DNA of 64,000 nucleotides from Nitrospirota bacterium (GTDB taxonomy: Bacteria > Nitrospirota > UBA9217). The notes beneath the pieces are model-generated. The model made no database searches and had not been told where the DNA came from. It saw only the letters and a list, made by a program, of their open reading frames with translations. Of this stretch, positions 1 to 64,000 are shown one piece after another. The stretch covers positions 1,440,001 to 1,504,000 of the forward strand of contig CAWFSF010000006.1 in the NCBI GenBank assembly GCA_963818475.1. The letters run 5' to 3'. The position numbers and the translations under genes were made by a program. Each line of letters opens with the position of its first letter. Positions within the stretch are counted from its first letter, which is position 1.

Positions 1-186
1 TTCGAAACGACTTTTCCCCAGATCATATGATGGTGACTCCTTTAAAAGGGGCAAGGGGATCAGATTGCCGGAAGTGCAACCACCCTTACGCCTTCCCGTT
101 TTTTGTCCCTGACTCCTGAACCCTGCACTCAGAACCCTGCACCTTGGCTCCTGTTTTTTTTACTCTATCAGAATGCCGTGGAAATA

Positions 187-2637
187 TCAACCGACGCTTA
201 AGAGGCCCAGCTTGCCCTGCCACCTTCTCCAAAGCGAGTCGCGCAGCTGTGGATACTGCGTGAGCGCGGCGTCCTGTTGGATAAGCTCAAAAGCCTCGGT
301 CCGCGCCTTTTCCAGAAGGTCTGCATCGCGAATGATGTTCGCCGCGCGCAGGTCCGGCAGGCCTGACTGGCGCGTTCCCAGGAACTCGCCCGGCCCGCGC
401 AGACGAAGGTCCTCCTCGGCGATCTTGAAGCCGTCCGTGGTGCGCGCGAAAGCGTTCAGCCGCTCCCGCGCTTCGTCGGCGAACATCCGGGGACCCATCA
501 GGATGCAGTAGGACTGGTGGCCGCCCCGGCCTACGCGGCCGCGGAGCTGGTGAAGCTGCGCCAGGCCGAAGCGCTCGGGATGCTCGATCACCATGACCGT
601 GGCGTTCGGCACGTCCACGCCGACCTCGATCACTGTGGTCGAAATAAGGATATGCGTTTCCTTCGCTTTAAAGGCGGCCATGGCGGCCTCCTTCTCGTCA
701 GCCCTCATCCTGCCGTGCAGAAGGCCCACGTTCCAGTTCGGGAAGATGTCCTTCTGGATATGCGCCGCCATTTCTGTCGCTGCCTTGAGGTCGCTTTTCT
801 CGGTCTCCTTGACCAACGGGTAGACCACATAGACCTGACGCCCCTTCTTGATTTCCTCATCAAGGAACTGATAGGCCTCCCTGCGCCGGGGTTCGAAATA
901 GATCCGGGTGACGATGGGGCTCCTGCCCGGCGGCATTTCGTCGATCACGGACACGTCGAGATCCCCGTAGACCGTCAGCGCCAGCGTTCGCGGGATCGGC
1001 GTAGCGGTCATGACGAGCACGTCGGGCTCATAGCCCTTCGACGTAAGCGTTGAGCGCTGCATCACGCCGAAGCGGTGCTGCTCGTCGATAATGGCAAGGC
1101 CTAGGTGTTTGAACTGCACGTTCTGTTCAATGAGCGCGTGCGTACCGACCACGATGTTGGCAACGCCGGACCCGATCTCGGCAAGTACCATTTCCTTCGC
1201 CTTTTTCCTGAGGCCGCCCACGAGATGGCGCACCGTGATGCCCAGCGGCAATGCCAGCGCCTCGATATTATTGTAATGCTGTGCTGCCAGGATCTCCGTG
1301 GGTGCCATGAGACAGGCCTGGTAACCGTTTTCCACAGCCATGAGCGAGGCGATCATGGCGACGATGGTCTTTCCGCAGCCTACATCGCCCTGTACCAGCC
1401 GGTTCATGGGCCGGTCCCCGGTCATATCATTCTTGATCTCGGCGATCACTCGTTCCTGGGCGTTCGTTAACCGATAGGGCAGCTTCGACCGGAGCGCAGT
1501 TTCGAGCCGGTCAACCGCTTTGAACGCGATACCCTTCTTGGCCGCGGCTATTCCCCGCTTCCTGAGCGCCAGCCCCAGTTCCAGCGTGAACAGCTCTTCA
1601 AAGCTCATCCTTCGATGAGCCGCGCTCTCGCCACGGTTCAGGATGGCTATATCCTTTTCCTGCTCGGGGAAGTGCACCTCGGAAATCGCCTCGGCAGCGG
1701 ACAGCAGCGAGTATTTTTTAACAATATGATCCGGCAGAATGTCGGGCATGGTGCTGCAGCAGGAATCGATGATGGTCTTCATCATGCTGCGCAGGTACCG
1801 CACGGACAGGCCGGAGGTCGTGCGGTAGATCGGGACCGTCCTTCCCGCATGGATCAGGCTGTCCGGTTCAGCGTCGTCCATGATCTCATAATCGGGATTG
1901 TCGATCTGCGGCAGGCCGCCCCGGTAGGGGTTGGATTTGACGATGCCGGAAAGGACCACCTTCTGCCCCGGTTTGAATGCTTTTTTCATGAAGGGCTGGT
2001 TGAACCAGGAGCCGACGAGCATGCCGCTCCTGTCAGTGACCAGGAGCTCGAAGACCTTCACCCACTTCCGTTTTGTCTCGACCACTTCCGCCGAGACCAC
2101 TTCTCCCATCACGGTCTCATAGGAGCCGATGCTGAGCCGGCTGATCTTCTTCAGGTTGCCGCGGTCTTCATAGCGCCAGGGGATGTAAAACAGCGCTTCT
2201 TCGATCGTATTGACGCCGAGCTTCTTGAGGAGCTCGGCGCGTTTGGGGCCGATGCCTTTGCAGAATTGGATGGGGGTGTCGAGCGCGACCGGCGCTGCGG
2301 CAGAATCCGCTGGATGCGAAGAGGAGGTCCTGGGACGGGTCTTTATGGCTGCCAGCGGGGCCGGAGCGATGCGCCCCGTTTCGAGTGCTGCGATCACCGC
2401 TGATGCGCTGATGATGCGGTTCTTCTTCTGGTCTGTCGGCAGCGTATCGAAGCCGGAGAACAGCGCTTCGAGCTGCTGAAGGTACGCAGGATCTGTTGAG
2501 CAGCGCCTCAATTTTTCTATTTGCACGCGCATGAAAGGCTCGAGCGCTGCAAGGCTCCGGACATGGGCAAAGTTGTCCCGCGCCGCAAATATCAGCGGTT
2601 TCCCTATTCTCTCAATGATGGCTTTTCTATCGTCCAT
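187..2637 (-). CDS. recG: ATP-dependent DNA helicase RecG with N-terminal extension
   Basis: 816 aa. Wedge domain (YIPWRYEDR), Walker A QGDVGCGKT, DEQH, TATPIPRT, QLHQLRGRVGRG and TRG motif DLRLRGPGE. Confidence 0.97.
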   Translation of the reverse strand: MDDRKAIIERIGKPLIFAARDNFAHVRSLAALEPFMRVQIEKLRRCSTDPAYLQQLEALFSGFDTLPTDQKKNRIISASAVIAALETGRIAPAPLAAIKTRPRTSSSHPADSAAAPVALDTPIQFCKGIGPKRAELLKKLGVNTIEEALFYIPWRYEDRGNLKKISRLSIGSYETVMGEVVSAEVVETKRKWVKVFELLVTDRSGMLVGSWFNQPFMKKAFKPGQKVVLSGIVKSNPYRGGLPQIDNPDYEIMDDAEPDSLIHAGRTVPIYRTTSGLSVRYLRSMMKTIIDSCCSTMPDILPDHIVKKYSLLSAAEAISEVHFPEQEKDIAILNRGESAAHRRMSFEELFTLELGLALRKRGIAAAKKGIAFKAVDRLETALRSKLPYRLTNAQERVIAEIKNDMTGDRPMNRLVQGDVGCGKTIVAMIASLMAVENGYQACLMAPTEILAAQHYNNIEALALPLGITVRHLVGGLRKKAKEMVLAEIGSGVANIVVGTHALIEQNVQFKHLGLAIIDEQHRFGVMQRSTLTSKGYEPDVLVMTATPIPRTLALTVYGDLDVSVIDEMPPGRSPIVTRIYFEPRRREAYQFLDEEIKKGRQVYVVYPLVKETEKSDLKAATEMAAHIQKDIFPNWNVGLLHGRMRADEKEAAMAAFKAKETHILISTTVIEVGVDVPNATVMVIEHPERFGLAQLHQLRGRVGRGGHQSYCILMGPRMFADEARERLNAFARTTDGFKIAEEDLRLRGPGEFLGTRQSGLPDLRAANIIRDADLLEKARTEAFELIQQDAALTQYPQLRDSLWRRWQGKLGLLSVG

Positions 2638-2793
2638 AGGTTATATTCAGGACAATACTAGAATATTTTAAAGTTTTTGTCGAGGAAAAGAGCACTCATC
2701 GGGTAAAACCCTTACCTTATTTTTCATCAGTCGTGGTTAGAAGTTAACAGGTTTTCCCACGTCCCCCTGACCTTTTTACTGCTGATTATTTCC

Positions 2794-2822
2794 TTGCAAA
2801 CACCTTGTTCTTATGGTAAGGT
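2794..2822 (+). promoter_or_regulatory. sigma70-type promoter of rpmB
   Basis: TTGCAA-17 bp-TAAGGT with TG extended -10. GGAGG RBS precedes the GTG at 2868. Confidence 0.5.
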
Positions 2823-2867
2823 AGCCATCTTTCGGGCAATCATTTTCACATATGGAGGAATATTCTC

Positions 2868-3062
2868 GTGGCAGGTAAATGCGAAATTTGCGGTAAAGGC
2901 AGGCTCAGCGGCAACAAAGTGAGCCACGCTAACAACAAAAGCAAGAAGGTCTCCAAGCCGAATGTGCAGACCGTCAAGGCAGTGGGTCCCCATGGCGGCA
3001 ATGTTCGCGTCCATGCATGCACGCGCTGCATCCGCTCCGGCAAGGTTAAGAAAGTCAGCTAA
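2868..3062 (+). CDS. rpmB: 50S ribosomal protein L28 (Zn-ribbon form)
   Basis: CEICGK..GNKVSHANNK..PNVQ..CTRCIRSGKV. Confidence 0.97.
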   Translation: MAGKCEICGKGRLSGNKVSHANNKSKKVSKPNVQTVKAVGPHGGNVRVHACTRCIRSGKVKKVS

Positions 3063-3086
3063 ACCAGTCCGATCCCAGCTACGCAT

Positions 3087-3123
3087 ATGCCCTCCCCCTT
3101 TAAGGCGGAGGGCATTGTTTTTT
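3087..3123 (+). terminator. Rho-independent terminator after rpmB
   Basis: ATGCCCTCC/GGAGGGCAT stem followed by a T tract. Confidence 0.75.
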
Positions 3124-3279
3124 GTTACGCCTTAACCTCTGCAGCAAGCAACTCCTCACAGCCGGCAATTCGGAAACCCGAAAACTCCGGTGTTTTTTCG
3201 GTTCCACACCCCTTCGCGATCACCGGGAAAACCTGTTTCAAAAAGGGACATCCTTTTGAAAACTGGATGTAAATCTAAC

Positions 3280-3337
3280 ATGTAAAATTGTAATTTTACA
3301 TTGACACCGTCGATTCCGGGGATTAAAGTGTCAATGT
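3280..3337 (+). promoter_or_regulatory. sigma70 promoter overlapped by two inverted repeats (operator candidates)
   Basis: TTGACA(3301)-17 bp-TAAAGT(3324). Palindrome ATGTAAAATT-GT-AATTTTACAT at 3280-3301 and IR ACATTGACAC...GTGTCAATGT at 3298-3337. Confidence 0.6.
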
Positions 3338-3457
3338 GAAACACAGTTTTATTCTTGCTGTGAAAAAGGGAAATCTCACGAGAAAGCGGGATCACTGACA
3401 CGCGTACAAATCACCTGGACACCTATCGTGCCCGGGATAATAAAGGGAGGAATCATT

Positions 3458-4471
3458 ATGAAGAAAAGTATCATAGTTTTGCTCGTTGTTCTCAGCATCT
3501 TCGGTCTTGTCGTGGCAGTACAGGCCGCAAACGAACTGAAGGGAACCATGTACGTTTCTGGCCATGGCGGACATCTCGCCATCATAGACCTGGCCACTCT
3601 GAAGGAACCCACTGACGTTGAAAAGGACCGTATCGTCATTACCGAAGCAGGCTCTGAGATGGAAGGCAAAATTGCCGGCATGGACTTTGCTGCGGTGAAG
3701 AAGTCCGGCGGTTCGCACGGCAGTTCGCTTATCGACAAGACGCTTTATGTCGGCCTGCTGAACGGCACCGTGGTAACGTACGATCTGAAAACCGGAAAAA
3801 AATCAGCGCCCATCGCTGTCGGCAAGAAATTCTGCGACGCAGTGGTCGGTCCTGACGGCAACATCTACCTTGAAGACATGGCCGACGGGCATGTCTATAT
3901 TTTCGATCCGAAAGGCTTGAAGACCGTGGACAAGCTGCCGGTCGGTGCTGCAGTATGCGGTATTGCCTGGACCAAGTCCCGCGACAAGGCTTATGTTTCC
4001 GACATGCCCCAGGGAAAGATCTTCGTCATCGACTGGAAAACGAAAAAGACGGTAAAAGAGATCACCGATCCCGAGTTGACCTTTATCCACCAGCTCCGCA
4101 TGACCAATGACGGCAAGCAGGTATGGGTTGCAGCCGCAAATGAATACGATCCAGGCCTCAAGCCCGGCACCCATAAGTCGCAGATCGTCGTGATCGACAC
4201 AAAGACCGACAAGGTCGTAGAGCACATCGTTCTTCCTGACACGCTCAGGGCCCATGACGTGAAGTTCTCTCCCGATGGAAAAACAGCACTCGTCAGCGGT
4301 CGCGATTACGCGACCAAAGACGGCGCCATCGGAATCATGGACGTCAAGACCCGTAAGATCGTGAAAACCGTATCCATCTGCGCAGGCTGCCATAAGGCTG
4401 CCGGTGTTACGGTAACGATCGACGATGGCGCACCGCTCCTGTGCGGCATGGCTATTGACTGGAAGAAATAA
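3458..4471 (+). CDS. Secreted YVTN/YncE-type beta-propeller protein with C-terminal CxxCH motif
   Basis: Signal peptide MKKSIIVLL..VQA after a GGAGG RBS. Repeated blade motifs (SPDGK..V..ID..T.KVV) and CAGCH. Confidence 0.8.
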   Translation: MKKSIIVLLVVLSIFGLVVAVQAANELKGTMYVSGHGGHLAIIDLATLKEPTDVEKDRIVITEAGSEMEGKIAGMDFAAVKKSGGSHGSSLIDKTLYVGLLNGTVVTYDLKTGKKSAPIAVGKKFCDAVVGPDGNIYLEDMADGHVYIFDPKGLKTVDKLPVGAAVCGIAWTKSRDKAYVSDMPQGKIFVIDWKTKKTVKEITDPELTFIHQLRMTNDGKQVWVAAANEYDPGLKPGTHKSQIVVIDTKTDKVVEHIVLPDTLRAHDVKFSPDGKTALVSGRDYATKDGAIGIMDVKTRKIVKTVSICAGCHKAAGVTVTIDDGAPLLCGMAIDWKK

Positions 4472-4502
4472 ATCGTATACTATGCCGCACGTAGGTTAAC
4501 GC

Positions 4503-4537
4503 CGGAGGGCGGGGAATAACCCGCTCTCCGTTTTTTT
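4503..4537 (+). terminator. Hairpin plus T tract after the propeller gene
   Basis: CGGAGGGCGGG-loop-CCCGCTCTCCG-TTTTTTT. Confidence 0.65.
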
Positions 4538-4588
4538 ATTTTTTTCACTGCTGCCTATTTCATCTCCGAAGGAAAACCGCGCATCGTT

Positions 4589-5784
4589 ATGAATATCCCC
4601 TATGTAGCGCTTAAGAACCTGAAACGGAAGATCACGCGGACCTGGCTGCTCTTTGCTATCGTAGCTGTTGTTTCGGGTACGCTCTTCACGGCCACCCTTT
4701 TTTTAAAGAGTATTAACAACGCGCTGAAGCTCGGCACCTATCGCCTCGGCGCCGATATCCTGGTTGTGCCGGCAAGCGCCGAGACCAGGGCCAAGGCAGC
4801 GCTCCTGTCCGGAGAGCCGACGCAATTTCTTATGAACAGATCGGTGCTCGATCAGGTGCGAAAGATCGAAGGGGTCAAGGCCGCCACGCCGCAGCTCTTT
4901 CTTAAACCAAGCAGCTTCTCCTGCTGCTTTAACGTGGAAATTTTTCTCGTTGCCTTCGACCCCGAGACCGACTTTACCGTAAAACCCTGGCTCGAAAAAC
5001 ACCTGAACAGGCCCCTGGGCCCCAACGAAATCATTACCGGCCGTGAGATCCCGGTCATCGCCGGCGACAATATCCCCTTCTTCGGCACAACGTTTAGCGT
5101 GGTGGGAACCATGGAACCCACGGGGATGGACTTCTTCGACCGCACGGGTTTCATGAGCCTTGATGGCGCCTACAAAATGGCAGAAGATTCAAAATTAAAA
5201 GCACTCCAACCGCTCGATATCAGCCGAGACCAGGTTTCCACCGTCCTGGTACAGGTCACCGAAGACTTCAGCCCCGACCGCGTCGCCATCGGATCGAACA
5301 TGACATACCCGACGTCAAGGCACTGACCTCCGACACCGTCATCAGCACCGTAAGAAAACAGCTTTCGGGCCTGATCCGCGCCATTGTCATTATCAGTGTC
5401 ATACTCTGGTTCATCGTCCTTTTGATCATGGCCTTTGCGTTCTATATGATCGTCAACGAACGCCGACGCGAGATCGGCCTGCTGCGCGCCATGGGAGCGA
5501 ATCGTGGCCATATTGCTGCGATCGTTCTGACCGAAGCGTCGCTGCTATCAGCCGCAGGCGGGGCCGTGGGCGTTCTGCTTGGGTTCGGCCTGCTGATGAG
5601 CATCAAAAGTCTGCTCCTCCATTACCTGAAGCTTCCCTATCTGTTCCCTTCATCGCCTGAGTTGATCGTTCTGACCGCGGGAGCGATATCCCTTTCCATC
5701 CTGACCGGCCTGCTCTCGGCGTTTTTGCCGGCCGTCGCCATCATCAGGACCGAGCCCTACGAGGCCATAAGGAGCGCAGAATGA
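4589..5784 (+). CDS. MacB/LolE/FtsX-family ABC permease (frameshift near 5290)
   Basis: ALKNLKRKITRT..LGADILVVP N-terminus and VNERRREIGLLRAMGA C-terminus across ORFs 4589-5326 and 5422-5784. SFSCCF in the periplasmic part. Confidence 0.85.
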
Positions 5785-6377
5785 GATCTATTCTTACCAT
5801 TATTCTGCTGCTGACCCCAGTCATGTTCTCCTGTTCCCGGGATGCCGCCAAACCGGCAGCGCCGGTTGCTGAGCAGAAGAACGACATCCAGCTCTTGCGG
5901 GAACAGATTCAGAACAACCCGCAGGACGCCGAGGCGTTGTATCAACTCTCCGAGCTCTATGATCGTGCAGGCTTGTTCCAGGAAGAGATCGACACCCTGC
6001 GCAAGGTAGTTGCCATAAAGCCGGACATGGGATATGCCTATTTCAAGCTGGGGACTGCCTGCAACAGGATCGAACAGTACCAGGAGGCGGTGGCAAACTT
6101 CACCAAAGCGACGAAGTTGATCCCCAACCAGCCCATGGTATACAACAACCTTGCCTTCTCCTATGGAAAACTCGGTAAAACGGACCAGGAGATCGCAACC
6201 CTGAAAAAAGCGCTTGCCATACGGCCGGGCTATAACATCGCCCGCTTCAACCTCGGTATGGCTTACCTTAGATCAGGACAGCAAAAGGAAGCGCTGCAGC
6301 AGTATACGGTCCTCAAGGAACGGGACGAGGGGTATGCAGCTGCGTTAAAAAAAGAGATCGATTCCAAAAGGAGATAA
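5781..6377 (+). CDS. TPR-repeat lipoprotein
   Basis: Lipobox-like MFSC. TPR consensus (AYFKLG, VYNNLA, ARFNLG). Confidence 0.8.
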   Translation: MRSILTIILLLTPVMFSCSRDAAKPAAPVAEQKNDIQLLREQIQNNPQDAEALYQLSELYDRAGLFQEEIDTLRKVVAIKPDMGYAYFKLGTACNRIEQYQEAVANFTKATKLIPNQPMVYNNLAFSYGKLGKTDQEIATLKKALAIRPGYNIARFNLGMAYLRSGQQKEALQQYTVLKERDEGYAAALKKEIDSKRR

Positions 6378-6785
6378 TTGATGCAACGGTTGATGAAAAT
6401 GTTTTTCCCGGCGTTTTCAATAGTACTTTTCTGTTCCCTTTCCGCATCTGCAGAGATGATACAATGCGCTCAGTGCGGCATGGGGGTGGACCTCGACTCA
6501 AAGTTCACGTCCAGGATCGTTCAGCCAAAGCAGACCCGGCATTTCTGCGATATCGGCGACCTCTTCGCCTATCTGAAAACAAACCCTTCTGCCGCTGCCG
6601 AGGCACAGGTCAGGGATTATCGGTCCGGAGAGTGGGTCAACGCCCAGCAAGCCTACTATGTAAATTCTGCAAAGAAGTTTCAGACACCCATGGGCTGGGG
6701 CATCGCAGCATTTAAGAACAAACCGGAGACCGCTGAATTCGGAAACGCGCTGAATTTCAATGATATGACGAAAAGCCTGAAATAA
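6378..6785 (+). CDS. nosL: NosL-family copper chaperone-like protein
   Basis: CAQCGM, FCDIGDL, A..AYYV and TPMGWGIAAF motifs. Signal peptide. Confidence 0.85.
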   Translation: MMQRLMKMFFPAFSIVLFCSLSASAEMIQCAQCGMGVDLDSKFTSRIVQPKQTRHFCDIGDLFAYLKTNPSAAAEAQVRDYRSGEWVNAQQAYYVNSAKKFQTPMGWGIAAFKNKPETAEFGNALNFNDMTKSLK

Positions 6786-6818
6786 GACCCTCCCGGGCGT
6801 GTGCAAGAAAGGAATGTC

Positions 6819-7482
6819 ATGATCGAGCTGAAAGACCTGTCAAAAACTTATAGGGTATCAGACCGGACCGTCAATGCGGTCCTGCCGGTCACATTGTCCA
6901 TCAACCAGGGAGACTTTGTGTCCATTGTCGGACACTCCGGGAGCGGCAAAAGCACGCTGCTCAGCCTGATCGGCGGAATAGCGAAACCCGACAAAGGGAC
7001 CGTGGTCATAGACGGCACCAATATCCGGGACTATGACGACCGGAAGCTTTCAAAATTAAGAAATGACAAGTTCGGGTTCGTCTATCAGTTTGCCAGCCTC
7101 ATCCCCACGCTCACGGCCAGGGAGAACGTCCTGCTGCCGACCGTTTTCGGTCAGACAAAAAAACGATACCGATGCAGTTCAATTGCTTCACCAGGTCGGT
7201 CTGGGCGACAAGATCGACCGCTACCCCTCCGAGCTTAGCGGCGGCGAACAACAGCGCGTGGCCATAGCACGCGCCTTTATTAACTCGCCCGAGGTCATCC
7301 TTGCCGACGAGCCGACCGGCGACCTCGATGAAGAGACCGAGGCGGAGATTATGGCGTTCTTCGAAAAGATCAATAAAGAAAAAAAAGTCACCATGATCAT
7401 GGTGACCCACAGTTCAGAGCTTGCGCTCCGGGCCGCCAGCCGGTTCAGGATGAAGCAGGGAACGCTGGAAAAGTTGAATTAG
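6819..7482 (+). CDS. LolD/MacB-type ABC transporter ATP-binding protein (frameshift near 7165)
   Basis: GHSGSGKST, LSGGEQQRVAIARA, LADEPTGDLD, VTH. Confidence 0.88.
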
Positions 7483-7502
7483 CGGCACATCATGGACTAA
7501 TT

Positions 7503-7532
7503 AAAAAAGCGGCCATATCAGGCCGTTTTTTT
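7503..7532. terminator. Bidirectional terminator
   Basis: AAAAAAGCGGCC-loop-GGCCGTTTTTTT between convergent operons. Confidence 0.65.
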
Positions 7533-7563
7533 GTTTGCAGGACCATCTGATAAAACCGGTAAA

Positions 7564-7727
7564 CCTAAAAACGGTATTTGGACACGGAAGAATCGGAAAC
7601 ATCTGATTAACGCGGACAAATTCTGAAGCAAAGCATTCACCTATTGGGTGAACCTCTTGTAAAAGAAATAATCCGCCGTTATCCGGCTCTTATCCGTGTT
7701 AATCCGTGTCCAAATGCTTTTTTGAGG
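7564..7727. mobile_element. 164-bp MITE, copy 1 (CCT...AGG ends)
   Basis: Near-identical to 40731-40894. TIR cores TTTGGACACGGA/TCCGTGTCCAAA. TAAA on both flanks. Confidence 0.75.
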
Positions 7728-7799
7728 TAAAGTGGTTAGTCCGTTTTTTTTAAGTCAATGGCTGGCAGAGACCGGGTGCAAACATGACCGACCGTAAAT

Positions 7800-7831
7800 A
7801 AAAAGACGGCGGCCATTGTTTGGCCGCCGTC
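7800..7831 (-). terminator. Terminator of the cytochrome operon
   Basis: GACGGCGGCCA-loop-TGGCCGCCGTC with an adjacent A tract. Confidence 0.65.
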
Positions 7832-7875
7832 CTGATGTGCATCGGATGCAGAATGAACCCTGAAACTACTTCTTT

Positions 7876-8577
7876 TTACCTGACTTTGTCTCCAAAGAGA
7901 TGATCATACTCAGCCGGATGATGGTGCTTCAGCTGGTCAATGGACATCTTCCCGGTGAGCCACATCCAGTTCATCGGGAACACCTCAGACCTCAGGTGCT
8001 CGTTATAGAAGTGGAAGATCAGGATGAACACGATCGCAAGCAGGGCTTCATCGCTGTGCATGGCAATGATCACGTCCCAGATCCACTGGATCGACCACAT
8101 CGGGAAGAGCGACGATACCGTCACCGGGAACGCCAGGAAGAACCCCGACGCGCCGATGATGAACATGCCCCAGTACACCGCCCAGTAGTCGAACTTCTGC
8201 ATGTAGTTGAACTTGCCGAAGTAGGGCTTCTCTTTCCTCAGCCCGAAGAAGTACATGAAGTTGTGGAACGCGTCAACAACGTCCTTGGGCATCGGAATGA
8301 GCGTGGGCCTCATGCCTCCCTTGCGGAACTGGTTGATGAGGTAGAACTGGTGGTAGATGAAGTCGAGCAGCATGGTGATGCCCGCCACGCGGTGTATGAG
8401 CCCCGCCATCTTTGCGCCGCCCCAGAAGCTGATCCAGGCGCTGGCAGGGTCCTGATAGGCATACTTGAGCCCCCAGCCGGTGAAGGACAGGAGCAGGAAC
8501 GTGGTGAACATGATGACATGCTGGATGCGTGCGGAGAGGTCGAACCTCTCGATCTCAGTCGGAACAGTCTTATTCAT
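7876..8577 (-). CDS. Cytochrome b subunit (FdnI / Ni-Fe hydrogenase b-type family)
   Basis: RIQH, IHR..G, KFNYMQKFDYW and MHSDEA..H motifs. Four TM segments. Confidence 0.85.
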   Translation of the reverse strand: MNKTVPTEIERFDLSARIQHVIMFTTFLLLSFTGWGLKYAYQDPASAWISFWGGAKMAGLIHRVAGITMLLDFIYHQFYLINQFRKGGMRPTLIPMPKDVVDAFHNFMYFFGLRKEKPYFGKFNYMQKFDYWAVYWGMFIIGASGFFLAFPVTVSSLFPMWSIQWIWDVIIAMHSDEALLAIVFILIFHFYNEHLRSEVFPMNWMWLTGKMSIDQLKHHHPAEYDHLFGDKVR

Positions 8578-9472
8578 GATCGTCCCTCTTTCTGAACAAA
8601 CGTTCGCGGATGTCGGCGAAGATATCCAGAAGCACATGGATGCAGATGAACATGAAGACGCTCACGGTGAGAACGATAAGGCCGATCTCGGTCCAGTGGG
8701 CAATGGGATGCATCGGTTTGTGCGTGATGGCTGCCACGAATTTTTCGGTTGCACCCGGGTGGCACTTGGCGCAGGTCTTGATCTTATTCGCTCCGTTCAC
8801 CGGCGAGGACGGGTCCTTAGCGCTCTTCACATCATGCGCGCCGTGGCAATCCGAGCACGCAGGAGCGTTGCGGTGGCCTACTTTGAGCTTTCTGCCGTGG
8901 AAGCTTTCCTTGTAGCGCTCCATGACATGCGGGCTGAAACCGTACTTCTCGGTCATGCTCTTTTCTTCATGGCACTTGCCGCAGGTTTCGACAATATTAA
9001 AATGATTGACCGCCGATTCCCTGCTGGTCTTTGACTGGATATAATGCGGCGACCCGTGGCAGTCCGTACACACCGGGCCGTCTGAGGATTTTTTTACGAT
9101 GACATTCTGGCCATGGACGCTTGTTTTGTACGCCTGGTAGGTATCGGCATGACAGTTCACGCAGGCGGCCTGCGCGACCGCATTGGACCTGCTCTTCGGG
9201 GAAATGGCTGCGGCAAGTTCCACCACGGTTTTGTCCGGCTTGGCTCCCGACAATCCCTGATGCTGTGCACCTTGCAGCGTCAGGTGGCACATGGTACAGT
9301 CATTCATCCCGCCGTGGACCGATTTGGAGAATTTTTCCTGATCTACTTTTACAGCGCCTTCCATGGACCCGTGACAGCCCAGACACGTTGCAGCATCAGC
9401 TGCCGCGTGTGCCGACGGGGCCAGAAGAAGGGTAAACAAGAACAACGATACTGCGTTCAACCAGTTCCTCAT
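8570..9472 (-). CDS. Heptaheme c-type cytochrome with C-terminal membrane anchor
   Basis: Signal peptide and seven CxxCH motifs (CLGCH, CTMCH, CVNCH, CTDCH, CGKCH, CSDCH, CAKCH). C-terminal TM helix. Overlaps the cytochrome b start. Confidence 0.9.
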   Translation of the reverse strand: MRNWLNAVSLFLFTLLLAPSAHAAADAATCLGCHGSMEGAVKVDQEKFSKSVHGGMNDCTMCHLTLQGAQHQGLSGAKPDKTVVELAAAISPKSRSNAVAQAACVNCHADTYQAYKTSVHGQNVIVKKSSDGPVCTDCHGSPHYIQSKTSRESAVNHFNIVETCGKCHEEKSMTEKYGFSPHVMERYKESFHGRKLKVGHRNAPACSDCHGAHDVKSAKDPSSPVNGANKIKTCAKCHPGATEKFVAAITHKPMHPIAHWTEIGLIVLTVSVFMFICIHVLLDIFADIRERLFRKRDDHE

Positions 9473-9680
9473 ACGTTCTCCTTTCGAGTAATATCGGACA
9501 TCATAAAGACCGTGAGCGTTATGTGCTGTGGTTTTTAAATGCTGCCGCTTCAGGGCACATGCTGTGCATTATAGCAGACATTGGTGCGATTCAGATGAAA
9601 GAGTGCGGAACGCGATGGACCGGCACCGATCCGTACCCATGAATATCGTCATGATTAATGATTTATTTGCGGTTATTGTG

Positions 9681-9697
9681 TGCACGTATCATGCCAA
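9681..9697 (-). promoter_or_regulatory. Putative sigma54 -24/-12 promoter of the cytochrome operon
   Basis: Minus strand TTGGCATGATACGTGCA has the GG-N10-GC spacing. AT-rich upstream region. Confidence 0.5.
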
Positions 9698-9800
9698 TGA
9701 TAACCATTTGATATTTCAATGATCTGAACCATATGATCATTTGCATGAATGAGAATACAGTAGACCTTCAGTAACAAACGTGCGAAAATGACACCGCGTT

Positions 9801-10550
9801 CTATTCTGCATAGATGACGCGCACCAGGTACAGTCCATGCGCCGGCGCTGTACGTCCCGCGGTTGTACGGTCGCAGGACAAGAGCATCTGCTTCACATCC
9901 TCAGGCCGGAACCGACCGAGGCCCACTTCCACCAGCGTACCCGTGATATTGCGGACCATGTACTGAAGAAAGGAATCAGCTTCCAGCCGGATCTCGATCA
10001 TATCGGCGCTTTTCCTGATGATGATCGGTTTGAGCGTCCGTACCGGCGAGCTGGCACTGCACCCTGCCGCCCTGAATGCGGAGAAGTCATGCTGTCCGGT
10101 GAGGTATTCCGCCGCGCCCCGCATGGCCCGCATATTCAGCCGGAGGTTCACGTGCCATGCCGCATGACGATACAGGGCAGACGGCGCACGTCTGTTCAGG
10201 ATGCGATAGGAATATATTTTCCCACTCGCGCTGAACCGTGCGTGAAAATCCGGAGCAGCTTCCTCCGACGAGAGCACCCGGATGTCCTCAGGTAAAACAT
10301 GGTTCAGGGCCGGGGCCCATGCAGCAGGAGGAATAGGGCTGCTGATCACAACGCTGCAGACATACCCCAGGGCATGCACTCCGGCATCGGTCCTGCTGGA
10401 GCCGTTGACCTTCACGGGTTCGCCCGTCAGGCTTGAAAAGGCTTTTTCCAGCGTTTCCTGGACCGTTGCCTGTCCGCTGCCGGCCTGCGTCTGCCACCCG
10501 TGATAGTTCGTGCCTTCGTATTCAAGGGTGAGCTTGATATTTCTGGACAC
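9801..10550 (-). CDS. truA: tRNA pseudouridine(38-40) synthase
   Basis: YEGTNYHGWQ, SRTDAGVHA, FHARFSA, HDFSAF, FLQYMVRNI, TAPAHGLYL. Probable GTG start at 10550. Confidence 0.95.
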   Translation of the reverse strand: MSRNIKLTLEYEGTNYHGWQTQAGSGQATVQETLEKAFSSLTGEPVKVNGSSRTDAGVHALGYVCSVVISSPIPPAAWAPALNHVLPEDIRVLSSEEAAPDFHARFSASGKIYSYRILNRRAPSALYRHAAWHVNLRLNMRAMRGAAEYLTGQHDFSAFRAAGCSASSPVRTLKPIIIRKSADMIEIRLEADSFLQYMVRNITGTLVEVGLGRFRPEDVKQMLLSCDRTTAGRTAPAHGLYLVRVIYAE

Positions 10551-10605
10551 CGTTGCCTCAGAACGCCGGTCTGATCTTGTTTTGCCCGTCATCGCAGTGA
10601 TAGGT

Positions 10606-11307
10606 TCATTCTCCAAGATAGGCCTTTTTGATGCCCGGGTCATTCTCGAGCATCGCTGCCGGGCCCTGCATAACGATCTTCCCCGTCTCCATGACGTAGG
10701 CGCGATGCGCCAGCCGGAGAGCGGCTTTAGCATTCTGTTCCACGAGAAGGACCGTGGTGCCCTGCTGATTGATCTCTTTGATGATCTTGAAGATCCTGCT
10801 CACGATAATGGGGGCAAGACCGAGGGACGGCTCGTCGAGCAGCAGCAGTTTCGGCTTTGCCATCAGCGCCCTGCCGATGGCCAGCATCTGCTGTTCTCCG
10901 CCGGACAGGGTGCCGCCAAGCTGATGCCGCCTTCCTGCAAGCGCCGGGAACATCTCAAAGCACCGTTCCATGTCATCGGCCGTCTCCCGCTTGTTCCTGA
11001 CGAAGGCTCCCATCTCAAGGTTCTCGGCCACCGTCATCCGCGAAAAGATGCGTCTGCCTTCCGGGACCTGGGACACGCCCATGCGGACGATCTCGTGGGC
11101 AGGACGCCCGGCGATCGGAACCCCGTTGTAGACAATACTCCCCTGCTGCAGCATCGAAACACCCGAGATCGACATGAGCGTCGTCGATTTGCCGGCCCCG
11201 TTCGCGCCGATGAGCGCCACGATCTCGCCCTGTTCCACGTGAAGGCTGACTCCTTTGAGCGCTTCGATCATGCCATAGGAAACGACGATGCCGGTCAGTT
11301 CAAGCAT
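10606..11307 (-). CDS. livF: Branched-chain amino acid ABC transporter ATP-binding protein
   Basis: GANGAGKST, VPEGRRIF, LSGGEQQMLA, LDEPSLGLAP. Confidence 0.92.
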   Translation of the reverse strand: MLELTGIVVSYGMIEALKGVSLHVEQGEIVALIGANGAGKSTTLMSISGVSMLQQGSIVYNGVPIAGRPAHEIVRMGVSQVPEGRRIFSRMTVAENLEMGAFVRNKRETADDMERCFEMFPALAGRRHQLGGTLSGGEQQMLAIGRALMAKPKLLLLDEPSLGLAPIIVSRIFKIIKEINQQGTTVLLVEQNAKAALRLAHRAYVMETGKIVMQGPAAMLENDPGIKKAYLGE

Positions 11308-11344
11308 GCGCACCTCCCGGATAAAATCCGGAGAGGCAAATTGG

Positions 11345-11430
11345 CGGCCACAGAGAACGCAGAGGGAAGACCGGCAAGGGTCCTTCAACCTCTTGAGACC
11401 TCATACGTTCTCTGTGAACGCTGTGGTTAC
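11345..11430. repeat. Palindromic REP-like element between livG and livF
   Basis: CCACAGAGAACGCAGAG ... CTCTGTGAACGCTGTGG imperfect IR. Confidence 0.5.
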
Positions 11431-11474
11431 TTTTTGGCATTACGCCGGTAGAAATGCCACAGAGGAAGCTCCGG

Positions 11475-12250
11475 TCAGTCATGGCGGCCCTCCTCCTTGC
11501 CGAGATAGGCCTCGATCACGGCAGGATCTTCCTGAATGTCCCGGGGCAGCCCCTCGGCGATCTTTACTCCGTGGTCGAGGACCAGCACGCGATCGGAGAT
11601 GCCCATGACCACCCTCATGTCATGCTCGATCAGGATGATGGCCACACCATTATCGCGGATCCTGCGGATAAGCGCCATGAGGTCCTGCGTTTCCTGCGGG
11701 TTCATGCCTGCTGCCGGCTCATCAAGCAGCAGCAGGTGCGGCTCGGTGCCGAGCGCCCGGGCGATCTCAAGCCGCCGTTGGTCACCGTAGGAAAGATTGG
11801 ATGCACGATCGTCGCTCTTGACCTCCAGGCCGACGAACTTCAGGATATCCATGGCGCGAAAGACCATGTCCCGTTCTTCCTTGCGCACCCGTTCCGGCCG
11901 GATGATGGCGCCGAACACGCCGGTCCTGGTCCGGCAATGGCCCGCGACCATGACGTTCTCCAGGCAGGTCATATCATTGAACAGGCGGATGTTCTGAAAC
12001 GTGCGGGCAACGCCCAGCGCCGTAATATCATGAGGCTGCATACCCGTGATGTCGTGGTCATGGAATAGATATGGTCCCTGCCGTGGGCTGATAGATCCCG
12101 GTGAGGCAGTTGAAGAACGTGGTTTTGCCGGCGCCATTGGGGCCGATAATGCTCACGATCCTCTCCCGGTCTACCCGCACATCGATGCCGTCGAGGGCAC
12201 TTGAGCCCGCCGAAATGTTTTGTCAGATTTTTTGTTTCCAGAAGATGCAT
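11475..12250 (-). CDS. livG: Branched-chain amino acid ABC transporter ATP-binding protein (frameshifted)
   Basis: [16 protein letters not shown] start, [34 protein letters not shown]. Confidence 0.88.
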
Positions 12251-12285
12251 AAGGCTAATGTCCGCTTCCTTTTCCGGATGTCGTT

Positions 12286-13407
12286 TTACTTTTTCACGGT
12301 TCCCAACAGGCCCTGCGGCCTGAAGATCATCATCAGCACCAGCGCCGCACCAAAGGCCAGCATCCGGTAATCCTGAAAATCCCTGAACACCTCGGGGAGC
12401 GCGATCAGCAGGAATGCCCCCAGAATGATCCCCGGAATACTGCCCATGCCGCCCAGCACCACCATGCACAGGATCATGACCGACTCAAAAAAGGTAAAGC
12501 TCTCGGGCGAAACAAAGGCCATCTTAGCGGCAAAAAATACACCCGCCAATCCCGCCCAGGCGGATCCGATGACAAAGGCCAGGAGCTTGAGCTTGAACGT
12601 ATTGATGCCCATGGCCTCTGCAGCGACCTCGTCCTCGCGGATCGCGATCCAGGCACGGCCGATGCGCGAGAACATCAGCCGGTTCACGGCATATATGGTC
12701 ACGGCAACGATAAGAACGATAAGGTAGTAGAAATCGAGCGGGGAAGAGAGGATATGGCCGCCGATCACCGGCCGCCCTATCCGGGAAATTCCGTTCGGCC
12801 CTCCGGTCAATGAGGCCCAGTTGTTCAGAACGATGCGGGTGATCTCTCCCAATCCCAGGGTAACGATGGCAAAATAATCTCCGCGCAGCCTGAGGGTCAC
12901 GGATCCGAGAAGCGTCGCGGCAGCGGCAGCGGTCAGCGCACCGATGAAAAGCCCCGGCCAGAAGGACAGCCCGAACCGCGTCGAGAGGATCGCATACGCA
13001 TAGGCTCCAACGGCATAGAATGCCACATACCCGAGGTTCAGGAGGCCTGTCTGGCCTACGATGATATTAAGGCCGAGGGCAAGAACGATATACATGCCGG
13101 TAAGCGTAAGGATATCCCGGTAATAATCGTTCAACAGAAGTGGCAGGAGGAGAAGAAGTGCGCTGATAACCGCTAATGCTGCGGGGGAGCTTATAGTGGG
13201 AGCAAGTGTTGACAGAGGTCCGCGCAACCGGGCAATGCTTCCGGCTGCTGACGAGCGAACGGCAACGATTGCCGCCGTCCTGTATACACGACGCAACAGC
13301 ACTGCCGCAGTTGCAACAGCAAAGACCGCCAACCCATTTCTGGCGCCGGTGAACGGAAGTACAAGCAGCCCAGCCCCAGCGGGAACCGCGAGGATCCTGC
13401 AGCGCAT
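12286..13407 (-). CDS. livM: Branched-chain amino acid ABC transporter permease
   Basis: LGLNIIVGQTGLLNLG, LRLRGDYFAIVTLG, GRAWIAIREDE, VLGGMGS. Confidence 0.92.
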   Translation of the reverse strand: MRCRILAVPAGAGLLVLPFTGARNGLAVFAVATAAVLLRRVYRTAAIVAVRSSAAGSIARLRGPLSTLAPTISSPAALAVISALLLLLPLLLNDYYRDILTLTGMYIVLALGLNIIVGQTGLLNLGYVAFYAVGAYAYAILSTRFGLSFWPGLFIGALTAAAAATLLGSVTLRLRGDYFAIVTLGLGEITRIVLNNWASLTGGPNGISRIGRPVIGGHILSSPLDFYYLIVLIVAVTIYAVNRLMFSRIGRAWIAIREDEVAAEAMGINTFKLKLLAFVIGSAWAGLAGVFFAAKMAFVSPESFTFFESVMILCMVVLGGMGSIPGIILGAFLLIALPEVFRDFQDYRMLAFGAALVLMMIFRPQGLLGTVKK

Positions 13408-13609
13408 GGTCAATGTTCCCATTACCTTGTTCATAAGATTATGGATTATTGCATAAATACTGCACGATTTCAAGAACCTTCACAGCTGGCGCCGGTCATT
13501 TATTTTTCAGACTCGAAAATGATGCTCCAAAAGGACCTTCCTCGGCTAATCCAAAGAGGGAGCGCCCCCCCGCCGCAAAAATTCTTCTTCTTCCACGGTT
13601 CTTCTCCAT

Positions 13610-13638
13610 TTGACATTCCTGACGCTCATGGTTAAGAT
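13610..13638 (+). promoter_or_regulatory. sigma70 promoter of the transglutaminase operon
   Basis: TTGACA-17 bp-TAAGAT, ending 12 nt before the ATG at 13651. Confidence 0.6.
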
Positions 13639-13650
13639 ATCAAACAGAAT

Positions 13651-15072
13651 ATGACAAAAATAGTAAAATTATCGATTCTGGCTTTCTGGCTGGTGATGCT
13701 TGCGCTTCTCATCGAACGCACCTATCTCCGGCCGTCCACGGTCATCGCCCTCGATGTCATCAGCGAGGAAGGTGTTCGCACCGGCGACGAATGGTTCGGC
13801 ATCTATCAGCAGGACCGCAAGATCGGGTATGCCCATACACGCATACTGCGCGAAGCCGACACCTACCATCTTTTCGAGGAATCCGAGCTCGACATTCTTG
13901 CGCTCGGGTCCGTGCAGCGCGTTAAAACGGTCATCAACAGCTATGCCGCGAAGAATTTTCAGCTCAAATATTTCGACTTTACCCTGACATCCGACCTGAC
14001 CGACCTGACCGTCAAGGGTGCAGTGGTCGGCAAAAAACTTCTGCTCGACATCACCAGCGGCGGTCAGACCAGAAATGAACGCATTCACCTTGTCAAACCT
14101 CCCTATCTCTCGCCGAACGTCAAACCGGCGCTGGTGCTCCTCGGCCTCGAGCAGGGCAAACGATTCTCATTCCCCCTGTTCAATCCCGCCACCATGAATA
14201 CCGAAGAAGCAACGGTCACGGTGGAATCCAGGGAACGCATAAAAGTTGGCGACCGGGATATGGCAGTGTACAAGCTCAAAGAATCCTTTCAGGGGATGGA
14301 GGCCTTCTCCTGGATCACCGAAGAGGGAGAGACCCTCAAGGAGGAAAGCGCGCTTGGTTATGTGCTTTTACGGGAGACCAGGACCGAAGCACTGAAACGG
14401 GACAAGCGGGGGCCTGCCGTAGACATCATCTCGCTGACGATGATCCCGTCGGACCCCATCAAAGACTGGAGCCGCGTACGGCATCTCAAGGCACGCCTCA
14501 AGGGCGCCCCGCTCAAGGGCTTCCAGCTTCAAAGCGACCGGCAGTCACTTGCAGGCGATGTAATCGACATAACGGTGCAGGACCCCGCTGCCTCGTTCAC
14601 GATCCCCTACCCGGAAACGGACCTTCGTGAGCACCTGCTGCCGTCGGCATTGATCCAGAGCGATGACCCGAAGATCAAAAGCACGGCAGCGCGCATCCTC
14701 GCCGGGCAGCGCGATTCCCGGCAGGCCGCCAGGACGTTGAACGAGTGGGTATACAACAACCTTGAGAAAAAACCGGTTGTCAGCATTCCCAGCGCTTTGG
14801 AAATTCTCGAACAGCGCGTTGGCGACTGCAATGAACACACCACGCTGTTCACGGCACTGGCGCGCGCAGCCGGCATCCCCACGCGCATGGCCGGCGGCAT
14901 CGTCTATATGGACGACGGATTCTATTACCACGCCTGGCCGGAGGTCTGGCTCGGACAATGGACCGCAATCGATCCGACATTCAACCAGTTTCCGGCTGAC
15001 GCCACCCACATCAGGTTCGTCACCGGCAACCTCGATCAACAGACGCAGATCATGAGGCTCGTGGGAAATTGA
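13651..15072 (+). CDS. Membrane-anchored transglutaminase-like protein
   Basis: N-terminal TM. Cys-His-Asp triad motifs GDCNEH, YHAWPEV and IDPT. The extreme C-terminus is probably frameshifted. Confidence 0.85.
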   Translation: MTKIVKLSILAFWLVMLALLIERTYLRPSTVIALDVISEEGVRTGDEWFGIYQQDRKIGYAHTRILREADTYHLFEESELDILALGSVQRVKTVINSYAAKNFQLKYFDFTLTSDLTDLTVKGAVVGKKLLLDITSGGQTRNERIHLVKPPYLSPNVKPALVLLGLEQGKRFSFPLFNPATMNTEEATVTVESRERIKVGDRDMAVYKLKESFQGMEAFSWITEEGETLKEESALGYVLLRETRTEALKRDKRGPAVDIISLTMIPSDPIKDWSRVRHLKARLKGAPLKGFQLQSDRQSLAGDVIDITVQDPAASFTIPYPETDLREHLLPSALIQSDDPKIKSTAARILAGQRDSRQAARTLNEWVYNNLEKKPVVSIPSALEILEQRVGDCNEHTTLFTALARAAGIPTRMAGGIVYMDDGFYYHAWPEVWLGQWTAIDPTFNQFPADATHIRFVTGNLDQQTQIMRLVGN

Positions 15073-15180
15073 AAGTGGACGTGCTGGAATACAGTAACGG
15101 ACCTCAGTGAAGCAATGGATTCAAAGTCAAATCGAAGAGCATATTGAATAGTCTTTTCAGTTTAAAACCGAAAGGGCGCT

Positions 15181-15910
<730 letters not shown>

Positions 15911-15911
15911 A

Positions 15912-16085
15912 TGTAACTATTCAGCATTTCTGTCCCCAGAAAGGCGTTACACGGGAGAAAACCCTTTTGTCCGCAGATTTCGCATATAACGCAGATTTAA
16001 TAAAATAATCCAGGCTTGTTAATCTGTGAAATCGGCGCAATCTGCGAATTATATGTTGACCTGTGCAGTCACTAATAAATATTCA
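15912..16085. repeat. Palindromic intergenic element
   Basis: CGCAGATTT..ACGCAGATT / AATCTGTG..AATCTGCG inverted arms. Confidence 0.45.
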
Positions 16086-16133
16086 ATCTTTTAATCCTGA
16101 ATCCTATCTGTCCCATTCGCACTGGAGCGTACC

Positions 16134-17876
16134 ATGAATGCAGCAAAATTCTTCCCTTTTTTAAAATGGTGGCCGTCAGTCAATAAACGAACGACTCGTG
16201 CCGACATCCTGGCAGGCTTGACCGGAGCGGTCATTGTCCTTCCCCAGGGCGTGGCTTTTGCCCTTATTGCCGGACTGCCGCCGGAATACGGGCTTTATGC
16301 CGCGATCGTTCCGACGGTCATTGCCGCGCTGTTCGGATCGTCCCACCACCTCATATCAGGCCCAACAACAGCCATCTCCATCGTCATATTCACCACCATC
16401 AGCCCCCTGACGGACCCGGGCAGTGCAGAATATATTCGCATGGTGCTCACGCTCACGTTTATGGCGGGGATCTTCCAGATGGCCCTGGGTCTCGCACGGC
16501 TGGGCGCTCTGACCAATTTCGTTTCGCATTCCGTGGTGGTCGGGTTCACGTCGGGGGCGGCCCTCCTCATAGCTGCAAGCCAGATCAGCAATTTCATAGG
16601 CGTCCCCGGCTCGAAGCGCCATGCCTTTATCCACGTGATGGAGGACATGAGCGGCCTGCTGCCCCGGACGAATCCCTATGTGGTCGCCGTAGCCCTCATT
16701 ACACTGATCGCCGCGCTCATTTTCAAGCGATATGCCCCGCGCTGGCCGGGCATGCTCATTGCCATGGTGATCGGCAGTGGACTGAATTTATTGATAAACG
16801 GAAAGGAACACGGCGTCCGCCTCATCGGTTCGCTGCCGCAACATCTGCCGCCCCTCTCCCTTCCGGACCTGTCAACATCCTCAATACGCCAGCTGGCGCC
16901 GGCAGCGCTGGCCGTGTCCATGCTCGGCCTCGCAGAAGCGGTGTCCATAGCCCGCGCAGTCGCCACGCGCTCGAACCAGCGCATTGACAGCAACCAGGAG
17001 TTCATCGGCCAGGGCCTATCGAACCTGATCGGCAGTTTTTTTTCGAGCTATGCCGCCTCGGGATCGTTCACCCGCACGGGGGTCAATTACGAAGCAGGAG
17101 CGAAGACACCCATGGCCGCCGTCTATGCAGCGCTTTCCCTGACCGCGGTTCTGCTGCTCATTGCTCCGCTTACAGCCTATCTTCCCTTCGCGGCAATGGC
17201 GGGGATACTGTTGATCGTGGCCTACGGTCTTATCGATTTTCACCACATCAGGACCATCATTAAGACCAGCAGACAGGAGGCGGCCGTTATGGGCATCACG
17301 TTCCTTGCAACCCTGCTGGTGGAACTGGAGTTCGCCATCTATGTGGGGGTGATCCTGTCGCTGCTGCTCTATCTCAACCGTACGTCACATCCGCGTTTCA
17401 TCACCATGGTCCCCGACCCGGACAGCGATCGTCGGAGCTTCATCAACATCGCGAAGAAACCGCTGCCCGAGTGCCCGCAGATGAAGATCATCCGGGTCGA
17501 CGGTTCGCTCTTCTTCGGCGCCGTCACCTATTTTTCGGACCAGCTGCGGGGGATCACGAAGCACTACTCGGAGCAGACCCATATCCTCATCATCGGCAGC
17601 GGCATCAACTTCATCGATGTGGCAGGGTGCGAAACCCTCGTCAATGAGGCGCACAATCTTCATATGAACGGCAGGCAGCTCTTCCTCAGTTCGCTCAAGG
17701 GAAACGTGCGCGACATCCTTCAGCGCGGCGGGTATCTGGAGCGCATCGGCGCGGACCATATTTTCCCCTTCAAAGAAGAAGCGATAAAGTACCTGGTGCC
17801 GCATCTTGACCCCGAGCGGTGCCGCGTCTGTAAGGTGCGTATTTTCCACGAGTGTGCGCAGATGCCGGGAGCATGA
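16134..17876 (+). CDS. SulP (SLC26) family anion transporter with STAS domain
   Basis: DILAGLT..LPQGVAFA..GLY, GSS, GPT, NQEFIGQG, GSFTRT. STAS LFFG/FIDVAG. C-terminal CRVC..IFHEC. Confidence 0.93.
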   Translation: MNAAKFFPFLKWWPSVNKRTTRADILAGLTGAVIVLPQGVAFALIAGLPPEYGLYAAIVPTVIAALFGSSHHLISGPTTAISIVIFTTISPLTDPGSAEYIRMVLTLTFMAGIFQMALGLARLGALTNFVSHSVVVGFTSGAALLIAASQISNFIGVPGSKRHAFIHVMEDMSGLLPRTNPYVVAVALITLIAALIFKRYAPRWPGMLIAMVIGSGLNLLINGKEHGVRLIGSLPQHLPPLSLPDLSTSSIRQLAPAALAVSMLGLAEAVSIARAVATRSNQRIDSNQEFIGQGLSNLIGSFFSSYAASGSFTRTGVNYEAGAKTPMAAVYAALSLTAVLLLIAPLTAYLPFAAMAGILLIVAYGLIDFHHIRTIIKTSRQEAAVMGITFLATLLVELEFAIYVGVILSLLLYLNRTSHPRFITMVPDPDSDRRSFINIAKKPLPECPQMKIIRVDGSLFFGAVTYFSDQLRGITKHYSEQTHILIIGSGINFIDVAGCETLVNEAHNLHMNGRQLFLSSLKGNVRDILQRGGYLERIGADHIFPFKEEAIKYLVPHLDPERCRVCKVRIFHECAQMPGA

Positions 17877-17897
17877 CAGTGAGACAAAAACCTCTTT

Positions 17898-18013
17898 TAC
17901 CACGGAGGCACGGAGACACAGAGAAGGTCAAGAGCTTTGATCACTGGTTTTAAACCAGAGCTGAAAGACTTTGGTCCACTCAGCTACTCTCCGTGCCTCG
18001 TGTCTCCGTGGTA
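17898..18013. repeat. Palindromic REP-like element
   Basis: TACCACGGAGGCACGGAG ... CTCCGTGCCTCGTGTCTCCGTGGTA. Confidence 0.55.
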
Positions 18014-18051
18014 CATTTTTACTTTTTCGTTATGAAAAGGAATACCATACG

Positions 18052-19745
18052 ATGATCCATCTCCTCACACCCCGCTATTATGCAGTCAGAAACCGCATGA
18101 CACGGCTCGCGCCCGGCGACGGGCTGAAGACCCTCATGCTCGCCCTGCTCGGGCTCGGTTTCTGGGCTTTCCTGTTCGCCATCTCCTTCAAGGTCCTTTC
18201 CTATTTCAGGACCATCGAGGGGCTGGGAGACCTGCTCGCGCTCAGGCTCTTGTCGATGATCCTGTTGACGTTCTTCTCGATCCTGGTCTTCAGCAATATC
18301 GTCACGTCCCTCTCGACCTTCTATTTGTCGGGCGAACTCGACATCCTGCTCTCGGCACCGGTGAAGATCGAGGACATCTTCCGGGCAAAATTCATGGAGA
18401 CCATCATTGATTCGTCCTGGATGACGCTGATCTACGGGTTGCCCGTCTTTATCGCCTACGGCACGGTGTTCCAAGCCTCGCTCTGGTACTATCTCGGGCC
18501 TGATCGCCACCATGGTCCCTTTTCTGATCATTCCTGCGGTCATCGGCATCATCATCACCATGCTGCTGGTGAACGCCTTCCCGGCACGTCGGGCCAAGGA
18601 CATCCTGGTGCTCCTGGGCCTTCTGTTCTTTGTGGCCATCTACATCCTCTTTCGCATGCTCAGGCCTGAAAAGCTCGTGGACCCGGATACGTTCCCCACG
18701 CTCGTCCAGTACCTGACTGCCATGCGCGGACCGGTCTCACCCCTGCTGCCCTACCTCTTGGGCGATCGGAGGTGCTTTCTCCGCTGCTTCGCAGATCGGG
18801 CGGCGATGCCGGTTTCTATCTGCTCATGCTCTGGAGCACTGCCGGCGCAGGGGTCGTGATCGGTGAATGGGTCTGCAGCAGGATCTATTACACAGGCTGG
18901 TCCCGTTCGCAGGAGGGAAAAAAGGCGCCGATCTCCCGCTCCCCGCTTGCCGATGCCCTCTTCAATTTCCTCTCCCGGCCCTTCCCGGGAAAAATGCGCA
19001 CCATCGTGCTGAAGGACATAAAGCTCTTCTTCCGCGACACCTCGCAATGGTCGCAGCTGTTCCTGCTGCTGGCGCTCATTATCGTATACCTCTACAGCTT
19101 CAAGCTGCTGCCGCTCGAGCGCGCAGCCATGCCCAGTTTCTATCTGCAGAACCTGATCTCCTTTCTGAACCTCGGCATGGTGGGATTCGTCACCTCGGCC
19201 GTGGCCGTCCGGTTCGTGTTCCCGGCGGTGAGCCTTGAGGGCGCTGCCTTCTGGATCATCCGTTCAGCTCCGCTCTCGATCAGCGATTTTCTCTGGGCCA
19301 AGTTCTGGAGCAGCCTGCTGCCGCTCCTGGTACTGGCCGAGATGCTGATCGTGCTCTCCAACACGCTGCTGAAGGTCACCCCCTTCATGATGGGTCTCGG
19401 CATCGTGACGGTCTGCATGATGACCTTCGGCATTACCGCACTCGGCGTGGGACTGGGCGCCGTCTTCCCCAGATTCAAACACGAGAACGTCGCCCAGATA
19501 CCGACCGGCTTCGGCGGCATCGTGTACATGCTGGTGACCATGCTGTTCATCGGCTCGGTCATCATTCTCGAAGCCTGGCCCGTTTACCGCATTTTTACGG
19601 CACAGACCTTCGGCAGCCTCCATATCCGCCGTCCGGATGGACAGGAATTGCCCTCTCCTTTACATCGGCTCTGCTCGTCAACGTTCTGGCAGTGTACCTG
19701 CCTCTTTCTCTGGGACTGAAGAAGCTGGCCCAGCGGGAAATATAG
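18052..19745 (+). CDS. Putative ABC exporter permease (several frameshifts)
   Basis: Multi-TM ORFs 17971-18669, 18512-18859 and 18772-19719 with ELDILLSAPV, KDIKLFFRD..QWSQ and SLEG..FWIIRSAP. Confidence 0.8.
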
Positions 19746-19764
19746 ATAATTCCCATCCGGGTAC

Positions 19765-19879
19765 TTATCCACATACTTATCAACATCACAATAACCACAA
19801 TATATAGTATATGCTCTATAAAATCAACACCTTAGCTTGTTATTTTTCGCTTTACAAACCCGGTTTCTTATGATATAAA
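19765..19879 (+). promoter_or_regulatory. smc promoter region with DnaA boxes and NrdR-like boxes
   Basis: TTATCCACA at 19765 and TTATCAACA at 19777. CCACAATATATAGTAT at 19795 with a degenerate copy 32 bp downstream. TTTACA-17 bp-TATAAA with TG. Confidence 0.55.
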
Positions 19880-20025
19880 CTTGCTCAAAGATAACAACGT
19901 TAAAAACGGTGATCCGGTACGCTCGCGATGTTCGCCGGGTCATTTCCACCGGGCAGATCGTTCCCTTTCTCTCATTTTTTTCAAAAAATTCATAGTTCAT
20001 AAATTCTTTTCACCAGAGGAGACCT

Positions 20026-23000
20026 ATGCAGCTCAAAGCCCTTGAAATGATCGGGTTTAAGTCCTTCTCAGACAAGACGACCGTAACGTTTCAGCCGGGC
20101 GTAACGGCCGTGGTCGGGCCCAACGGCTGCGGCAAGAGCAACATCTCCGACGCCATCCGCTGGGTGCTGGGCGAACAAAGCGCAAAGCATCTCCGCGGCG
20201 ACAAGATGGAAGATGTGATCTTCAACGGGAGCGAGAGCCGCAAACCCATGGGCATGGCCGAGGTCACGCTCAGGCTCTCGAACGTCGAAGGGCATCCTCT
20301 CCAACGAGTTCAACGGCTTCACGGAGCTCGAGATCACGCGCCGTCTGTACCGTTCCGGCGAGAGCGAATACCTGGTCAACAAGATCCCCTGCCGCCTCAA
20401 GGACATCCGCGACCTCATGATGGACGCCGGCGTGGGAGCCAAGACTCCATGCGATCATCGAACAGGACCGGGTGAAAAAGATCATCTATTCAAAACCCGA
20501 GGACCGGCGGTTCCTGTTCGAGGAAGTGGCCGGCGTCATGAAATACAAGGCCCGCCGCCAGGAAGCCTTCTCCAAACTGGAGTCGACCCAGCAGAACCAG
20601 CTCCGGGTGAACGACATCATCATTGAGGTGAAGCGCCAGGTCAACTCGCTCGACCGGCAGGCCAAAAAGGCCGAGCGCTACCAGAAGCTCCGGGCCGAGA
20701 TGAAGGACCTCGACTTGCGGCTTGCCTCCGTGGACTACTCGAACCTCGGCATCGACTGGACGGCATCGTCGGAAGAGTTCAAGAACGTCGAGGACGAGGT
20801 GACGAAACTGCATGCCGCGCTGAGCACGATCGAGGCCAGGCATCGAAGAGACGCGCGCCGATACCCTGGCAGCGGAGCACGAGCTCTCGTCGCTCCAGCA
20901 CAAGATCCACGAGACCGAGACCGCCCTCAGCCGTGCCGAGCATCGGGTGGAGCTGTCGAAGAGCCAGATCGCAGCGCTGAGCGCACAGCGCAGCCGCGAC
21001 TTCGCCGACCTTGAGTACCTGAAACAGGAAACAGCACGGACAGCAGAACAGCGAACGCAGCAGGAGGAGGAATCACGGGTCCTTTTCACGTCGATCGAGG
21101 AGCAGAACGTTGTTCTCGGCAGCAGGAACACGATCCTCGAATCGCTTACCCTGGCGCTGAAGGAGAAGGAAAACTCCCTCGATGAGGCCCGCACCGGCAT
21201 CTTCAATGCCATGACCGCGTCAGCAGCGGAAAAGAACCGCATCGGCAACCTTGAGTCGCGGATCCACCAGATCGACGAACAGGAAGAGCGGGGCAGCAGA
21301 GAGCAGGCGAGCTGACGCAAAAGCTCCAGGAGCTTACGACGCGCCTCGTGAAAAGGAACGGGAGCTTGAGGAGATCGCGGCGCGCCGGAGCGCGGCCCAG
21401 GACGAGCACGCGCGCGTCACGGCCCGGCTGGAAGAGTCGCTGGCAAAGAAGAAAAGCGCTCGAAACCGAGCTCGGCAATACGCGCAACACGCTTGCCGGC
21501 CAGAGCTCGCGCCTGCGTTCCCTGCTCGAACTGGAACAGCGCCTGGAGGGCTACCAGAAAGGCGTCCAGACCGTCATGTCGGCGCGCAAGGAAGCCGCCT
21601 CAAGCGACCGGCTCGGCACCATCCACGGGATCGTCGCGGACATGATCGAGACGGAGCCGCGGTACGAAATGGCCATCGAGGCGGTGCTGGGCGACCGGCT
21701 GCAGTCCGTGGTCGTCGATTCGCAGAACGATTCGCTCAAGGCCATCAACTATCTCAAAAGCGAGAGCGGCGGCAGAAGCACCTTCCTCCCCCGCATGCCG
21801 CGCGAGATCAGATCAGAACCGTTCATCAAGAACGGCCATGCCGGCGTCATCGGTTCGGCCCTCAGCGTCGTGCGCTATCAGGACGACAACCGCAACGTGG
21901 CCCAGTACCTGCTGGGCGACGTCGTGGTCGTGGACACCATGGACACGGCGCTCTACCTCTGGAACAAGAACGGTTTCAGCAAGACCGTCGTGACCCTGGC
22001 CGGGAGAGATCGTCGATCCCTGGGGCGCCGTCACCGGCGGCGCCGTCGATGCCGGCGGATCCGGCATGCTCACCAAGCGGCGCGAGATCAAGGACCTGGA
22101 GCAGGAGGTCACGGCGCTCAAGTCACAGATTGCAGCACTCGAGACCGAACTGACGGCCGTGGAAGCCTCGATCGGGGCGGATACAAGGACCTCGGCGGAG
22201 CTCTCGCAGCAGGTCCATCGCATGGAGATCGAGCTGGTGAACCGGGAGAAGGATTGCACCGCGATCCGGGAGGAGATGCGGGCGGTCCACCGCCCGGGCG
22301 GCCACCCTGGGAGCAGAAGCCTCGGAACGCGCCTCGCTTCGCGCCGAGCTGGCAACCGGCGATCGAACAGGCCGCGGCAACGCTCCGGGAGCTCGAAGCC
22401 GGCCATGCCAGCGCCCAGGCGAGCATCGAGTCGCTGCAGGCAGAGCTGTCGCTCAAGCGGGAAGAGCTGGAAGCGGCGCGCGTCGAGATCACCGAAATTA
22501 AGATGGAGGTCACGGCGCTTCAGGAAAAGCAGGCGGCCGCCACCCGCAGCATCGCTGCCCTGACACAGATGTCCCTGGAATTTGCCGACCGGTTTGCCAA
22601 ACGCGAGGCCGAGATCACCGACATTGCGGCCACACTGACCGATCTGGAAGCATCCATCGCAGGAGCCGAGGACGAGATCAAGGGCTTCATCGAAACGCTC
22701 GAAGCCGAACGCCGGGTCCTGCTGACCAGGCAGGAAGCCCATGCAGCAGTAACGTCCTCCCTCCATGCCGCCGAAGAGCAGGCGCGGCAGGTCCGGCATG
22801 ATATCGAGACGGCGCAGAAGCGGCTTTCGGCGAACGAGGTCAGGCGCACCGAGCTCCGCATGAAGATCGAGCATCTGAAGGACTCGATCTGGACCATCGT
22901 ACCACAGCGAACTTGAGGCGGTCGTCCAGGAGCTGGGCCAGTTCGAGATCAATGTCGACGAAGCGAGGCTCCAGGTCGACGAACTGCGCCAGAAGATCGA

Positions 23001-23613
23001 CCAGATGGGTCCGATCAATGTGGACGCTCTCCAGGAATTCAACGAGCTCAAGGAGCGCTACGACCTGCAGACGGCCCAGCAGAACGACATCAACGAGTCG
23101 ATCAACAACCTCAAGGCGACCATCGCCAAGCTCGACGTCGAGACCAAGGAGCTCTTTAGCGAGGCCTTCAACGCGATCCAGGAGAAGTTCAGCGAGGTCT
23201 TCACCCTGCTCTTCGAGGGCGGCAAAGCAGAGCTGGTGCTGCTCGACCGAGCGAACGTCCTCGAGTCCGGCATCGAGATCATCGCCCAGCCCCGCGGCAA
23301 GAAGTTCCAGAGCATCACGCTGCTGTCGGGCGGCGAAAAGGCGCTCACGGCCATTGCCCTGCTCTTCGCGGCGTTCCTGGTGAAACCCAGCCCCTTCTGC
23401 CTGCTCGACGAGGCCGACGCTCCGCTGGACGAGGCCAATGTCATGCGTTTCACCCGTCTTATCCGCGAGATGAGCGGCCACTCCCAGTTCATCACGATCA
23501 CGCACAAAACGGGCACCATGGAGATGGCCGATGCGCTGTACGGGATCACGATGGACGAACCGGGCTGTTCCCGCGTGGTTTCCGTCAGGCTCCGCGAACC
23601 ATCCCTGGTATGA
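20026..23613 (+). CDS. smc: Chromosome segregation protein SMC (multiple frameshifts)
   Basis: [16 protein letters not shown], hinge ([22 protein letters not shown]), [20 protein letters not shown]. Confidence 0.95.
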
Positions 23614-23770
23614 CCGTTCATGCTCTCGCTACGGTCACCGGGTCCTGAGGGTGTGGCGCTGGGTTTTGTCTTGGAATCGAAAGAGAAAATACAGCGGTAT
23701 GCTGGCGACTTCTAAACAGGATAATTTTCAGTTCATCGTGCTTCCGAACATCGAGTTCTGACTTTCACGG

Positions 23771-24919
23771 TCAATCAGCAGTACGGGCCCTCAGGATCTG
23801 ACCGCGCGTTAAACCGTCCACCGAGACCGTGCTCACCATGTACACCCCTGCAGGCGCACCGGGCATTGCTTCATTGCTGCCGGGAAGCCGGGTTTGAATA
23901 TCTGCGGCGGAAGAGCAGGACAGCGCCCGGACCTCTTCGCCCTCTTTGACCACGGTGATCTCGTCGGGCACATTCTTCTCATGACCCGGCAGGGTTTCTT
24001 CCCAATGCGCAAGCGCTTCCTGCAGCTGCCCATCAAGCGTTGTCCTGATCTTATCTCCGGCGCGGTACAACTTCTGTTCACCGACTACATCAAGCAGGAT
24101 CTGCTCCAGGACAGCCTGATAACAGGGCCTGCCTCCTGACGGCGCAGCTTTATCAGCCGTGCCTGAATTTTCCCTGAGCTTCAGCGTCGCTTCCATGGCG
24201 GCGGTAAACTCATCTGGAGTGATCAGCTTCGCCTGAAGCATGTTGGACAGGACCCGCTCCTGGCGAGCCCGTGCCCTGTGCTGCCGTTTGTAGGGATTAT
24301 AGTACTTCGGGTTCGGCAGCATTCCAGCAAGCAGCGCGGCCTCATCAACCGACAGCTCCGACGCGTGTTTATCAAAGTAAGAGCGGCTTGCAGCCTCGAC
24401 ACCGTAGATGCCGTCACCCCACTCGACCTCGTTGAGGTAGATCTCGAGGATCCGCCTTTTGCTGATTACTTCCTCCGCCCTGCGCGCGAGGACATACTCC
24501 CGGAGCTTGCGGGTGATGGTCTTCTCTTTGGAGAGGAGGACGTTCTTGATCATCTGCTGCGTGATGGTGCTGCCACCGCGCGCAAACCGCTTTTTCTGTG
24601 CATCATGGACAAGAGCATCCCAGGTGGCTTTATAATTGACCCCTTTATGTTCAAAAAAAGTATCATCCTCTGCGGTCACGACCGCCTGGATAAGGATGTC
24701 AGGGAGGCTGGAAAGCGGAACCCATAACCTGAACTTGCGGTCATAGTACTGGGTCAGGACGCGGCCCTCCCGGTCGAGCACTTCGGAGGCCGCCGCAGGA
24801 CGATAGTGTTTGAGGACCGACACATCAGGCAGGTCGGACAGGGCCAGAACAACCCAGAGAACGGCAGCGATCACAACCACGGTAACGAGGCCAAGCCCGG
24901 CAAAAAAAAACTTCTTCAT
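23771..24919 (-). CDS. Peptidoglycan transglycosylase (GT51) without transpeptidase domain
   Basis: AEDDTFFEHKG, GGSTITQQ, RKLRE, ILEIYLN. N-terminal TM. Confidence 0.88.
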   Translation of the reverse strand: MKKFFFAGLGLVTVVVIAAVLWVVLALSDLPDVSVLKHYRPAAASEVLDREGRVLTQYYDRKFRLWVPLSSLPDILIQAVVTAEDDTFFEHKGVNYKATWDALVHDAQKKRFARGGSTITQQMIKNVLLSKEKTITRKLREYVLARRAEEVISKRRILEIYLNEVEWGDGIYGVEAASRSYFDKHASELSVDEAALLAGMLPNPKYYNPYKRQHRARARQERVLSNMLQAKLITPDEFTAAMEATLKLRENSGTADKAAPSGGRPCYQAVLEQILLDVVGEQKLYRAGDKIRTTLDGQLQEALAHWEETLPGHEKNVPDEITVVKEGEEVRALSCSSAADIQTRLPGSNEAMPGAPAGVYMVSTVSVDGLTRGQILRARTAD

Positions 24920-25022
24920 GATACGGTTATTTCTCCTCATCCCGGGGTCAGGTGGACGGTTCTCCTCCTGCTGCGCAACGGCAGGACTGCATTTGACATA
25001 CACGGCGCCGGACGTCAGGCCT

Positions 25023-25569
25023 CTACAGCAAGGACCGAACGGCTTCCACATTAGCGGGCACAGACCAGTCCATGGGCCCGATGATCTTGTGCCGGACCAT
25101 GCCGTCACGTCCGACAATATAAGTCTCGGGGAATTTCAATGTGCCGTAGCTGCCGGCTGTCTTGCGGCTTGTATCATGCAGCACCGGAAAATGGACCTTG
25201 TTCTTATCCAGGAACGCCCTCAGCACATCAGCGCTATCATCAACACTTATGGCGAGGACCTCGATATCAGCACCGAAAACCTGTTGATAGAAGCGTTCGA
25301 GGGTCGGTATCTCTTCCACACAGGGCGGGCACCAGGTGGCCCAGAAGTGCACCAGGACCACCTTGCCGCGGTAATCGGCAAGGCTTACCGTCTTGCCGTC
25401 AACCGACTGCAAGCCGGACCTCAGGCGCACGGTCCCCTACGCCAATGATCTTGTGCTCTGCATTCCTGGTGCAGGAAAATACGAACATACCCATGCCGAG
25501 AGCGACCAGGACAAGAACCATGGGGACCGACATTTTATTTTTTATGTTGCCAACAACGTGCCTGTTCAA
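25023..25569 (-). CDS. TlpA/ResA-like thiol-disulfide oxidoreductase (frameshift near 25425)
   Basis: HFWATWCPPC, FPETYIV. N-terminal lipoprotein-like segment in the adjacent frame. TTGATG-17 bp-TATAAT promoter at 25616-25644. Confidence 0.85.
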
Positions 25570-25831
25570 TAGAACCTCCCTGAGTAACACGCAGTTTCAG
25601 ATGAAATAGGGGTAAATTATACCCCTCCCGCCTCTCAGCATCAAGCGAAAATTGGCTTGCTGACTCCTGGAAACCTGAAAGTCACAGCCGCTCGGGATAG
25701 TGGTCGCCGACAGCTAACCTGAGAGAACGGCTCAAATTCAGATTTTAAAAAATCTCTTGCGTCAAACGATAAATTGCTATAGTATTTTAAAGCGGTTAAG
25801 ATAATTCTTCGGGCTCAGGGAGGAAAGTGCC

Positions 25832-26266
25832 ATGCAGGAAGTGGTAAATGTTTCGAGTGTTGAGAACCTTGACCAGCTCACGTCCTATATCGATGCGCAT
25901 TTCGCCAAAAACAAATATGCTGAGATCACCCAGGCCATCGGCATATACTCGCTGCTTATAGACTCCGAACACACGATCAGCGACCAGCGCAGGTTCTACC
26001 GCCAGGTGCTGAACCTTTTGAAGGACCGGATCAAGACAAGGCTCGGCAAAAGTTACGCTGCCTGGTATGCGGCCTTCCCCACGCTCGCGAACGAAGCTTC
26101 GAAGCTTGCAGGCACGGACAAGACCGCGGCAGATGTGATCGATTCCCGCCTGCATGGCTACGGACTCTTCAAGTCAGTGGATGATTTTTTCTTCTGGGCG
26201 CTCGATGACCGGCGGCTGACCCTGGACCGAATCGTGAACATGATCGAAAAGACCGTTCAGGCTTAA
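25832..26266 (+). CDS. Hypothetical protein (144 aa)
   Basis: GGAGG RBS, own extended -10 (TGCTATAGT) and downstream terminator. No motif recognised. Confidence 0.7.
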   Translation: MQEVVNVSSVENLDQLTSYIDAHFAKNKYAEITQAIGIYSLLIDSEHTISDQRRFYRQVLNLLKDRIKTRLGKSYAAWYAAFPTLANEASKLAGTDKTAADVIDSRLHGYGLFKSVDDFFFWALDDRRLTLDRIVNMIEKTVQA

Positions 26267-26271
26267 TAAAT

Positions 26272-26304
26272 AAAAGCTGCAATGGTCGAACCATTGCAGC
26301 TTTT
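26272..26304. terminator. Bidirectional terminator
   Basis: AAAAGCTGCAATGG-TCGAA-CCATTGCAGCTTTT. Confidence 0.8.
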
Positions 26305-26328
26305 GCCCGGACCGGGCCGCCTCTCCCG

Positions 26329-27358
26329 TTAAAGCGGGACCTTCCTCATAACGTCATCTACCGAGATCATCCCCATACACCGGATGTCGTCATTACATTT
26401 CCTTTTAAAGCACGGCGAGCACTCGAGTTCTGCACGAACAACGATGTGGGACGGCCCGTAGGGCCCGGTCCTCCAGGGAGCGGTCGGCCCGAACAGGGCC
26501 AGGACCTTCGCATTGGCAGCCGCAGCCAGATGCATGGGACCGGTGTCTGTTGTCACGAACAGGTCCGCCAGTGATGCCAGTGCCGCAAGTTCTTTGAGCG
26601 TCGTTTCCCCTGCCCAATTCACGGCATGCTGGTTCATCATGTTCAGGATCCGGGTCACGGTGGCATGGTCCGCCCTGCTCCCGGTAAAAATGATCGTCGC
26701 CTGTTTTTCAGCAATAAGACGGTCCGCAAGCACTGCGAAGTTCTGCTCGGGCCAGAGCTTGGTCTCCCAGCGGGCCACCGGGTTCATAATGATCAGCGGT
26801 TTGCGCTTAAGGCCGGCATCGGACAAGCCGCTGGTCGATCACCGACCGTTCCTTCCGATCGGAAGCGTGCAGGAAGAAGAAACTTCTCGCGCTCCCAGAT
26901 AGCGGGCAACATCAAGGTACCGTTCCAGCGCGTGTTTGTTCTTGTCGTAGGCAGGCAGGCGTTCGTTCAGAAACCAGGATGAAAGTTCACGAGAGCCGCC
27001 GAAACCTATCTTCCGGTCGGCATCGCGCCAATCCGACCAGGATCCCGCTCTTAAAGAGCCCCTGAAGATCAATGGCAATATCGTACCTGGTCGCGCGCAG
27101 TGCCCGGAGAAAAGCAGCGATCTTCAAGAACCCCTCTCGAAAGGTGCGCGGGTGTCCGAGCATCCGGATCCATGATTTCCTGCCTGAGACAAGCACGGTA
27201 TCGATCTGCGGATGACCTTCGAGGATGCCGGCAGCAGCCTCTTCAACGACCCAGGTGACGCTGCTCGCCGGAAAGGTGCTTTTGATGGCTTCAAGCGCGG
27301 GCAAGGCCTGGACCACATCGCCGATTGCCGAAAGTTTTATGATCAGGATCTTCTTCAT
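26329..27358 (-). CDS. LPS heptosyltransferase, GT9 family (WaaC/WaaF-like; frameshifted)
   Basis: KILIIKLSAIGDVV, DLQGLFKS, HALER, DTGPMHLAAA, LFGPT. Confidence 0.88.
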
Positions 27359-27440
27359 AGGGGCATGACCGTGGCCATCATAATCCATCACACCGGTTCA
27401 GTCAACTTGTTCTTTTTTCCGCAATATGGTACAAATCTCC

Positions 27441-27968
27441 ATGCAGAAATCTCTGATGCTGCTGCTCGTCGTGCTCATGACTGCCTGCAGTTTTGCCAGA
27501 AATGCAGTATGGCAGAACGATGGGACGCTCTGGCTTGATGTCGCCATAAATGCCCCGAATAAACCACGGGGTTATAATGAGATCGGCCTTTTCTACATCG
27601 GCCGGCACGAATACCAAAAGGCCTTCGAACCGCTGCAGCGGTCACTGCAACTCGACCCCTACCAGCCTACCATATACCTCAACCTTGGTTTAGCCTATGA
27701 AGGAGTGGGGCTTCCAGACAAGGCGATGGATATCTACCAGCAGGCCATCTCCATGGACCCGAACGACCCCACGGCCTATTATAATCTCGGGCTTCTCTAT
27801 TACAATACCAGGAACGACCGGGCGCGAGCGCTGGAGTTGATGCTCCAGGCGCGGGACCGGAACCCTTTCGAACCGGACGTACACAACATCTTAGCACGGA
27901 TCTATCAGGATATGGGCCGCATGGATCTGGCGCGGGATGAGCTCAGACAATATGAACAACTGAAGTGA
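27441..27968 (+). CDS. TPR-repeat protein
   Basis: RN.VWQND.TLW motif followed by TPR repeats. Confidence 0.75.
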   Translation: MQKSLMLLLVVLMTACSFARNAVWQNDGTLWLDVAINAPNKPRGYNEIGLFYIGRHEYQKAFEPLQRSLQLDPYQPTIYLNLGLAYEGVGLPDKAMDIYQQAISMDPNDPTAYYNLGLLYYNTRNDRARALELMLQARDRNPFEPDVHNILARIYQDMGRMDLARDELRQYEQLK

Positions 27969-27977
27969 TGGCGTTGG

Positions 27978-29162
27978 TCATGGTTCAGGAGTGGCGCGGA
28001 TCGTGTTCAGGATCACCTTCTGACGGTAGGTAAGCAACTGCAGCGTGCCTTCTTCCTTTTTAGTTCGCTTCGCTATGGCGGACAATTTTACGATTTCGCG
28101 TGAAAGGCTGACCGGACGGGCGACCATGCTTGCGCCGACCTTTTCGCGAAAAGACCAGATCGGCTGAAATGCAGACCGAACGATGGTCGTCTTTCCCTGC
28201 TCCTTTTCCGCATAGATCATAAGGATAACCCCATCTCCCCGCAGCGCCCTGGCATTCGTTTTATTCTTTAAAGACACCCCGTAGTTCTGGCTTGAGATAA
28301 AGTTTCCCAGACTGTAGGCAATGACCGTTCGCCTTCCGTCCTTTGCCGTATAGGATTCTATGGGCTGCAGCACATGCGGATGATGCCCAAGAATGATGTC
28401 AGCGCCAGCCTCAACCAGTTCAATAGCCGCCTGCTTTTGCCATGCGGTAGGCACGCTTTTGTATTCATCCCCCCAGTGGAGCGACACCACAACGAGGTCG
28501 GCATGTGTCCGCGCCTCTTTTACCTGAATGATCGCAGCAGCCAGGTCTTCCCGCGAGCCGGACCGGAGGATATTCACCGCAGGCGAGCCCTTCCGCTTTT
28601 TCGGCAAACCGCGATTCGTGCCGTAGGTGTATGCAAGAAAGGCGGTCATCACACCCTGCGAGCTCAGATAGACGGGTGCAAGCGACTCAACCCTGGCCTT
28701 GCCGGCGCCAACGACCGCGAGCCCTGCTGCCCCGATGTTCTGAAGAGTGCGCAGAAGACCATCCGCGCCGGCGTCCCGTGCGTGATTATTGGCAAGTGAA
28801 ACGATGTCGACCCCGGCTTTTTTTAGAGCGGACAGAAGCTCCGGCCGTGCATTGAAGGCCGGGTATCCGGCAACAGCCGCGGTGTGATCGACCGGCGTCT
28901 CCAGGTTTGCAAAGGTGATATCGGCGGCGCCAAGGTCCGGCGCGATCTTCTCGAACAGAAGAGCGTAGTTGTAATTGTCCTTAGCCACGGCCTTTTGAAG
29001 TGAACCGGGCATCATGACATCTCCCAAGGCTGCGATCACTATGCTCGTCTTCCCGTTGGGCCCCGCTCCAGAGGTTGTACCGACAGTACGCACCTCACCA
29101 ATCGATACCATCGGGGCAAGTATCAGAAAAAGAACTATTGCTGAGAATTTGAGTCGCAACAT
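27978..29162 (-). CDS. CapA family metallophosphoesterase (PGA_cap)
   Basis: GDVM, NLETP, SLANNH..D, SLHWG, GHHPHV, YSLGNF. Confidence 0.9.
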   Translation of the reverse strand: MLRLKFSAIVLFLILAPMVSIGEVRTVGTTSGAGPNGKTSIVIAALGDVMMPGSLQKAVAKDNYNYALLFEKIAPDLGAADITFANLETPVDHTAAVAGYPAFNARPELLSALKKAGVDIVSLANNHARDAGADGLLRTLQNIGAAGLAVVGAGKARVESLAPVYLSSQGVMTAFLAYTYGTNRGLPKKRKGSPAVNILRSGSREDLAAAIIQVKEARTHADLVVVSLHWGDEYKSVPTAWQKQAAIELVEAGADIILGHHPHVLQPIESYTAKDGRRTVIAYSLGNFISSQNYGVSLKNKTNARALRGDGVILMIYAEKEQGKTTIVRSAFQPIWSFREKVGASMVARPVSLSREIVKLSAIAKRTKKEEGTLQLLTYRQKVILNTIRATPEP

Positions 29163-29184
29163 GAGCGCCATTCTAACCATTAGC

Positions 29185-30581
29185 TGACAAGTTTCAGGAC
29201 ATCGGTTACCCGGATATGTCAAGACATCGGTTACCCGAAATCCATTTAAATTAGGATGTCAGTTTCCTTAATGCTGTTTGATGCTATCATGCTCTCCTAA
29301 TCTGAATCAAGAAGGAGAGCCTCTATGGAAGAAGAACTCAGACAGGCAGCTATTAGCCGACACATCCAGGGAGGCGAATCGCCAAAGGATGTTTATACCA
29401 GCCTGAACCGATCCAAAAAGTGGTTCTTCAAATGGCTGATACGATATCGAACCGGCGGACCCGACTGGTACAAAGAGCAATCTCGCGCTCCCAAAACAAA
29501 GCCCTCAGAAATCGACGAGAAGTCGAAAGAGCGTATTCTTTCGACCAGACAAAACTTGGTGGATGCCCCTTATGCCCAAATTGGAGTTTCCTCCATAAAA
29601 TGGGAGCTTAAGAAGCAAGGGTTGCCGTTTCCCTCGGACAGCACGATAAACCGGGTGTTGAAACGCGAAGGGCTCGTTAAAAAAAACAGCTTATGCGCCC
29701 AAAGGGGTCGAATACCCGTACTTCACCGAAGCCTTGGGATGCAACAACATCCACCAGATGGACCTGGTGGGGCCGCGCTACATTAAAGATGACGGCAGAT
29801 TCTATGCGCTGAATGTCATTGATCTGTTCAGCCATGAAGTCTACACCGAGGCTCAAAGAACGAAACAGGATTCCCACGTCTGCCAAGGCCTTTTGCGCTG
29901 TTGGAAGACCGTGGGCATCCCTGATTACCTGCAGATGGACAACGCGCTGAACTTCCGGGGCAGCAACCGGCATCCCAGGTCCATGGGGATGGTCATACGG
30001 CTTTGTCTGAGTTACGGTGTCCATCCGGTATTCATCCCGATCGGAGAACCATGGCGTAACGGCGTTGTGGAACGTTTCAATGACACCTACGACAAACGGT
30101 TCTTTCGTCGGCAATGGTTCTCAAGCTATGCTGTGCTGAAACAGCAGAACAAGAATTTTCAACGGTTTCACAACAAGCATCACCGATACAGCTGCCTCAA
30201 AGGGAAAACGGCTCATGAAATGAAACTGGCCCACGGCTTTGCGCCAATAACCGTGAGGTCGAATAGCAAGATGCCGGATCTTAGCTTCATCCCGGATGGA
30301 AATGTATCTCTCGTACGGTTCATCCGGAGCAATCGGCAGCTTGATATCTTTGGAGAACGTTTCGAGGTATCAAGAGACCTCATATACTCTTATGTCAGGG
30401 CACAGATTGTAACGAATCTACATGCTGTGCAGCTCTATCTAGGAAATGACATCGTCGATACTTTTGAGTACCTAATGCCGGACGATTTACTACCAGTTGA
30501 GCAAACTATCAGACTCGGGTAACCGATGTCTTGATATATGGGACCATTAGAATCGGGTAACCGATGTCCTGACATTTGACA
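29185..30581 (+). mobile_element. IS481-like insertion sequence, 1397 bp
   Basis: 28-bp TIRs matching at 25/28 positions (TGACAAGTTTCAGGACATCGGTTACCCG versus TGTCAAATGTCAGGACATCGGTTACCCG). Internal repeats of GACATCGGTTACCCG. 6-bp target duplication ATTAGC at 29179-29184 and 30582-30587. Confidence 0.9.
29325..30522 (+). CDS. DDE transposase (HTH plus integrase core), split at an A8 run
   Basis: N-terminal HTH in ORF 29325-29786. HQMD, QMDN and NGVVERFN in ORF 29734-30522. Confidence 0.88.
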
Positions 30582-30608
30582 ATTAGCGTAACACGATTCA
30601 AGATAAAT

Positions 30609-30641
30609 AAAAAAAAGGGCGGCCATGAACGGCCACCCTTT
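30609..30641 (-). terminator. Terminator of the FadL-like gene
   Basis: AAAGGGCGGCC-loop-GGCCACCCTTT with an A tract. Confidence 0.7.
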
Positions 30642-30673
30642 ATAGATACTTTTCCTTTTCGTGCAAACCGGAG

Positions 30674-31999
30674 TTAGAACCGGTAGCTGTACATGACCTG
30701 CGCATTGGTTTGATTGTGGGTTGAAGTCACGCCTGACGCTGCAGTCTGCCTCACTTCTGGAGCATAGGTGAACGACGCATCCACCGTCGAGACCTCGCTG
30801 ATCATATAGCCCGCGCCCACCGTCACATGGGTTTTCTCGATGGCCGGGAACAGATAGTTCAGATAGGTATCGGGAATTGGGTTGTTCGCATAGTTCAACC
30901 CGGCCCGCACTGTCCATTCTGAGTTCACCTTATAGCCAATTCCGATCTCGTACACAGTCTGGTCATCCCAATTCTGCGGTAGTGCAAAGTCGACAGTCGA
31001 ACCAGCACCAGCATAGGTCATTTTAAAATCTTTCATGACGTCTTTCCAATTGATCTGTTTTATATCAAAGACAACCAGAACGTCTTTGTTGGTATTCCAC
31101 GCAACACCAACTGCGTAAGTCGCAGGCCACTGAAAATCACGTACTGTAATTTTACCGGGAATCGGACTGCCAGCGCCTTGTGCGCTTATTGTCGCTCCGG
31201 TATCGGAAGTTTCCAGATCGTTCAAACTCGTCTTTGAATGATAGGTAGCGCCCACGCTAAAATCTGAGTTGACCTTATAGGCTGCACCAATTTTCCCAGC
31301 AAAACCTTCGCCTTTTGCTGCACCGGTAAAATTGCCACCGCCTGTAAAATCGATGCGAGCCCAGTTGTTTGCAGGAAGGCCACCAAGTAGCCCCATCAAA
31401 GGACCACTAGAACCAGTCACGAGGCCACCCAACTGTGCGACAGTAGCTGCCATCTGCAGATCGAGGGAAGCCCACACATAATCGACACTGGCGCCGAGAC
31501 TGAAATCAGGAGTCACATTATAGGCAAAAGGGATAATGAGCCGCCCCACACCGAGTTCCGAACGGACTTTATCGCCCGAGTTCATGGCCAGGAATGAATT
31601 CGCATCATACTCCGTGCCCATACCGCCTTGCGAGAAGACACCGATACCGTACGCATAGGGTCCCGATCTTTGAATCCATCCAAGTGCCGGCATAAAAAAA
31701 GCGTTAGCAGATGATTTTGCATCAGGCGCACCCGGTGCTGAAGCGGTTACATGAGGCCCCAGGTAACCAAGCGCAACATCCAGGCGGTTTCCCTCGGGCA
31801 TAAGACCGAGCGTTGCAGGGTTGTTCATCACAGCCGCTGCACCGTTGTCATAAGCCATGGACGCGCCGCCCATGCCGGTCGCGATCGGACCGTAGCCTTC
31901 GAGATTCATGCCATTCGTTGCATAGGCCGACGGCATCAAAACCACAGACATGACGACAAATACCAGAACAGATCCAAACTTCAGCAACCGCTTGTCCAT
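30674..31999 (-). CDS. FadL/TodX/OmpP1-family outer membrane transporter
   Basis: Signal peptide, GMGGA..A, NNPA, beta-strand pattern and C-terminal YRF. Confidence 0.9.
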   Translation of the reverse strand: MDKRLLKFGSVLVFVVMSVVLMPSAYATNGMNLEGYGPIATGMGGASMAYDNGAAAVMNNPATLGLMPEGNRLDVALGYLGPHVTASAPGAPDAKSSANAFFMPALGWIQRSGPYAYGIGVFSQGGMGTEYDANSFLAMNSGDKVRSELGVGRLIIPFAYNVTPDFSLGASVDYVWASLDLQMAATVAQLGGLVTGSSGPLMGLLGGLPANNWARIDFTGGGNFTGAAKGEGFAGKIGAAYKVNSDFSVGATYHSKTSLNDLETSDTGATISAQGAGSPIPGKITVRDFQWPATYAVGVAWNTNKDVLVVFDIKQINWKDVMKDFKMTYAGAGSTVDFALPQNWDDQTVYEIGIGYKVNSEWTVRAGLNYANNPIPDTYLNYLFPAIEKTHVTVGAGYMISEVSTVDASFTYAPEVRQTAASGVTSTHNQTNAQVMYSYRF

Positions 32000-32071
32000 A
32001 GTTCCCCCCTTAGAGAAGTGCAGAATCAGTCAAACAGGAAAGGTATGTTTCTTTACCGGAAGCAGGTATTG

Positions 32072-32100
32072 AGTATTTCATACATAGGCAACAATGTCAA
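32072..32100 (-). promoter_or_regulatory. Putative sigma70 promoter of the FadL-like gene
   Basis: Minus strand TTGACA-17 bp-AATACT with TG. Confidence 0.45.
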
Positions 32101-32776
32101 TAAAACACTGTTTGTCTGGTGGGTAAAAGAAAGCGGTTTTTTCCAGAAAAGCCGGCAGGTCCGACAACAAATTTTTACCGGGTTCAGTCAGCTACGTTCA
32201 ACAACACATCCATCGCAGGAAAAATCATTCAGCGCAATAAGTTCCTGCCTTCTTAAGGCACAGAGATGCGATGTCACCATATCCCCGAATAATTTACAGG
32301 GGAACGTATCTTTCAACTCTGGGGACTCGGAACTTTCAAATCCAGAGCTCATACCCACTAACCTTCCCTTCTTCGAATAAGTCTGTGACACGAGAATTCG
32401 CACTCATGTCACAGTGAACTACTCTTATTTCGTTGGGGCTATAATTCCTACAGACGCTGATAGCAAAATAAATGCAAATAATGTTCTTTTAGATTTAATC
32501 TTTTTATTTTCAATTAGTTACAAACGTTGCAGATTTACACTGTGAGCACAAGTGCGCACATGAGTAATAAATTTCGCTCATAATGATCATATTTCATCAA
32601 TACTGACTTCTATGATTAGAATGTTTTTCGCTTGCATTTTCCGGAAAATTTGCTAAACTTTTCAGGTTGTTAGACATAACGAAAATGAATCCTTCTTCTA
32701 CCACGCATGCGGTCTGTCATTTAGCAGTTTTCTGAGCAGATATCTATTCCTGTAAACAATACGGAGGAAGCTGACC

Positions 32777-33355
32777 ATGCCGAAAAAAAAGATCAAGAAA
32801 AAAGCCAAAAAAACCGCTCTTCGCAAGACTGCCGCAAAATCCGTAAAGAAAACTGCGAAAAAAAAGGCGCTCAAAAAATCGGTCATAAAAAAAGCGGCTA
32901 AAAAGAAGGTGATCAAAAAAAAGGTCGCGAAGAAAAAATCCGTCACCGCAAAGAAACCGGCTAGAAAGCGGGCTGCGCCGAAAAAACCGTCAATGCCCGG
33001 CTTGCGGAAAAAGGCGGTGATGGTGACACCCGGCCCTCAGCCAACAGGTATTCCACCGGTAGAGGAACCATCAACGAACGAAGAAGCGCTCGGCGTGGTA
33101 ACCCATTACTACAGCCATCTCGGCGTTGCTGTGATCCAGTTGAACAAAGGGACGCTCAGGGTAGGCAATACGATTCACGTGAAAGGCCATAGCACGGACT
33201 TTTCCCAGGCGATTGAATCCATGGAGTATGAACACCAGCATATTAACGAGGCCTCGGCAGGCCAAAGCGTCGGACTCAAGGTAAATGATCATGTCCGTGA
33301 ACACGACATTGTGTATCTTCGTAAAATAACGGCATGCACATCATTGACAGGATAA
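32777..33355 (+). CDS. Lys/Ala-rich (histone H1-like) N-terminus fused to a translation-factor-type beta-barrel domain
   Basis: About 70 aa of KK/AKK repeats, then GVVTHYYSHLGVAV..LRVGNTIHVKG..AGQSVGLKV..VREHD. Confidence 0.75.
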   Translation: MPKKKIKKKAKKTALRKTAAKSVKKTAKKKALKKSVIKKAAKKKVIKKKVAKKKSVTAKKPARKRAAPKKPSMPGLRKKAVMVTPGPQPTGIPPVEEPSTNEEALGVVTHYYSHLGVAVIQLNKGTLRVGNTIHVKGHSTDFSQAIESMEYEHQHINEASAGQSVGLKVNDHVREHDIVYLRKITACTSLTG

Positions 33356-33498
33356 CGGATCATGGCCGGTCCTGAAAACCGTGCAATGCGGATTGCAACC
33401 GTTAGCGCAGATTCTCGTATCTGCGCTAACTTATTTTCATATCAGCACCCGTGTGGTACAATAGAGCGGTATTGCATGCTGTTGCCAAAGGAGCCGCC

Positions 33499-35155
33499 AT
33501 CTCAACCGTTCATGGAAACATAGCCGGGCTTAAACCCGCGGAAATCAAGACACTGGAACGGCTTTATCGGAGAAAGAACCCTCCAAACACGCTGATCACG
33601 CCTGAAGCAGGCCGTGCGCTGACCGAAGCGTCATCGGCGATCAACAGACAGGTCGGTCTTATCATTGACCGCTCCGGCGCCGTCAAAGACGTGCTGGTCG
33701 GTTCCGACCGCGACATTCTCATTCCCGATCTTTCCGCATACCGGCTCGGCACGCGCCGCCTTCGCGGGGTCCGGTTCATTCATACCCATCTGCGAGACCA
33801 GCCGCTGAACCAGGAGGACCTCACCGACCTGGCGCTCCTCCGGCTCGACATGATCGCCGCGCTTACGGTCCGGCCTGACGGCCTGCCCGGCGCCATCTCC
33901 GTTGCCCATCTGGTGCCGCCGAACCAGGACCAGAAGCTCTACGAGATCCTCCCGCCCCGATCCATTCACGAGCTTGACCTCGATGCAGCCAACTTTATTG
34001 CCGAGATCGAACGTGAGATGGAGCGTGCCCAGACTGCGGTCGCAGTCGGAAAAAAGGACCGTGCCATACTGGTCAGCGTCTCTAAAAAAGGCCGGTCCGA
34101 GCAGGAAGAATCGATCGAAGAGCTCAAGGAACTCGCCCGGACGGACAACATCCAGGTGCTGGATGCCGTGATCCAGCGGCCCCATGACATCAATCCCCGG
34201 TTCCTGCTCGGCGAGGGGAAGCTCAAGGAGCTCATCATCCGCTCGCAGCAGCTCGGCGCCGACCTTATTGTCTTCGACCAGAACCTGACCCCGGCCCAGG
34301 TGAGGTCCATCGGCGATATGACCGAGATGCGCGTCATCGATCGCACGCAGCTCATCCTCGATATCTTTGCGCGCCGTGCACACAGCGGCGACGGCAAGGT
34401 CCAGGTCGAGCTTGCACAGCTCAAGTACCGCATCCCCCGCTTGTCGGAGCGTTCGACCGCGCTTTCGCGCCTCACCGGAGGCATTGGAGGCAGGGGCCCC
34501 GGCGAGACCCGCCTCGAGATCGATATGCGGCGGGCGACGGGACAAGCTGCGAAGGCTTGAAAAGCAGCTCGAAGCACTCGGCAAGGCGCGTCACCAGCGC
34601 CGGGAGCGGCGTGTCCGGAGCGCCATTCCCATCGTTTCGATCGCCGGGTACACCAATGCCGGCAAATCCACCCTTTTCAACACGCTGACAAGGTCCGCTG
34701 TTACGTCCGAGGACCTGCTCTTTGCGACGCTCGACACCGCAACGCGGAGGCTCCGTTTTCCGCGTGACCGCGAGGTGGTCATTACCGACACCGTCGGATT
34801 CATCAAGGACCTGCCGAAGGACCTGCTGGGTGCATTCCGCGCCACGCTCGACGAGATGCAGGATGCGGACCTGATCGTGCATGTCGTGGACATCAGCAAT
34901 CCCCGGTTCGAGCATCAGATGGAGTCGGTGGACAAATTGATCCTCGAACTCGGCCTTGACCATATCCCGCGGCTGGTCGTTTTCAACAAGGTCGATCTCG
35001 TGAATCCCCTCTGGGCGAAGGTCATCGCAGCTCGTTTTAACGGCGTCGTCTGCTCGGCGATACATCCGGAGACCTTCGGAGCTTTACTGGGGGCTATTGA
35101 GAAGAGGCTTTGGGGGGAAGAGAGTTCGGGGTCAGGAGTTCAAAGTTCGGAGTAA
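33499..35155 (+). CDS. hflX: GTPase HflX, long form (frameshift near 34535; probable ATC start)
   Basis: [57 protein letters not shown]. Confidence 0.95.
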
Positions 35156-35195
35156 TCCGTGTGATTCAATGAGGCTAGAAGTTTTCCGCTTTTAT

Positions 35196-35223
35196 TCCGC
35201 AATCCGAAATCCGAAATCCGAAA
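35196..35223 (+). repeat. Tandem heptamer repeat (TCCG[A/C]AA) x4
   Basis: Directly visible, between the convergent ends of hflX and pmbA. Confidence 0.8.
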
Positions 35224-35243
35224 TGGATCATTCCGCATTAAAA

Positions 35244-36588
35244 TCACTTCCCGCCGATCGACAGTTCCCTCACGCGAAGCGACGGGCAGTTGATCCTGCC
35301 GGTGAACCTGAGGTCACTGCCCACAGCATCGATGTTTTTCATAAGATCAAGGATGTTGCCCGCAATCGTGATCTCGCGCACGGGATAGGCCTTTCTCCCG
35401 TTCTCGATCCAAAACCCGGTGGCGCCCACGGAAAAATCTCCCGATATGGGATTGGCGGTATGGATCCCCATCACCTCGGTGACATAGAGGCCGCTGCTGG
35501 TGGCGCTGATAAGCTCGTTCAGCGAGTAAGGGCCCGGCTCGACATAGAGGTTCGTCACGCCGACCATCGGCACTCCCTTAAACCCGCCGCGCATGCCGTT
35601 CCCGGTAGAGAGCGTCCTGTCCTTGTTGGCAGAATAGGTATTATAGAGGAACAGGGTGAGCCTGCCCTTGTCGATGACCGTTTTTTTCTTCGTGGGAACG
35701 CATTCATCATCGGACGGTGCAGTGCCGAGACCGCCCTCGAGCAGGCCGTCGTCGTACACCGTGATGAGCGGTGAAACGACCTCCTGACCCAGTTTCCCGA
35801 TGAACAGGGACTTTTTCTTTTGCACGTTCTCCGCCGAGAAACCGCTGGCCATGATCGCCAGGAATTCCTCGGCCACCAGGGCATCAAGGATCACCGGCGC
35901 CTTGACCGAACCAATCGTTTTCGCGCCGAGCAGATCGAGCGCCCTGCGCGCGGCGCGCCGTCCCACCTCTTCGATCCCGAGCTTGCGGTAAAACCTGTTC
36001 ACATCGAAGTCCGAACCGGCCTGCGATTCTCCCTGGTCCTCGGCAACCACTTCAATGCTCGACGAGGCTGCCGTGCCCTGGTACGAAACCAGCGCTCCGT
36101 GGGTATTGGCGATGATCGTCTCTGAAGACGAGAAGCTCGCCGATGCTTTTCGCATGCGCTTGATCCGCGGGTCGACGGCAAATGCCTCGCGTTCCATGGC
36201 CATAACGCGTTCGATCTTCTCTTTTTCGGATAATTGCGGTATCTCAGGATCGAACATGGCCACTGACCGGTAGGGCATCGACGGCTTTTCAGGAATGGCG
36301 TGGAAGGGATCGGGTTCGGTTGTGCGGGCGTTCGTAACGGCAGCTTCGGCCAGGACCGCGAGGGCGCTTGTCCGATAGATCGGTCGTAAAGGCAAAACCC
36401 ATGTGCCCGTTCACCAGCACACGCAGGCCCGCCCCGATATCATGAGCGCGGTCGAAGGCATCGACCTTCTGTTCTTTTACTTCAATGGATGTGGCACGAT
36501 AAGAACGGAGATAGACCTCTGCGGCATCAGCATGAAGGGACGAAGCTAGCGTGAGGATCTTATCGGCGGTCTGCGGGGTGATAACCAT
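35244..36588 (-). CDS. pmbA: TldE/PmbA family protein (frameshift near 36368)
   Basis: AGLRVLVNG..GFA, SDDECVPT, STGNG, ANPISGDFS, TIAGN. No HExxxH. Confidence 0.85.
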
Positions 36589-36703
36589 AGTAAATACCGT
36601 TGGACCAATGTGCTCCGTCCGCAATGACAGGACAAACCATATTCTTTGATGATCCGGCTGGATTCGACGTCATGCACCGCCGCAGTGCTGCGGCCATGAC
36701 CAT

Positions 36704-37072
36704 TTAGTCGAAGTAGCTGGCCGACGCAGTATCGGACTCCCATACCGTGACGCTCGCGACTTCGAGATCGTCGCCGTTGAGCTTCTTCGCCATGGTGTCG
36801 TAGATCCACTTGGCAAGGTTCTCCGACGAGGGATTGATCTGCGTGAACGGAAAGATATCGTTGAGGAATGTGTGCTCCAGCTGATCGAGCACCTCACGCA
36901 GGGACTTTTTGAGATCGTGAAAATCGACGGCAAGACCGATATCGTTCAGACGCTCGGCCGTCACCGCGATCGTAACGCGCCAGTTATGGCCATGCAATTT
37001 CTCGCATTTTCCCTGGTAACCGCGCAACTGATGTGCAGCGGCAAATTTAGATTCTATCATAAGTTCGTACAT
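36704..37072 (-). CDS. queD: 6-carboxy-5,6,7,8-tetrahydropterin synthase
   Basis: FAAAHQL..KCEKLHGHNW, PSSENLA, VWES. Confidence 0.95.
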   Translation of the reverse strand: MYELMIESKFAAAHQLRGYQGKCEKLHGHNWRVTIAVTAERLNDIGLAVDFHDLKKSLREVLDQLEHTFLNDIFPFTQINPSSENLAKWIYDTMAKKLNGDDLEVASVTVWESDTASASYFD

Positions 37073-37079
37073 GCCGAAA

Positions 37080-37190
37080 ATAATAAGTGATATACGATCA
37101 AATGTCAACACTAAACAGCCGGACGTGTTCCGGGTCCGGGCGTCATGGGAAGAAATATTTCTTGCAAATGAAGCTGAATTCAGATATCAT
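37080..37190. promoter_or_regulatory. Back-to-back sigma70 promoters for queD and the tandem hfq gene
   Basis: Minus strand TTGACA(37108)-17 bp-TATTAT-7 nt-ATG. Plus strand TTGCAA(37162)-17 bp-TATCAT-7 nt-ATG. Confidence 0.6.
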
Positions 37191-37197
37191 TTTTTTA

Positions 37198-37669
37198 ATG
37201 GAAGTGATGAAAGAAGAGTCGCGGCACACGATCGAACCACAGTTCCTGTCCCAGGCGCAAACAACCGGTGTCAGGGTTCGTATCGGCTTGATGAACAAGA
37301 CGGAACACGAAGGGATCATCCGCGATATCGGACGCTACGAGCTTAATCTCGAAGAAAACGGCAGAACGGTCACGCTGTTGAAGCAGGAAATTTCCTTTGT
37401 GGCCGCCCCCCACGCACTCATTGCCTCTCCTTCAGCTGCTACGCCGCAGGAACTGCCCGCTGCTGGAGTCTCCGGCAGGGAGACCAAATATCCAGCAGGA
37501 ATTTCTGGACAAAGCCATGGCCGAGAACCAGGTCCTTACCCTTTTTCTTATCAACGGCCAGCGGATCAAGGCGAACATCGAGGCATACGATAATTTCACG
37601 GTCCTGCTCAATGAAGGGGGCAGGCAGCACCTCTACTATAAACATGCGATCACCACGATCAATCGCTGA
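37198..37669 (+). CDS. hfq: Tandem two-domain Hfq-like protein (frameshift in linker near 37460)
   Basis: Domain 1 IEPQFL..VRIGLMN..GIIRDIGRYEL..LLKQEISFV. Domain 2 NIQQEFL..LFLINGQRI..YDNFTVLL..LYYKHAITTI. Confidence 0.8.
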
Positions 37670-37814
37670 CGCAGTATCCCTCTGAAAGTGTATCAGGTCA
37701 ATGATGGACAGGAAGATCGAACAGGCCAACAGAACCGCATCCAGGATCCCGCCTCAGTGCGCCGTCGTGCTGTTCCGATGTTCATCTGCAATCCTTCCCC
37801 GGTGAGGTACCCCC

Positions 37815-38219
37815 ATGGAAACGAATCTCCTCGATAGAATGCTGAGCTCCTACATGGCCGAACAGTCATCAGTGACGGTCACGCTTCAGAACAAGATCAA
37901 GATCTCGGGAAAGATCAAGGCTTTTGACAGTTACGTCATCATGATGGAGAAACCGAAGCGCGAGATCCTGTACCGGCATGCCATCTCAAGCATCGCGCTC
38001 CACCTGCAGGAAGAGATAAAGCATGCCCCGGCAGCGCCCAGACCGGCATTGACCAACAAGCCGTCACCGGTGAAGACGCCGGCCAGATCAACCAGACCTG
38101 CAGCACCGAAACCCCGTCCCCAGCAGCCAGCCACGCCTGCCGCAGCGGATCAGAACGTCAGCAACAGCATGAAAGAAGGGCTGCTCCGCTGGATGCAGGA
38201 ACAAAAGGCGGCAAAATAG
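37815..38219 (+). CDS. hfq: Hfq paralog with Pro/Ala-rich C-terminal tail
   Basis: VTVTLQNKIKISGKIKAFDSYVI..ILYRHAISSI. Confidence 0.8.
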   Translation: METNLLDRMLSSYMAEQSSVTVTLQNKIKISGKIKAFDSYVIMMEKPKREILYRHAISSIALHLQEEIKHAPAAPRPALTNKPSPVKTPARSTRPAAPKPRPQQPATPAAADQNVSNSMKEGLLRWMQEQKAAK

Positions 38220-38220
38220 C

Positions 38221-39757
38221 ATGAACCTCCGCACTGCGGCGCTGGCAGCCGTCTCAGGCCTGCTGTTGGCGGCTTCTTTTCCGACCATCCAGCTTCACCT
38301 TCTTGCCTGGTTCGCCCTGGTCCCCCTGTTCATCGCGCTCAAAGGCAGCTCCGTCAGGAACGGCTTCTGGACCGGGGGCATCACCGGCCTTGTCTATTTT
38401 GCCGGCACTGTGCATTGGGTCACCAATTCCGTCCATTTCTACGGCGGCGTACCGCTCATACCGGCTTCGCTGATCACCCTCCTGCTCTGCGCCTATCTTG
38501 CGCTCTACCCTGCCTTGTTCAGCGCGGCCCTGATACATATCAGAAAAAACCATCCGTCCCTGGCCTTCCTTGCGGCTCCTGCGCTCTGGACCGCACTTGA
38601 ACTGGCACGAACCTATGTGTTCAGCGGTTTCCCCTGGTCCCTGCTCGGGTATACGCAGTACACGGCGCTTCCCGTCATACAGATTGCCGACATCACCGGT
38701 GTCTATGGCATATCGTTCCTGATCGTGCTGGTGAATGCTGCCCTGGCCGAGCTGATTTTTGACCGCAAACGGTTCATTCCGCTGGTTGCGACGGGATTGG
38801 TCCTTGCGCTGGTACTTTCCTACGGTGTTCTGCAGCTCCGCACGCCCGAAGCAGAAGGAACCTTCAAGGTCGCGGTCATCCAGGGAAACATCGAGCAGGA
38901 CCAGAAGTGGGACCCTGCCTACCAGAAGCAGGTCACCAGCGTGTATGAACGGCTGACGCTCAAGGCCGCGAAGCTGCGTCCGGATCTTATCCTCTGGCCT
39001 GAGACCGCAACTCCTTTTTACTTTAACAGCCCGGGGAAGGCCGACCAGGAACAGACCGTCGACCTGGAGCGCTTCGTGAAAAGCAATCATGTTCCGATCC
39101 TGTTCGGAAGTCCCGACCTACGAGGTCCTTCCCGGAAGGGTGGTCCATCTCAGGAACTCGGCATTCCTGCTCTCCCCGGAAGGCGCGGCCCTGGCCGAAT
39201 ACCACAAGTTCCACCTCGTACCATTTGGCGAGTATGTTCCGCTCAAGAGTGTGCTTTTTTTCGTTGATAAAATGGTCCAGGCGATCGGCGACTTCCAGGC
39301 GGGCAGCGAATACACGGTCATGGCCGTTCCGGTCCCGGGTCAACAGGACGTGAAGGTCAGCACGGTCATCTGCTACGAGATCATCTTTCCGGACCTGGTC
39401 AGACGGTTTGTGAACAAGGGCGCCACGGTGATCACGACCATCACGAACGATGCCTGGTTCGGCCGCACGGCCGCTCCGTACCAGCATTTTTCCATGGCCG
39501 TGTTCCGCGCTGTTGAAAACCGCGTACCCGTGGCCCGCGCGGCCAATACCGGCATCTCGGGGTTCATCGACGCAAAAGGCAAGATTCTGCAGACATCCGG
39601 CATCTTTGTTGAGGCTGATCTCATGCAGGCGCTGGCCCCGGGCACCGTACGAACCTTGTATACCCGCTACGGGGATGTATTTTCGTACCTCTGCGTCATC
39701 TTCACGTTGACCGTACTTTCTGGATACCCTAAAAAGCCGCAGAGCAAAAAACGCTGA
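38221..39757 (+). CDS. lnt: Apolipoprotein N-acyltransferase (frameshift near 39110)
   Basis: GFPW..GYTQ, QGNI, WPETA, K.HLVPFGEY, ICYE, TNDAWFG, RAANTG. Confidence 0.95.
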
Positions 39758-39758
39758 C

Positions 39759-39901
39759 CCTTTAAAAAGCATTTGGACACGGATAAAATCGGATAAGAGC
39801 CGGATAACGGCGGATCCCTCTTGGGTAAAAGGTAAATGCTTTAGAATGTATCCGCTTTAATCAGATGTTCATCCGCCCCTTCCGTGTCCACATTTTTTTT
39901 G
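39759..39901. mobile_element. Degenerate inverted copy of the 164-bp MITE
   Basis: GCATTTGGACACGGA..GGATAAGAGCCGGATAACGGCGGAT..TTAATCAGATGTT..TCCGTGTCCA is the reverse complement of copies 1 and 2, with an internal deletion. Confidence 0.65.
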
Positions 39902-39918
39902 CTTACCCCTCTTTTCAA

Positions 39919-39946
39919 TCCGCAATCCGAAATCCGCAATCCGAAA
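39919..39946 (+). repeat. Tandem heptamer repeat (TCCG[A/C]AA) x4
   Basis: Directly visible. Abuts the recO stop codon. Confidence 0.8.
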
Positions 39947-40699
39947 TTAGATACTGCAGACCGTCCTGAGGAATTCCGTGGATTTGAGCCGCTTGCCGAG
40001 GATGTGAAAGGTGTGGGCCGAGAAGGTCCGGTCGAGTTCCTGCATGATCGCGGCCGAAGGTTTGAGCCGGCAGATCTTGTCCATGTCCATCCTGAGCGCC
40101 TGGTAGTAGAACCCGATCGCACCCGGTGAAATACGCACCTGAGGGTCGCCTGAAGAGACCATGCAGTCAGGGCAGATGACGCCGCCCTTCATGCTGTGAA
40201 AGACCATCTCCCCTGCAGATTGCCTGCCGCAGGAAAGGCAGTGATCGAGCTTGGGTTGATACCCGAGAAGCGACAGGAACCTGATCTCGAAGATACGGAG
40301 CAGAAAGGTGGGGTCCTCGCCCCCATTCAACAGATGGAGCACGTGGGTAAGCAGGAGAAATGCGGTTGCATTGCGTTCACCCGGAGGGGCCAGCTCCCGT
40401 ACCAGTTCCAGGATGACCGCCCCGACCGCGGCGCGCTGCAGGTCTTCGCAGATCGCGGACGCCTGGGTCAGGATGTCGGCAGACTCGATGCGCAGAAGGT
40501 CCTGATGCTCCCGTTCGTGGAGATGGAGCCGGCAATAGGTGAACGATTCGAGCCCTGCGCCGAAGCGCCGGAAGGACTTGCGGGCGTTCTTGGCAACGCC
40601 CTTCTGCATGCCCCGGTCGAGGGAAAAGAACGTGACCAGCTTGTCAGCCTCGCCCAGGTTCATGCTGCTGATGATTATTGCTTCGGTTTTGGATCTCAT
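39947..40699 (-). CDS. recO: DNA repair protein RecO
   Basis: GEADKLVTFFS..G..KGVAKNARKS, LLGYQPKLDHCLSCG..GGVICPDC. Confidence 0.95.
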   Translation of the reverse strand: MRSKTEAIIISSMNLGEADKLVTFFSLDRGMQKGVAKNARKSFRRFGAGLESFTYCRLHLHEREHQDLLRIESADILTQASAICEDLQRAAVGAVILELVRELAPPGERNATAFLLLTHVLHLLNGGEDPTFLLRIFEIRFLSLLGYQPKLDHCLSCGRQSAGEMVFHSMKGGVICPDCMVSSGDPQVRISPGAIGFYYQALRMDMDKICRLKPSAAIMQELDRTFSAHTFHILGKRLKSTEFLRTVCSI

Positions 40700-40730
40700 G
40701 GATTACCTGAATTTACGACGAGCGCATTAT

Positions 40731-40894
40731 CCTAAAAACGGCATTTGGACACGGAAGAATCGGAAACATCTGATTAACGCGGATAAATTCTAAAGCAAAG
40801 CATTCACCTGTTGGGTGAACCTCTTATAAAAGAAATAATCCGCCGTTATCCGGCTCTTATCCGTGTTAATCCGTGTCCAAATGCTTTTTTAAGG
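40731..40894. mobile_element. 164-bp MITE, copy 2
   Basis: Near-identical to 7564-7727. ATTAT on both flanks. Confidence 0.75.
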
Positions 40895-40949
40895 ATTATA
40901 CACTGGCGAGGGGAAAGAAATAAAGAAGGAATAAGAGGACATCCGGGCA

Positions 40950-43328
40950 TTACTCAACCATGTTTGTCACAACATCCCTCACTGCTGATCGGCCGTGGTC
41001 GTCCACAGCGCGCACCACGAACCTCCCCGGCTCCGGCTTCCAGAAGAATACCTTACCGCTCTCTGAACTGCCGAGATATTTCTCGCTCATAAACCAGTGA
41101 ATGGTCTTCGAGTCTGCATCGGTGACTGCCGTTAATGGCACGCGCTCGTCTTTGAACGACCCTGCCCTAAGACTGTATACAACTCCGTCCCGTGGAGAGG
41201 TGATCTGCGGTCCTGTTCCTCTGGATGACATCACTTCGTTGCTGCATCCCGGCTCGTAAGGAGGCGGCACGCGGCGCGGGACGCCGGCCTGCCGGAATAT
41301 CGCTATAAGATCGGACGGCCAGAACTCGTATACTTCGGATCTCGTCCTGGGGCCGCCATCAATGCAGGAGCGCAGGCCCGTCCGGCTGTTTATGGATATC
41401 CTTCGGTGAACGTCGCATTTCGCAATCGGTGACGTGCCGGGAATGAACCAGGTGGATGCCCGCTGTGTGCAATCGGGACCCGGAAGCCCGCCTGACAGGG
41501 CGCAGACCTCGACCTTGGTCAGGTTCAGTTCCGCCAGTCCCTTTCCGCTAAACTCATCGATCTCCGAATCCTCGGACTTAAGCGAGTCTATGATCTCGAA
41601 GAAAAGCGGCGCTGCCGCTTCCCGGCCAACAAAGGCGGGATTGCCTTCTCCGTCGAAGTTCCCGATCCAGACCGCCAGCACGTAAGGCCCGACAACCCCC
41701 ACCGACCATGCATCACGAAACCCGAAGGAAGTGCCGGTCTTCCAGGAAACAGGTAAATGGTCCCGGATCCATTCCGGGCGAAATCCCTGAAGCGGATTGG
41801 GATTAGCTGAAAGCATATCGAGCACCAGGTAGCTCGCCTCTTTGCTTAAAAGCCGCGCCCCCTCTTCTTCCTTTTGGGACTTAAGGAACTTGAATCCTTT
41901 CAGCTCGCCCCCGTTCGCGAGCATCGCGTAGAGCTGCGCCAGCTCTTCCATAGAAACCTCCGCACTCCCCAGGGCCAGGGACATGCCGTAAAAGGACTCA
42001 TCGCGCATGCGCGTGATCCCGGCCTTGAGCAGAAACCCGTGCAGCCCCGGTGAAGCGAGACGCGATGTAATCTCAACAGCCGGCACGTTCCTGCTCTTCA
42101 CCAGCGCGTCCTTCGCCTTGATCGGTCCAACGAAATCGTTGTCGAAATTCTCGGGATTGTAAGAGCCGAAGCTCATGGGCGCATCCTTGAGCATGGTCAT
42201 GGGATGGATAAGCCCCTGGTCGATCCCAAGGCCATAGATGAAGGGTTTCAGGGCCGATCCCGGAGAACGCTTCGCCCGTGCCCCGTTCACCTGGCCGTCG
42301 ATCTTTTGATCAAAGAAGTCAGCAGAACCTACCAGTGATTTTACTTCAAGGGTCCGATGGTCAACCAGAAGGACTACGGCGTTATTGACCCCCTTCGGCC
42401 TGTTCGCTTCGACATAGCTTTTCACATGCCGTTCGATGAGTTTTTGGAGCCTGAGATCGAGCGTGGTGTGGAGCACCGGATCAAAGGGATCAAGCTCGCG
42501 TACTTCGTTCGCAAAATGCGGAGCCAGGAACGGCAGGTCAGACGGTCGTTTGAGAACGATAGGCGCGTCCACGAAAGACTTCTGGTCCTTGTCTTTCGGA
42601 TACTTCCCGACCCATTTGGCGAAAAGTACCTTACGCGCCTGTTCGAGACTCTGGTACGCAGGCATCCCATCCTCCCCCCTATTCCCCATCCGCTTCGCCG
42701 GGCTTTGCGGTATCACGCTCAAAGTAAGCGCATCGGTGAGCGTGAGCTTGTCAGCGTTTTTATGAAAGTAGATAAGACTCGCAGCGCCGGCACCTTCGAT
42801 GTTCAGGCCATAGGGTACGAGGTTGAGATAGGCTTCGAGGATATCGTTCTTGGAATAAAGCAGTTCCAGCCAGAAAGCTGCAAGGATCTGCGTTGTTTTG
42901 CCGGAGATCGTGCGGGAGTTGATGTCGTATTTGATACGCGCAAGCTGCATGGTGATCGTGGACCCGCCGATCTTCCGGTCCTTCTTGATATAGGTGTGCC
43001 ATATCGCGCGGCCAAGTGACGCCGGGCTCACTCCCGGATGAAACCGGAACCACTTGTCCTCGTGCAGGAGCGTGGCATTGATCAGGACCGGCGAAATGGC
43101 TTTGAGCGGCAGCCAGAGGCGATATTTATCGTCCCGCGAAAGCGTTAAGCGAATGAGATTCCCGCTTCGGTCATAGATCGCCTGGGAGAAGCTGACGTCG
43201 GATCTGAGAGCGGGGGAAAAGAGGCGGAGAAGGATGAGAATGGTTAATAATGCAACTGCTATACGGGCGAAGCGCATCACTAAATGCGCCACTGCGAGCA
43301 GTTTGTATCGCGGGGCCGATCCGGTCAA
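40950..43328 (-). CDS. pbpC: Penicillin-binding protein 1C
   Basis: HEDKWFRFHPG, GGSTITMQ, SPGSALKP, SRN, KTGTS and a BiPBP C-terminal domain. Confidence 0.93.
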   Translation of the reverse strand: MTGSAPRYKLLAVAHLVMRFARIAVALLTILILLRLFSPALRSDVSFSQAIYDRSGNLIRLTLSRDDKYRLWLPLKAISPVLINATLLHEDKWFRFHPGVSPASLGRAIWHTYIKKDRKIGGSTITMQLARIKYDINSRTISGKTTQILAAFWLELLYSKNDILEAYLNLVPYGLNIEGAGAASLIYFHKNADKLTLTDALTLSVIPQSPAKRMGNRGEDGMPAYQSLEQARKVLFAKWVGKYPKDKDQKSFVDAPIVLKRPSDLPFLAPHFANEVRELDPFDPVLHTTLDLRLQKLIERHVKSYVEANRPKGVNNAVVLLVDHRTLEVKSLVGSADFFDQKIDGQVNGARAKRSPGSALKPFIYGLGIDQGLIHPMTMLKDAPMSFGSYNPENFDNDFVGPIKAKDALVKSRNVPAVEITSRLASPGLHGFLLKAGITRMRDESFYGMSLALGSAEVSMEELAQLYAMLANGGELKGFKFLKSQKEEEGARLLSKEASYLVLDMLSANPNPLQGFRPEWIRDHLPVSWKTGTSFGFRDAWSVGVVGPYVLAVWIGNFDGEGNPAFVGREAAAPLFFEIIDSLKSEDSEIDEFSGKGLAELNLTKVEVCALSGGLPGPDCTQRASTWFIPGTSPIAKCDVHRRISINSRTGLRSCIDGGPRTRSEVYEFWPSDLIAIFRQAGVPRRVPPPYEPGCSNEVMSSRGTGPQITSPRDGVVYSLRAGSFKDERVPLTAVTDADSKTIHWFMSEKYLGSSESGKVFFWKPEPGRFVVRAVDDHGRSAVRDVVTNMVE

Positions 43329-45826
43329 GAGGTTCTCTCGATCTGCCGGAGGATCGTTTCGTCCTTGATCTGGCGGTCCTGTGCAAGAAGGAATGCCTTG
43401 CTCAGAATGATCGCGAACATCTGGTCCCCTTCGAAGGGCAGGAAGACCTTTTCAGCCTTCCCCTTTCCCGTGCTCCGGTCCGGCACAATGCAGAGGTACT
43501 GGTCATTCGGCTCCATGAGGATATTGCCGCTCCCCAGGTGGATCTTGTAAGTCCGCAGATCGCCCCTCACCTTGAGGAACTTGCCGTCGATAGCGCATTG
43601 ACCGGCAATGGCAAGCCGCGGCAGGAGGCGCATCATCACGTCCTTCCTGGTCTCGGCCTGCGCCGAGAGATCGCCGAAGGAATAGCGCTGCCAGTAATCG
43701 GTTCCGCCGTCCCGGGCCGCGCCCTGGTCCTGCCACTGAGGATCGTTGCCCACGCTGCAAACGCCCACGAAGAGATCGATGTCGCGCATGATCTCGGTAA
43801 AGGCAAGGGCGGGTACATCCGACAGCGGCAGCTGCCCGCCCTGCAGGTTCGTAAAACGCACCTGGTCGGTCGACACATAGAGATAAATGCCGGATTCCGA
43901 TTGCTGATCATCGGCAGGCACGGACTCCACCCAGAATTCGGCCCGCAGTTCCCACTGGGGTAGTTCGATCACCGGCGTATTAGCGGAATCCCAGCCTCCC
44001 TGCAGCTGGTACTTCCATCCGCGCTGCTTGCAGAGGGCGCTGAACTGGTGTTGTTTCAGGATATGGGCGGCGAAGCGGTTCGAGTAGGTCCCTGTTGCGA
44101 GCTCGGCGTCCGTCAGGAGGTAGAGTTCCCGGTGAGCCTGCTTGAAGGGCTGGGAGATACCGTGCCGTTCGAGCCATAAACGCCATTCCTGCACGGTGGT
44201 AACGTCGAACCCGACCGGATGCCACAGCCGGACGACGGTGTCGCTGCCCTCCCACTCCTCGGTCCTGTCCTGCGCATCCACCAGCCGGTCTTCTCTCAGG
44301 GCCGCCAGGCCCGATCTGCCCTGTCGTTCAAAGTGCCAGATAAGTCTCCGGGAGAGCTGGGCAAGGAGTGGATGGTCCAGGTAACGCTCGCGCCAGAGGG
44401 GGTATGACAGGCTTCTCTGCGACAAAAAGAGCCGTTCGATGCGGTCGCGCTGGGCGGGCAGCATGTTCTCGATGTCCTTGACCGTGCGTTTAAGCGAGGC
44501 AAGCTCTTCGCCAAACTCCTCCCGGACCGCGGCAGGAACTGACTTCTGGGTCTTGCCGTCCTTCTTTATCCAGATGAGCTCGGCATCCGCCGTACCGGTG
44601 ACGCGGACCTCCGCCGCATGCTCGCCCAGGTCCTCGTGAAGAATGCCCTGTCCTTCCAGCCCGAAGGTCGGGACCGCGATCTCCTCCAGGTCGGCGCGTG
44701 TCATGCCTGCCCGGGCGGCTGTCTCTTCAAGCGCAGTATTGATCAGTGAATGGACCTTGGAATACTTCACCTTGAGCTGCAGGCGGGAGAGCTGGGCCAC
44801 CGGTTCCAGGCCGGGGAGCCTGCTCAGGACATAGATGCAGGCATTGCCGACCTTCACGGAACGGGGGCCGATACCGGGGATCTTCTTGAACACAGCGAGT
44901 GCAACGTCGCAAATGGCCTGGCACGATGATGCATCAGAGGTGGCCGCACAGTACCAGATCAAACCCTTGAGAAGGTCGGCCTTGGCTTCGGTCATGGGTT
45001 CGCCGGTCCCCTTCTCCGCCGTCGCGAACCATCCGGTTACCCGTTCCTTGAAAGTCTCGGCCCCCGCTGCTTCGAGTCTGCCGCGCGCTTCCTCCATCCA
45101 TTTTCCCGAAGCCTCGGAAGACCTGATGGCAAAGGCATGTTCGATGAGCCGCTGCCACGCAGCCGCGTTGGCCTCATCCATCGCTGACAGGTCCGCGAGC
45201 ATCATGTCCGTCCAGGGTTCGCCCGGCTCGATAACATTCTTGCGCACATCCCCGAGCAGCAACCCGATACGCTTGGCAAGCTTCCGCAGGTCCGCGCAAT
45301 CCGGTGTCGCAAGATGCTTTTTCTTCAGGTCATCGAGACCCCGATGCAGGTCCTCGGACAGGCCGGCGCGCGTCGCATGGCGCTCGATCTGGGTCACTAT
45401 GGGACGCAAGGTCGATTCCAGATACAGGACCTGCCGCTGCTCCTTGAGACCGTCTACGATGTATCTAAGGTCCTGTTCCGAAAAAGGAAGACGGGAATGC
45501 AACAGGGCCGAAAAAACCTGCAGATTGATATCGGTGACGTAATAAGGGTTGTCCTGGGTGGACTGAAAGGCCATGCGGTCGAGCAAAGCCAGCACGATCC
45601 GGACCTTGACCTCCGGGGACGCAGACAGCAGTAGACGGCCGGTTTCGTGCGCCTTGGGGTCCCTGTTCCAGTGGTACGGCTCTTCCTGCGTGATCACCTG
45701 GCCGAGGTAAGCGTTGATGGCGAGATGCTCCTCCCGGCGGGGATCGTCCGGCATGAGCGGATACCCGTCAGGACCCACGGCTTCCGGCTTGTCCTGCTGC
45801 TTGAAGATATCGAAGAACCCTTTCAT
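43325..45826 (-). CDS. DUF4132-type large protein
   Basis: 833 aa with an alpha-helical N-half. C-half motifs HPLL..L.RRLIW, LWHP, QPFKQAHRE, SNRFAAH and EIMRDIDLFV recalled as DUF4132 (needs HMM confirmation). Confidence 0.8.
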   Translation of the reverse strand: MKGFFDIFKQQDKPEAVGPDGYPLMPDDPRREEHLAINAYLGQVITQEEPYHWNRDPKAHETGRLLLSASPEVKVRIVLALLDRMAFQSTQDNPYYVTDINLQVFSALLHSRLPFSEQDLRYIVDGLKEQRQVLYLESTLRPIVTQIERHATRAGLSEDLHRGLDDLKKKHLATPDCADLRKLAKRIGLLLGDVRKNVIEPGEPWTDMMLADLSAMDEANAAAWQRLIEHAFAIRSSEASGKWMEEARGRLEAAGAETFKERVTGWFATAEKGTGEPMTEAKADLLKGLIWYCAATSDASSCQAICDVALAVFKKIPGIGPRSVKVGNACIYVLSRLPGLEPVAQLSRLQLKVKYSKVHSLINTALEETAARAGMTRADLEEIAVPTFGLEGQGILHEDLGEHAAEVRVTGTADAELIWIKKDGKTQKSVPAAVREEFGEELASLKRTVKDIENMLPAQRDRIERLFLSQRSLSYPLWRERYLDHPLLAQLSRRLIWHFERQGRSGLAALREDRLVDAQDRTEEWEGSDTVVRLWHPVGFDVTTVQEWRLWLERHGISQPFKQAHRELYLLTDAELATGTYSNRFAAHILKQHQFSALCKQRGWKYQLQGGWDSANTPVIELPQWELRAEFWVESVPADDQQSESGIYLYVSTDQVRFTNLQGGQLPLSDVPALAFTEIMRDIDLFVGVCSVGNDPQWQDQGAARDGGTDYWQRYSFGDLSAQAETRKDVMMRLLPRLAIAGQCAIDGKFLKVRGDLRTYKIHLGSGNILMEPNDQYLCIVPDRSTGKGKAEKVFLPFEGDQMFAIILSKAFLLAQDRQIKDETILRQIERTS

Positions 45827-45836
45827 GTGCGCCCCC

Positions 45837-46229
45837 TCATCCTCCCACCAGTGGGACGAGCTTCAGAAAGCTCACCTGCGTTCCCGGCTTCAGCTCCACA
45901 ACGTGCTCGAGGTCTTCGACCTGGCGGTCATCCACGAGGACGAGAAAACTGTTCTTCTGGAATGCCTCAAGAGCGACCTCGTACTGCTGCTGCCAGTCTA
46001 TGGCGCGTTTCTCGCGAAGTTTGTACCCGTTCAGGACGGCTTCTGCATCGGAAGGTTGGATGAGCCCTTTGAAGCAGCCCGGCTTGCTGAAGTTGAACAG
46101 GCGCACTTCTTCGTACACCCTGCTCCGTATCAGCTCACGGACAGATACGGTCTCCTCCAGGAAGTCGAGTGAAATCTCGTTCACCACCTGCCCGTTCGAA
46201 AGTTCGTCACGTATCAAGAGAGTTGTCAT
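45837..46229 (-). CDS. Ubiquitin-like / MoaD-ThiS-fold protein ending in Gly-Gly
   Basis: 130 aa. LVLVDDRQV.DL..V.L..GTQVSFLKLVPLVGG-stop. AGGAG RBS. Confidence 0.75.
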   Translation of the reverse strand: MTTLLIRDELSNGQVVNEISLDFLEETVSVRELIRSRVYEEVRLFNFSKPGCFKGLIQPSDAEAVLNGYKLREKRAIDWQQQYEVALEAFQKNSFLVLVDDRQVEDLEHVVELKPGTQVSFLKLVPLVGG

Positions 46230-46354
46230 CGTATCGCTCCTTCCCATGATGATTCTGATTTCATACGAAGCACGGAAAGAACTCCTTTATCGTTTCCGCG
46301 AACAACGAGGTCGTCAGTATGGGACTGTATGGGGTATCAGCTATCAGAAATCTA

Positions 46355-47074
46355 CTACCGGTCAACCTTCTTCACCGTCAGTGTCTTCTGTAAGAACCCG
46401 TCGGTCGTGATCTTTTTGATCTTGTATATATAAAGCTCCGAACCTACAAAGGCGAGTAAATAGTTCCCTGACCCGTCATCCTTCGCCGCCACTTGCAGTA
46501 CATCCACAGTCGAGAACTCGAAGGTCTCGCACGTGGCATCCTTGGGTGCTTTAAGGTGGCTCATGTCGATATAAATGGGGGCCTTTCCCGTGCGGCCATC
46601 GGAGTGGATGAAGTTCGAGTACTCGACCACGCCGCCCATTTCCTTCAGCGCGATGGCCACGACTTGCTTTCGCTTCTTTGGATCATTCTCGGCTCCCTGG
46701 GCGGTGAGGTCTGCGGCCATGCCCAGTGTATGGCTGTCCAGGTAGTCTCCACTGACCGGGACGAGCGGTCCCGGAGCGAGTCCCTCGACAACGCGTTTCA
46801 CCTTCAAGTCCTTCGAGACCTTGAAGAGGACGATGGTGGGCGATTGGCGGTAATGCGGTTTTACGAGCAATACCACCTCGCTGATTCCGTCATCATCAAC
46901 ATCGGCGACAATGGCATCCTCGACCTTTATCCGATAGTGCTTATCGCCGAACACCTCCGGGTACTCCTGCTCAAGAAGATACTTCTGGACCGCCGCTACC
47001 TTGGGCGGCGAATCTGCGGCCGCAGCGGTCGCAGCCAGCAAGCCCAGGACCAATGCGAAGAGTCTAGCGTGCAT
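46355..47074 (-). CDS. Secreted hypothetical protein
   Basis: Signal peptide ending AAA-D. DVDDDG..E possible Ca-binding loop. Confidence 0.7.
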   Translation of the reverse strand: MHARLFALVLGLLAATAAAADSPPKVAAVQKYLLEQEYPEVFGDKHYRIKVEDAIVADVDDDGISEVVLLVKPHYRQSPTIVLFKVSKDLKVKRVVEGLAPGPLVPVSGDYLDSHTLGMAADLTAQGAENDPKKRKQVVAIALKEMGGVVEYSNFIHSDGRTGKAPIYIDMSHLKAPKDATCETFEFSTVDVLQVAAKDDGSGNYLLAFVGSELYIYKIKKITTDGFLQKTLTVKKVDR

Positions 47075-47170
47075 GATCACCTCCAGCGTGTTTCCTCAGC
47101 TCTCAAACATAACGGGGTTTGCGGGCCGAAACTCAGCGCCATGGACATACTTTCAACGGAACGCGCCTCT

Positions 47171-47872
47171 CTATTCCAGTTCGAACTCGACCATCACTCT
47201 GGCGGTGATCTTTATGGTCCCGTAGCTCGACTGGCCGCCGCTCGATTCGCGTTTTTCCAGGACATTCGCCGACACTTTGGTTTCAAACCAGTTATCCCCG
47301 GCCACTTCCTGGATCGAGTGGACCTTCCCGATCTTGGCGGCGAGCGCCTGGGCCATGAATTCGGCCTTTTTCTTCGCTGCTAGGAGCGCCTTCTCGTACT
47401 CGGCTTTTCTAAGATCGAACTCATCGTTACGCTTGAAATCCGTGCTTCCAATGGTAATATTCTTATGCCCCGCCAGTGTCCGGTATACATCGGCCATTTT
47501 CGTGATATCGTTCACGGTCACGTCCACGTAGCATTCGGCATAGTATCCCTTCAGGACGTTCGACTCCTTTTCCCAGTTGTATTCCGCGCCCTGCAGGACC
47601 AGGGACCTTTTGATGTCCTTGTCCGGGATGCCGATGACATTCAGCTCCTTGGACAATTTGGAGAGCTCGCCCGTAAGCGCCGCATGGCTCTGGCTCATTT
47701 CCTTCTTCACGAGCTTTACCGACAGGCTGATCTCCGCCCGCTGTGCCTCGACCGTGTTCTCGGCCTTTCCTGAGACCGTTATCTTCCTGATGTCTTTTGA
47801 TTCTTCGGCAAAAGAAGTGGAGACCGGAAGCATGAGCATGAATACAGCAAACGCCAAGCCAAAAATTCGCAT
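47171..47872 (-). CDS. SIMPL (DUF541) domain protein
   Basis: Signal peptide, ITVSGKAE..V, AL.AAKKKAE.MA.AL..KIG, ITARV.VEF. Confidence 0.85.
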   Translation of the reverse strand: MRIFGLAFAVFMLMLPVSTSFAEESKDIRKITVSGKAENTVEAQRAEISLSVKLVKKEMSQSHAALTGELSKLSKELNVIGIPDKDIKRSLVLQGAEYNWEKESNVLKGYYAECYVDVTVNDITKMADVYRTLAGHKNITIGSTDFKRNDEFDLRKAEYEKALLAAKKKAEFMAQALAAKIGKVHSIQEVAGDNWFETKVSANVLEKRESSGGQSSYGTIKITARVMVEFELE

Positions 47873-47906
47873 ATTTCCTCCAAACTGCTTGGATTCTATT
47901 TTGGTT

Positions 47907-48794
47907 CTACCCCGCCTTCAGCGGACGGACTTCCTTTTCCACGGGGATGAATTCCTTCACGTAGTGCTTTGCGTGGTACATGGAATAGAGTTTCTCCAGC
48001 CCCAGGATGATCCCGAAGAAAATGAACTGGAACAGGCCAACGGCTTTTTCAGGAACGCCGGTCAGCATGTTCACGAGCCCCGTGAGCACCATGAAGATCA
48101 GGAACGTTTCTACCACGGCGTCGCCGGCACCCAGAAATGGATGGTCGGTGTAGAAGTAGCCTCCCCCGGGATAGATGATCGAGAGCTTCCTCGCCCGCTC
48201 TTCGTTCTTGAATTCCAGCCTGCAGGAGGAGCAGACGTAGACGCCCGCGGCCAGTACCGCGTTGCACTTGGGACAGAGGTGGTGGCGTTTACCGATAGTC
48301 GTGGGCTGCTGGCTTGCCAGCCGGAGGTCAGGAAGGAGAGATTTGAGCTTGCCACTCTCCTTCACATACAAGAATGTCTCCTTAGATCCATTTTTGTATT
48401 TTACGGTAAACCTGCTCAGAAACCCGGAGGGCTTGATCTCTTCCACGTCTCCGTAGCGGACCTGGGCGATGGAGTGCCGGGGCGAAAAGTCCTTCTTCGC
48501 GGGGAAGTGCAGTATCCGCCGGTTCGTCACCACCAGGGTGCAGCGCTTGATGTAGTAGATCAACGAACCAGTGGTGAACTGCTCCATGAACGACATGGGC
48601 GAGCACCCGCGCATGAGAAGCAGGACCTCCTCGTCCGGCTCGAGGAACTGCTTCAGGAGCGGGACATAATCCTTCAGCATCTTGAGCTGCTGCTTCTTGA
48701 TTTTCTCCTTGAAGTTCCCCTTCTTGTCGGAAAAAGCCGTTGTCTGGTTGATCGGTAGACCAAAGGTTTCTGCTGCTGATGCCGTGGTGATCAT
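47907..48794 (-). CDS. Membrane protein with PH-like domain, Zn ribbon and TM2-like segment
   Basis: LVVTNRRI (bacterial PH-like), CPKC..CSSC, SIIYPGGGYFY and two TM helices. Confidence 0.65.
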   Translation of the reverse strand: MITTASAAETFGLPINQTTAFSDKKGNFKEKIKKQQLKMLKDYVPLLKQFLEPDEEVLLLMRGCSPMSFMEQFTTGSLIYYIKRCTLVVTNRRILHFPAKKDFSPRHSIAQVRYGDVEEIKPSGFLSRFTVKYKNGSKETFLYVKESGKLKSLLPDLRLASQQPTTIGKRHHLCPKCNAVLAAGVYVCSSCRLEFKNEERARKLSIIYPGGGYFYTDHPFLGAGDAVVETFLIFMVLTGLVNMLTGVPEKAVGLFQFIFFGIILGLEKLYSMYHAKHYVKEFIPVEKEVRPLKAG

Positions 48795-48933
48795 AGATGC
48801 CTCCTGGATAGGTGAGATGTTTCTGATCTTATAATATTTTACGGGCTGATAACTCTAGATTCATGTCTGTCCCGCACCTGAAATTGTCAATCATACTAAG
48901 GGGTAAGACGCAGTACTATTATCCCTTCGTCAA

Positions 48934-49981
48934 TTACTTCTTAAGAGAGTGAACAATCCACTGCTCAATTTCAGGCAAGTACTTCGGACTCACTAACATG
49001 ATCTCCAAAATGGCCATATATTGGTCGGGTCCATATAAGTGTATCCTCATCTGGGATAGTCTTTAAAACATCATAGGCTTGCGGAGATAGAAGTAAAAGC
49101 GTCAAGTTATCATTCACTTGCCTCCCTTTAAGAAGACTGGTTAGCGCGTCATAGTCGTGGAAGGAGTATCCGACAGCAAGCACGATTTTGGCATGCTCGC
49201 AACATCTGGAGAAATAGTGATAGGCGGTCAAATAAGGTTCCGCTGTGGTCACTTTGTTACCAGCTGGATAAATAACTGTATTCTGGTACGCATCTGAGTC
49301 AACAACATCATACATTGGCAGAGATTGGACAATCCTCCCACTAGATGTTATTTTCAACCAATTCACCGATCCGTGAAGCTTGTGAAGGACAATGTGACGA
49401 ACCGGACGGGTGATATTAAACAACTCAAAGTTTCTTGGATTCCAGAAATGTTCTCGCAGAAAGGGGTCATCTTCCATACCATCAACAAAGTCATATTTGG
49501 AGTATTGTTCATTGCAAAAATTTTCAATTGCCAGATCATAGTTCGTAGTGAAGATAGGTAAGCACTGAGTAGCCGAATCGATATGGGAGAAGATGACATC
49601 AAGCAAAGGCTGATAAACCTCAATAGCCCTTTTAATATCAACAGCTCGGTACTCTCGAATAATTGAATGACGAATAAGAGAGCGTAAGCTTGCTGCGTCA
49701 CTTCTTTTGACTTCGTACGCAGGCTGATTTTCGACATCTAAAACGAAAGACGACACATACTGTAAATTTAAGAAAGTCTCGAGGTCTCCCATAATAGACT
49801 CCAAGTCATACCCCCTGGCTAATATGAGTGCTGAAAGAAGAGATGCCTCGTTGTCAGACGTAATCTCAGTGGCGAGCTTCTTTACAAATTGTTCCATTGT
49901 AGGCTTGCCGAGAGGTACGGAAGCCCCGGCACCGAGAAATAGAATGATAGGTGATTGAGTAATGGTTGGGTTTAATGGCAT
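48934..49981 (-). CDS. SIR2-family (SIR2_2) putative NADase
   Basis: LFLGAGAS, FTTNYD, KLHGSVNW, VGYSFHD. The ORF as read stops at 48971; a 1-nt correction extends it to 48934. Confidence 0.88.
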
Positions 49982-50031
49982 AATTATTGTGCGTGAACTT
50001 CCATATCTCGATTATTTTTCTATATTGTTTT

Positions 50032-52397
50032 TTAGGAAGGGATTTTATGCCTTCCCGTATCTCCAACGCAATGACCGCATTGGCACTGGACGAGTTCTGC
50101 GCCTGTGTCATCAAGCTTATAAACGGGTTTTTTGCAGTTCGGGCAGCTAAAAAACTCCAATGCCCTCTCACACACTTCAATGAGCTTGGCCTCCTTCTTC
50201 ACTACGTCAAAAGAATGAGTGGCCTTGTTTCCCCACGAGAGCAATAGCTTATCTGCATCGCGTAATGCATCAATCGCCTCGGCGTAAGGTTCATGCTCTT
50301 TCGTGCCTAACTTCATGAAGCACTTTTTACTATCTGAAATGAACTGGAGGAGGAAGTCGTGTGCTGTTCGACGATCGTTCTTCTCGCGGTAAAGGTAGGG
50401 CAGCCTGACCTTGACTCGCTCGGCCACTATGGCGAGTTCTATGTCCATGATCTTGCGCGCTGTGTTTCCAGCGGAGTCTGGTGAAACCTTTAATTGCGCT
50501 CGTGCATCGTCGAACGTTGATGTCTTAGCGGACAAACGGATACCGACTTCAGGCTTCTCGTAGGGCATGAGAGCGTTAAAAATCCAGTTTCCACCGTCGA
50601 GCTGCTGTCTGAGTTCCGTGTACCACTCTCGGTCGTGAGTTAATATGACCACCTGCCGACCGTTGAACTCTTTTTCCAAGAGATCAACGATCATTCCACG
50701 ATGGTTCCGGTCAAGACTGATGACCACATCATCCAGAAACAGCGGCCGGTCCGTGTCCGCTTCGCGCTTCGCCATTGCAAGGAAAATACAGAGACCAAGG
50801 CTATTTCTATAGCCCTCCGAAAGCGTGAGTCTTGGTGAGTCCTGTTCAATTCCATAGAATTTAAGTCCGATGTCGATGGCCTTGTCGGCGTCACTGGGGA
50901 GATAAAGGCGCACATGCGCAATTGCCTCGCCCGGGTGCAGGATTGCCCACATTTTCTGAATGTCGGAGGAAATTTCACCGATCACATTCTTAGACTGCTG
51001 TCTGATTTCCTCTCGGACGCCTTGCTCAAGTAAATTTAGGAATGAAATCAGGGCTCGAGCGCGTGTCGCGTCGTCGGCCAGCATCTTCGACTCAATTACG
51101 GCTTTGGCAGCCTCAACAATCTGTTTATCGGTTGAAAACTGCTGGACGTCAGGCGGGGCGATACCTGCGGATGAAGACGCTGCGGCTATCAGAGTCAACA
51201 GATTATTCTCAATGCCCACCAGATCGTTTTCGCCGCAAGAGGCACGGAGCGACTCAACATGAGCCCATCAATGTACGCGAAGTTATCGGAGAAGGCCTTC
51301 TTGTTGAGTCCGTCTCGCCATGACTTCACATCAGATTTGCTCAGATTAGACCTTAGAGACGTGAGGATGTCGCAAAGAGATCCGATAGCGGCCTTGCGAT
51401 TGTTGAAGATGTTAATGATCTCTTGAAGGCGCTCTTTCTCAGACTTGACGTGTGTCTTAAAATCATCGACTGAGATTGCTCGTCCACAGGCTGGACATTT
51501 TACAGCTTTTTCTTCTTTTAGTTTGTCCACAAAGATGCCTGCGGATTGGAGCACCTCCAGCTTTTCAGCGATCAGCGGCTCCATTGTACTGGATAACTTG
51601 TGACTTTCGGAGCGCACTTCATCGACGTGACTCTTGAGGTTTAGACCAGAGATAGCCTGCAAAGTAAGGTGTCTCCTCTGCTCAGCGGAAGAATGAATGA
51701 TCCGTTCTTTGAGTGCGGCTTCAAACTCTTTGCAGTGAGAAAGTGGGTCCGTCGTGGTCCCTTTGCCCTCGCAGTACTTTGCATGAAGGTCTGCGATCAT
51801 CTTATAAATTTGTTCGTCGGTGGCCGCACCAAAGGTAGTACTCCTTTTTGACGCGACCTCCCTAAGAGCAGCCGTTGCCTGCCAGAGCTTTGATTCTTGC
51901 TCTACGGACTTTGAGAGCTGCCGTAAATTCTCAGCTGCCACTTCCATGTGGTGAAGACCGAGAAGTGGCAGAAGTGTCGAGTATTTTTCTCCCTTGGTAT
52001 CTTGGATGAAAGACGCGACCTCATCTTGCCTCAAGATTGTGCGCTGATAGTCCCACGTGGCCATCGAGGCAGTTTCTGATCCGGACCTCGTGAAGGATCC
52101 ATCTCGCTTGATCTCCCAAAGGAGTTCTGACGCATCTTTGAACTTAATACGCAGTCTTGTTTTCCTGCCCGCGGGTGTGTGCGTGTTGATGAGCGCCTTC
52201 TCTTGATGCTTCCCACTATACTCGTGTGATAGATGCCGAATCTTGCCGTTTTTGAGTACGAATTCAAGCGCGTCTACAAAAGAGGATTTACCAGACCCAT
52301 TCTCCCCGTAGAGAACCATCGACTTGGATTCGGGGACAAGAGAAACCGCTTCGGCTGCTCCACGGAACCATTCGATCTCAATGGCCTTAATCCTCAT
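50032..52397 (-). CDS. Rad50/RloC-like ABC ATPase with zinc hook and C-terminal HEPN-like and Zn-ribbon region (frameshifted)
   Basis: FRG, YGENGSGKSS, coiled coil with CPACG, LSEG, LDDVVISLD..HR, THD. C-terminal GNTARKIMD..GNKATH and CPNC..CQCG. Confidence 0.82.
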
Positions 52398-52609
52398 TCT
52401 CTGCCCCCATTTTTTGCGGGTCCAGCGTGGACATATCGGCAATCAGCGCCTTGGCTGCGGTTGTCAGGTTCAGGCGAGCGGAGCTGCCGCTCGCTGAGTT
52501 GGCCTCTCAGTAGCTGTTTTATTCGGGTCGCGGTTGCGACTGTTATGGAAGCATGCGTCTTTTGAGCTTCTTCAACTCGTTTTGAGATCCAATCATCACT
52601 ATTAGACAT
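52394..52609 (-). CDS. Small hypothetical protein overlapping the ATPase start
   Basis: AGGTGA RBS and MSNSDDWISKR start. Stop overlaps the ATPase ATG. Confidence 0.6.
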   Translation of the reverse strand: MSNSDDWISKRVEEAQKTHASITVATATRIKQLLRGQLSERQLRSPEPDNRSQGADCRYVHAGPAKNGGRE

Positions 52610-52922
52610 TGGTTCACCTTGATTGCACGGAATTACTGATAATAAATTGTCTTGGGTACAGTACTGGTCAGACATCAGAAAGTAACTTATTGTTAATCCC
52701 ATCTACCCCTGTCCCTGTAGGGTCAGACCTACTTTGTTGCCATTCAACCTTGTTTCTGGAATCCACCAGGGTCAGATCCCTTGACATGGTAACTGCCACG
52801 GTCACGCTGGATATCGTCTACTTCTCGATAAAGTCAGTTAAAAATTAGTATGAACTTATGGATTTACCTTGTCAAACAGAATGTCTTTTGGGCTGTTGGT
52901 TTGCTACCCAGCATTTTTAACC

Positions 52923-53081
52923 TTACATCAACATGATCTCCGGGGAAAACGCGTATGGCGGGAGGATCATTTTCCACTGCAACTCACACACAGGCAGTCT
53001 CTGGGATTTCAGAATATCGACTGCAAGGACCACATTCACGGACGGCGGGACGTAATCCATGGACAACTGGTAGGTCGAGTA
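52923..53081 (-). repeat. 159-bp degenerate duplicate of the 3' end of the lipoprotein gene (53950-54108)
   Basis: Manual alignment gives 148/159 identity without gaps. Confidence 0.9.
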
Positions 53082-53172
53082 TCCCGAGTGGATGTTGCAC
53101 CCGTTGCGCTGCATCCCTGCATTCTTTCCACCGCTATTTTCAGGCTCGCCCCACGCTATTCATCTGGTGTCT

Positions 53173-53607
53173 TCACGGCGCAACGATGCGATCCGCCCCT
53201 TCCGGCCATACGCGCTTAAAGTCGTTCATATTGAAGGTCACAATGCGGTCAGCCCCGCACTTCTGAGCGGCCTTCGCGATAAGGGCGTCGTACACAGCGC
53301 CCCCGGAAAGCCCCATATCGCTCATATGTTTTATCGTTGCAAGATAATCGGAGGAGGAAAGCGGCACAATGGACACCCTCGGCTCAACACTTTCGTGGAT
53401 AAGCCGCCATGCGAGGCCCGGCGATATTCTTGGACTGACCGGCAGCGTCGAGAGCACGGCGTAGAGCTCCGCAATGCTGTGCGACGATATCACCAATTCG
53501 GTCGTACGGGACTTTCCTTTTGCAAACCAGGGCAGGGCGCGCAGATGCTCCGGGTGCGGCTCCACGAGCGCGGCCACGAGCACCGACGTATCGAGCAGCA
53601 CCTTCAT
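53173..53607 (-). CDS. vapC: PIN-domain toxin, VapC family
   Basis: VLLDTSVLV, AE, YDALI, IVTFN..DF. Confidence 0.9.
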   Translation of the reverse strand: MKVLLDTSVLVAALVEPHPEHLRALPWFAKGKSRTTELVISSHSIAELYAVLSTLPVSPRISPGLAWRLIHESVEPRVSIVPLSSSDYLATIKHMSDMGLSGGAVYDALIAKAAQKCGADRIVTFNMNDFKRVWPEGADRIVAP

Positions 53608-53867
53608 GATCTCTTCCCGGACACGACTTTGTGAAGCCGCTCGTCACGGTGCGCCCGGACAGCCCCCCTGAGGTCCCCGGTCGCTTTCCCGGAATAAACA
53701 AGGAGGCCCTCTTTCACCATGAGCGAGGGTTCGTGATCAACGAGCTTCAGCACGACCTCATTCTCTTTTTCGTCTATCTCGATCTCCACCCCCGGCCGCA
53801 GTCCCAGCCGATCCCTGATGTCCTTGGGTACCACCACTCTTCCAAAACGGTCCACCGTTGTTTTCAT
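53604..53867 (-). CDS. vapB: AbrB/MazE-type antitoxin
   Basis: VDRFGRVVVPKDIRDRLGLRPG. ATGA overlap with the toxin. Confidence 0.9.
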   Translation of the reverse strand: MKTTVDRFGRVVVPKDIRDRLGLRPGVEIEIDEKENEVVLKLVDHEPSLMVKEGLLVYSGKATGDLRGAVRAHRDERLHKVVSGKRS

Positions 53868-53877
53868 AGCAACCTCC

Positions 53878-53917
53878 TGATAATTGCCATTATATCACTC
53901 CAATTGGCAATTATCAA
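53878..53917 (-). promoter_or_regulatory. vapBC promoter with a perfect 12-bp inverted-repeat operator
   Basis: TTGATA-17 bp-TATAAT on the minus strand. TGATAATTGCCA/TGGCAATTATCA. Confidence 0.75.
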
Positions 53918-53949
53918 TAGCAATACCTGATCGCGGGTATCGACTGACA

Positions 53950-55544
53950 TCACAGCAACATGATCTCCGGGAAAAACGCGTACGGCGGGAGGATCATTTT
54001 CCACTGCAACTCACGCACAGGCAGTCTCTGGTGTTTCAGCACATCGACTGCAAGGACCACATTCACGGACGGCGGGACGTAATCCATGGACCACCGGTAG
54101 GTCGAGTAGACCAACGGCCCGCCCTCGATCCTGGCCATGGACAACAGCATATTGATCGATGTCACCTCGATTGAGACGTTTCCATTCGGCGTCACGCGGT
54201 AGATGCGGCCTGCGAAAAGTGAACCCCAGACGCCCTTGACGAAGGTCCAGGCCCCCTGGAGTGAAAGGCCTGATTTCGCGAACGTCTCCTTTTCATAGGC
54301 CACGGCGCTGACCAGCACGTCGCCGTTGGCCTCGATCATCAGTCCCAGGGGCATTGCGCCTTCAGGGAGGTCCACGGGACCATCGGCGACCAGGGTATTT
54401 TGCTTCAACTCCATCCTGACGAGCCCTGCCCGCGTCGTGATCGGGTTGGCCGGTTTGTCAGACCACATATCTGATAACGCGTTGACGCACCTGCTGTGTA
54501 TTGAGGCCCGTCAGGACCCAAAGCGCATCGACATTGCGCGGGTCCGCTGCGATCGCGATGCTGTACGACGCGGCGGCAGGCGGCCCTGTGGGGAAAGCCC
54601 CCGATACTGCGGGCGAGGACGGGACGGACAGATCGATCAACAGGACCCGGTTATTCGGCTCATCCAGGACCGCGGCTGCGCTCCCGCCAGCCAGAAGGAC
54701 CAGATTCCCGTAACCCGGAGCAGCGTCCTTGGACAAAACCGGCAGGTCCTGCTTGGCGACGAATTTCGGGTGTTCCTGATCGGACAAGTCGAATACCGCA
54801 AGCTCCCCCTTGGTGAGAAGAAAGCCGTGAGAGCCCCCTTTTGCAACTGCAAGAGAGATCGGCGGGTATCTGGTTTCGAATCCCGTTGAAGCCACTTCTT
54901 TGGAAACGTTTTTCGAACCAAGGTGAACGGTCTTCAGCTCGAACCGTGAGAGCCCTTCATGCTCCGCCTTGCCCCCGCTTGCCACAACGTAAAGAACGCC
55001 GCCCTCGGGAGAATGGGCAAAGGGACCCACCCCGGGACATGCAAGCGGATCGGGAGTCCTTATCGAAGACTGTCTTTTCCTCAGGCGATGTCCGCCAAAC
55101 AAGGAGCCTGTTGCCCTTTGGATCGCCCATAACAAGAAGGTTTGTTACCGGGAGGGTGATCTCATCAGCTCCCGAGGGGGTCTCCACCCTCACCGTGTAT
55201 GCATGACGGAACTTGACGTCGCGTGGCAGGCGAAAGAGCAGACCGCCTCCTTGAATGCCTGCCGCGACAGGGACCTCCCTGCTGTCGAGAAACAACTTTG
55301 CCTGGTCCGTGTTCAGCCCCGTGCCTACCATTGCAACCCATTCGCCGGCCACGAACATCCCGTCGCTCTCTGTCTGGTCAAGCTCCCCTTCGCGCGGGAC
55401 ATGCAGGCTCCCGAGGTCCACGAGCTTTTCGATCTTCGGCTTCTCCGCAGGCGGTCCACCGAGCGATACCCGAACGAGTTTTGCACCCTGGCTGCACGAC
55501 AAGAGCAGGACGGAAGAGACCGCGATAAGCGCCAGACGTTTCAT
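53950..55544 (-). CDS. Lipoprotein with Ig-like and beta-propeller-like regions (frameshifted)
   Basis: Lipobox LLSC. Three overlapping ORFs: 54957-55544, 54458-55135 and 53950-54468. Confidence 0.6.
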
Positions 55545-55601
55545 TGCTTTTCTCCTTTTAACATTATGCGTATGGTCACAGAGCGATTCTCCGCCTTTTC
55601 C

Positions 55602-57061
55602 TCACCCCTGGCAAAGCGGCATGTCCGCAATACCCGTTTCGACACATTGACGCTGCCAGTCTTCCTTCTTCATCGATCCGTCAGCAAGCTGTCGGACGAC
55701 CGCAAAGGGCTGCACCGAAGCTTTACCTCCCGGGCGCTCCAACAACACTTCTTCCCCCGGCATTACGTGCATGGACCAGCTCAGCTTGTGCAGGGTCACT
55801 GCCAGCGCAGCGCCGAGCAGACCAGCGGCCGCCCATTTGCGTTCGTCCCCGCTCGTTAGTGGTTCGCCTCGCTGAACGAGGGCAAATCGGCTGCCGCCTC
55901 GGCAAGCGCTCCTGCTGTCATGGTTTGCATGACGGCAGCGTGTTTCTTTACCTGATTTTCCCAGAGCGGAAGGTAAATATCGCTCCCCACCTCGCCCCAG
56001 TGGATCGGCTTCAGGTCAGCCGCGTTTCCCTCACCAGCCAGGTGCGACAGCATCTCGGCTTCGAGCTCCGGGACATCGCGCATCAGCTCCATGGCCGGCG
56101 GGTCGCCCTTCGGCTGCGGAGGACGTGCGGGCAGGGAGTTGAGTGCCTCAATGCGGTCCACGAGGCTCGGATGTGTTTGGTAGGGGTCCGCTTCCCGCCC
56201 TTTCAGCTCCTCATCCAGAGAGGCCGAGAAAGCCGCTGCAATCATCGGGGCTGCCACAAAACGATGAAACCCTTCGGCCAAAGGCGGCTTGCGCCCGGCG
56301 TTCAGCACCGGAGCGACCTCATTGTACCAGTATCGCTGAAATGAAGCCGAATGGCCGTACACGGCCTTCAGCCCCCCAATTGCTGCATCGCGCCCGTAGA
56401 TTCTTGCTGACAGGCGGTCGGCATTGTACTCCTGCCGGCGGGATATGGCGTGTGTGATGCGAAGGAACAGGTTCCCATACCACATGAACGGCTTTTGGAG
56501 CCATGCGCCGTCCCCGAGGTTCTCCAGCGTTCGGCCGATGGCCTGCCGGGTCTTATAGATCCACGGTCCGAGGCTCGTGTCGCCGCCGTCGTAGTGGCCG
56601 AACTCATGGGCAAGGATCGCCTTGAACTGCGAGGTCGTCGTGACCTGCAGAAGCGGCAGGCCGAGCCCCATGATCCTGCTGCTGCCGATGCCCATGAGGC
56701 CGCCGCGCTGCGCCACCCAGGCGTTCATCTCCGGAACGATATAGACCGACGCTGGAGGGGCTTGTTTGGTGCGCTCGGCGATTTCGCGGATCGCCTTGAA
56801 CATCTCGGGATGGCGGTCCGGCGTCAGCTCCGGTCCCGGCGGGACGAACCGGTCGACCCGGGGGATAATGGACCAAAGAATGATGACAGCTGCCGCAATG
56901 CAGCCGAACGCCAGTCTGAAATGCAAACGGTGGGCATAGTTCCATTCCGCGTAGGGAATGTATGCAAGCGCGGCCGCGAGCGCGAGCGCTAGAACGTAGA
57001 ATCCGACCAATAGAGCGACGGCGATTAATGCGCGAACTGCGAGAGATTGTGACTTGTCCAT
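55602..57061 (-). CDS. M48-family Zn metallopeptidase (HtpX-like; frameshift near 55860)
   Basis: Two TM helices, NAWV, AHEFGH, SRRQEYNAD, THP....RI. Confidence 0.88.
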
Positions 57062-57122
57062 GACATTCTCCCTTCTTAGATCCCAGCGATAGTTCAAAGT
57101 TCAATAACGGCGGTACAATATT

Positions 57123-57266
57123 AATGGTTTCGTAAAAAGTCCCTTTAGCCGTCATTGCGAGGAGCGAAGCGAAGCGGCAATCTCTATTTTACAGGTACTT
57201 ATGAACTTACGAGATTGCTTCGCTACGCTCGCAAAGACGGCTTTGAGCACTTTTTACGACTGCATC
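57123..57266. mobile_element. MITE-like element containing a REP-like palindrome
   Basis: Ends TCGTAAAAAGT/ACTTTTTACGA. Internal CCGTCATTGCGAG..GCAATCTC / GAGATTGC..CTCGCAAAGACGG. Confidence 0.65.
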
Positions 57267-57336
57267 AATAGTATAAAGTACAATAGCTGTTCTGAACTCA
57301 GTGTTCAGGGCGAGGGGTCGGAGTCAGACGCCAGCA

Positions 57337-58110
57337 TCAGTAGGCTGTCACCTTTTCGGACAAAGCTTCGTTCATCTCTTTGCCGGCTTTACGATATCCC
57401 TCAGCCAGTTCATTGTTTTTTTCCTTCGGCATTTTATCCTCGCGGGTCTTGATCTCCTGTTTGAGCAAGGAGAACATCACTTCCTCTCCTTCCCGGGTCA
57501 GGAGCGGCGAGATGGCGATGGTGTCGCTTATCCGCACCACGACCGGGACGACGAACGGTTCCGAATTAAAGTCTTCCTGGTACGGCAGGCTGATGCGCCG
57601 GTTTCCGAGGATCGTGAGCCCCCCGGCCGCTGACCGGTTTATTTCGGACAGCGAAATGACGTCGCGCACACTCATCGTGGTATCCGCGGCTTTGAGGAAC
57701 CAGATATGGCTGTCCGAGTCGCCATCGCCATCCGCAGATGAGCTGTACAGAACGATGCCAAGCTCATTCCCGCGGAGCGGCACGAACGATGCGTCGTTGA
57801 TATTGACGTACTCGAATTGATACTTTTGTATCGGGAGGTGATAGTTCTTGACCAGGGTCGAGCCGTCCTTGATCACGGTGATGAGATACTCCGACGGCCC
57901 CTCCGTTTCCCTGCTTTTGACCACCAGTTTATATCCGCCTTCTTTTTTTTCAAAGGCCACTTCTTCGGCAGGAGCCTTCGATGCCAGCCATGTATCCCTT
58001 TTAAAGAGCGGCGGAACGAACGTCGTGATCAGCCCGTACGCTATCAGCGCAAGAGTAAGCGCGCCCCAGCTGAAGACGACCACCTTGACTACTTTCCAGA
58101 ATTTCGGCAT
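57337..58110 (-). CDS. Membrane-anchored hypothetical protein
   Basis: GAGGAGGGG RBS and an N-terminal TM helix. Confidence 0.7.
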   Translation of the reverse strand: MPKFWKVVKVVVFSWGALTLALIAYGLITTFVPPLFKRDTWLASKAPAEEVAFEKKEGGYKLVVKSRETEGPSEYLITVIKDGSTLVKNYHLPIQKYQFEYVNINDASFVPLRGNELGIVLYSSSADGDGDSDSHIWFLKAADTTMSVRDVISLSEINRSAAGGLTILGNRRISLPYQEDFNSEPFVVPVVVRISDTIAISPLLTREGEEVMFSLLKQEIKTREDKMPKEKNNELAEGYRKAGKEMNEALSEKVTAY

Positions 58111-58183
58111 ATCCCCCTCCTCACAGAATATATCTTCATCGCAAAGGCGCAAAGAGCGCGCCCCTGCGGATAATCCTCTATTT

Positions 58184-61100
58184 TTACTTCTCTTTCTTTT
58201 CCTTCTTTATTTCCTTCGCTTCCTCCACCACCATCGTCCCCGGCAACGTCCTTGCCCGGACCGTCCGGTCATACATGGACTCGGCAAACGCCGGCGGGAT
58301 CACGTACTTGCCTTTGTTCGTCGCTTTGATCCGGTATACGAATTCCTGGGCAGAGTCGCCGACGCTGCCGAAGAGCACCACCCGGTCTTCCCGGATGTCC
58401 ACGAAGTCCGGCTGCCAGGTGGACGCGTCCGTTCCGATGGGAGAATCCCATTGTTTCCGGGTTTCCTGCTCCCCGGACCGTTCTTCTCCGCCTTCGCCCT
58501 CACTGTCGCCTTCTTCTTCGCTTCTCTGCTCCTGAACCTGTGCGGGCTCTGATGCAGGACGTGATTTTTCGATCACCACGTCGAACCCACCGGGCAGCAG
58601 GTCCACGATCGCCACGTTGCTGTGGTATCCGGACTTGACAGACCGCATCTTAAAGTGGACCTCTATCTCCGAGCCAAGGGCTGTTGACGTGATCACGTTC
58701 CCTTTGAGGTCCCGGTACTCGCGCTGGACCTCGATGCCTTCCTTGATCTCCTTTTGGGGGAGGGATTTGTCGAAGCCCGCCATCGTAACCTGATAGAACG
58801 TGGGAAAACCGCTCTTGCTCTCGATCCGCACCTTCTTAGCTTCACCTGAGAAAGCTGCCTTGGGGAAGAGTCCCTTCGGCAAGACAAGGTCCTTCATCCC
58901 CTTTTCAAGGATCTCCCTGATCTTGATCTCGGCAACGGCCTTCTCGCCTACTGCTTCAGCATAGGAGTCCATGGCAAGGATCGCATAAGCTGACGTTATG
59001 GTATTGAAACTGCCGCTCGATATGCCGTTCACGATGCACTCCATGCACAGCATGTCCCCTTCGGAGAACTTCTTGAACCGCTCGGGGAAGTGTTTTCCAA
59101 GAATATAAAGATGCTGAGAGTCATGGGCCAGGCTGTCGTAGAAATTGTCATAATCCGGGTCAACAGGTTGACCCATCTTCATTCCCGAGATGAGGTCATC
59201 AGCCTTTGAATCGAGTTTGAGCAGTTTATAGGTCGCAGCGAGATAAGACGCTGTAAGGTCCTTCTTCCACTTTTTCGTTTCCTTGGCCTTATCAAGCTGC
59301 TCGCGCATGGCATTCACATAGTCCGTGGTAACGACGCCGTTCCTGGTCAGGAGGTAGACCGCGTATGCGCCGGCGCGCGCCTTGGCAAGGGAATCGCTCC
59401 CAGTCATGCCCTTTTTGCCGATAGCGGCAAGATAGGCGAGACCGCGATCCATGAGCTCCTGCGGTACAACAAAACCACGTTCTTTCGCCTCGGTCAGGAA
59501 ATGCATGGCATAGATGCTTGCGTACTCCGAGACATGAGAGTTTGCTGCCCAGAACCCGAAAGCGCCATCCGCATTCTGGCGTGAACGCAGCACGCTGATC
59601 GTCTTCTCCAGGTTCTCCGCTGCCTTCTTGTGCGTGTACCCGAACTCCGGCCGGCTTTTGAGCACAATTGCCGGAAAGGCCATGCTCACGAGCTGCTCCG
59701 TGCAGAGATAGGGGAATTTATCCAGATATGCCACCAGGCCATGGGCCAAGCTGAGCGGTACGGGTGAGGCAGTGGCGTCCAGGGTCCTGAACTCGGGATG
59801 CATCCTCCGTTTCACCTCTACGTCCACTTTCCCGGATTTGAAAGATCCGCTCTTTACATCCGTCATGTACGGGATAGGAGGCCTCACGCTTGTCTCGATG
59901 GAATAAGCGGTCTTCTTACCTCCGACCGAAGCGGTAAAGGTGAAACGCGCCGACCCCAGGACCTCTTTCGCTTTGACCTTGAAGGATGCGCTCTCTTCCC
60001 TGCCTTCGACAATCTTGAGGATACGCTGCCCCTTGTCCAGTATCTCCAGATGCTCCGATGTAGAACAATCGAGATTTACTGCCGCGTCCTTGCCGGATCC
60101 CACTACATTATTGGCAACACTAACGGTAACAATGAACTCGTCACCCGGCGCTACAAAGGTCGGCACATTCGGACTCAGCACAAAATGGCCGCGCACAGCA
60201 GACCTTTTCTGGTTTGCGCCGATAGCGTCAGGAGCGACTGCCACTGCCATGACCCGGATCGTGCCGTTGAAGTAATCAGGCACGCGGTAGACCAGCTCCC
60301 GCATGGTAGGATCGATATTCACGATGCCTGACCAGTAGACCACGGGCTTGTCGCGCTTGCGTTTGAAGGGATTCAGGTTCTGGCCGAGCGCCTTGCCCTC
60401 TTCGTCCCCTCCCGCAGCCGAAAGCATCCGTACGATGGAGTTCTCGGGCATGATCAGGTCCAGGATCTGGGCTGTCTTCACCTCCAGCGCGCGCTTGCGG
60501 AAGAAATGCTCAAGCGGGTCAGGCGTCGTGTACCGGGCCACCTGGAGGATGCCCTCATCCACGGCATAGACAACGGCCTTGCCCGCCTTGTTCCCCTTGT
60601 AGCGTATTTTGAAGAGTTCCCCCGGCCGTGCGAGCTCGGGCGTATCGATGTCGATCCTGATAGTCCTTTTCCCGCGGCTCACCGAGAACGGCATCACGCC
60701 GTAGCTCAAGGGACTCATGAAAATTTCCTTTGAGTCGATGCCACGGACAAAAGAGACGTTCACGTACCCGTTCCCTTCGAAGGTGGAGGGAACGCGAATT
60801 TTCTGGACAGAGTTCGTTGCAGTCGTTTTAAACCACCTTGTCGCGTATACCTTGTCCCGCTCGATGGTGATGAGCCCGGCCCCGGTGTAGGGGGCGCGGA
60901 TCTGGAGCTCGATCTCCTCGCCGGGCGCGTAGTCGGACTTGTTCAGCTTGATCAACAGCTCGGCGTTCTTCTCCAGGCTCCGGGTGAGGTTCCCCATGCC
61001 GGCAACGCTGAAGGCAATGCGGCTGAGTTCTGCCTTCTTGTCATCCTGCACGATCAGGAGAAAATCTCCCGGGTTTGTTGTCGGCAGACGAAACTTCGTG

Positions 61101-64000
61101 CCTTGTTCGGAGAGCGACAGGTCTGTTGTACTGACAGGGATTTCCCTCTTGACCGATTGATACTTGTAAACGCCGCTGGACTGTTTGGTCAGCACCGAGA
61201 CATAGCGCTCCTCGATGATCTGAGCCTTAAGACCCGTGATCCCGATCTTCCTGAGCGACGGGTCGATCGCTATCAGATCCACGGTCCTGCTGCTGCCCTT
61301 GTGGATGTACGCAAGGTCTCCGTCGGGTTTGTAGCCCACGAGATAAGCGAGCGGCGACACAAGGACCGCGCTCGTTGAGCCGACGCTTCTGCCCCCTTCA
61401 AGCTCGTAGCCTTCCGCCGCGAAGGTGAGCCGATAGGTGGCCTTGTCAAAACGTCCCAGGCTGAGATCAATTTCCGCATCACCTTTTTCGTTCGTGATTG
61501 CGTCGGGAAGCTGCTCAACAAAGCTCTTTTCCGCTTTCGCCGGATCGAAGAAGGTGTAGTCTTCGTATTGTTTGAAGACGGTGATGCAGGCACGAGCGTC
61601 ACCTCGGCTGCAATGCGGTGATTGACCGCCGGTGTACCGTAAAGATTCTTGAGATTAACCATGCCTTTGAGGCCCGCAGGCGAGACCCAGCCTTCCCTTC
61701 GCTCCTGGGAAAGCTTGGTCGATATTTTCAAGCGGTCCGGCAGGAACTCCTCAACGCGCACCGATGCCGATCCCAGAAGCGCGCCCCGTTTATTGTCTTT
61801 CACGATGTAGAGGTTCGTCGTGTACTTGCCCGTGGGCGACGTGTCCTCGGTCTGGTATTTGACTTCCTCGAATCCCGAGGCCGTAAGGCTTATTTTCTGC
61901 CTTTTTACCTCCAGACCCCGGGAGTCCATGATCGACGCTTCGAGTGGGATGCCGGCGAGCGGCCGCCTCCAGTTCGCGGCCTTGACAATGATGCCGACAT
62001 GGAATTCATCTCCAGGCCGGTAGATGCCCCGGTCCGAGAAAAGGTACGCATCAAGCCGGTCTGCAGCTCCCTCGGTCACCACGCCGCCGATATCGAAACG
62101 TGAGAAGTTGAGGTTTCGTTCGCTCCGCTCATAGGGCAAAAAAGAAATATCGCTCCCCTTCCGAACGAGGTAGACTGCTGGTGCCTTTTCATGTTCGAAA
62201 TCAGCCAGCTTCGGGAACTGCGCCCGGCCTTCCGCATCGGTATACGCTCCAAACACGGACACGCCATTTTTCCCCAGAACATCAACCCGGGCCCCGGACA
62301 CGGGGTGCCCGGTCTGAATCGACTGGACAAAGACGTCATGGGTCTGGTCGGCGTTGTCTTTCACCAGGACGCCCAGATCCGTGATCAGGATCAGACGTTG
62401 CTCACGTTTCCCGGTGGTTTTTTTGTTCTTCGGGTCCCAGCTTTCCACCCTCAGGAAGAACATCCCCCGGTTCGTCTCTTTGTCGATCTTGAGATACCGG
62501 GAAAAATCGAAAGTAGTATATTGAGCCTTGCCCTGTTCCCTCTGACCCAAAACGCGGATTTCAGTAAAACGCTCGGAGATGTTTTCCTCGTTAAACTCGT
62601 AGTTCAGGAATTCAGGATTTTTTATATCTCCACGGGTCTGGGTTACGAGGTGATTGATGTCCTCAGGGACCACACGGCCGATCTGAAACCGGACGGCCTC
62701 GATGTCCCGGGCAAACACGGACAGTCGCTTTTCGCCGCGAAGGCTTAGGATCGACCCACTGGCCATGATGCCCAGTTCCTGCGGGAAGTCGGGCACACGC
62801 TGGATCGTATCAAACTCCTTTGCCAGCAGGTATCCACCGAAGGATTTGATGTCCTTGTTCAGTTTAATGAAGAGGTATCGACCCGGCGGTATTGAGTATT
62901 TAAAACTGTGAAGCTCTGCATACTCCCGATCCCGGGGCAAGGGCTTCAGCTTGACCGGTGTTGAGAGCTCCAGGACCTCCGGTCCGATCTTGGAAGGATC
63001 TGACCATTCAGACCACTGATAGTCCTTCTTGCCCTCCTGCTTCTGGATCGGTGGAAGGTCCTTCGGCAGGAGAAAGACGGACAGGTTTTTCACCATCTCC
63101 GCTTCCGACACTCCCGCTGTAGTAGCCACCACCAATACCTGTTCAGGCTCGTACCGTTCGTTCCGCACAAGGGACAACTCGACTGAATCGATCCGGAGCA
63201 AGGTGTATTTGCCTGGTATCGTTACCTTTCTCTCAATGGCATCGGCAGTACTCGGTCCGCCGCGATCGGCGCGCACGCCTGAGTCGATGAGAACTGACAT
63301 CGTGGCGTCCTTATCAGGGATATCCAGAGGCTTGGACTGGATGTATGCCTCGCCCTTGTACTTGTCATAGGACACGGTGAAGGGATAGCCTTTTCCGCCG
63401 ATGCCGAGGATCCCTGTCTTCTGGTCGGCCCGCTCCAGCTTGATCCGCTTCTCGAAATCAGCGGAGTCCACGGGATGGGTGAACTTGATCGTAGCGATGA
63501 CCCTCTTTATTTTCGGGTCCTCGGGGTCCTGGTAGAACTCGGCATTCGTCAGCTCTGCCCCGAAGCGGGGCGTTTTAAAAGAGTAGGAATACGTGGAAAG
63601 CTTGACATGGTCCGGGAAAAGCGACTTGTCCATGTGTACGGTGTATCCAATGCCGGGCTGCCAGTCCGTTTTCGGTTTGAAGAGAAGTGCATTGTCCTTG
63701 ACCCAGGTCCACTCACCGTCAATGGCGGGAGATATCGAAACGCCTTGCGTAATGGTCTTGCCGATCAGGTCGAGACGGGCCGAGGAACCGCTGAACAGAA
63801 CGCGGATCGGATCGGGTCTTAAGACGTCCTCAAGCTTGGTCAGTTCCGGCACGGTGCCGGAGACCTCGATCAACCCCCTGCGATGCGCGGCATACACCAT
63901 GACCAAAGCGAAGACGACGAAAATGACAGCGAGAATACCGCCGAGCCGCTTGAAGTTGATGCCGCGCGGCTTGTCTTCGGCAGGCTTGGCCTTGCTATCC
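58184..64000 (-). CDS. Bacterial alpha-2-macroglobulin (5' end outside window; frameshift near 61580)
   Basis: TDLGV, FSDRGIYRPG, VEEFLPDR, AVDEGIL, thioester motif PYLCTEQ, Q..DG.FG.W, VDLLPGGF, REDRV, AESMY. Confidence 0.95.

Follow-up and report, generated by a model that had tools for sequence, protein, structure and literature searches.

Related systems

Propellers that hold or adjoin haem are known from cytochrome cd1 (its d1-haem propeller), NirF, NirN and hydrazine synthase beta. In this respect they resemble the protein described here, but they have more blades and carry non-covalent haem d1 or none, and we know of none that is linked to NosL or to a MacB-type ABC system. Periplasmic YVTN-type propellers encoded with an ABC transporter, as in the present locus, also occur in the AztD and TIGR03866 families, which we take to serve ABC systems, AztD as a zinc chaperone; neither is known to have a CxxCH motif or a Cys ring like those reported below. 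Gene clusters of a clade III, lactonase-type nitrous-oxide reductase (L-NosZ) were reportedly described by He et al. (2025), as cited in later papers.

For the nitrous-oxide reductase NosZ, a review (PMC13685413) describes how NosL passes Cu(I) to NosD, a part of the ATP-driven complex NosDFY that loads NosZ; it also reports b-type cytochromes and a MacB-type ABC system in clade III nosZ clusters. The clade III phyla include Nitrospirota, Myxococcota and Desulfobacterota, according to a second source (PMC13477213).

The locus and its propeller protein

The window, a stretch of 64,000 nucleotides from a Nitrospirota bacterium (contig CAWFSF010000006.1, positions 1,440,001 to 1,504,000), carries an operon whose first gene encodes a beta-propeller that seems to belong to a so far undescribed family of metalloproteins in anaerobic Nitrospirota. 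The operon as a whole may represent a new periplasmic metalloprotein family with its dedicated envelope machinery. Its features and neighbours are the following:

3301..3329, + strand: promoter-like site TTGACA-17-TAAAGT, 10/12 consensus matches (a consensus match only)
3458..4471, + strand: propeller gene, 337-aa Sec-signal protein, six-bladed beta-propeller in the model
4503..4530, + strand: GC-rich hairpin, then TTTTTTT; 11 pairs, 9 of them G-C; between propeller and permease genes
4589..5784, + strand: MacB/FtsX-type ABC permease, read in two frames (4589-5290 and 5290-5784)
5781..6377, + strand: TPR protein, signal peptide, conserved Cys18; start overlaps the permease stop
6378..6785, + strand: NosL-family protein (PF05573), C30-x-x-C33-G-M35 and M105
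6819..7482, + strand: LolD/MacB-like ABC ATPase, frames +3, then +1
7876-8637, - strand: cytochrome b (Ni_hydr_CYTB), convergent with the operon
8570-9472, - strand: membrane-anchored cytochrome with seven CxxCH motifs, convergent with the operon

The ORF tool placed the start of the propeller gene at GTG 3428; the alternative ATG at 3458 is preceded by a GGGAGGA ribosome-binding site and yields the 337-aa protein, to which database entry P0001 is identical (100% identity, 100% coverage). The Met at 3458 is counted as residue 1 here. A sequence-only reading of this DNA had pointed out several motifs in the propeller, and all of them were located: GHGGH at residues 35-39, the DM pairs D140-M141 and D182-M183, and CAGCH as C308-A-G-C311-H312, a haem-c motif carried by a protein whose Sec-type signal peptide marks it for export. 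The same reading had placed a potential metal ligand at the equivalent position of each of six blades, namely the His triplets S-H87-G, I-H211-Q and A-H266-D and the Cys triplets F-C126-D, V-C167-G and L-C329-G. This agrees with the AlphaFold2 model (pLDDT 85.5, pTM 0.84), in which 23 strands form six four-stranded blades and the six residues are residue 2 or 3 of one strand each (86-92, 125-130, 166-171, 210-215, 264-270 and 328-335), each read as the first strand of its blade. GHGGH and both DM pairs sit in loops after second strands of blades in the model, and the protein ends 8 residues past the closing strand; model confidence is low for segments ~69-75 and 310-327, the latter with the loop after CxxCH. 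His (9) and Cys (5) make up 4.2% of the residues, and the chance that six equivalent positions are all His or Cys is about 5e-9. Only three Cys are left besides the two of CxxCH, so that they could not all be disulfide-paired. Two sets of residues are used below:

H39, H87, C126, C167, H211, H266, C329: candidate ligands
M141, M183, E229, R282: second ring

Directly 5' of the promoter-like site lies a conserved GTAAAATTnnAATTT element, which together with TTGACA is common to the window and loci L010, L001, L002 and L003, that is, to 5 of the 7 aligned upstream regions. The hairpin at 4503..4530 is probably a terminator or attenuator. A comparable hairpin with a T-tail stands between the propeller gene and the accessory genes in 59/65 loci, compared with 75/400 random 220-nt windows, and its conservation suggests that more structural protein is made than helper proteins.

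Conservation and relatives

The six His/Cys were expected to be conserved in homologues, and this was confirmed at two levels. The His/Cys set, M141 and M183 are conserved in all 40 database homologues (62-93% identity), and in the genomic set of 80 ORFs (79 genome loci and the window, identity down to ~49%) H39, H87, H211, H266, H312, all five Cys, M141 and M183 are kept in 79-80. CxxCH is retained in 79/80 of these ORFs and H36 is His in 76/80; H145, H239 and H256 are absent from the invariant or at least 90%-conserved columns of the database homologue alignment. Among 11 relatives of 26-59% identity, GGH and CxxCH are invariant, so the haem motif persists at this distance, and C126, C167, H211, H266 and C329 are nearly invariant, whereas H87 and the EMEG loop belong to the core family only. 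A sister family, matched by hhalign at 99.2%, comes with a Cys-Cys permease and an ATPase of its own; in its alignment C167 is replaced by His and H211 by a non-ligand residue, so the site is not fixed. Relative P0126 has a cytochrome c domain inserted in the propeller protein, and in P0127 a NosD-family beta-helix is fused to one full propeller copy with its motifs kept. Anaerobic Nitrospirota with the label Thermodesulfovibrionales or Candidatus Sulfobium predominate among the hosts.

Accessory genes and their linkage

The predicted downstream set of permease, TPR protein, NosL and ATPase is present, but the permease and ATPase genes are each frameshifted here. The Cys-Cys noticed in the periplasmic domain of the permease (Cys112-Cys113, nt 4922-4927) turned out to be invariant, both in 65/65 permeases and in 37/37 sequences of alignment A2. 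The FtsX domain scores 68.2 bits, above the cut-off of 25.5, and MacB_PCD reaches 23.8 bits on the truncated window piece against a cut-off of 27; the intact permease of L010 matches ADOP, LolCE and MacB models, all below their equivalog cut-offs, and no NCBIfam equivalog reaches its cut-off for the permease/ATPase system. The TPR protein, with Cys18 retained in 66/69, is probably a lipoprotein. The NosL gene scores 40 bits against PF05573 (cut-off 24), a family membership that by itself is no proof of copper. Its CxxCGM motif, retained in 32/32 NosL-family proteins, aligns to ECHLCGM of the solved NosL 7og7, a weak match with an E-value of 0.67, and its signal peptide is without a lipobox, ending in ...SLSASA-EM with the sole earlier Cys following Phe. 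A four-Cys membrane protein, DUF4418, keeps three Cys in 23/23 and the fourth in 22/23. Thiophilic residues are therefore kept in the accessory proteins as the permease CC, the NosL CxxCGM and the DUF4418 Cys.

Linkage was counted over those 56 related loci whose downstream sequence extends for at least 5 kb: the Cys-Cys permease is found in 53, the TPR lipoprotein and the ATPase in 52 each and a NosL-like gene in 27. The co-occurrence proposed from the sequence alone accordingly held for permease and ATPase and was weaker for nosL, which is absent from the operon in 29/56 loci. NosL occupies four different operon positions and is present on both main branches of a quick propeller tree. Six loci have extra propeller copies without the ABC system, and in four of these the same assembly holds a second locus with the propeller, permease and TPR operon, including the ATPase where the flank extends that far; this would be the behaviour of a client served in trans. 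In L022 and L025 (2/79 loci), the genes ahead of the extra copy are an ABC-2 pair and a Sulf_transp (YeeE/YedE-like) gene.

The two convergent cytochrome genes at 7876..9472 may form an electron donor module, but it is uncertain whether they belong to the system. Only 17-18 of the 79 loci conserve them (cytochrome b in 17), and no conserved redox partner was found beyond this syntenic clade. Most loci with the cytochromes also keep truA, so that shared ancestry is inseparable from function.

Comparison with known families

The system shares its general plan with that of NosZ: a periplasmic propeller whose blades supply candidate metal ligands, proposed to lie at its centre, and a structural gene followed by helper genes. 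The proposal below would add periplasmic cofactor loading by an ATP-driven membrane complex, which for NosZ takes Cu(I) from NosL (PMC13685413). The components differ. NosZ has seven blades and seven His, whereas the propeller has six blades with three Cys and three to four His, and a CxxCH haem motif stands in place of the CuA cupredoxin domain. Instead of NosDFY, with its ABC-2 NosY and NosD beta-helix, we find a MacB/FtsX-type permease with a Cys pair, and NosL is soluble and occurs in only about half of the loci. None of the 8 NCBIfam families that the propeller matches at E<=0.01 is a NosZ model (TIGR04244 or TIGR04246), and neither a NosZ chain nor a close solved structure is among the 23 PDB sequence matches or the 47 Foldseek matches listed. 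In line with the sequence-only reading, none of the 63 window ORFs scanned against Pfam belongs to a NosZ or NosD family, nor is there a NosD or ABC-2 gene in the operon or among these ORFs. Placement of the propeller in clade I/II NosZ was rejected (no model match, six blades, 3 Cys and 3-4 His), as was any NosZ kinship beyond the generic YVTN-propeller level.

This generic level is clear. The YVTN repeat model TIGR02276 scores 40.1 bits on the propeller (cut-off 27.85), and the best PDB match is the YVTN-type 1l0q_A, both by sequence (E 2.5e-16) and by fold (E 3.7e-16), with hydrazine synthase beta (5c2v_B, E 1.4e-14) as second-best fold match among the 47 Foldseek matches listed. Cytochrom_D1 (PF02239) reaches 37.1 bits against a gathering score of 25.5; the match spans only propeller residues 177-317 (profile positions 228-356 of 368) and is a domain-level propeller similarity, no evidence of haem d1.

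The membrane components resemble MacB, LolCDE and FtsEX in their FtsX domain, MacB_PCD-like periplasmic domain and LolD-like ATPase, and in consisting of one permease gene and one ATPase gene. Unlike these systems, the operon is without a membrane-fusion protein or TolC partner, its permease has the invariant vicinal Cys pair, and the partners are the TPR lipoprotein, NosL and DUF4418.

Proposed function and alternatives

As leading candidate, though short of probable, we propose a haem-c metalloprotein with an axial His/Cys site that a MacB-type machine, analogous to NosDFYL, fills with a thiophilic metal, probably Cu(I). One c-type haem would be covalently bound at CxxCH, on the loop that crosses the top face between blade 6 and the closing strand. 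Where the central channel opens on this face, three Cys and three to four His would form a ring, with two Met, a Glu and an Arg behind them. The Cys/His ring would bind the thiophilic metal, most likely Cu(I) as one ion or several, and the haem may supply electrons to it, as CuA does to CuZ in NosZ. The downstream genes would be expressed behind a leaky terminator, permease and ATPase forming a MacB-type ATP-driven mechanotransducer with a periplasmic vicinal Cys pair, while the TPR lipoprotein may hold the apo-propeller. About half of the lineages would add a soluble NosL-type chaperone and the four-Cys membrane protein DUF4418, and the metal would reach the apo-propeller through the joint action of the accessory proteins, just as NosZ is served by NosL and NosDFY. 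Candidate substrates of the supposed redox catalysis are N2O, NO, O2 or sulfur species.

Somewhat unlikely, in our estimate, is that the propeller works alongside the ABC system in the periplasm, for instance by binding metal as a chaperone or sponge or by presenting a substrate, and is not an enzyme matured by it; the setting would then be an envelope system for metal homeostasis or export. Near-obligate linkage to permease (53/56) and ATPase (52/56) speaks for such a partner, a sister family with its own cognate pair would equally be expected of a stoichiometric transporter partner, and the Met, His and Cys content suits Cu(I) binding as well as catalysis. The propeller also matches ABC-serving propellers, namely TIGR03866 (PQQ_ABC_repeats) with 38.8 bits and AztD (NF038015) with 18 bits, but these weak scores lie far under the cut-offs of 287 and 400. 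The invariant CxxCH and the cytochrome c domain of P0126 indicate electron transfer, for which a chaperone has no use; the extra copies without ABC genes argue against a partner too, as does the conserved hairpin, which suggests unequal expression.

An enzyme that carries out sulfur or thiol chemistry with haem as its only metal cofactor appears decidedly unlikely. Its His/Cys would act on the distal side of the haem and as redox-active thiols, in the manner of Cys-ligated haem enzymes, and the ABC, TPR and NosL genes would handle substrate or keep thiols reduced. Such an enzyme would fit the CxxCH loop adjoining the Cys/His ring on the top face of the model, the host labels Thermodesulfovibrionales and Candidatus Sulfobium of mainly anaerobic Nitrospirota, and the Sulf_transp gene near the extra copies in L022 and L025; these sulfur-transport neighbours, however, are found in just 2/79 loci, and seven conserved potential ligands exceed the needs of a haem pocket. 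NosL and a vicinal Cys pair are, moreover, classic metal-transfer features, the latter with a precedent in the CC pair of MerT-type proteins.

We consider it very unlikely that the propeller is a nitrous-oxide reductase of divergent sequence, whether it belonged to clade III L-NosZ or only came close to it in function. Both are YVTN/lactonase-like propellers, and some members of our family carry a lactonase annotation at source. The clade III clusters are described as without nosDFYL, and the window operon is without nosD, nosF and nosY but has a NosL-family gene. The sources further give a similar context, with b-type cytochromes and a MacB-type ABC pair (PMC13685413), as a cytochrome b, conserved in only 17/79 loci, adjoins our operon, and overlapping phyla in Nitrospirota, Myxococcota and Desulfobacterota (PMC13477213). 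On the other side, the propeller scores 33 bits against the L-NosZ model NF052460 (cut-off 700), a comparison made through the model only. Of ten full-length family representatives (P0121-P0142) compared at E<=1e-5, eight score 29-49 bits and two, P0123 and P0135, give no match, whereas ordinary YVTN proteins reach up to 142 bits. Six blades instead of seven, a Cys/His ring instead of seven His, the haem motif, a length of 337 aa against a 480-position model, with no space for a cupredoxin domain, and the absence of NosZ chains among the structural matches listed all speak against it.

The permease lacks one base near 5290 compared with its relatives, and the ATPase has one extra base within the A-run 7155-7161. 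The permease is unbroken (398-425 aa) in L010, L001, L002 and L004, the ATPase (220-223 aa) in L010, L002 and L004, and on either side of each break the pieces show 89-92% protein identity to their intact L010 counterparts. The window has further split genes (SMC, ABC_tran_2, alpha-2-macroglobulin, a liv-type ATPase and an LmuB-like ATPase), and split genes of this kind are typical of uncorrected long-read assemblies. Since the relatives are intact and other window genes are split, an assembly error is likelier than decay. It is hardly credible, then, that the accessory genes are decaying pseudogenes of a system defunct in the host organism: one frameshift in each of the two genes would suit decay, but the identity flanking both breaks, the homopolymer run at one of them and the five other genes split likewise speak against it.

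Implications

The proposed haem-c metalloprotein might, in a farther-reaching version that we hold rather unlikely, found a new class of periplasmic haem-metal enzymes, with a Cu or Cu-S site of three Cys and four His beneath a c-type haem. If this were true, a MacB-type mechanotransducer would assemble the Cu or Cu-S site in place of NosDFY, and the sister family would represent another enzyme of this class, its site tuned differently. The enzyme would then serve anaerobic Nitrospirota and some Myxococcota in the reduction of a small oxidant, for example N2O, NO or O2.

Fold and Candidate Ligands

The gene at 3458-4471 (+) encodes a secreted protein of 337 amino acids with a Sec-type signal peptide, here called the propeller. 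The ORF tool placed its start at GTG 3428; the ATG at 3458 is preceded by the ribosome-binding site GGGAGGA, and translation from this codon yields database protein P0001 (100% identity, 100% coverage). An AlphaFold2 model based on a 40-sequence alignment was confident (mean pLDDT 85.5, pTM 0.84), and its 23 strands are predicted to form six four-stranded blades, with the final strand (328-335) closing the first blade. In propellers generally, the first strand of each blade lines the central channel. The sequence-only reading had proposed one potential metal ligand at the equivalent position of each of six blades, and in the model H87, C126, C167, H211, H266, and C329 indeed each occupy the second or third residue of the first strand in their blade. 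The protein contains only nine His and five Cys, and the chance of finding His or Cys at all six equivalent positions is about 5e-9.

In the model, the GHGGH motif (35-39) comes after strand 2 of blade 1, D140-M141 after strand 2 of blade 3, and D182-M183 after that of blade 4; together with E229 and R282 they would form a second ring on the ligand face. CxxCH (308-312) is modelled within a short helix; it belongs to the segment that joins blade 6, at its outer strand, to the inner closing strand, and from this position should cross the face carrying the ligand ring.

Conservation and Family Size

The propeller family comprises 692 clusters at 90% identity (E<=0.001), with identities of 61-100% among the best 120 of the 692; where a source gives a name, it is either 'hypothetical' or an unspecific one (lactonase, YncE, WD40, cytochrome D1 domain). 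When 1.84 billion representatives were searched with a profile, 31 proteins reached E<=1e-30, mostly fragments or giant YVTN-repeat proteins, and the matches past those 31 were generic YVTN repeat proteins. A search of the ESM Atlas retrieved nothing beyond clusters of the family itself and of generic lactonase/YncE proteins, and literature searches found no published description of the family.

The candidate ligands are conserved as well as aligned: H87, C126, C167, H211, H266, and C329, together with H39, are present in 40/40 aligned homologues and in 79-80 of 80 ORFs, namely those of 79 genome loci carrying propeller homologues and the window's own. The same holds for C308, C311, H312, M68, M141, and M183, while H36 is kept in 76/80 ORFs; H145, H239, and H256 lie outside the invariant and the >=90%-conserved columns of the 40-homologue alignment. 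When distant relatives of 26-59% identity were aligned, GGH and CxxCH were invariant and C126, C167, H211, H266, C329, and D182-M183 almost so, H87 and the EMEG loop being restricted to the core family formed by the propeller and its close homologues.

Some homologues have additional domains. In P0126 (479 aa) the EMEG loop is interrupted by an inserted cytochrome c domain, and the giant, surface-layer-like P0127 (2470 aa) combines a NosD-family beta-helix with one full propeller copy whose motifs are kept. P0122, P0123, P0130, P0142, and P0114 carry C-terminal extensions ending in Gly-Cys or a similar motif, which are absent from the core family.

Operon and Accessory Genes

Downstream of the propeller gene, and separated from it by 117 nt, lie four tightly packed genes.

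4589-5784, MacB/FtsX-type permease
5781-6377, TPR protein with a conserved lipoprotein-type Cys, overlapping the permease gene
6378-6785, NosL-family protein, abutting the TPR gene
6819-7482, LolD-like ATPase, 15-33 nt past the NosL gene depending on the start chosen

A strong hairpin followed by a T-run is found inside the propeller-permease gap at 4503-4530, and an equivalent hairpin of different sequence stands behind the propeller gene in 59/65 loci, compared with 75/400 random windows. In the 56 loci whose sequence extends 5 kb or more past the propeller gene, the permease is found in 53, the ATPase in 52, and the TPR gene likewise in 52, which bears out the proposed linkage to a Cys-Cys permease and an ATPase. 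The linkage to nosL was upheld in part, the NosL gene being present in 27/56 loci and missing from the operons of the others; it occupies four different operon positions and, in a quick tree of the propellers, is found on each of the two main branches. A gene for DUF4418, a small membrane protein with four conserved Cys, is found in 20/56 loci, at these always together with NosL. The periplasmic Cys-Cys pair noticed in the window's permease turned out to be invariant in 65/65 permeases, and in 37/37 of an alignment including two permeases of the sister systems described below. The CxxCGM motif of NosL is kept in 32/32, and its counterpart in the NosL structure 7og7 aligns with it, though weakly (E-value 0.67). 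Six loci carry propeller copies without ABC genes, four of which have the operon at another locus of the same assembly.

Two of these genes are frameshifted in the window: the reading frame of the permease gene changes at about 5290, and that of the ATPase gene in a run of A at 7155-7161. Decay into pseudogenes was rejected, as both genes are intact in relatives (single ORFs of 398-425 aa for the permease and 220-223 aa for the ATPase), protein identity to locus L010 is 89-92% on either side of each break, and other genes of the window are split alike into adjacent ORFs in different frames. Because of this identity and the similar splitting elsewhere, we read both breaks as probable assembly errors; the following split genes across the window suggest a high rate of assembly indel errors and not gene decay.

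11475-12186, liv-type ABC ATPase
17971-19719, ABC_tran_2
20026-22916, SMC
50032-52442, LmuB-like ATPase
58184-63906, alpha-2-macroglobulin

The LmuB/SMC-like ATPase, split in two, is adjoined by a SIR2-domain protein, and this stretch of lower G+C (48971-52442 (-), 0.475-0.495) is a candidate anti-phage defence island. The transposase of an insertion sequence is found at 29325-30522 (+), made up of HTH_32 and rve integrase ORFs that apparently occupy two overlapping frames.

A Sister Family

Sister propeller systems are carried by two loci; in each, the gene of a 378-aa haem-motif propeller is followed by a permease and an ATPase of its own, the permease again with the Cys-Cys pair. The TPR and NosL genes are absent from both.

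L039:11897-14988, sister propeller system
L012:28-2169, sister propeller system

The sister propeller carries GHGGH, CxxCH, and the closing L-C-G strand, has His in place of C167 and a non-ligand residue aligned to H211, and its model also shows six blades (pLDDT 87.7). The sister family counts 1008 clusters at 90% identity, every one unnamed or labelled hypothetical, and aligns to the core family with 99.2% probability (E 1.5e-19).

Comparison with Nitrous-Oxide Reductases

The NCBIfam model of L-NosZ, the clade III lactonase-type nitrous-oxide reductase, scored 33 bits on the window propeller, with a cut-off of 700; eight of ten full-length family representatives reached 29-49 bits and two gave no match at E<=1e-5, while scores of ordinary YVTN proteins rise to 142 bits. 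No L-NosZ was found among the 31 representatives scanned or the ORFs of the 79 loci, and the NCBIfam models of NosZ clades I and II did not match the propeller. No PDB structure was close, the best matches (TM-score 0.5-0.6) being an archaeal YVTN surface-layer propeller and hydrazine synthase beta. Pfam Cytochrom_D1 matched above threshold, but covered only three blades.

According to a 2026 review (PMC13685413), CuZ of NosZ sits at the centre of a seven-bladed propeller with seven His ligands; Cu(I) travels from NosL to NosD, a part of the ATP-driven complex NosDFY, and this complex then loads NosZ. Clade III nosZ clusters, according to the same review, lack nosDFYL; they contain ABC components, including one of the MacB type, along with b-type cytochromes, and these may act analogously to nosDFYL. 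The supplement of PMC13477213 gave nothing on clade III nosZ neighbour genes. With its MacB-type ABC genes and an adjoining cytochrome b, which few other loci keep, the window operon resembles this clade III pattern. From N2O reductase, the propeller system would differ in its candidate ligands, its electron-entry cofactor, and the class of its ABC machine.

Upstream Region and Neighbouring Genes

A conserved AT-rich, partly palindromic element at 3270-3300 (ATGTAAAATTGTAATTTTACAT) abuts the -35 box, and a small conserved hairpin lies at about 3414-3437, directly before the propeller's ribosome-binding site; the former may be an operator and the latter a 5'-UTR structure. Rfam gave no match above the gathering score within 2600-8000. 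A 91-aa ORF at 2811-3086 (-) was discarded as a conserved divergent neighbour, being an antisense shadow of rpmB (ribosomal protein L28) at 2868-3062 (+).

On the other side, two genes run convergent to the operon.

7876-9472 (-), cytochrome b (formate-dehydrogenase-gamma-like) and membrane-anchored heptahaem cytochrome (seven CxxCH)

This pair looks like a quinol-to-periplasm electron module and is conserved in only 17-18/79 loci, most of them sharing wider synteny.

At two other loci (L022:3386-7647 and L025:4596-8969), an ABC-2 ATPase, an ABC-2 permease, and a YeeE/YedE-like sulfur-transport gene precede an extra propeller copy. The neighbours of ABC-less copies offer scattered hints only: a desulfoferrodoxin (L057:7290-7685) adjoins one copy and two Crp/Fnr-type regulators flank another (L071, 5948-6628 and 10551-11225), which suggests a possible connection with oxidant stress or the sensing of N-oxides, and a LapA-domain protein is found near the copies in L060 and L063.

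Proposed Function

The observations comprise the modelled fold, the placement and conservation of residues, gene linkage, and family scores; we infer every step of the following loading and haem-relay scheme. Sec would export the apo-propeller, and haem c would be attached at CxxCH. A MacB-type machine would load a thiophilic metal, with Cu(I) as the best guess, into the axial Cys/His ring, cytoplasmic ATP hydrolysis driving movements of the permease's periplasmic domain, whose Cys pair would accept the metal; where there is a NosL, it would be the donor. Holding the client propeller may be the task of the TPR lipoprotein, and the propeller haem would relay electrons on to the metal site.

In the main rival reading, the propeller itself works together with the transporter, serving as a metal chaperone or sponge, which would fit the way each of the two propeller families is paired one-to-one with an ABC system of its own; yet the haem motif is invariant, some propeller copies stand without ABC genes, and a terminator-like hairpin is conserved behind the propeller gene. 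If the propeller is instead the metal-loaded client, it would be a second, independently built case of the N2O reductase principle, in which an ATP-driven machine and a NosL chaperone load, on the periplasmic side, a metal site held by the propeller blades. How MacB-type mechanotransducers insert cofactors, the same question as posed for clade III N2O reductases, would then become testable, as would the role of NosL-family proteins outside nos clusters and the periplasmic chemistry of abundant, uncultured anaerobic Nitrospirota.

Follow-up and report, generated by a model that had tools for sequence, protein, structure and literature searches.

In at least five Nitrospirota families (one of them, f14, by D1 match), lnt was found to be kept together with three Hfq domains that differ from one another. 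D1 and D2 are fused in a tandem gene (tandem-hfq) and the third domain (H3) is encoded by the adjacent gene hfq3; an untouched housekeeping hfq is present in addition. The products of this tandem-hfq/hfq3/lnt module may assemble into a single ring of six domains in which both proteins take part and which offers three pocket types and two basic tails, a reading drawn from structural modelling to which we give a probability of roughly 0.45. The wider proposal, in which a natural heteromeric bacterial hexamer, (D1-D2-H3)x2, would read a specific RNA motif through its unlike pockets and dock a partner through the end helix of Hfq3, is more tentative still. The module is relevant to specialists in RNA chaperones and in Sm evolution, and is described here from sequence, models and synteny in uncultured bacteria. 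The operon would serve as a test case for how Sm rings turn heteromeric (by duplication, fusion and pocket loss) and for what an asymmetric Hfq ring can recognise. Positions refer to the window, that is, the whole stretch of 64,000 nucleotides that was analysed, unless a contig is named.

Layout of the locus and domain content

The features of the locus are collected in Table 1. Around the promoter match, seven promoter-like sites were found compared with 1.8 expected.

Table 1. Features of the tandem-hfq/hfq3/lnt locus (window coordinates).
Feature	Position	Strand	Remarks
Sigma-70-like promoter match (TTGCAA, 17 nt, TATCAT)	37162..37190	+	Consensus match only, 9/12 positions
Tandem-Hfq gene, part 1: D1 and start of linker	37198..37464	+	Frame 1, ATG 37198
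D1, Sm fold	~37231-37407	+	Pfam PF17209 match 37240-37407
Extra G within GG 37465-37466	37465	+	Splits tandem gene across two frames; probably assembly indel
Tandem-Hfq gene, part 2: remainder of linker and D2	37466..37669	+	Frame 2; stop TGA 37667-37669
D2, canonical Hfq domain	37490-37666	+	
Spacer, tandem-hfq to hfq3	37670..37814	+	145 nt
hfq3 (gene 2)	37815..38219	+	134 codons; starts METNLLD, ends ...NSMKEGLLRWMQEQKAAK
hfq3 Sm domain, residues 1-62	37815..38000	+	YRH for YKH, Leu for Q8
hfq3 disordered Pro/Ala/Lys/Arg tail, residues 63-116	38001..38162	+	pLDDT 46-61
hfq3 C-terminal helix, residues 117-132, plus stop codon	38163..38219	+	Conservation, model
lnt (apolipoprotein N-acyltransferase)	38221..39757	+	Split near 39100; begins 1 nt past hfq3 stop

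The original prediction had described gene 1 as a degenerate and a near-canonical Hfq domain joined by a linker and gene 2 as a third paralogue, and all of the motifs quoted for the two genes are present in the window where they had been placed. D1 (N-terminus MEVMKEE, domain end LLKQEISF) carries LKQEIS for YKHAIS and Glu for Q8 and is followed by a Pro/Ala/Ser linker, D2 reads NIQQEFL ... YYKHAITTINR, and the gene 2 product has YRHAIS, lacks Q8 and continues into a Pro/Ala/basic tail. Against PF17209 (gathering threshold 27 bits), D2 scored 65.2 bits and gene 2 scored 52.5 bits, both above the threshold, and D1 fell below it at 20-21.3 bits (E 5e-4). Against the TIGR02383 equivalog model (cut-off 61.7), D2 passed with 74.1 bits, gene 2 (49.7) and D1 (14.5) fell below, and the intact tandem proteins of relatives reached 78-87 bits. 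The median net charge of the tandem protein is -2.

The spacer between the two genes is an insertion common to the window and one same-genus genome (G004) and missing in most relatives; contigs of sequencing runs X3 and X2 skip 140-145 nt at this position, and the insertion was also examined by alignment with locus L010. We considered whether it might be a structured RNA or a repeat and rejected both, as its folding z-score is +0.79 and the genome has it only once; an Rfam search of 36500-38700 with E up to 1 gave no match.

The tandem protein was modelled from an alignment of 50 rows with the form from locus L007 (157 aa) placed first, giving a pLDDT of 85 and a pTM of 0.77, with D1 packed against D2. 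Each of the two domains was modelled as a helix and five strands at pLDDT 91-97 (D1 93-97), with a linker of low confidence at residues ~72-98. Whether the degenerate first domain has an Sm fold at all had been named beforehand as a point on which the idea could fail; in the model it has a complete Hfq/Sm fold, and residues 9-76 were aligned with solved Hfq chains (VIA-align) with Z up to 9.6 and rmsd of 0.6-1.2 Å over 61-68 residues, all 50 rows among the matches listed being Hfq. Profile-profile comparison of D1 was collinear but weak (probability 21% with canonical Hfq, 33% with H3 and 53% with D2). D2 was 42-47% identical to Hfq chains (Foldseek), with TM up to 0.97 normalised by target. 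The Sm domain of Hfq3 (residues 1-62, helix and five strands) was modelled at pLDDT ~85-92 with the same order of elements as Hfq. All three domains, D1, D2 and H3, are thus predicted by the models to adopt the Hfq fold, a helix followed by a bent five-stranded sheet.

Residues were mapped on a joint alignment of canonical Hfq, D2, Hfq3 and D1, with the numbering of E. coli Hfq (Q8, F42, Y55-K56-H57 and, for the rim, R16 R17 R19) (Table 2). Q8, F42 and Y55-K56-H57 are given as residues of the proximal uridine pocket of Hfq in the available part of PMC4174439. This pocket is whole in D2, partial in H3 (L, Y, YRH) and in D1 consists of the aromatic residue and Lys only (E, Y, LKQ). The stacking aromatic and the pore-lining basic residue are kept in D1, D2 and Hfq3, and the base-reading positions differ. 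D1 and H3 have lost distal-face residues, and the basic rim patch at R16, R17 and R19 is missing from D1, D2 and H3 alike.

Table 2. Residues at Hfq RNA-binding positions in the four domain classes.
Position	Canonical	D2	Hfq3	D1
Q8	Q	Q	L	E
Rim patch	RKEK	No conserved basic residue	No conserved basic residue	No conserved basic residue
Y25	Y	F/Y	T	G
F42	F	F	Y	Y
Y55-K56-H57	YKH	YKH	YRH	LKQ

In the domain tree, D1, D2 and Hfq3 each formed a clade with 100/100 support and a long stem; the tree, drawn before the bootstrap had settled, radiates from the canonical clade like a star and gives no order for the duplications that led to the four classes. D1, D2 and Hfq3 are three old, distinct domain classes.

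Distribution and gene order

Occurrence of the fusion in relatives had been raised as a check on the original prediction, and the fusion was present in all loci examined. In the same family, D1, linker and D2 form a single open frame of ~153-165 codons in 19/19 loci (L007-L025; the linker of L010 was masked in this set). Among the 55 loci retrieved with the tandem profile (L026-L080), motif patterns detected both domains in 46, with the other 9 left unscored, and D1 and D2 share one frame in 46/46. These 55 loci come from MAGs labelled Nitrospirota, Nitrospirae, Nitrospiraceae or Nitrospiria, except one labelled Betaproteobacteria, and all module carriers are uncultured MAGs.

When 301 genomes of the phylum were searched with D1 as a query, matches were obtained in families f1 (58/63), f3 (9/12), f7 (1/1) and f14 (1/1), and none in 223 genomes of other families. 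Family f6 gave 0/3 by this query, yet the module is present in two f6 genomes (G029 and G038), so the D1 query misses divergent forms. In f3, f6 and f7 the identity of D1 is ~30% and the order tandem-hfq, hfq3, lnt is unchanged. In the source family, a D2-type and an H3-type match lie side by side in 22/24 other genomes.

Gene order was scored on the 55 profile loci. The next gene after the tandem gene is hfq3 in 53 (the remaining two contigs end there) and lnt follows hfq3 in 50 (the rest being contig ends); upstream of the tandem gene lie queD in 40 loci and pmbA in 39. Between hfq3 and lnt, the gap from stop to ATG is 1 nt in 31/32 evaluable loci. From the tandem stop to the hfq3 ATG the distance is at most 18 nt in 35/48 loci and 29-379 nt in 13/48, the window included, so strict translational coupling of the two genes is not universal. 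As a separate observation, lnt is a conserved partner gene that was absent from the original prediction. That prediction had instead pointed to hflX as an echo of the usual hfq-hflX linkage. In the window hflX does end 2 kb upstream (35155); it stands beyond pmbA in only 8/34 evaluable loci and was not found there in the same-genus loci L026-L028, so its proximity is not a conserved feature.

In protein databases, the tandem protein was represented by 523 clusters at 90% identity, of which the best 120 span the full query and have lengths of 152-188 aa, and Hfq3 by 590 clusters at the same identity. Both proteins are named there 'host factor-I protein', 'RNA chaperone Hfq' or hypothetical, and since both genes carry such plain names the module also matters for annotation. 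A D1 profile was run against 1.84 billion representatives (50% identity) and gave only 17 matches at E up to 1e-3, some of them false. One, P0248 (1425 aa), was set aside as a repeat artefact because it is an atypical Rib-repeat protein with an aRib score of 1341 bits; P0254 has no Pfam family, and P0256 and P0257 are weak matches of >1100 aa. Judged by the 17 representatives, some false, among 1.84 billion proteins, the module family is narrow. One RNA library yielded only two contigs over D1, at 95-97% identity.

Modelling of the complex

For complex modelling, the tandem chain and the Sm domain of Hfq3 (residues 1-66) were each supplied in two copies, and three controls were run alongside. 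The 2:2 complex scored 0.84 in three runs, compared with 0.02 for the best of the three controls; contact agreement between runs was at least 90% and partner pLDDT at least 86. Of 157 solved complexes, 116 attained the mark used for the complex score, as did 2 of 215 mismatched pairs. In the modelled complex, one H3 contacts D2 (H3 strand 4, 49-53, with D2 strand 5, 149-157) and the other contacts D1 (H3 strand 5, 58-62, with D1 strand 4, 56-61). These contacts predict a closed ring in the order D1-D2-H3-D1-D2-H3. The original prediction had offered either a trimer of tandem dimers or a mixed ring. The mixed ring closes in the model, which does not tell it apart from a tandem trimer accompanied by an Hfq3 hexamer: because every chain is homologous to Hfq proteins whose homohexamers have been solved, the high score may simply reflect likeness to those structures.

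We infer the composition of the ring, and with it RNA binding and specificity, as follows. Encoded by the packed operon tandem-hfq, hfq3, lnt, the products would constitute a specialised Hfq system additional to the housekeeping one. A ring of six domains would be closed by two copies each of the tandem protein and Hfq3, joined as Hfq hexamers are, through pairing of strand 5 in one domain with strand 4 in its neighbour. This ring would have two copies of each of three nucleotide pocket types and could for that reason read a mixed RNA motif rather than a plain U-tract, like eukaryotic Sm rings. As D1, D2 and H3 are without the canonical basic rim patch, the positive charge for holding RNA might be supplied by the two Hfq3 tails. 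We know of no bacterium for which a mixed Hfq ring has been shown.

The main rival, which we hold to be less likely than the mixed ring, is that two separate rings are made, a (D1-D2)x3 pseudo-hexamer and an Hfq3 homohexamer, the operon merely co-expressing two RNA binders. The packing of D1 on D2 already in the model of the tandem monomer and the wider gene spacing in 13 of the 48 loci would fit such an arrangement. A trimer of two-domain Hfq was proposed for Zymomonas by Yang et al. 2010 (PMC2877685, available text), and in the accessible sections of PMC3710371 the rings of bacterial Hfq are described as homomeric and mixed Sm rings as mainly eukaryotic, perhaps archaeal. Against separate rings stand the constant joint inheritance of tandem-hfq and hfq3, the confident closure of the 2:2 model and the poor pockets that a homomeric Hfq3 ring would have, since Hfq3 lacks Q8 and the distal-face residues; none of these three points is decisive.

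Housekeeping Hfq

A separate canonical hfq adjoining miaA, which had been suggested as something to look for, was found by whole-genome search on contig C6 at 811252-811437 with a PF17209 match of 110 bits, the tandem gene being at 1477198 of the same contig. This hfq comes immediately downstream of miaA, and the next gene is methylthioadenosine-phosphorylase-like rather than hflX. A canonical match (~108-110 bits) was also obtained in 20/24 other genomes of the family, those without one being G002, G007, G013 and G022 (90, 89, 85 and 63% completeness, respectively), and canonical hfq was found as well in carriers from f3, f6 and f7. Canonical Hfq is nearly invariant in the family and alike in all carriers; it has the RKEK patch on its rim, and its tail is short and acidic. 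As canonical hfq is found in the source genome, in 20/24 other genomes of its family and in carriers from f3, f6 and f7, the three-domain module is no replacement for housekeeping Hfq.

The same co-occurrence, observed in all carriers examined at adequate completeness, would suit a different role, in which the tandem protein, Hfq3 or both insert into or cap canonical Hfq rings and alter their activity. The Hfq fold is common to all four domain classes, and the basic rim that the module is without is present on canonical Hfq. We nevertheless consider this role improbable, given that canonical hfq is distant from the module on the contig, that its near-invariant sequence is alike in every carrier and that nothing ties the two loci to each other.

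Tail of Hfq3 and the link to lnt

Over 44 alignment rows, the Hfq3 tail had a median length of 52, a net charge of +5 (range +2 to +8) and a Pro+Ala content of 37%. The end helix (residues 117-132) was modelled at pLDDT ~86, and M119, L123 and W126 are invariant in the 44 rows. Its motif was considered as a docking peptide shared with other proteins; three patterns run over six frames of the genome returned hfq3 alone, and this candidate was dropped. An ESM Atlas search with the Hfq3 tail (residues 64-134) gave no usable match.

The close association with lnt across five families, with the 1-nt junction recorded above, and the basic, Pro/Ala-rich tail would accord with products that form no RNA ring at all, their Sm domains serving a purpose of lnt or the envelope, or binding DNA through a histone-like tail. 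The chance of this seems slimmer again than that of a modulator of canonical rings, since the uridine pocket of Hfq is complete in D2, which also scores above the Hfq equivalog cut-off, and neither a membrane segment nor an envelope domain was seen in the Pfam search or the Hfq3 model.

Reading frame of the tandem gene

In the source assembly, D1 lies in frame 1 and D2 in frame 2, separated by a single extra base at GG 37465-37466; dropping the first G joins the two frames. That this frameshift in the linker is an error had been presumed from the start, and it looks so. A short-read contig from run X1 (covering window 37418-37564, 98.6% alike with two other mismatches, depth 3.8) has one base fewer at 37465, and another short-read contig from run X3 (2188 nt, ~91% alike, depth 8.65) has one base fewer at 37462. 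Both contigs derive from close relatives rather than from the source sample, and the best public sequencing run held at most 14% of the sampled words. In the source assembly, hflX, pmbA/tldD and lnt are likewise split over two frames, and miaA and the tail of canonical hfq (L001) are frameshifted as well. In relatives, the halves of lnt share one frame in 46/49 loci and those of hflX in 7/7, and the three loci with a split lnt (L027, L042 and L074) belong to assemblies of the same naming type. The single frame in relatives, the two contigs without the base and the frameshifted neighbours together make an assembly indel error the most likely origin of the extra G at ~37465. Programmed frameshifting was also considered for the tandem gene and was rejected because the relatives show no shift.

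Least probable of all is that the window copy is a real pseudogene, the extra G being a true strain mutation, so that D1 with a tail would be made and perhaps a separately started D2: the frameshift is there in the assembly as given, and a Shine-Dalgarno-like GGGAGA stands 6 nt ahead of the ATC codon at 37490 where D2 starts, but ATC is seldom used as a start codon, the 98.6%-alike contig is without the base, within 6 kb the source assembly has no fewer than four further genes with frameshifts that relatives do not show, and the other split-lnt loci share its kind of assembly name.

Comparison with known systems

Multi-domain and multi-copy Hfq are already known, and the Nitrospirota tandem-hfq/hfq3/lnt arrangement is a variant thereof; a search of the literature outside subscription journals found no paper on a Nitrospirota three-module hfq operon. 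The closest known case is the two-domain Hfq of Sphingomonadales. To our knowledge, ZMO0347 is the only Hfq of Zymomonas. As presented in the accessible text of PMC2877685, this Zymomonas mobilis protein and those of six other Sphingomonadales are two-domain Hfqs, for which a three-chain ring is raised as a question. The likeness to the Nitrospirota protein lies in the single chain with two linker-joined Hfq/Sm domains and in the idea, already raised there (PMC2877685), that a six-domain ring could be built from a smaller number of chains.

The NF010691/PRK14091 model (cut-off 270 bits) gave 51.6, 42.3 and 45.7 bits with three intact Nitrospirota tandem proteins, and with scores of 42-52 bits these proteins are not members. 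NF010691 appears to model the Sphingomonadales two-domain type, because canonical Hfq is matched at both of its halves, whereas the first domain of the Nitrospirota tandem is degenerate. Unlike the Sphingomonadales type, the Nitrospirota tandem gene also co-occurs with a canonical hfq and is always accompanied by a tailed third Hfq and lnt.

With the canonical homohexameric Hfq (PF17209, TIGR02383) the module has in common the fold of all three domains and, in D2, Q8, F42 and YKH. It differs in having three unlike domains, no basic rim patch and a tail that is basic rather than acidic.

The tail of Burkholderia Hfq2 is rich in Ala, Pro and Lys. This hfq is carried in addition to a canonical one and has a much longer C-terminal part, and extra hfq genes occur in Burkholderia, Bacillus anthracis, Novosphingobium and Magnetospirillum, according to the available parts of PMC6200039 and PMC3474761. 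Burkholderia hfq2 differs in being a lone gene with one Sm domain, and neither a tandem partner nor linkage to lnt is reported in those parts (PMC6200039, PMC3474761).

In eukaryotes, Sm/Lsm rings are built from several paralogous subunits in fixed order that arose by gene duplication (PMC3710371, accessible sections). The modelled (D1-D2-H3)x2 ring is arranged on the principle seen in the Lsm (6-5-7)x2 hexamer, and differs from eukaryotic Sm/Lsm in its Hfq-type sequences, in the fusion of two of its three subunits and in being an assembly seen in a model only. If true, a heteromeric Hfq ring of this composition would be a bacterial parallel to the eukaryotic step from homomeric to heteromeric Sm rings, taken with one fusion and one free subunit.

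Interrupted genes and the start of D2

Five genes were each found in two frames in the source assembly (table); in relatives the genes split in this way are whole (lnt at 46 of 49 loci, hflX at 7 of 7). Single-base indels seem to be abundant in the source assembly, and any frameshift in the source genome should therefore be distrusted. Within the tandem gene, which encodes the fused degenerate (D1) and canonical (D2) Hfq-type domains, a Shine–Dalgarno-like GGGAGA is located 6 nt 5′ of an ATC that is in frame and belongs to the opening codons of D2 (window 37478–37492). If the frameshift were real, this motif and the ATC would permit production of D2 on its own; the motif probably has no meaning.

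Features of the window and of the canonical hfq/miaA region of the source genome (L001)
Feature	Location	Strand	Description
hflX	window 33451–35155		two frames
pmbA/tldD	window 35244–36624	minus	two frames
145-nt insertion	window 37670–37814		separates tandem gene from hfq3
lnt	window 38221–39757		two frames
miaA	L001 442–1402		two frames
canonical hfq tail	L001 1480–1836		two frames

Insertion and upstream genes

The 145-nt insertion ahead of hfq3, the gene for the third Hfq-type protein, is present in one copy in the source genome and is shared with one genome of the same genus (G004, locus L010), with the first ~55 nt nearly identical; it is absent from G002, G003 and most other relatives. 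No Rfam match was found for it, and its folding energy was not unusual. In family f3, a gene for a Fur-family regulator is positioned directly 5′ of tandem-hfq on the same strand (L081 1504–1992; L082 1484–1930), where family f1 has the queD/pmbA pair.

Hfq content within and beyond Nitrospirota

Four nearly complete Nitrospirota genomes (99–100%), namely G027 (family f4), G032 and G040 (f9) and G033 (f10), gave no match to PF17209, the Pfam Hfq profile, at E-values up to 0.01, and Hfq may therefore be absent from some families of the phylum, whereas others have four Hfq-type domains. A two-domain Hfq-like protein of 152 aa distinct from the tandem protein, P0252, was observed in the D1 profile search; it matched Pfam Hfq in two stretches (43 bits), carries FKH in place of YKH in both halves, and looks like a further, independent tandem Hfq. 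In the Atlas protein-cluster search, two clusters of Hfq-domain proteins (rows 3 and 5) were similar to the tandem protein by features: one with a length of 139 aa, in which Deferribacterota is the commonest phylum (0.90), and one with a length of 164 aa, in which it is Pseudomonadota (0.89). Longer or double Hfq forms may occur in additional phyla.

Follow-up and report, generated by a model that had tools for sequence, protein, structure and literature searches.

We have studied a locus in a 64,000-nucleotide stretch of a Nitrospirota genome, which we call the window; the source assembly has 7 contigs and is 91% complete. Three open reading frames on the minus strand (a small gene, an ATPase gene and a SIR2 gene) were reported there in an initial annotation, and all three are present on re-examination. 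Comparison with intact relatives reveals four 1-nt indels in these three genes. The outer limits of the locus, 48934 and 52609, are the frame-corrected stop of the SIR2 gene and the ATG of the small gene. The features are the following:

52387..52609, minus strand: small partner gene, ~73 aa, with its frame followed through the indel near 52467
52394..52609, minus strand: small ORF as read, 71 aa from the ATG of the initial annotation
About 52467: 1-nt indel in the small gene, against intact relatives
50045..52397, minus strand: Rad50/RloC-like zinc-hook ABC ATPase with predicted HEPN-like tail and Cys4 ribbon, 785 aa in intact relatives
51195..52442 and 50032..51219, minus strand: the ATPase as read, two ORFs (ORF calling)
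52284..52307, minus strand: Walker A, GENGSGKS; G36, K37 and S38 invariant in 47 sequences
51888..51947, minus strand: outgoing head-proximal helix, residues about 150–169, docking site predicted by co-folding
51486..51497, minus strand: CPAC zinc hook, located where the coiled-coil insert has its apex; C301, P302, C304 and G305 invariant in 47 sequences
About 51259: 1-nt indel in the middle of the ATPase gene, against intact relatives
50995..51054, minus strand: returning head-proximal helix, residues about 445–464, second half of the docking site predicted by co-folding
50632..50829, minus strand: C-lobe motifs with invariant columns: signature LTLSEGYRNSLG, Walker B LFLDDVV and H-loop LTHD
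50149..50520, minus strand: putative HEPN-like helical tail, from a 48-sequence alignment and an AF2 model (pLDDT 85)
50077..50145, minus strand: Cys4 zinc ribbon CxxC ... CxC; C753, C773, C775 and W780 invariant, C756 nearly so
About 50070 (50070/50071): 1-nt indel at the 3' end of the ATPase gene, against intact relatives
49982..50044, minus strand: spacer between ATPase stop and SIR2 start, 63 nt, AT-rich (G+C 0.29)
48934..49981, minus strand: SIR2_2 gene, 336 aa as read, about 348 aa past the indel near 48985
48971..49981, minus strand: SIR2 ORF as read (ORF calling)
About 48985: 1-nt indel at the 3' end of the SIR2 gene, against intact relatives

The three genes form an AT-richer unit, as had been noticed in the initial annotation: their G+C is 0.516 (small gene), 0.501 (ATPase) and 0.425 (SIR2), while it is 0.54–0.60 in the flanks and 0.553 in the whole window. 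A vapBC pair adjoins the locus. The small gene as read stops at 52394; its alternate frame stops at 52387–52389 and shares 11 nt with the start of the ATPase. The profile of the small protein, built from 28 relatives, matches frame 1 at positions 3–47 (E 7e-17) and continues in frame 2 (E 5e-5). The ATPase is found as two ORFs plus a frame-shifted last stretch of 13 residues: the 3' indel takes out of frame the conserved WRYG end which follows the ribbon. In the SIR2 gene the alternate frame past the indel resembles the C-termini of its relatives. There is also a single in-frame difference from intact relatives, a 3-nt deletion at 50187.

If these frameshifts were genuine, all three genes would be pseudogenes of a once-active island. 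Every gene is indeed affected, by four 1-nt indels and the 3-nt deletion in 3.7 kb; this indel density is above that seen elsewhere in the window, including two long intact neighbouring genes (792 and 833 aa), and inactivation is common among suicide effectors. We consider such decay unlikely. Metagenome contigs of three sequencing runs (X1–X3), 1–12% different from the window, show 1-nt indel differences from it at exactly these four sites. The window also contains broken housekeeping genes: lnt, hflX, an ABC ATPase gene, the chromosomal smc and an alpha-2-macroglobulin gene. Since lnt, hflX and smc are normally indispensable, their splitting indicates indel errors throughout this 7-contig assembly. 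At each of the four indels the run of identical bases has a length of one or two. The frames are otherwise clean, free of stop codons and of larger deletions, and the ATPase has 92% identity to an intact relative of 785 aa (P0001). Because the contigs of X1–X3 are free of the indels and housekeeping genes are split in the same window, the four frameshifts are more likely consensus or assembly errors than decay in the source strain.

The ATPase has been correctly recognized from its motifs as a zinc-hook ABC ATPase similar to Rad50 and RloC, which has a further helical domain at its C-terminus and a Cys4 ribbon. Those quoted for it (GENGSGKS, CPAC, LTLSEG, LFLDDVV, GNTARKIMD, WGNKATH and CPNC..CQC) are all found in the translations, as are GAGAS, TTNYD and HGS in SIR2. 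In Pfam it matches SMC_N (1.9e-19), AAA_13 (6.4e-14), AAA_15 and AAA_23; by sequence its closest solved relatives are archaeal Rad50 heads (E 8e-9). The database contains 855 related proteins at E<=1e-3; of the 120 best ones most have 785 aa, and their identity to the ATPase is 62–92%. Mean column identity is 55% in 47 full-length sequences. A scan of a genome collection gave 144 matching stretches, and the best 80 of them, which we kept, correspond to 66 loci in Bacteria and Archaea.

The small gene is found immediately upstream of the ATPase in 59 of these 66 loci and also in locus L010, in both Bacteria and Archaea. This amounts to 60 of the 62 testable loci, four of the 66 having no upstream DNA; 28 of the 60 were used to build the profile. 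The overlap between its stop and the start of the ATPase measures 4 or 11 nt. The initial annotation was right in supposing that the small ORF is a genuine partner, closely coupled to the ATPase. The small protein belongs to no Pfam or PADLOC family, and AF2 models it as three helices (pLDDT 86). When it is folded together with the ATPase, three runs give ipSAE values of 0.77, 0.74 and 0.77, with 0.00 for the best of three controls. Of 157 solved complexes 116 attain the mark used for ipSAE, and so do 2 of 215 mismatched pairs, a calibration which holds only roughly here as our own alignments were used. Contacts agree in at least 96% between runs and the pLDDT of the partner is at least 79. 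The predicted interface involves ATPase residues 150–169 and 445–464, in the part of the coiled coil near the head. The C-terminal helices of Mre11 bind the base of the Rad50 coiled coil, and the co-folding result may partly echo solved complexes of that base with Mre11 peptides.

The tail of the ATPase, 185 residues covered by no PADLOC or Pfam model, has as invariant residues R648, D652, N674, D675, R677, H728 and E736 (P0001 numbering). A search with it gave 247 matches at E<=1e-3 among 1.84 billion representatives; in every protein of at least 700 aa among the matches listed it occupies about residues 590–790. The best structural matches of its model are HEPN-domain proteins: 2hsb (Z 8.8, rmsd 3.1, 113 residues aligned) and 1ufb (Z 8.8), a value which, according to the comparison tool itself, is within the range that chance helical bundles reach. 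The HEPN domain of sacsin (3o10) follows with Z 8.2. Foldseek gave no match for the tail at E<=1e-3, and the canonical HEPN motif Rx4-6H is missing: the position of its Arg is Gly or Ala. The tail is probably a HEPN-like fold and a candidate RNase domain.

A comparison with RloC is of interest here. RloC of Geobacillus kaustophilus, with 804 aa, is an anticodon nuclease which excises the wobble nucleotide (PMC2610378, PMC3458546, PMC3874168); the RNase domains that RloC and PrrC carry are placed in the HEPN class in the account of PMC3710099. The ATPase has a similar size, 785 aa, and a similar organization: an ABC head interrupted by a coiled coil, a single CxxC hook at about residue 300 and a C-terminal helical domain of nuclease type. 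When it is compared by hhalign with 10 RloC-type proteins, its hook, returning coil and C-lobe align at 98.9% probability (E 2.3e-17); the CPAC hook is paired with their CxxC. The triad of RloC is given in PMC2610378 as R-X3-E-X36-52-H, often with Ser before the His. One helix of the tail carries R-x3-acid and a later helix [ST]-H, and the motifs N-x-A-R-K-[IF]-[ML]-[DE] and N-x2-[ST]-H are common to the tail and to 11 RloC-type proteins from genomes of the same phylum. However, the acid is Asp instead of Glu, it is separated from the His by 75 residues instead of 36–52, and within these residues a beta hairpin is inserted and N-D-x-R is invariant. The terminal Cys4 ribbon is also an addition. 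Only positions 487–582 of the 713 in AAA_13 match the ATPase (52 bits), whereas RloC-type proteins match the whole model (350–638 bits). A profile comparison between tails is not significant (2.3% probability, E 0.02) and covers only 16 columns around the His motif. Finally, the ATPase always comes with a dedicated partner gene of 70 aa, whereas RloC appears as self-contained in the description of PMC3458546. Architecture and motifs resemble RloC, but features which define RloC are absent.

PrrC is another ABC ATPase fused to a C-terminal RNase of HEPN type, with a triad R-x3-E ... H according to PMC2610378, and a PADLOC model of PrrC matches the C-lobe of our ATPase at 1.6e-5. Unlike the ATPase, PrrC as outlined in that source has neither coiled coil nor hook and lies within a restriction operon. 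This anticodon nuclease is kept silent by a type I restriction enzyme, while no restriction genes flank our locus.

The SIR2 gene has a different nature. It matches SIR2_2 in Pfam (PF13289, 34 bits, cut-off 24.5) and in PADLOC Aga_SIR2 (1.2e-25) and SIR2 PDLC04087 (8e-23). N147, D149, H203 and G204 are invariant in 26 sequences and the glycines of GAGAS nearly so. It had been suggested to be the effector of a three-gene machine, gated by the ATPase, with a chance adjacency in an island as the alternative. The counts speak for the latter: no relative of this SIR2 is found in the 66 ATPase loci, and the SIR2 family is absent from the 116 downstream ORFs, taken from 60 of them. From the SIR2 side an ATPase-like stretch appears in at most one of 80 loci, where it is weak and on the wrong side. 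ATPase homologues rarely adjoin SIR2: the pair is a conserved unit, the trio is not. The nearest SIR2 relatives (58–68% identity) are solitary and lie next to unrelated genes; the three closest ones with upstream DNA adjoin transporter, carboxyltransferase and PIN genes. In 400 other sampled genomes of the phylum we did not find this SIR2 at E<=1e-20.

The trio is found only in nearly identical strains, in at least the three runs X1–X3, which come from two studies. There the junction of SIR2 and ATPase is retained, and one contig spans from SIR2 into the 3' end of the ATPase. In X1 the resemblance to the window ends on one side 29 nt beyond the ATG of the small gene, and on the other 29 nt beyond the corrected stop of SIR2, which indicates that the trio moves or is kept as a block in this lineage. 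A machine restricted to this lineage, in which the Rad50-like sensor and the small subunit would control the SIR2 NADase in trans, beside the tail of the ATPase or in its place, would fit these facts. It would also fit the shared strand, the 63-nt spacer, with no terminator-like hairpin and a single weak promoter-like site (50011–49983), the intact catalytic Asn, Asp and His, and a solitary SIR2 of 350 aa with no obvious sensor of its own. Other ATPases of the family have varied defence-type genes directly downstream: AbiV and RmuC in two loci each, Schlafen/AlbA_2, RhuM and DUF2779 in one each, a pattern that might represent an accessory slot with exchangeable content. We find such a machine improbable against the counts given above. 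Moreover, housekeeping genes follow most ATPase loci, the G+C of SIR2 is 7.5 points below that of the ATPase, and common descent alone predicts that nearly identical strains retain the trio. The ATPase family carries a probable effector domain of its own and therefore would not need SIR2.

SIR2 NADases of defence systems (Thoeris ThsA, DSR, SIR2-HerA and pAgo-associated SIR2) are similar to ours in the Rossmann glycines and the catalytic residues, and the PADLOC matches to Aga_SIR2 and SIR2 range from 1e-25 to 1e-18; the match to SIR2_antiphage of NCBIfam is weak (49 bits, cut-off 500). In contrast with these systems our SIR2 has about 350 aa without an added sensor domain, and there is no ThsB, HerA or Argonaute among the ORFs annotated in the 38–64 kb region of the window.

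The locus could be a variant of Lamassu, also an SMC/Rad50-like ATPase related to SbcC in a defence-island context, with the ATPase as LmuB, the small protein as a shrunken LmuC and SIR2 as a Sir2-type LmuA. LmuB models are in fact the best PADLOC matches of the intact ATPase (PDLC03865, 5e-31; PDLC03859, 3.7e-25, spanning residues 1–592 against positions 3–586 of 611). The small protein is predicted on the coiled coil, and its gene stands before that of the ATPase. In the same way LmuC comes before LmuB, and Sir2 is among the known effector domains of LmuA, both as described in preprint 10.1101/2025.04.02.646746. Nevertheless, the order LmuA-LmuC-LmuB given in that preprint differs from ours, and in the solved short Lamassu which it describes LmuC is distal to the head, while our small protein is predicted close to it. 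None of 28 small proteins matches an LmuC model. LmuA models are absent from the 25 best PADLOC matches of SIR2, whose models cover positions 7–299 of about 350 aa and leave no room for the C-terminal domain of LmuA, which is nowhere in the locus. The ATPase tail lies outside the models and would be a fused effector, unlike the separate LmuA; a conserved third gene is absent in the 66 loci. Features that define Lamassu are missing, and we consider this assignment very unlikely; the initial annotation was right in finding the layout different.

The relationship with Mre11-Rad50 and SbcCD raises a further question. The ATPase shares with them the head and the zinc hook, and the small protein would be a partner element at the base of the coiled coil. 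On the other hand, with about 300 residues altogether the coiled coil is short, a tail resembling an RNase and a zinc ribbon have been added, and no phosphoesterase subunit of the Mre11/SbcD type is encoded next to the pair. The pair might still be a housekeeping factor for DNA repair or chromosome maintenance, a paralogue of SbcC/Rad50 with an adaptor: its head resembles Rad50 and SMC, conservation across phyla is very high and many loci lie among housekeeping genes. We consider this reading, in which the pair would not be an immune system, very unlikely. Its distribution is patchy, and relatives with 35–65% identity are common to distant Bacteria and Archaea among the best 80 of the 144 stretches, which indicates lateral transfer. 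The locus is AT-rich and lies by vapBC, and elsewhere restriction, Abi, toxin-antitoxin or mobile-element genes are found in the two downstream ORFs of 20 of the 66 loci, according to our own classification. The HEPN-like fold predicted for the tail is typical of conflict systems.

The explanation that we favour, with moderate confidence, is an unnamed RloC-like suicide RNase which senses DNA and has a small subunit dedicated to it, next to a SIR2 NADase gene that is independent of it, in a region where the frameshifts are most likely errors. The first module is a protein of ~70 residues, modelled with three helices, made together with a Rad50-like ABC ATPase of 785 residues and predicted to clamp the base of its coiled coil, beside the head. 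The ATPase combines the CxxC hook at the tip of the coil with the invariant R-x3-D ... N-D-x-R ... S/T-H of the predicted HEPN-like domain and then the Cys4 ribbon. By analogy with RloC, its Rad50-like part may sense DNA ends or intermediates of phage replication, and ATP turnover would then activate the C-terminal RNase. This would cut tRNA or another RNA, so that translation halts and the infection aborts. The small subunit may keep the heads silent or help to recognize the trigger. The second module would be a SIR2_2 NADase gene, solitary and with an origin of its own, placed 63 nt downstream in this lineage; it may share a transcript with the pair, but would not be an integral part of it. 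The conserved unit of two genes, which has no name, is a candidate anti-phage system.

We will start with the genes of the cassette, which the initial annotation had described as an AT-richer unit of three genes. Its three ORFs and all the quoted motifs are found on the minus strand, in positions 48934–52609. The genes of the cassette as read, from ORF calling, and the vapBC pair beside it are as follows:

52609 down to 52394, minus strand: small ORF
52442..51195 and 51219..50032, minus strand: ATPase, in two overlapping ORFs
49981 to 48971, minus strand: SIR2 gene
53173–53607: PIN gene of the vapBC pair
53604–53867: MazE-type gene of the vapBC pair

The composition is also as had been claimed, since the G+C content of all three genes (0.425 in SIR2, 0.50 in the ATPase and 0.52 in the small gene) is below that of the flanks (0.54–0.60). 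As read, the TGA of the small ORF overlaps the ATG of the ATPase (ATGA); the profiles of the ATPase family begin matching at Met 52397. In Pfam the ATPase matches SMC_N (residues 3–597, in the numbering of its intact 785-aa relative P0001, which is used throughout), AAA_13, AAA_15 and AAA_23; no Pfam family was found for the small ORF. We found neither repeats flanking the trio, nor a terminator-like site between ATPase and SIR2, nor tRNA genes in the 40–64 kb region of the window. Promoter and terminator scans of the locus gave consensus-level sites only.

The neighbourhood has some peculiarities. A 162-nt direct repeat, 93% identical (52920–53081 and 53947–54108), brackets the vapBC pair. 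Its second copy is the 3' end of a 172-aa gene at 53950–54468, so that the end of this gene was duplicated. It looks like repeated insertion at one hotspot, right beside the cassette. In positions 40950–45826 there is a PBP1C-type gene (transglycosylase, transpeptidase and BiPBP_C), followed by the gene of an 833-aa DUF4132/DUF7737 protein; an alpha-2-macroglobulin gene is found 12 kb from the latter, on the far side of the island.

The reading frames of the cassette are interrupted. The window ATPase is 92% identical to P0001 and has two breaks, one at about 51259, where its relatives read ...YIDGLNVESLR... (three-frame translation), the other at about 50070, 13 residues from the end. In the small ORF the frame is broken near 52467: with a profile built from 28 relatives, positions 3–47 match in one frame (E 7e-17) and the rest in another (E 5e-5). 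Once corrected, the small gene ends at 52387 and, like that of many relatives, has an 11-nt overlap with the ATPase. The frame of SIR2 is lost near 48985; the sequence continues in the other frame, where it resembles the C-termini of related proteins, up to 48934, the left limit given to the cassette in the initial annotation. Contigs from three public sequencing runs of two studies (X1–X3), which are 1–12% different from the window, show 1-nt indels with respect to it at exactly 48985, 50070/50071, 51259 and 52467. X2 and X3 cover only parts of the stretch, and a fourth run (X4) gave nothing aligned. Housekeeping genes of the window are also split between overlapping frames:

6801–7482: ABC ATPase, profile positions 3–83, then 80–136
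21348–23613: chromosomal smc, hinge piece, then C-terminal head piece
33451–35155: hflX, GTP-bdg_N/M, then MMR_HSR1
38221–39757: lnt, LNT_N, then CN_hydrolase
58184–63906: bacterial alpha-2-macroglobulin, overlapping frames

These split genes point to 1-nt indel errors throughout the assembly. We read the indels of the cassette as consensus errors, because they are absent from X1–X3, because other genes are split and because the source genome is an assembly of 7 contigs (91% complete). The density of indels is higher in the cassette than elsewhere in the window, as would be expected if the cassette were really decaying in this strain, which we consider unlikely. Its frameshifts should not be taken as gene decay without accurate reads. 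At position 50187 one codon (CTC) is missing from the window, in the helix after the His motif; it is present in the X1, X2 and X3 contigs, and P0001 has one extra residue at this place. Split copies of the ATPase and SIR2 genes are common in metagenome-assembled genomes and contigs: related genes are divided into two or three ORFs in loci L011, L022, L031, L048, L055, L061, L062, L069 and L071.

The ATPase and the small gene form a conserved pair. At E≤1e-3 there are 855 database proteins which match the ATPase, the best 120 mostly with 785 aa; the mean column identity is 55% over 47 sequences. A scan of genomes, one per prokaryotic species, gave 144 matching stretches, from which the best 80 were retained, corresponding to 66 loci. 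These belong to many bacterial phyla and to Bathyarchaeia, Methanophagales and Hadesarchaea, with 35–65% identity. By profile, 59 of the 66 loci have the small gene immediately 5' of the ATPase, and L010 has it too when the correct start is taken. Since four loci have no more than 15 nt upstream, the count is 60 out of 62 testable loci; the profile of the small protein had been built from 28 of these 60. The end of the small gene and the start of the ATPase overlap by 4 or 11 nt. The two loci without a small gene are L051, which has only the C-terminal part of the ATPase, and L045. The latter has an ATPase ORF (5830–8343) with a 50-residue N-terminal extension and no small gene detectable upstream; it is the sole locus with a whole ATPase in which the partner was not found. 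In viral contigs there is one distant relative, with 21% identity. Plasmids contain 48 related records, all of them below 30% identity and with less than 80% of the query covered, annotated as AAA family ATPase or hypothetical protein.

The three-gene machine proposed in the initial annotation is supported only in part: no relative of the window SIR2 was found by tblastn in any of the 66 ATPase loci. Co-occurrence with the ATPase is maintained for the small gene and fails for SIR2. The SIR2 protein itself gives 34 bits for SIR2_2 (PF13289) vs. a curated cut-off of 24.5, with N147, D149, H203, G204 and S205 invariant in 26 sequences. Downstream of the ATPase we studied up to two ORFs per locus, of at least 100 aa and within 2.5 kb. 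Six loci had none; among the 116 ORFs of the other 60 Pfam gave no SIR2 family. Housekeeping genes are mixed there with island genes: AbiV, RmuC, type ISP and other methylases, GmrSD, AbiEii, Schlafen/AlbA_2, RhuM, parts of toxin-antitoxin systems and integrase. A defence-type gene lies immediately 3' of the ATPase, on the same strand, in L018 and L024 (AbiV), L021 and L048 (RmuC), L011 (Schlafen/AlbA_2), L030 (RhuM) and L038 (DUF2779). Such genes may represent either island clustering or a swappable accessory slot.

The same picture is obtained from the SIR2 side. There are 995 relatives which exist as stand-alone proteins, with about 345–390 aa. A metagenome scan with a single SIR2 sequence gave no relative, and with the SIR2 alignment it gave 80 loci. 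Only one of them, L131, has an ATPase-like stretch (77 residues, E 7e-4, 4.6 kb downstream); its SIR2 is only 30% identical to that of the window. At least 50% identity to the window SIR2 is found in only four of the 80 loci and, as L085, which is one of these, lacks upstream DNA, the test of close relatives involves three loci. These three (58–68% identical) adjoin opposite-strand genes for an MFS transporter, a carboxyltransferase and a PIN protein. In 400 other sampled genomes of the phylum the window SIR2 was not found at E≤1e-20. The trio is retained in near-identical contigs: one contig of X1 runs from SIR2 into the ATPase 3' end, and the likeness of X1 to the window ends 29 nt beyond either end of the trio. 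This indicates that the trio travels as one block in a shallow lineage. That SIR2 is functionally coupled to the pair in this lineage appears rather doubtful to us; most likely it is a neighbour and not part of the pair, and in the window it should be annotated as a separate module. It keeps its catalytic residues and is probably an NADase which acts alone or with some other trigger. Thoeris, SIR2-HerA and pAgo-SIR2 would need a partner gene which is missing here: no ThsB TIR, HerA or Argonaute was found beside SIR2 among the 21 ORFs scanned at 38–64 kb. The NCBIfam model SIR2_antiphage gives 49 bits vs. a cut-off of 500.

We now turn to the ATPase. GENGSGKS, RQDE, LTLSEG, LFLDDVV and LTHD are present and their columns are invariant in 47 sequences, as is the hook C301-P-A-C304, which hhalign aligns to the CxxC of 10 RloC-type proteins. 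The Pfam Rad50_zn_hook match has E 0.09 only. By sequence, the nearest solved relatives are archaeal Rad50 heads (E 8e-9) and SMC heads. As in RloC, the ABC motifs (Walker A, Q-loop, signature, Walker B and H-loop) are split by a long coiled-coil insert with a single CxxC zinc hook. The controls were 11 full-length proteins with AAA_13, taken from genomes within the same phylum, which have one hook CxxC near residue 265–306 and R-x3-E ... [ST]-H near the end. The profiles of the ATPase and of the RloC-type proteins match from the hook through the C-lobe (hhalign probability 98.9%, E 2.3e-17). The motifs N-x-A-R-K-[IF]-[ML]-[DE] and N-x2-[ST]-H of the C-terminal tail are also common to both.

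There are also differences from RloC. In PMC2610378 the C-terminal triad of RloC is given as Arg-X3-Glu-X36-52-His; all 11 controls fit this spacing, whereas the ATPase family has R648-x3-D652-x75-[ST]-H728. The controls score 350–638 bits on AAA_13 over about positions 1–713, whereas P0001 reaches 52 bits and matches best at profile positions 487–582 of 713. RloC is described as a self-contained single gene with an internal switch, whose product cuts the anticodon loops of tRNA and is switched on by DNA and by hydrolysis of ATP; our ATPase has a 70-aa partner gene, and no consistent upstream partner was found in the 10 RloC-type loci examined. The ATPase departs from the RloC family in triad spacing, AAA_13 profile and number of genes. 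The AAA_13 search of the source genome gave no match beyond the cassette locus. A canonical RloC-type gene is present in L154, from another genome of the window's genus (G135): it codes for 794 aa, with 533 bits for AAA_13, CxxC at residue 306 and R-x3-E ... S-H. The genus has both classical RloC and the present ATPase family.

The tail, residues about 598–785, has no Pfam model and no PADLOC 2.0 model (none in four tails). Its residues R648, D652, N674, D675, R677, H728, E736, C753, C773, C775 and W780 are invariant. The tail profile detects 247 proteins among 1.84 billion representatives, and in every listed protein of at least 700 aa the tail is found at the same C-terminal place. The AF2 model (pLDDT 85) shows a helical bundle, a beta hairpin and a small ribbon. 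Foldseek gave no PDB row at E≤1e-3. The best rows of VIA-align are 2hsb (Z 8.8, rmsd 3.1, 113 aligned) and 1ufb (Z 8.8, rmsd 2.6, 105 aligned), values below the safe level of the tool and within chance reach for helical bundles. They are followed by the sacsin HEPN 3o10 (Z 8.2), 1wol (8.0) and then the AbiA C-terminal region, Csm6 and HEPN toxins; six of the best 20 rows are titled HEPN and three more Csm6. The canonical HEPN motif Rx4-6H is absent: the family has W-[GA]-N-[RK]-x-[ST]-H, with Gly/Ala at the Arg position. PMC3710099 describes HEPN families with a conserved His and without the Arg, and classes the nuclease domains of RloC and PrrC as diverged HEPN domains. Tail to tail, hhalign between the two groups is not significant (probability 2.3%, E 0.02, 16 columns around the His motif). 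On this basis we regard the tail as HEPN-like and as probably catalytic, and do not file the ATPase under RloC.

The small protein has a three-helix AF2 model (pLDDT 86), for which the fold search gave no informative match (best Z 5.6, rmsd 7.0). Pfam found nothing in six small proteins, and PADLOC no recurring model in 28. When co-folded with the ATPase it passes the mark set by the tool, with ipSAE values of 0.77, 0.74 and 0.77, vs. 0.00 for the best of three controls; the runs share at least 96% of contacts and the partner has pLDDT of at least 79. Among solved complexes 116 of 157 reach this mark, and among mismatched pairs 2 of 215; the counts are only approximate here because custom alignments were used. 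The predicted contact involves ATPase residues 150–169 and 445–464, the two helices, one outgoing and one returning, which join the coiled coil to the head. Mre11 C-terminal helices hold Rad50 at the base of its coiled coil, and kleisins hold SMC necks likewise. The co-fold result may partly reflect likeness to such Rad50-Mre11 or SMC-kleisin necks.

The comparison with Lamassu is also ambiguous. The best PADLOC models for the ATPase are LmuB (5e-31 and 3.7e-25, displayed without curated cut-off), yet the RloC-type profile also matches. The position of the small protein and its predicted coiled-coil binding resemble LmuC; however, none of the 28 small proteins matches an LmuC model. According to the preprint 10.1101/2025.04.02.646746, LmuC precedes LmuB and its long form is related to the SbcC-binding end of SbcD. 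The small protein may be a minimal counterpart of LmuC. The LmuA effector and its C-terminal domain are missing: SIR2 has about 350 aa, with SIR2 models covering 7–299, and no LmuA model is found among its 25 best PADLOC matches. No third conserved gene is found in the 66 ATPase loci. The departure from the Lamassu layout suspected in the initial annotation is borne out, with no LmuA match and a tail foreign to PADLOC.

From sequence and models, our verdict is that the pair represents a so far unnamed variant, RloC-like or Lamassu-like, which has its own subunit, predicted to bind the neck. We infer that the small protein and the ATPase would form a hook-linked complex which senses DNA ends or products of phage replication; ATP turnover would free the HEPN-like tail to cleave tRNA or other RNA, and the small subunit would act as a clamp or co-sensor at the neck. 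A more elaborate proposal takes the whole cassette as a single immune machine with two outputs, a Lamassu-like system in the middle of an effector swap. A Rad50-like sensor of DNA ends, held at the neck by the 70-residue adaptor, would control two suicide effectors, the fused HEPN-like RNase in cis and a captured SIR2 NADase in trans; the adaptor would be a stand-alone counterpart of LmuC or of the part of Mre11/SbcD which binds the coiled coil. We consider this proposal quite improbable. In the full-text literature, with subscription papers and bioRxiv supplements outside its scope, we found neither a pair of a small protein and a Rad50-like-HEPN protein nor an RloC-SIR2 system.

As the tail and the small protein have no model in Pfam or PADLOC 2.0, the pair is annotated only as 'AAA family ATPase' or as a lone LmuB-like match. 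If our reading is true, the pair would add a widespread and highly conserved family, bacterial and archaeal, to the immune sensors based on Rad50/SMC, and it would link the design of RloC, with a fused effector and no partner, to that of Lamassu, with separate partners. The predicted neck-binding subunit of 70 residues would offer a testable idea of how such nucleases stay silent.
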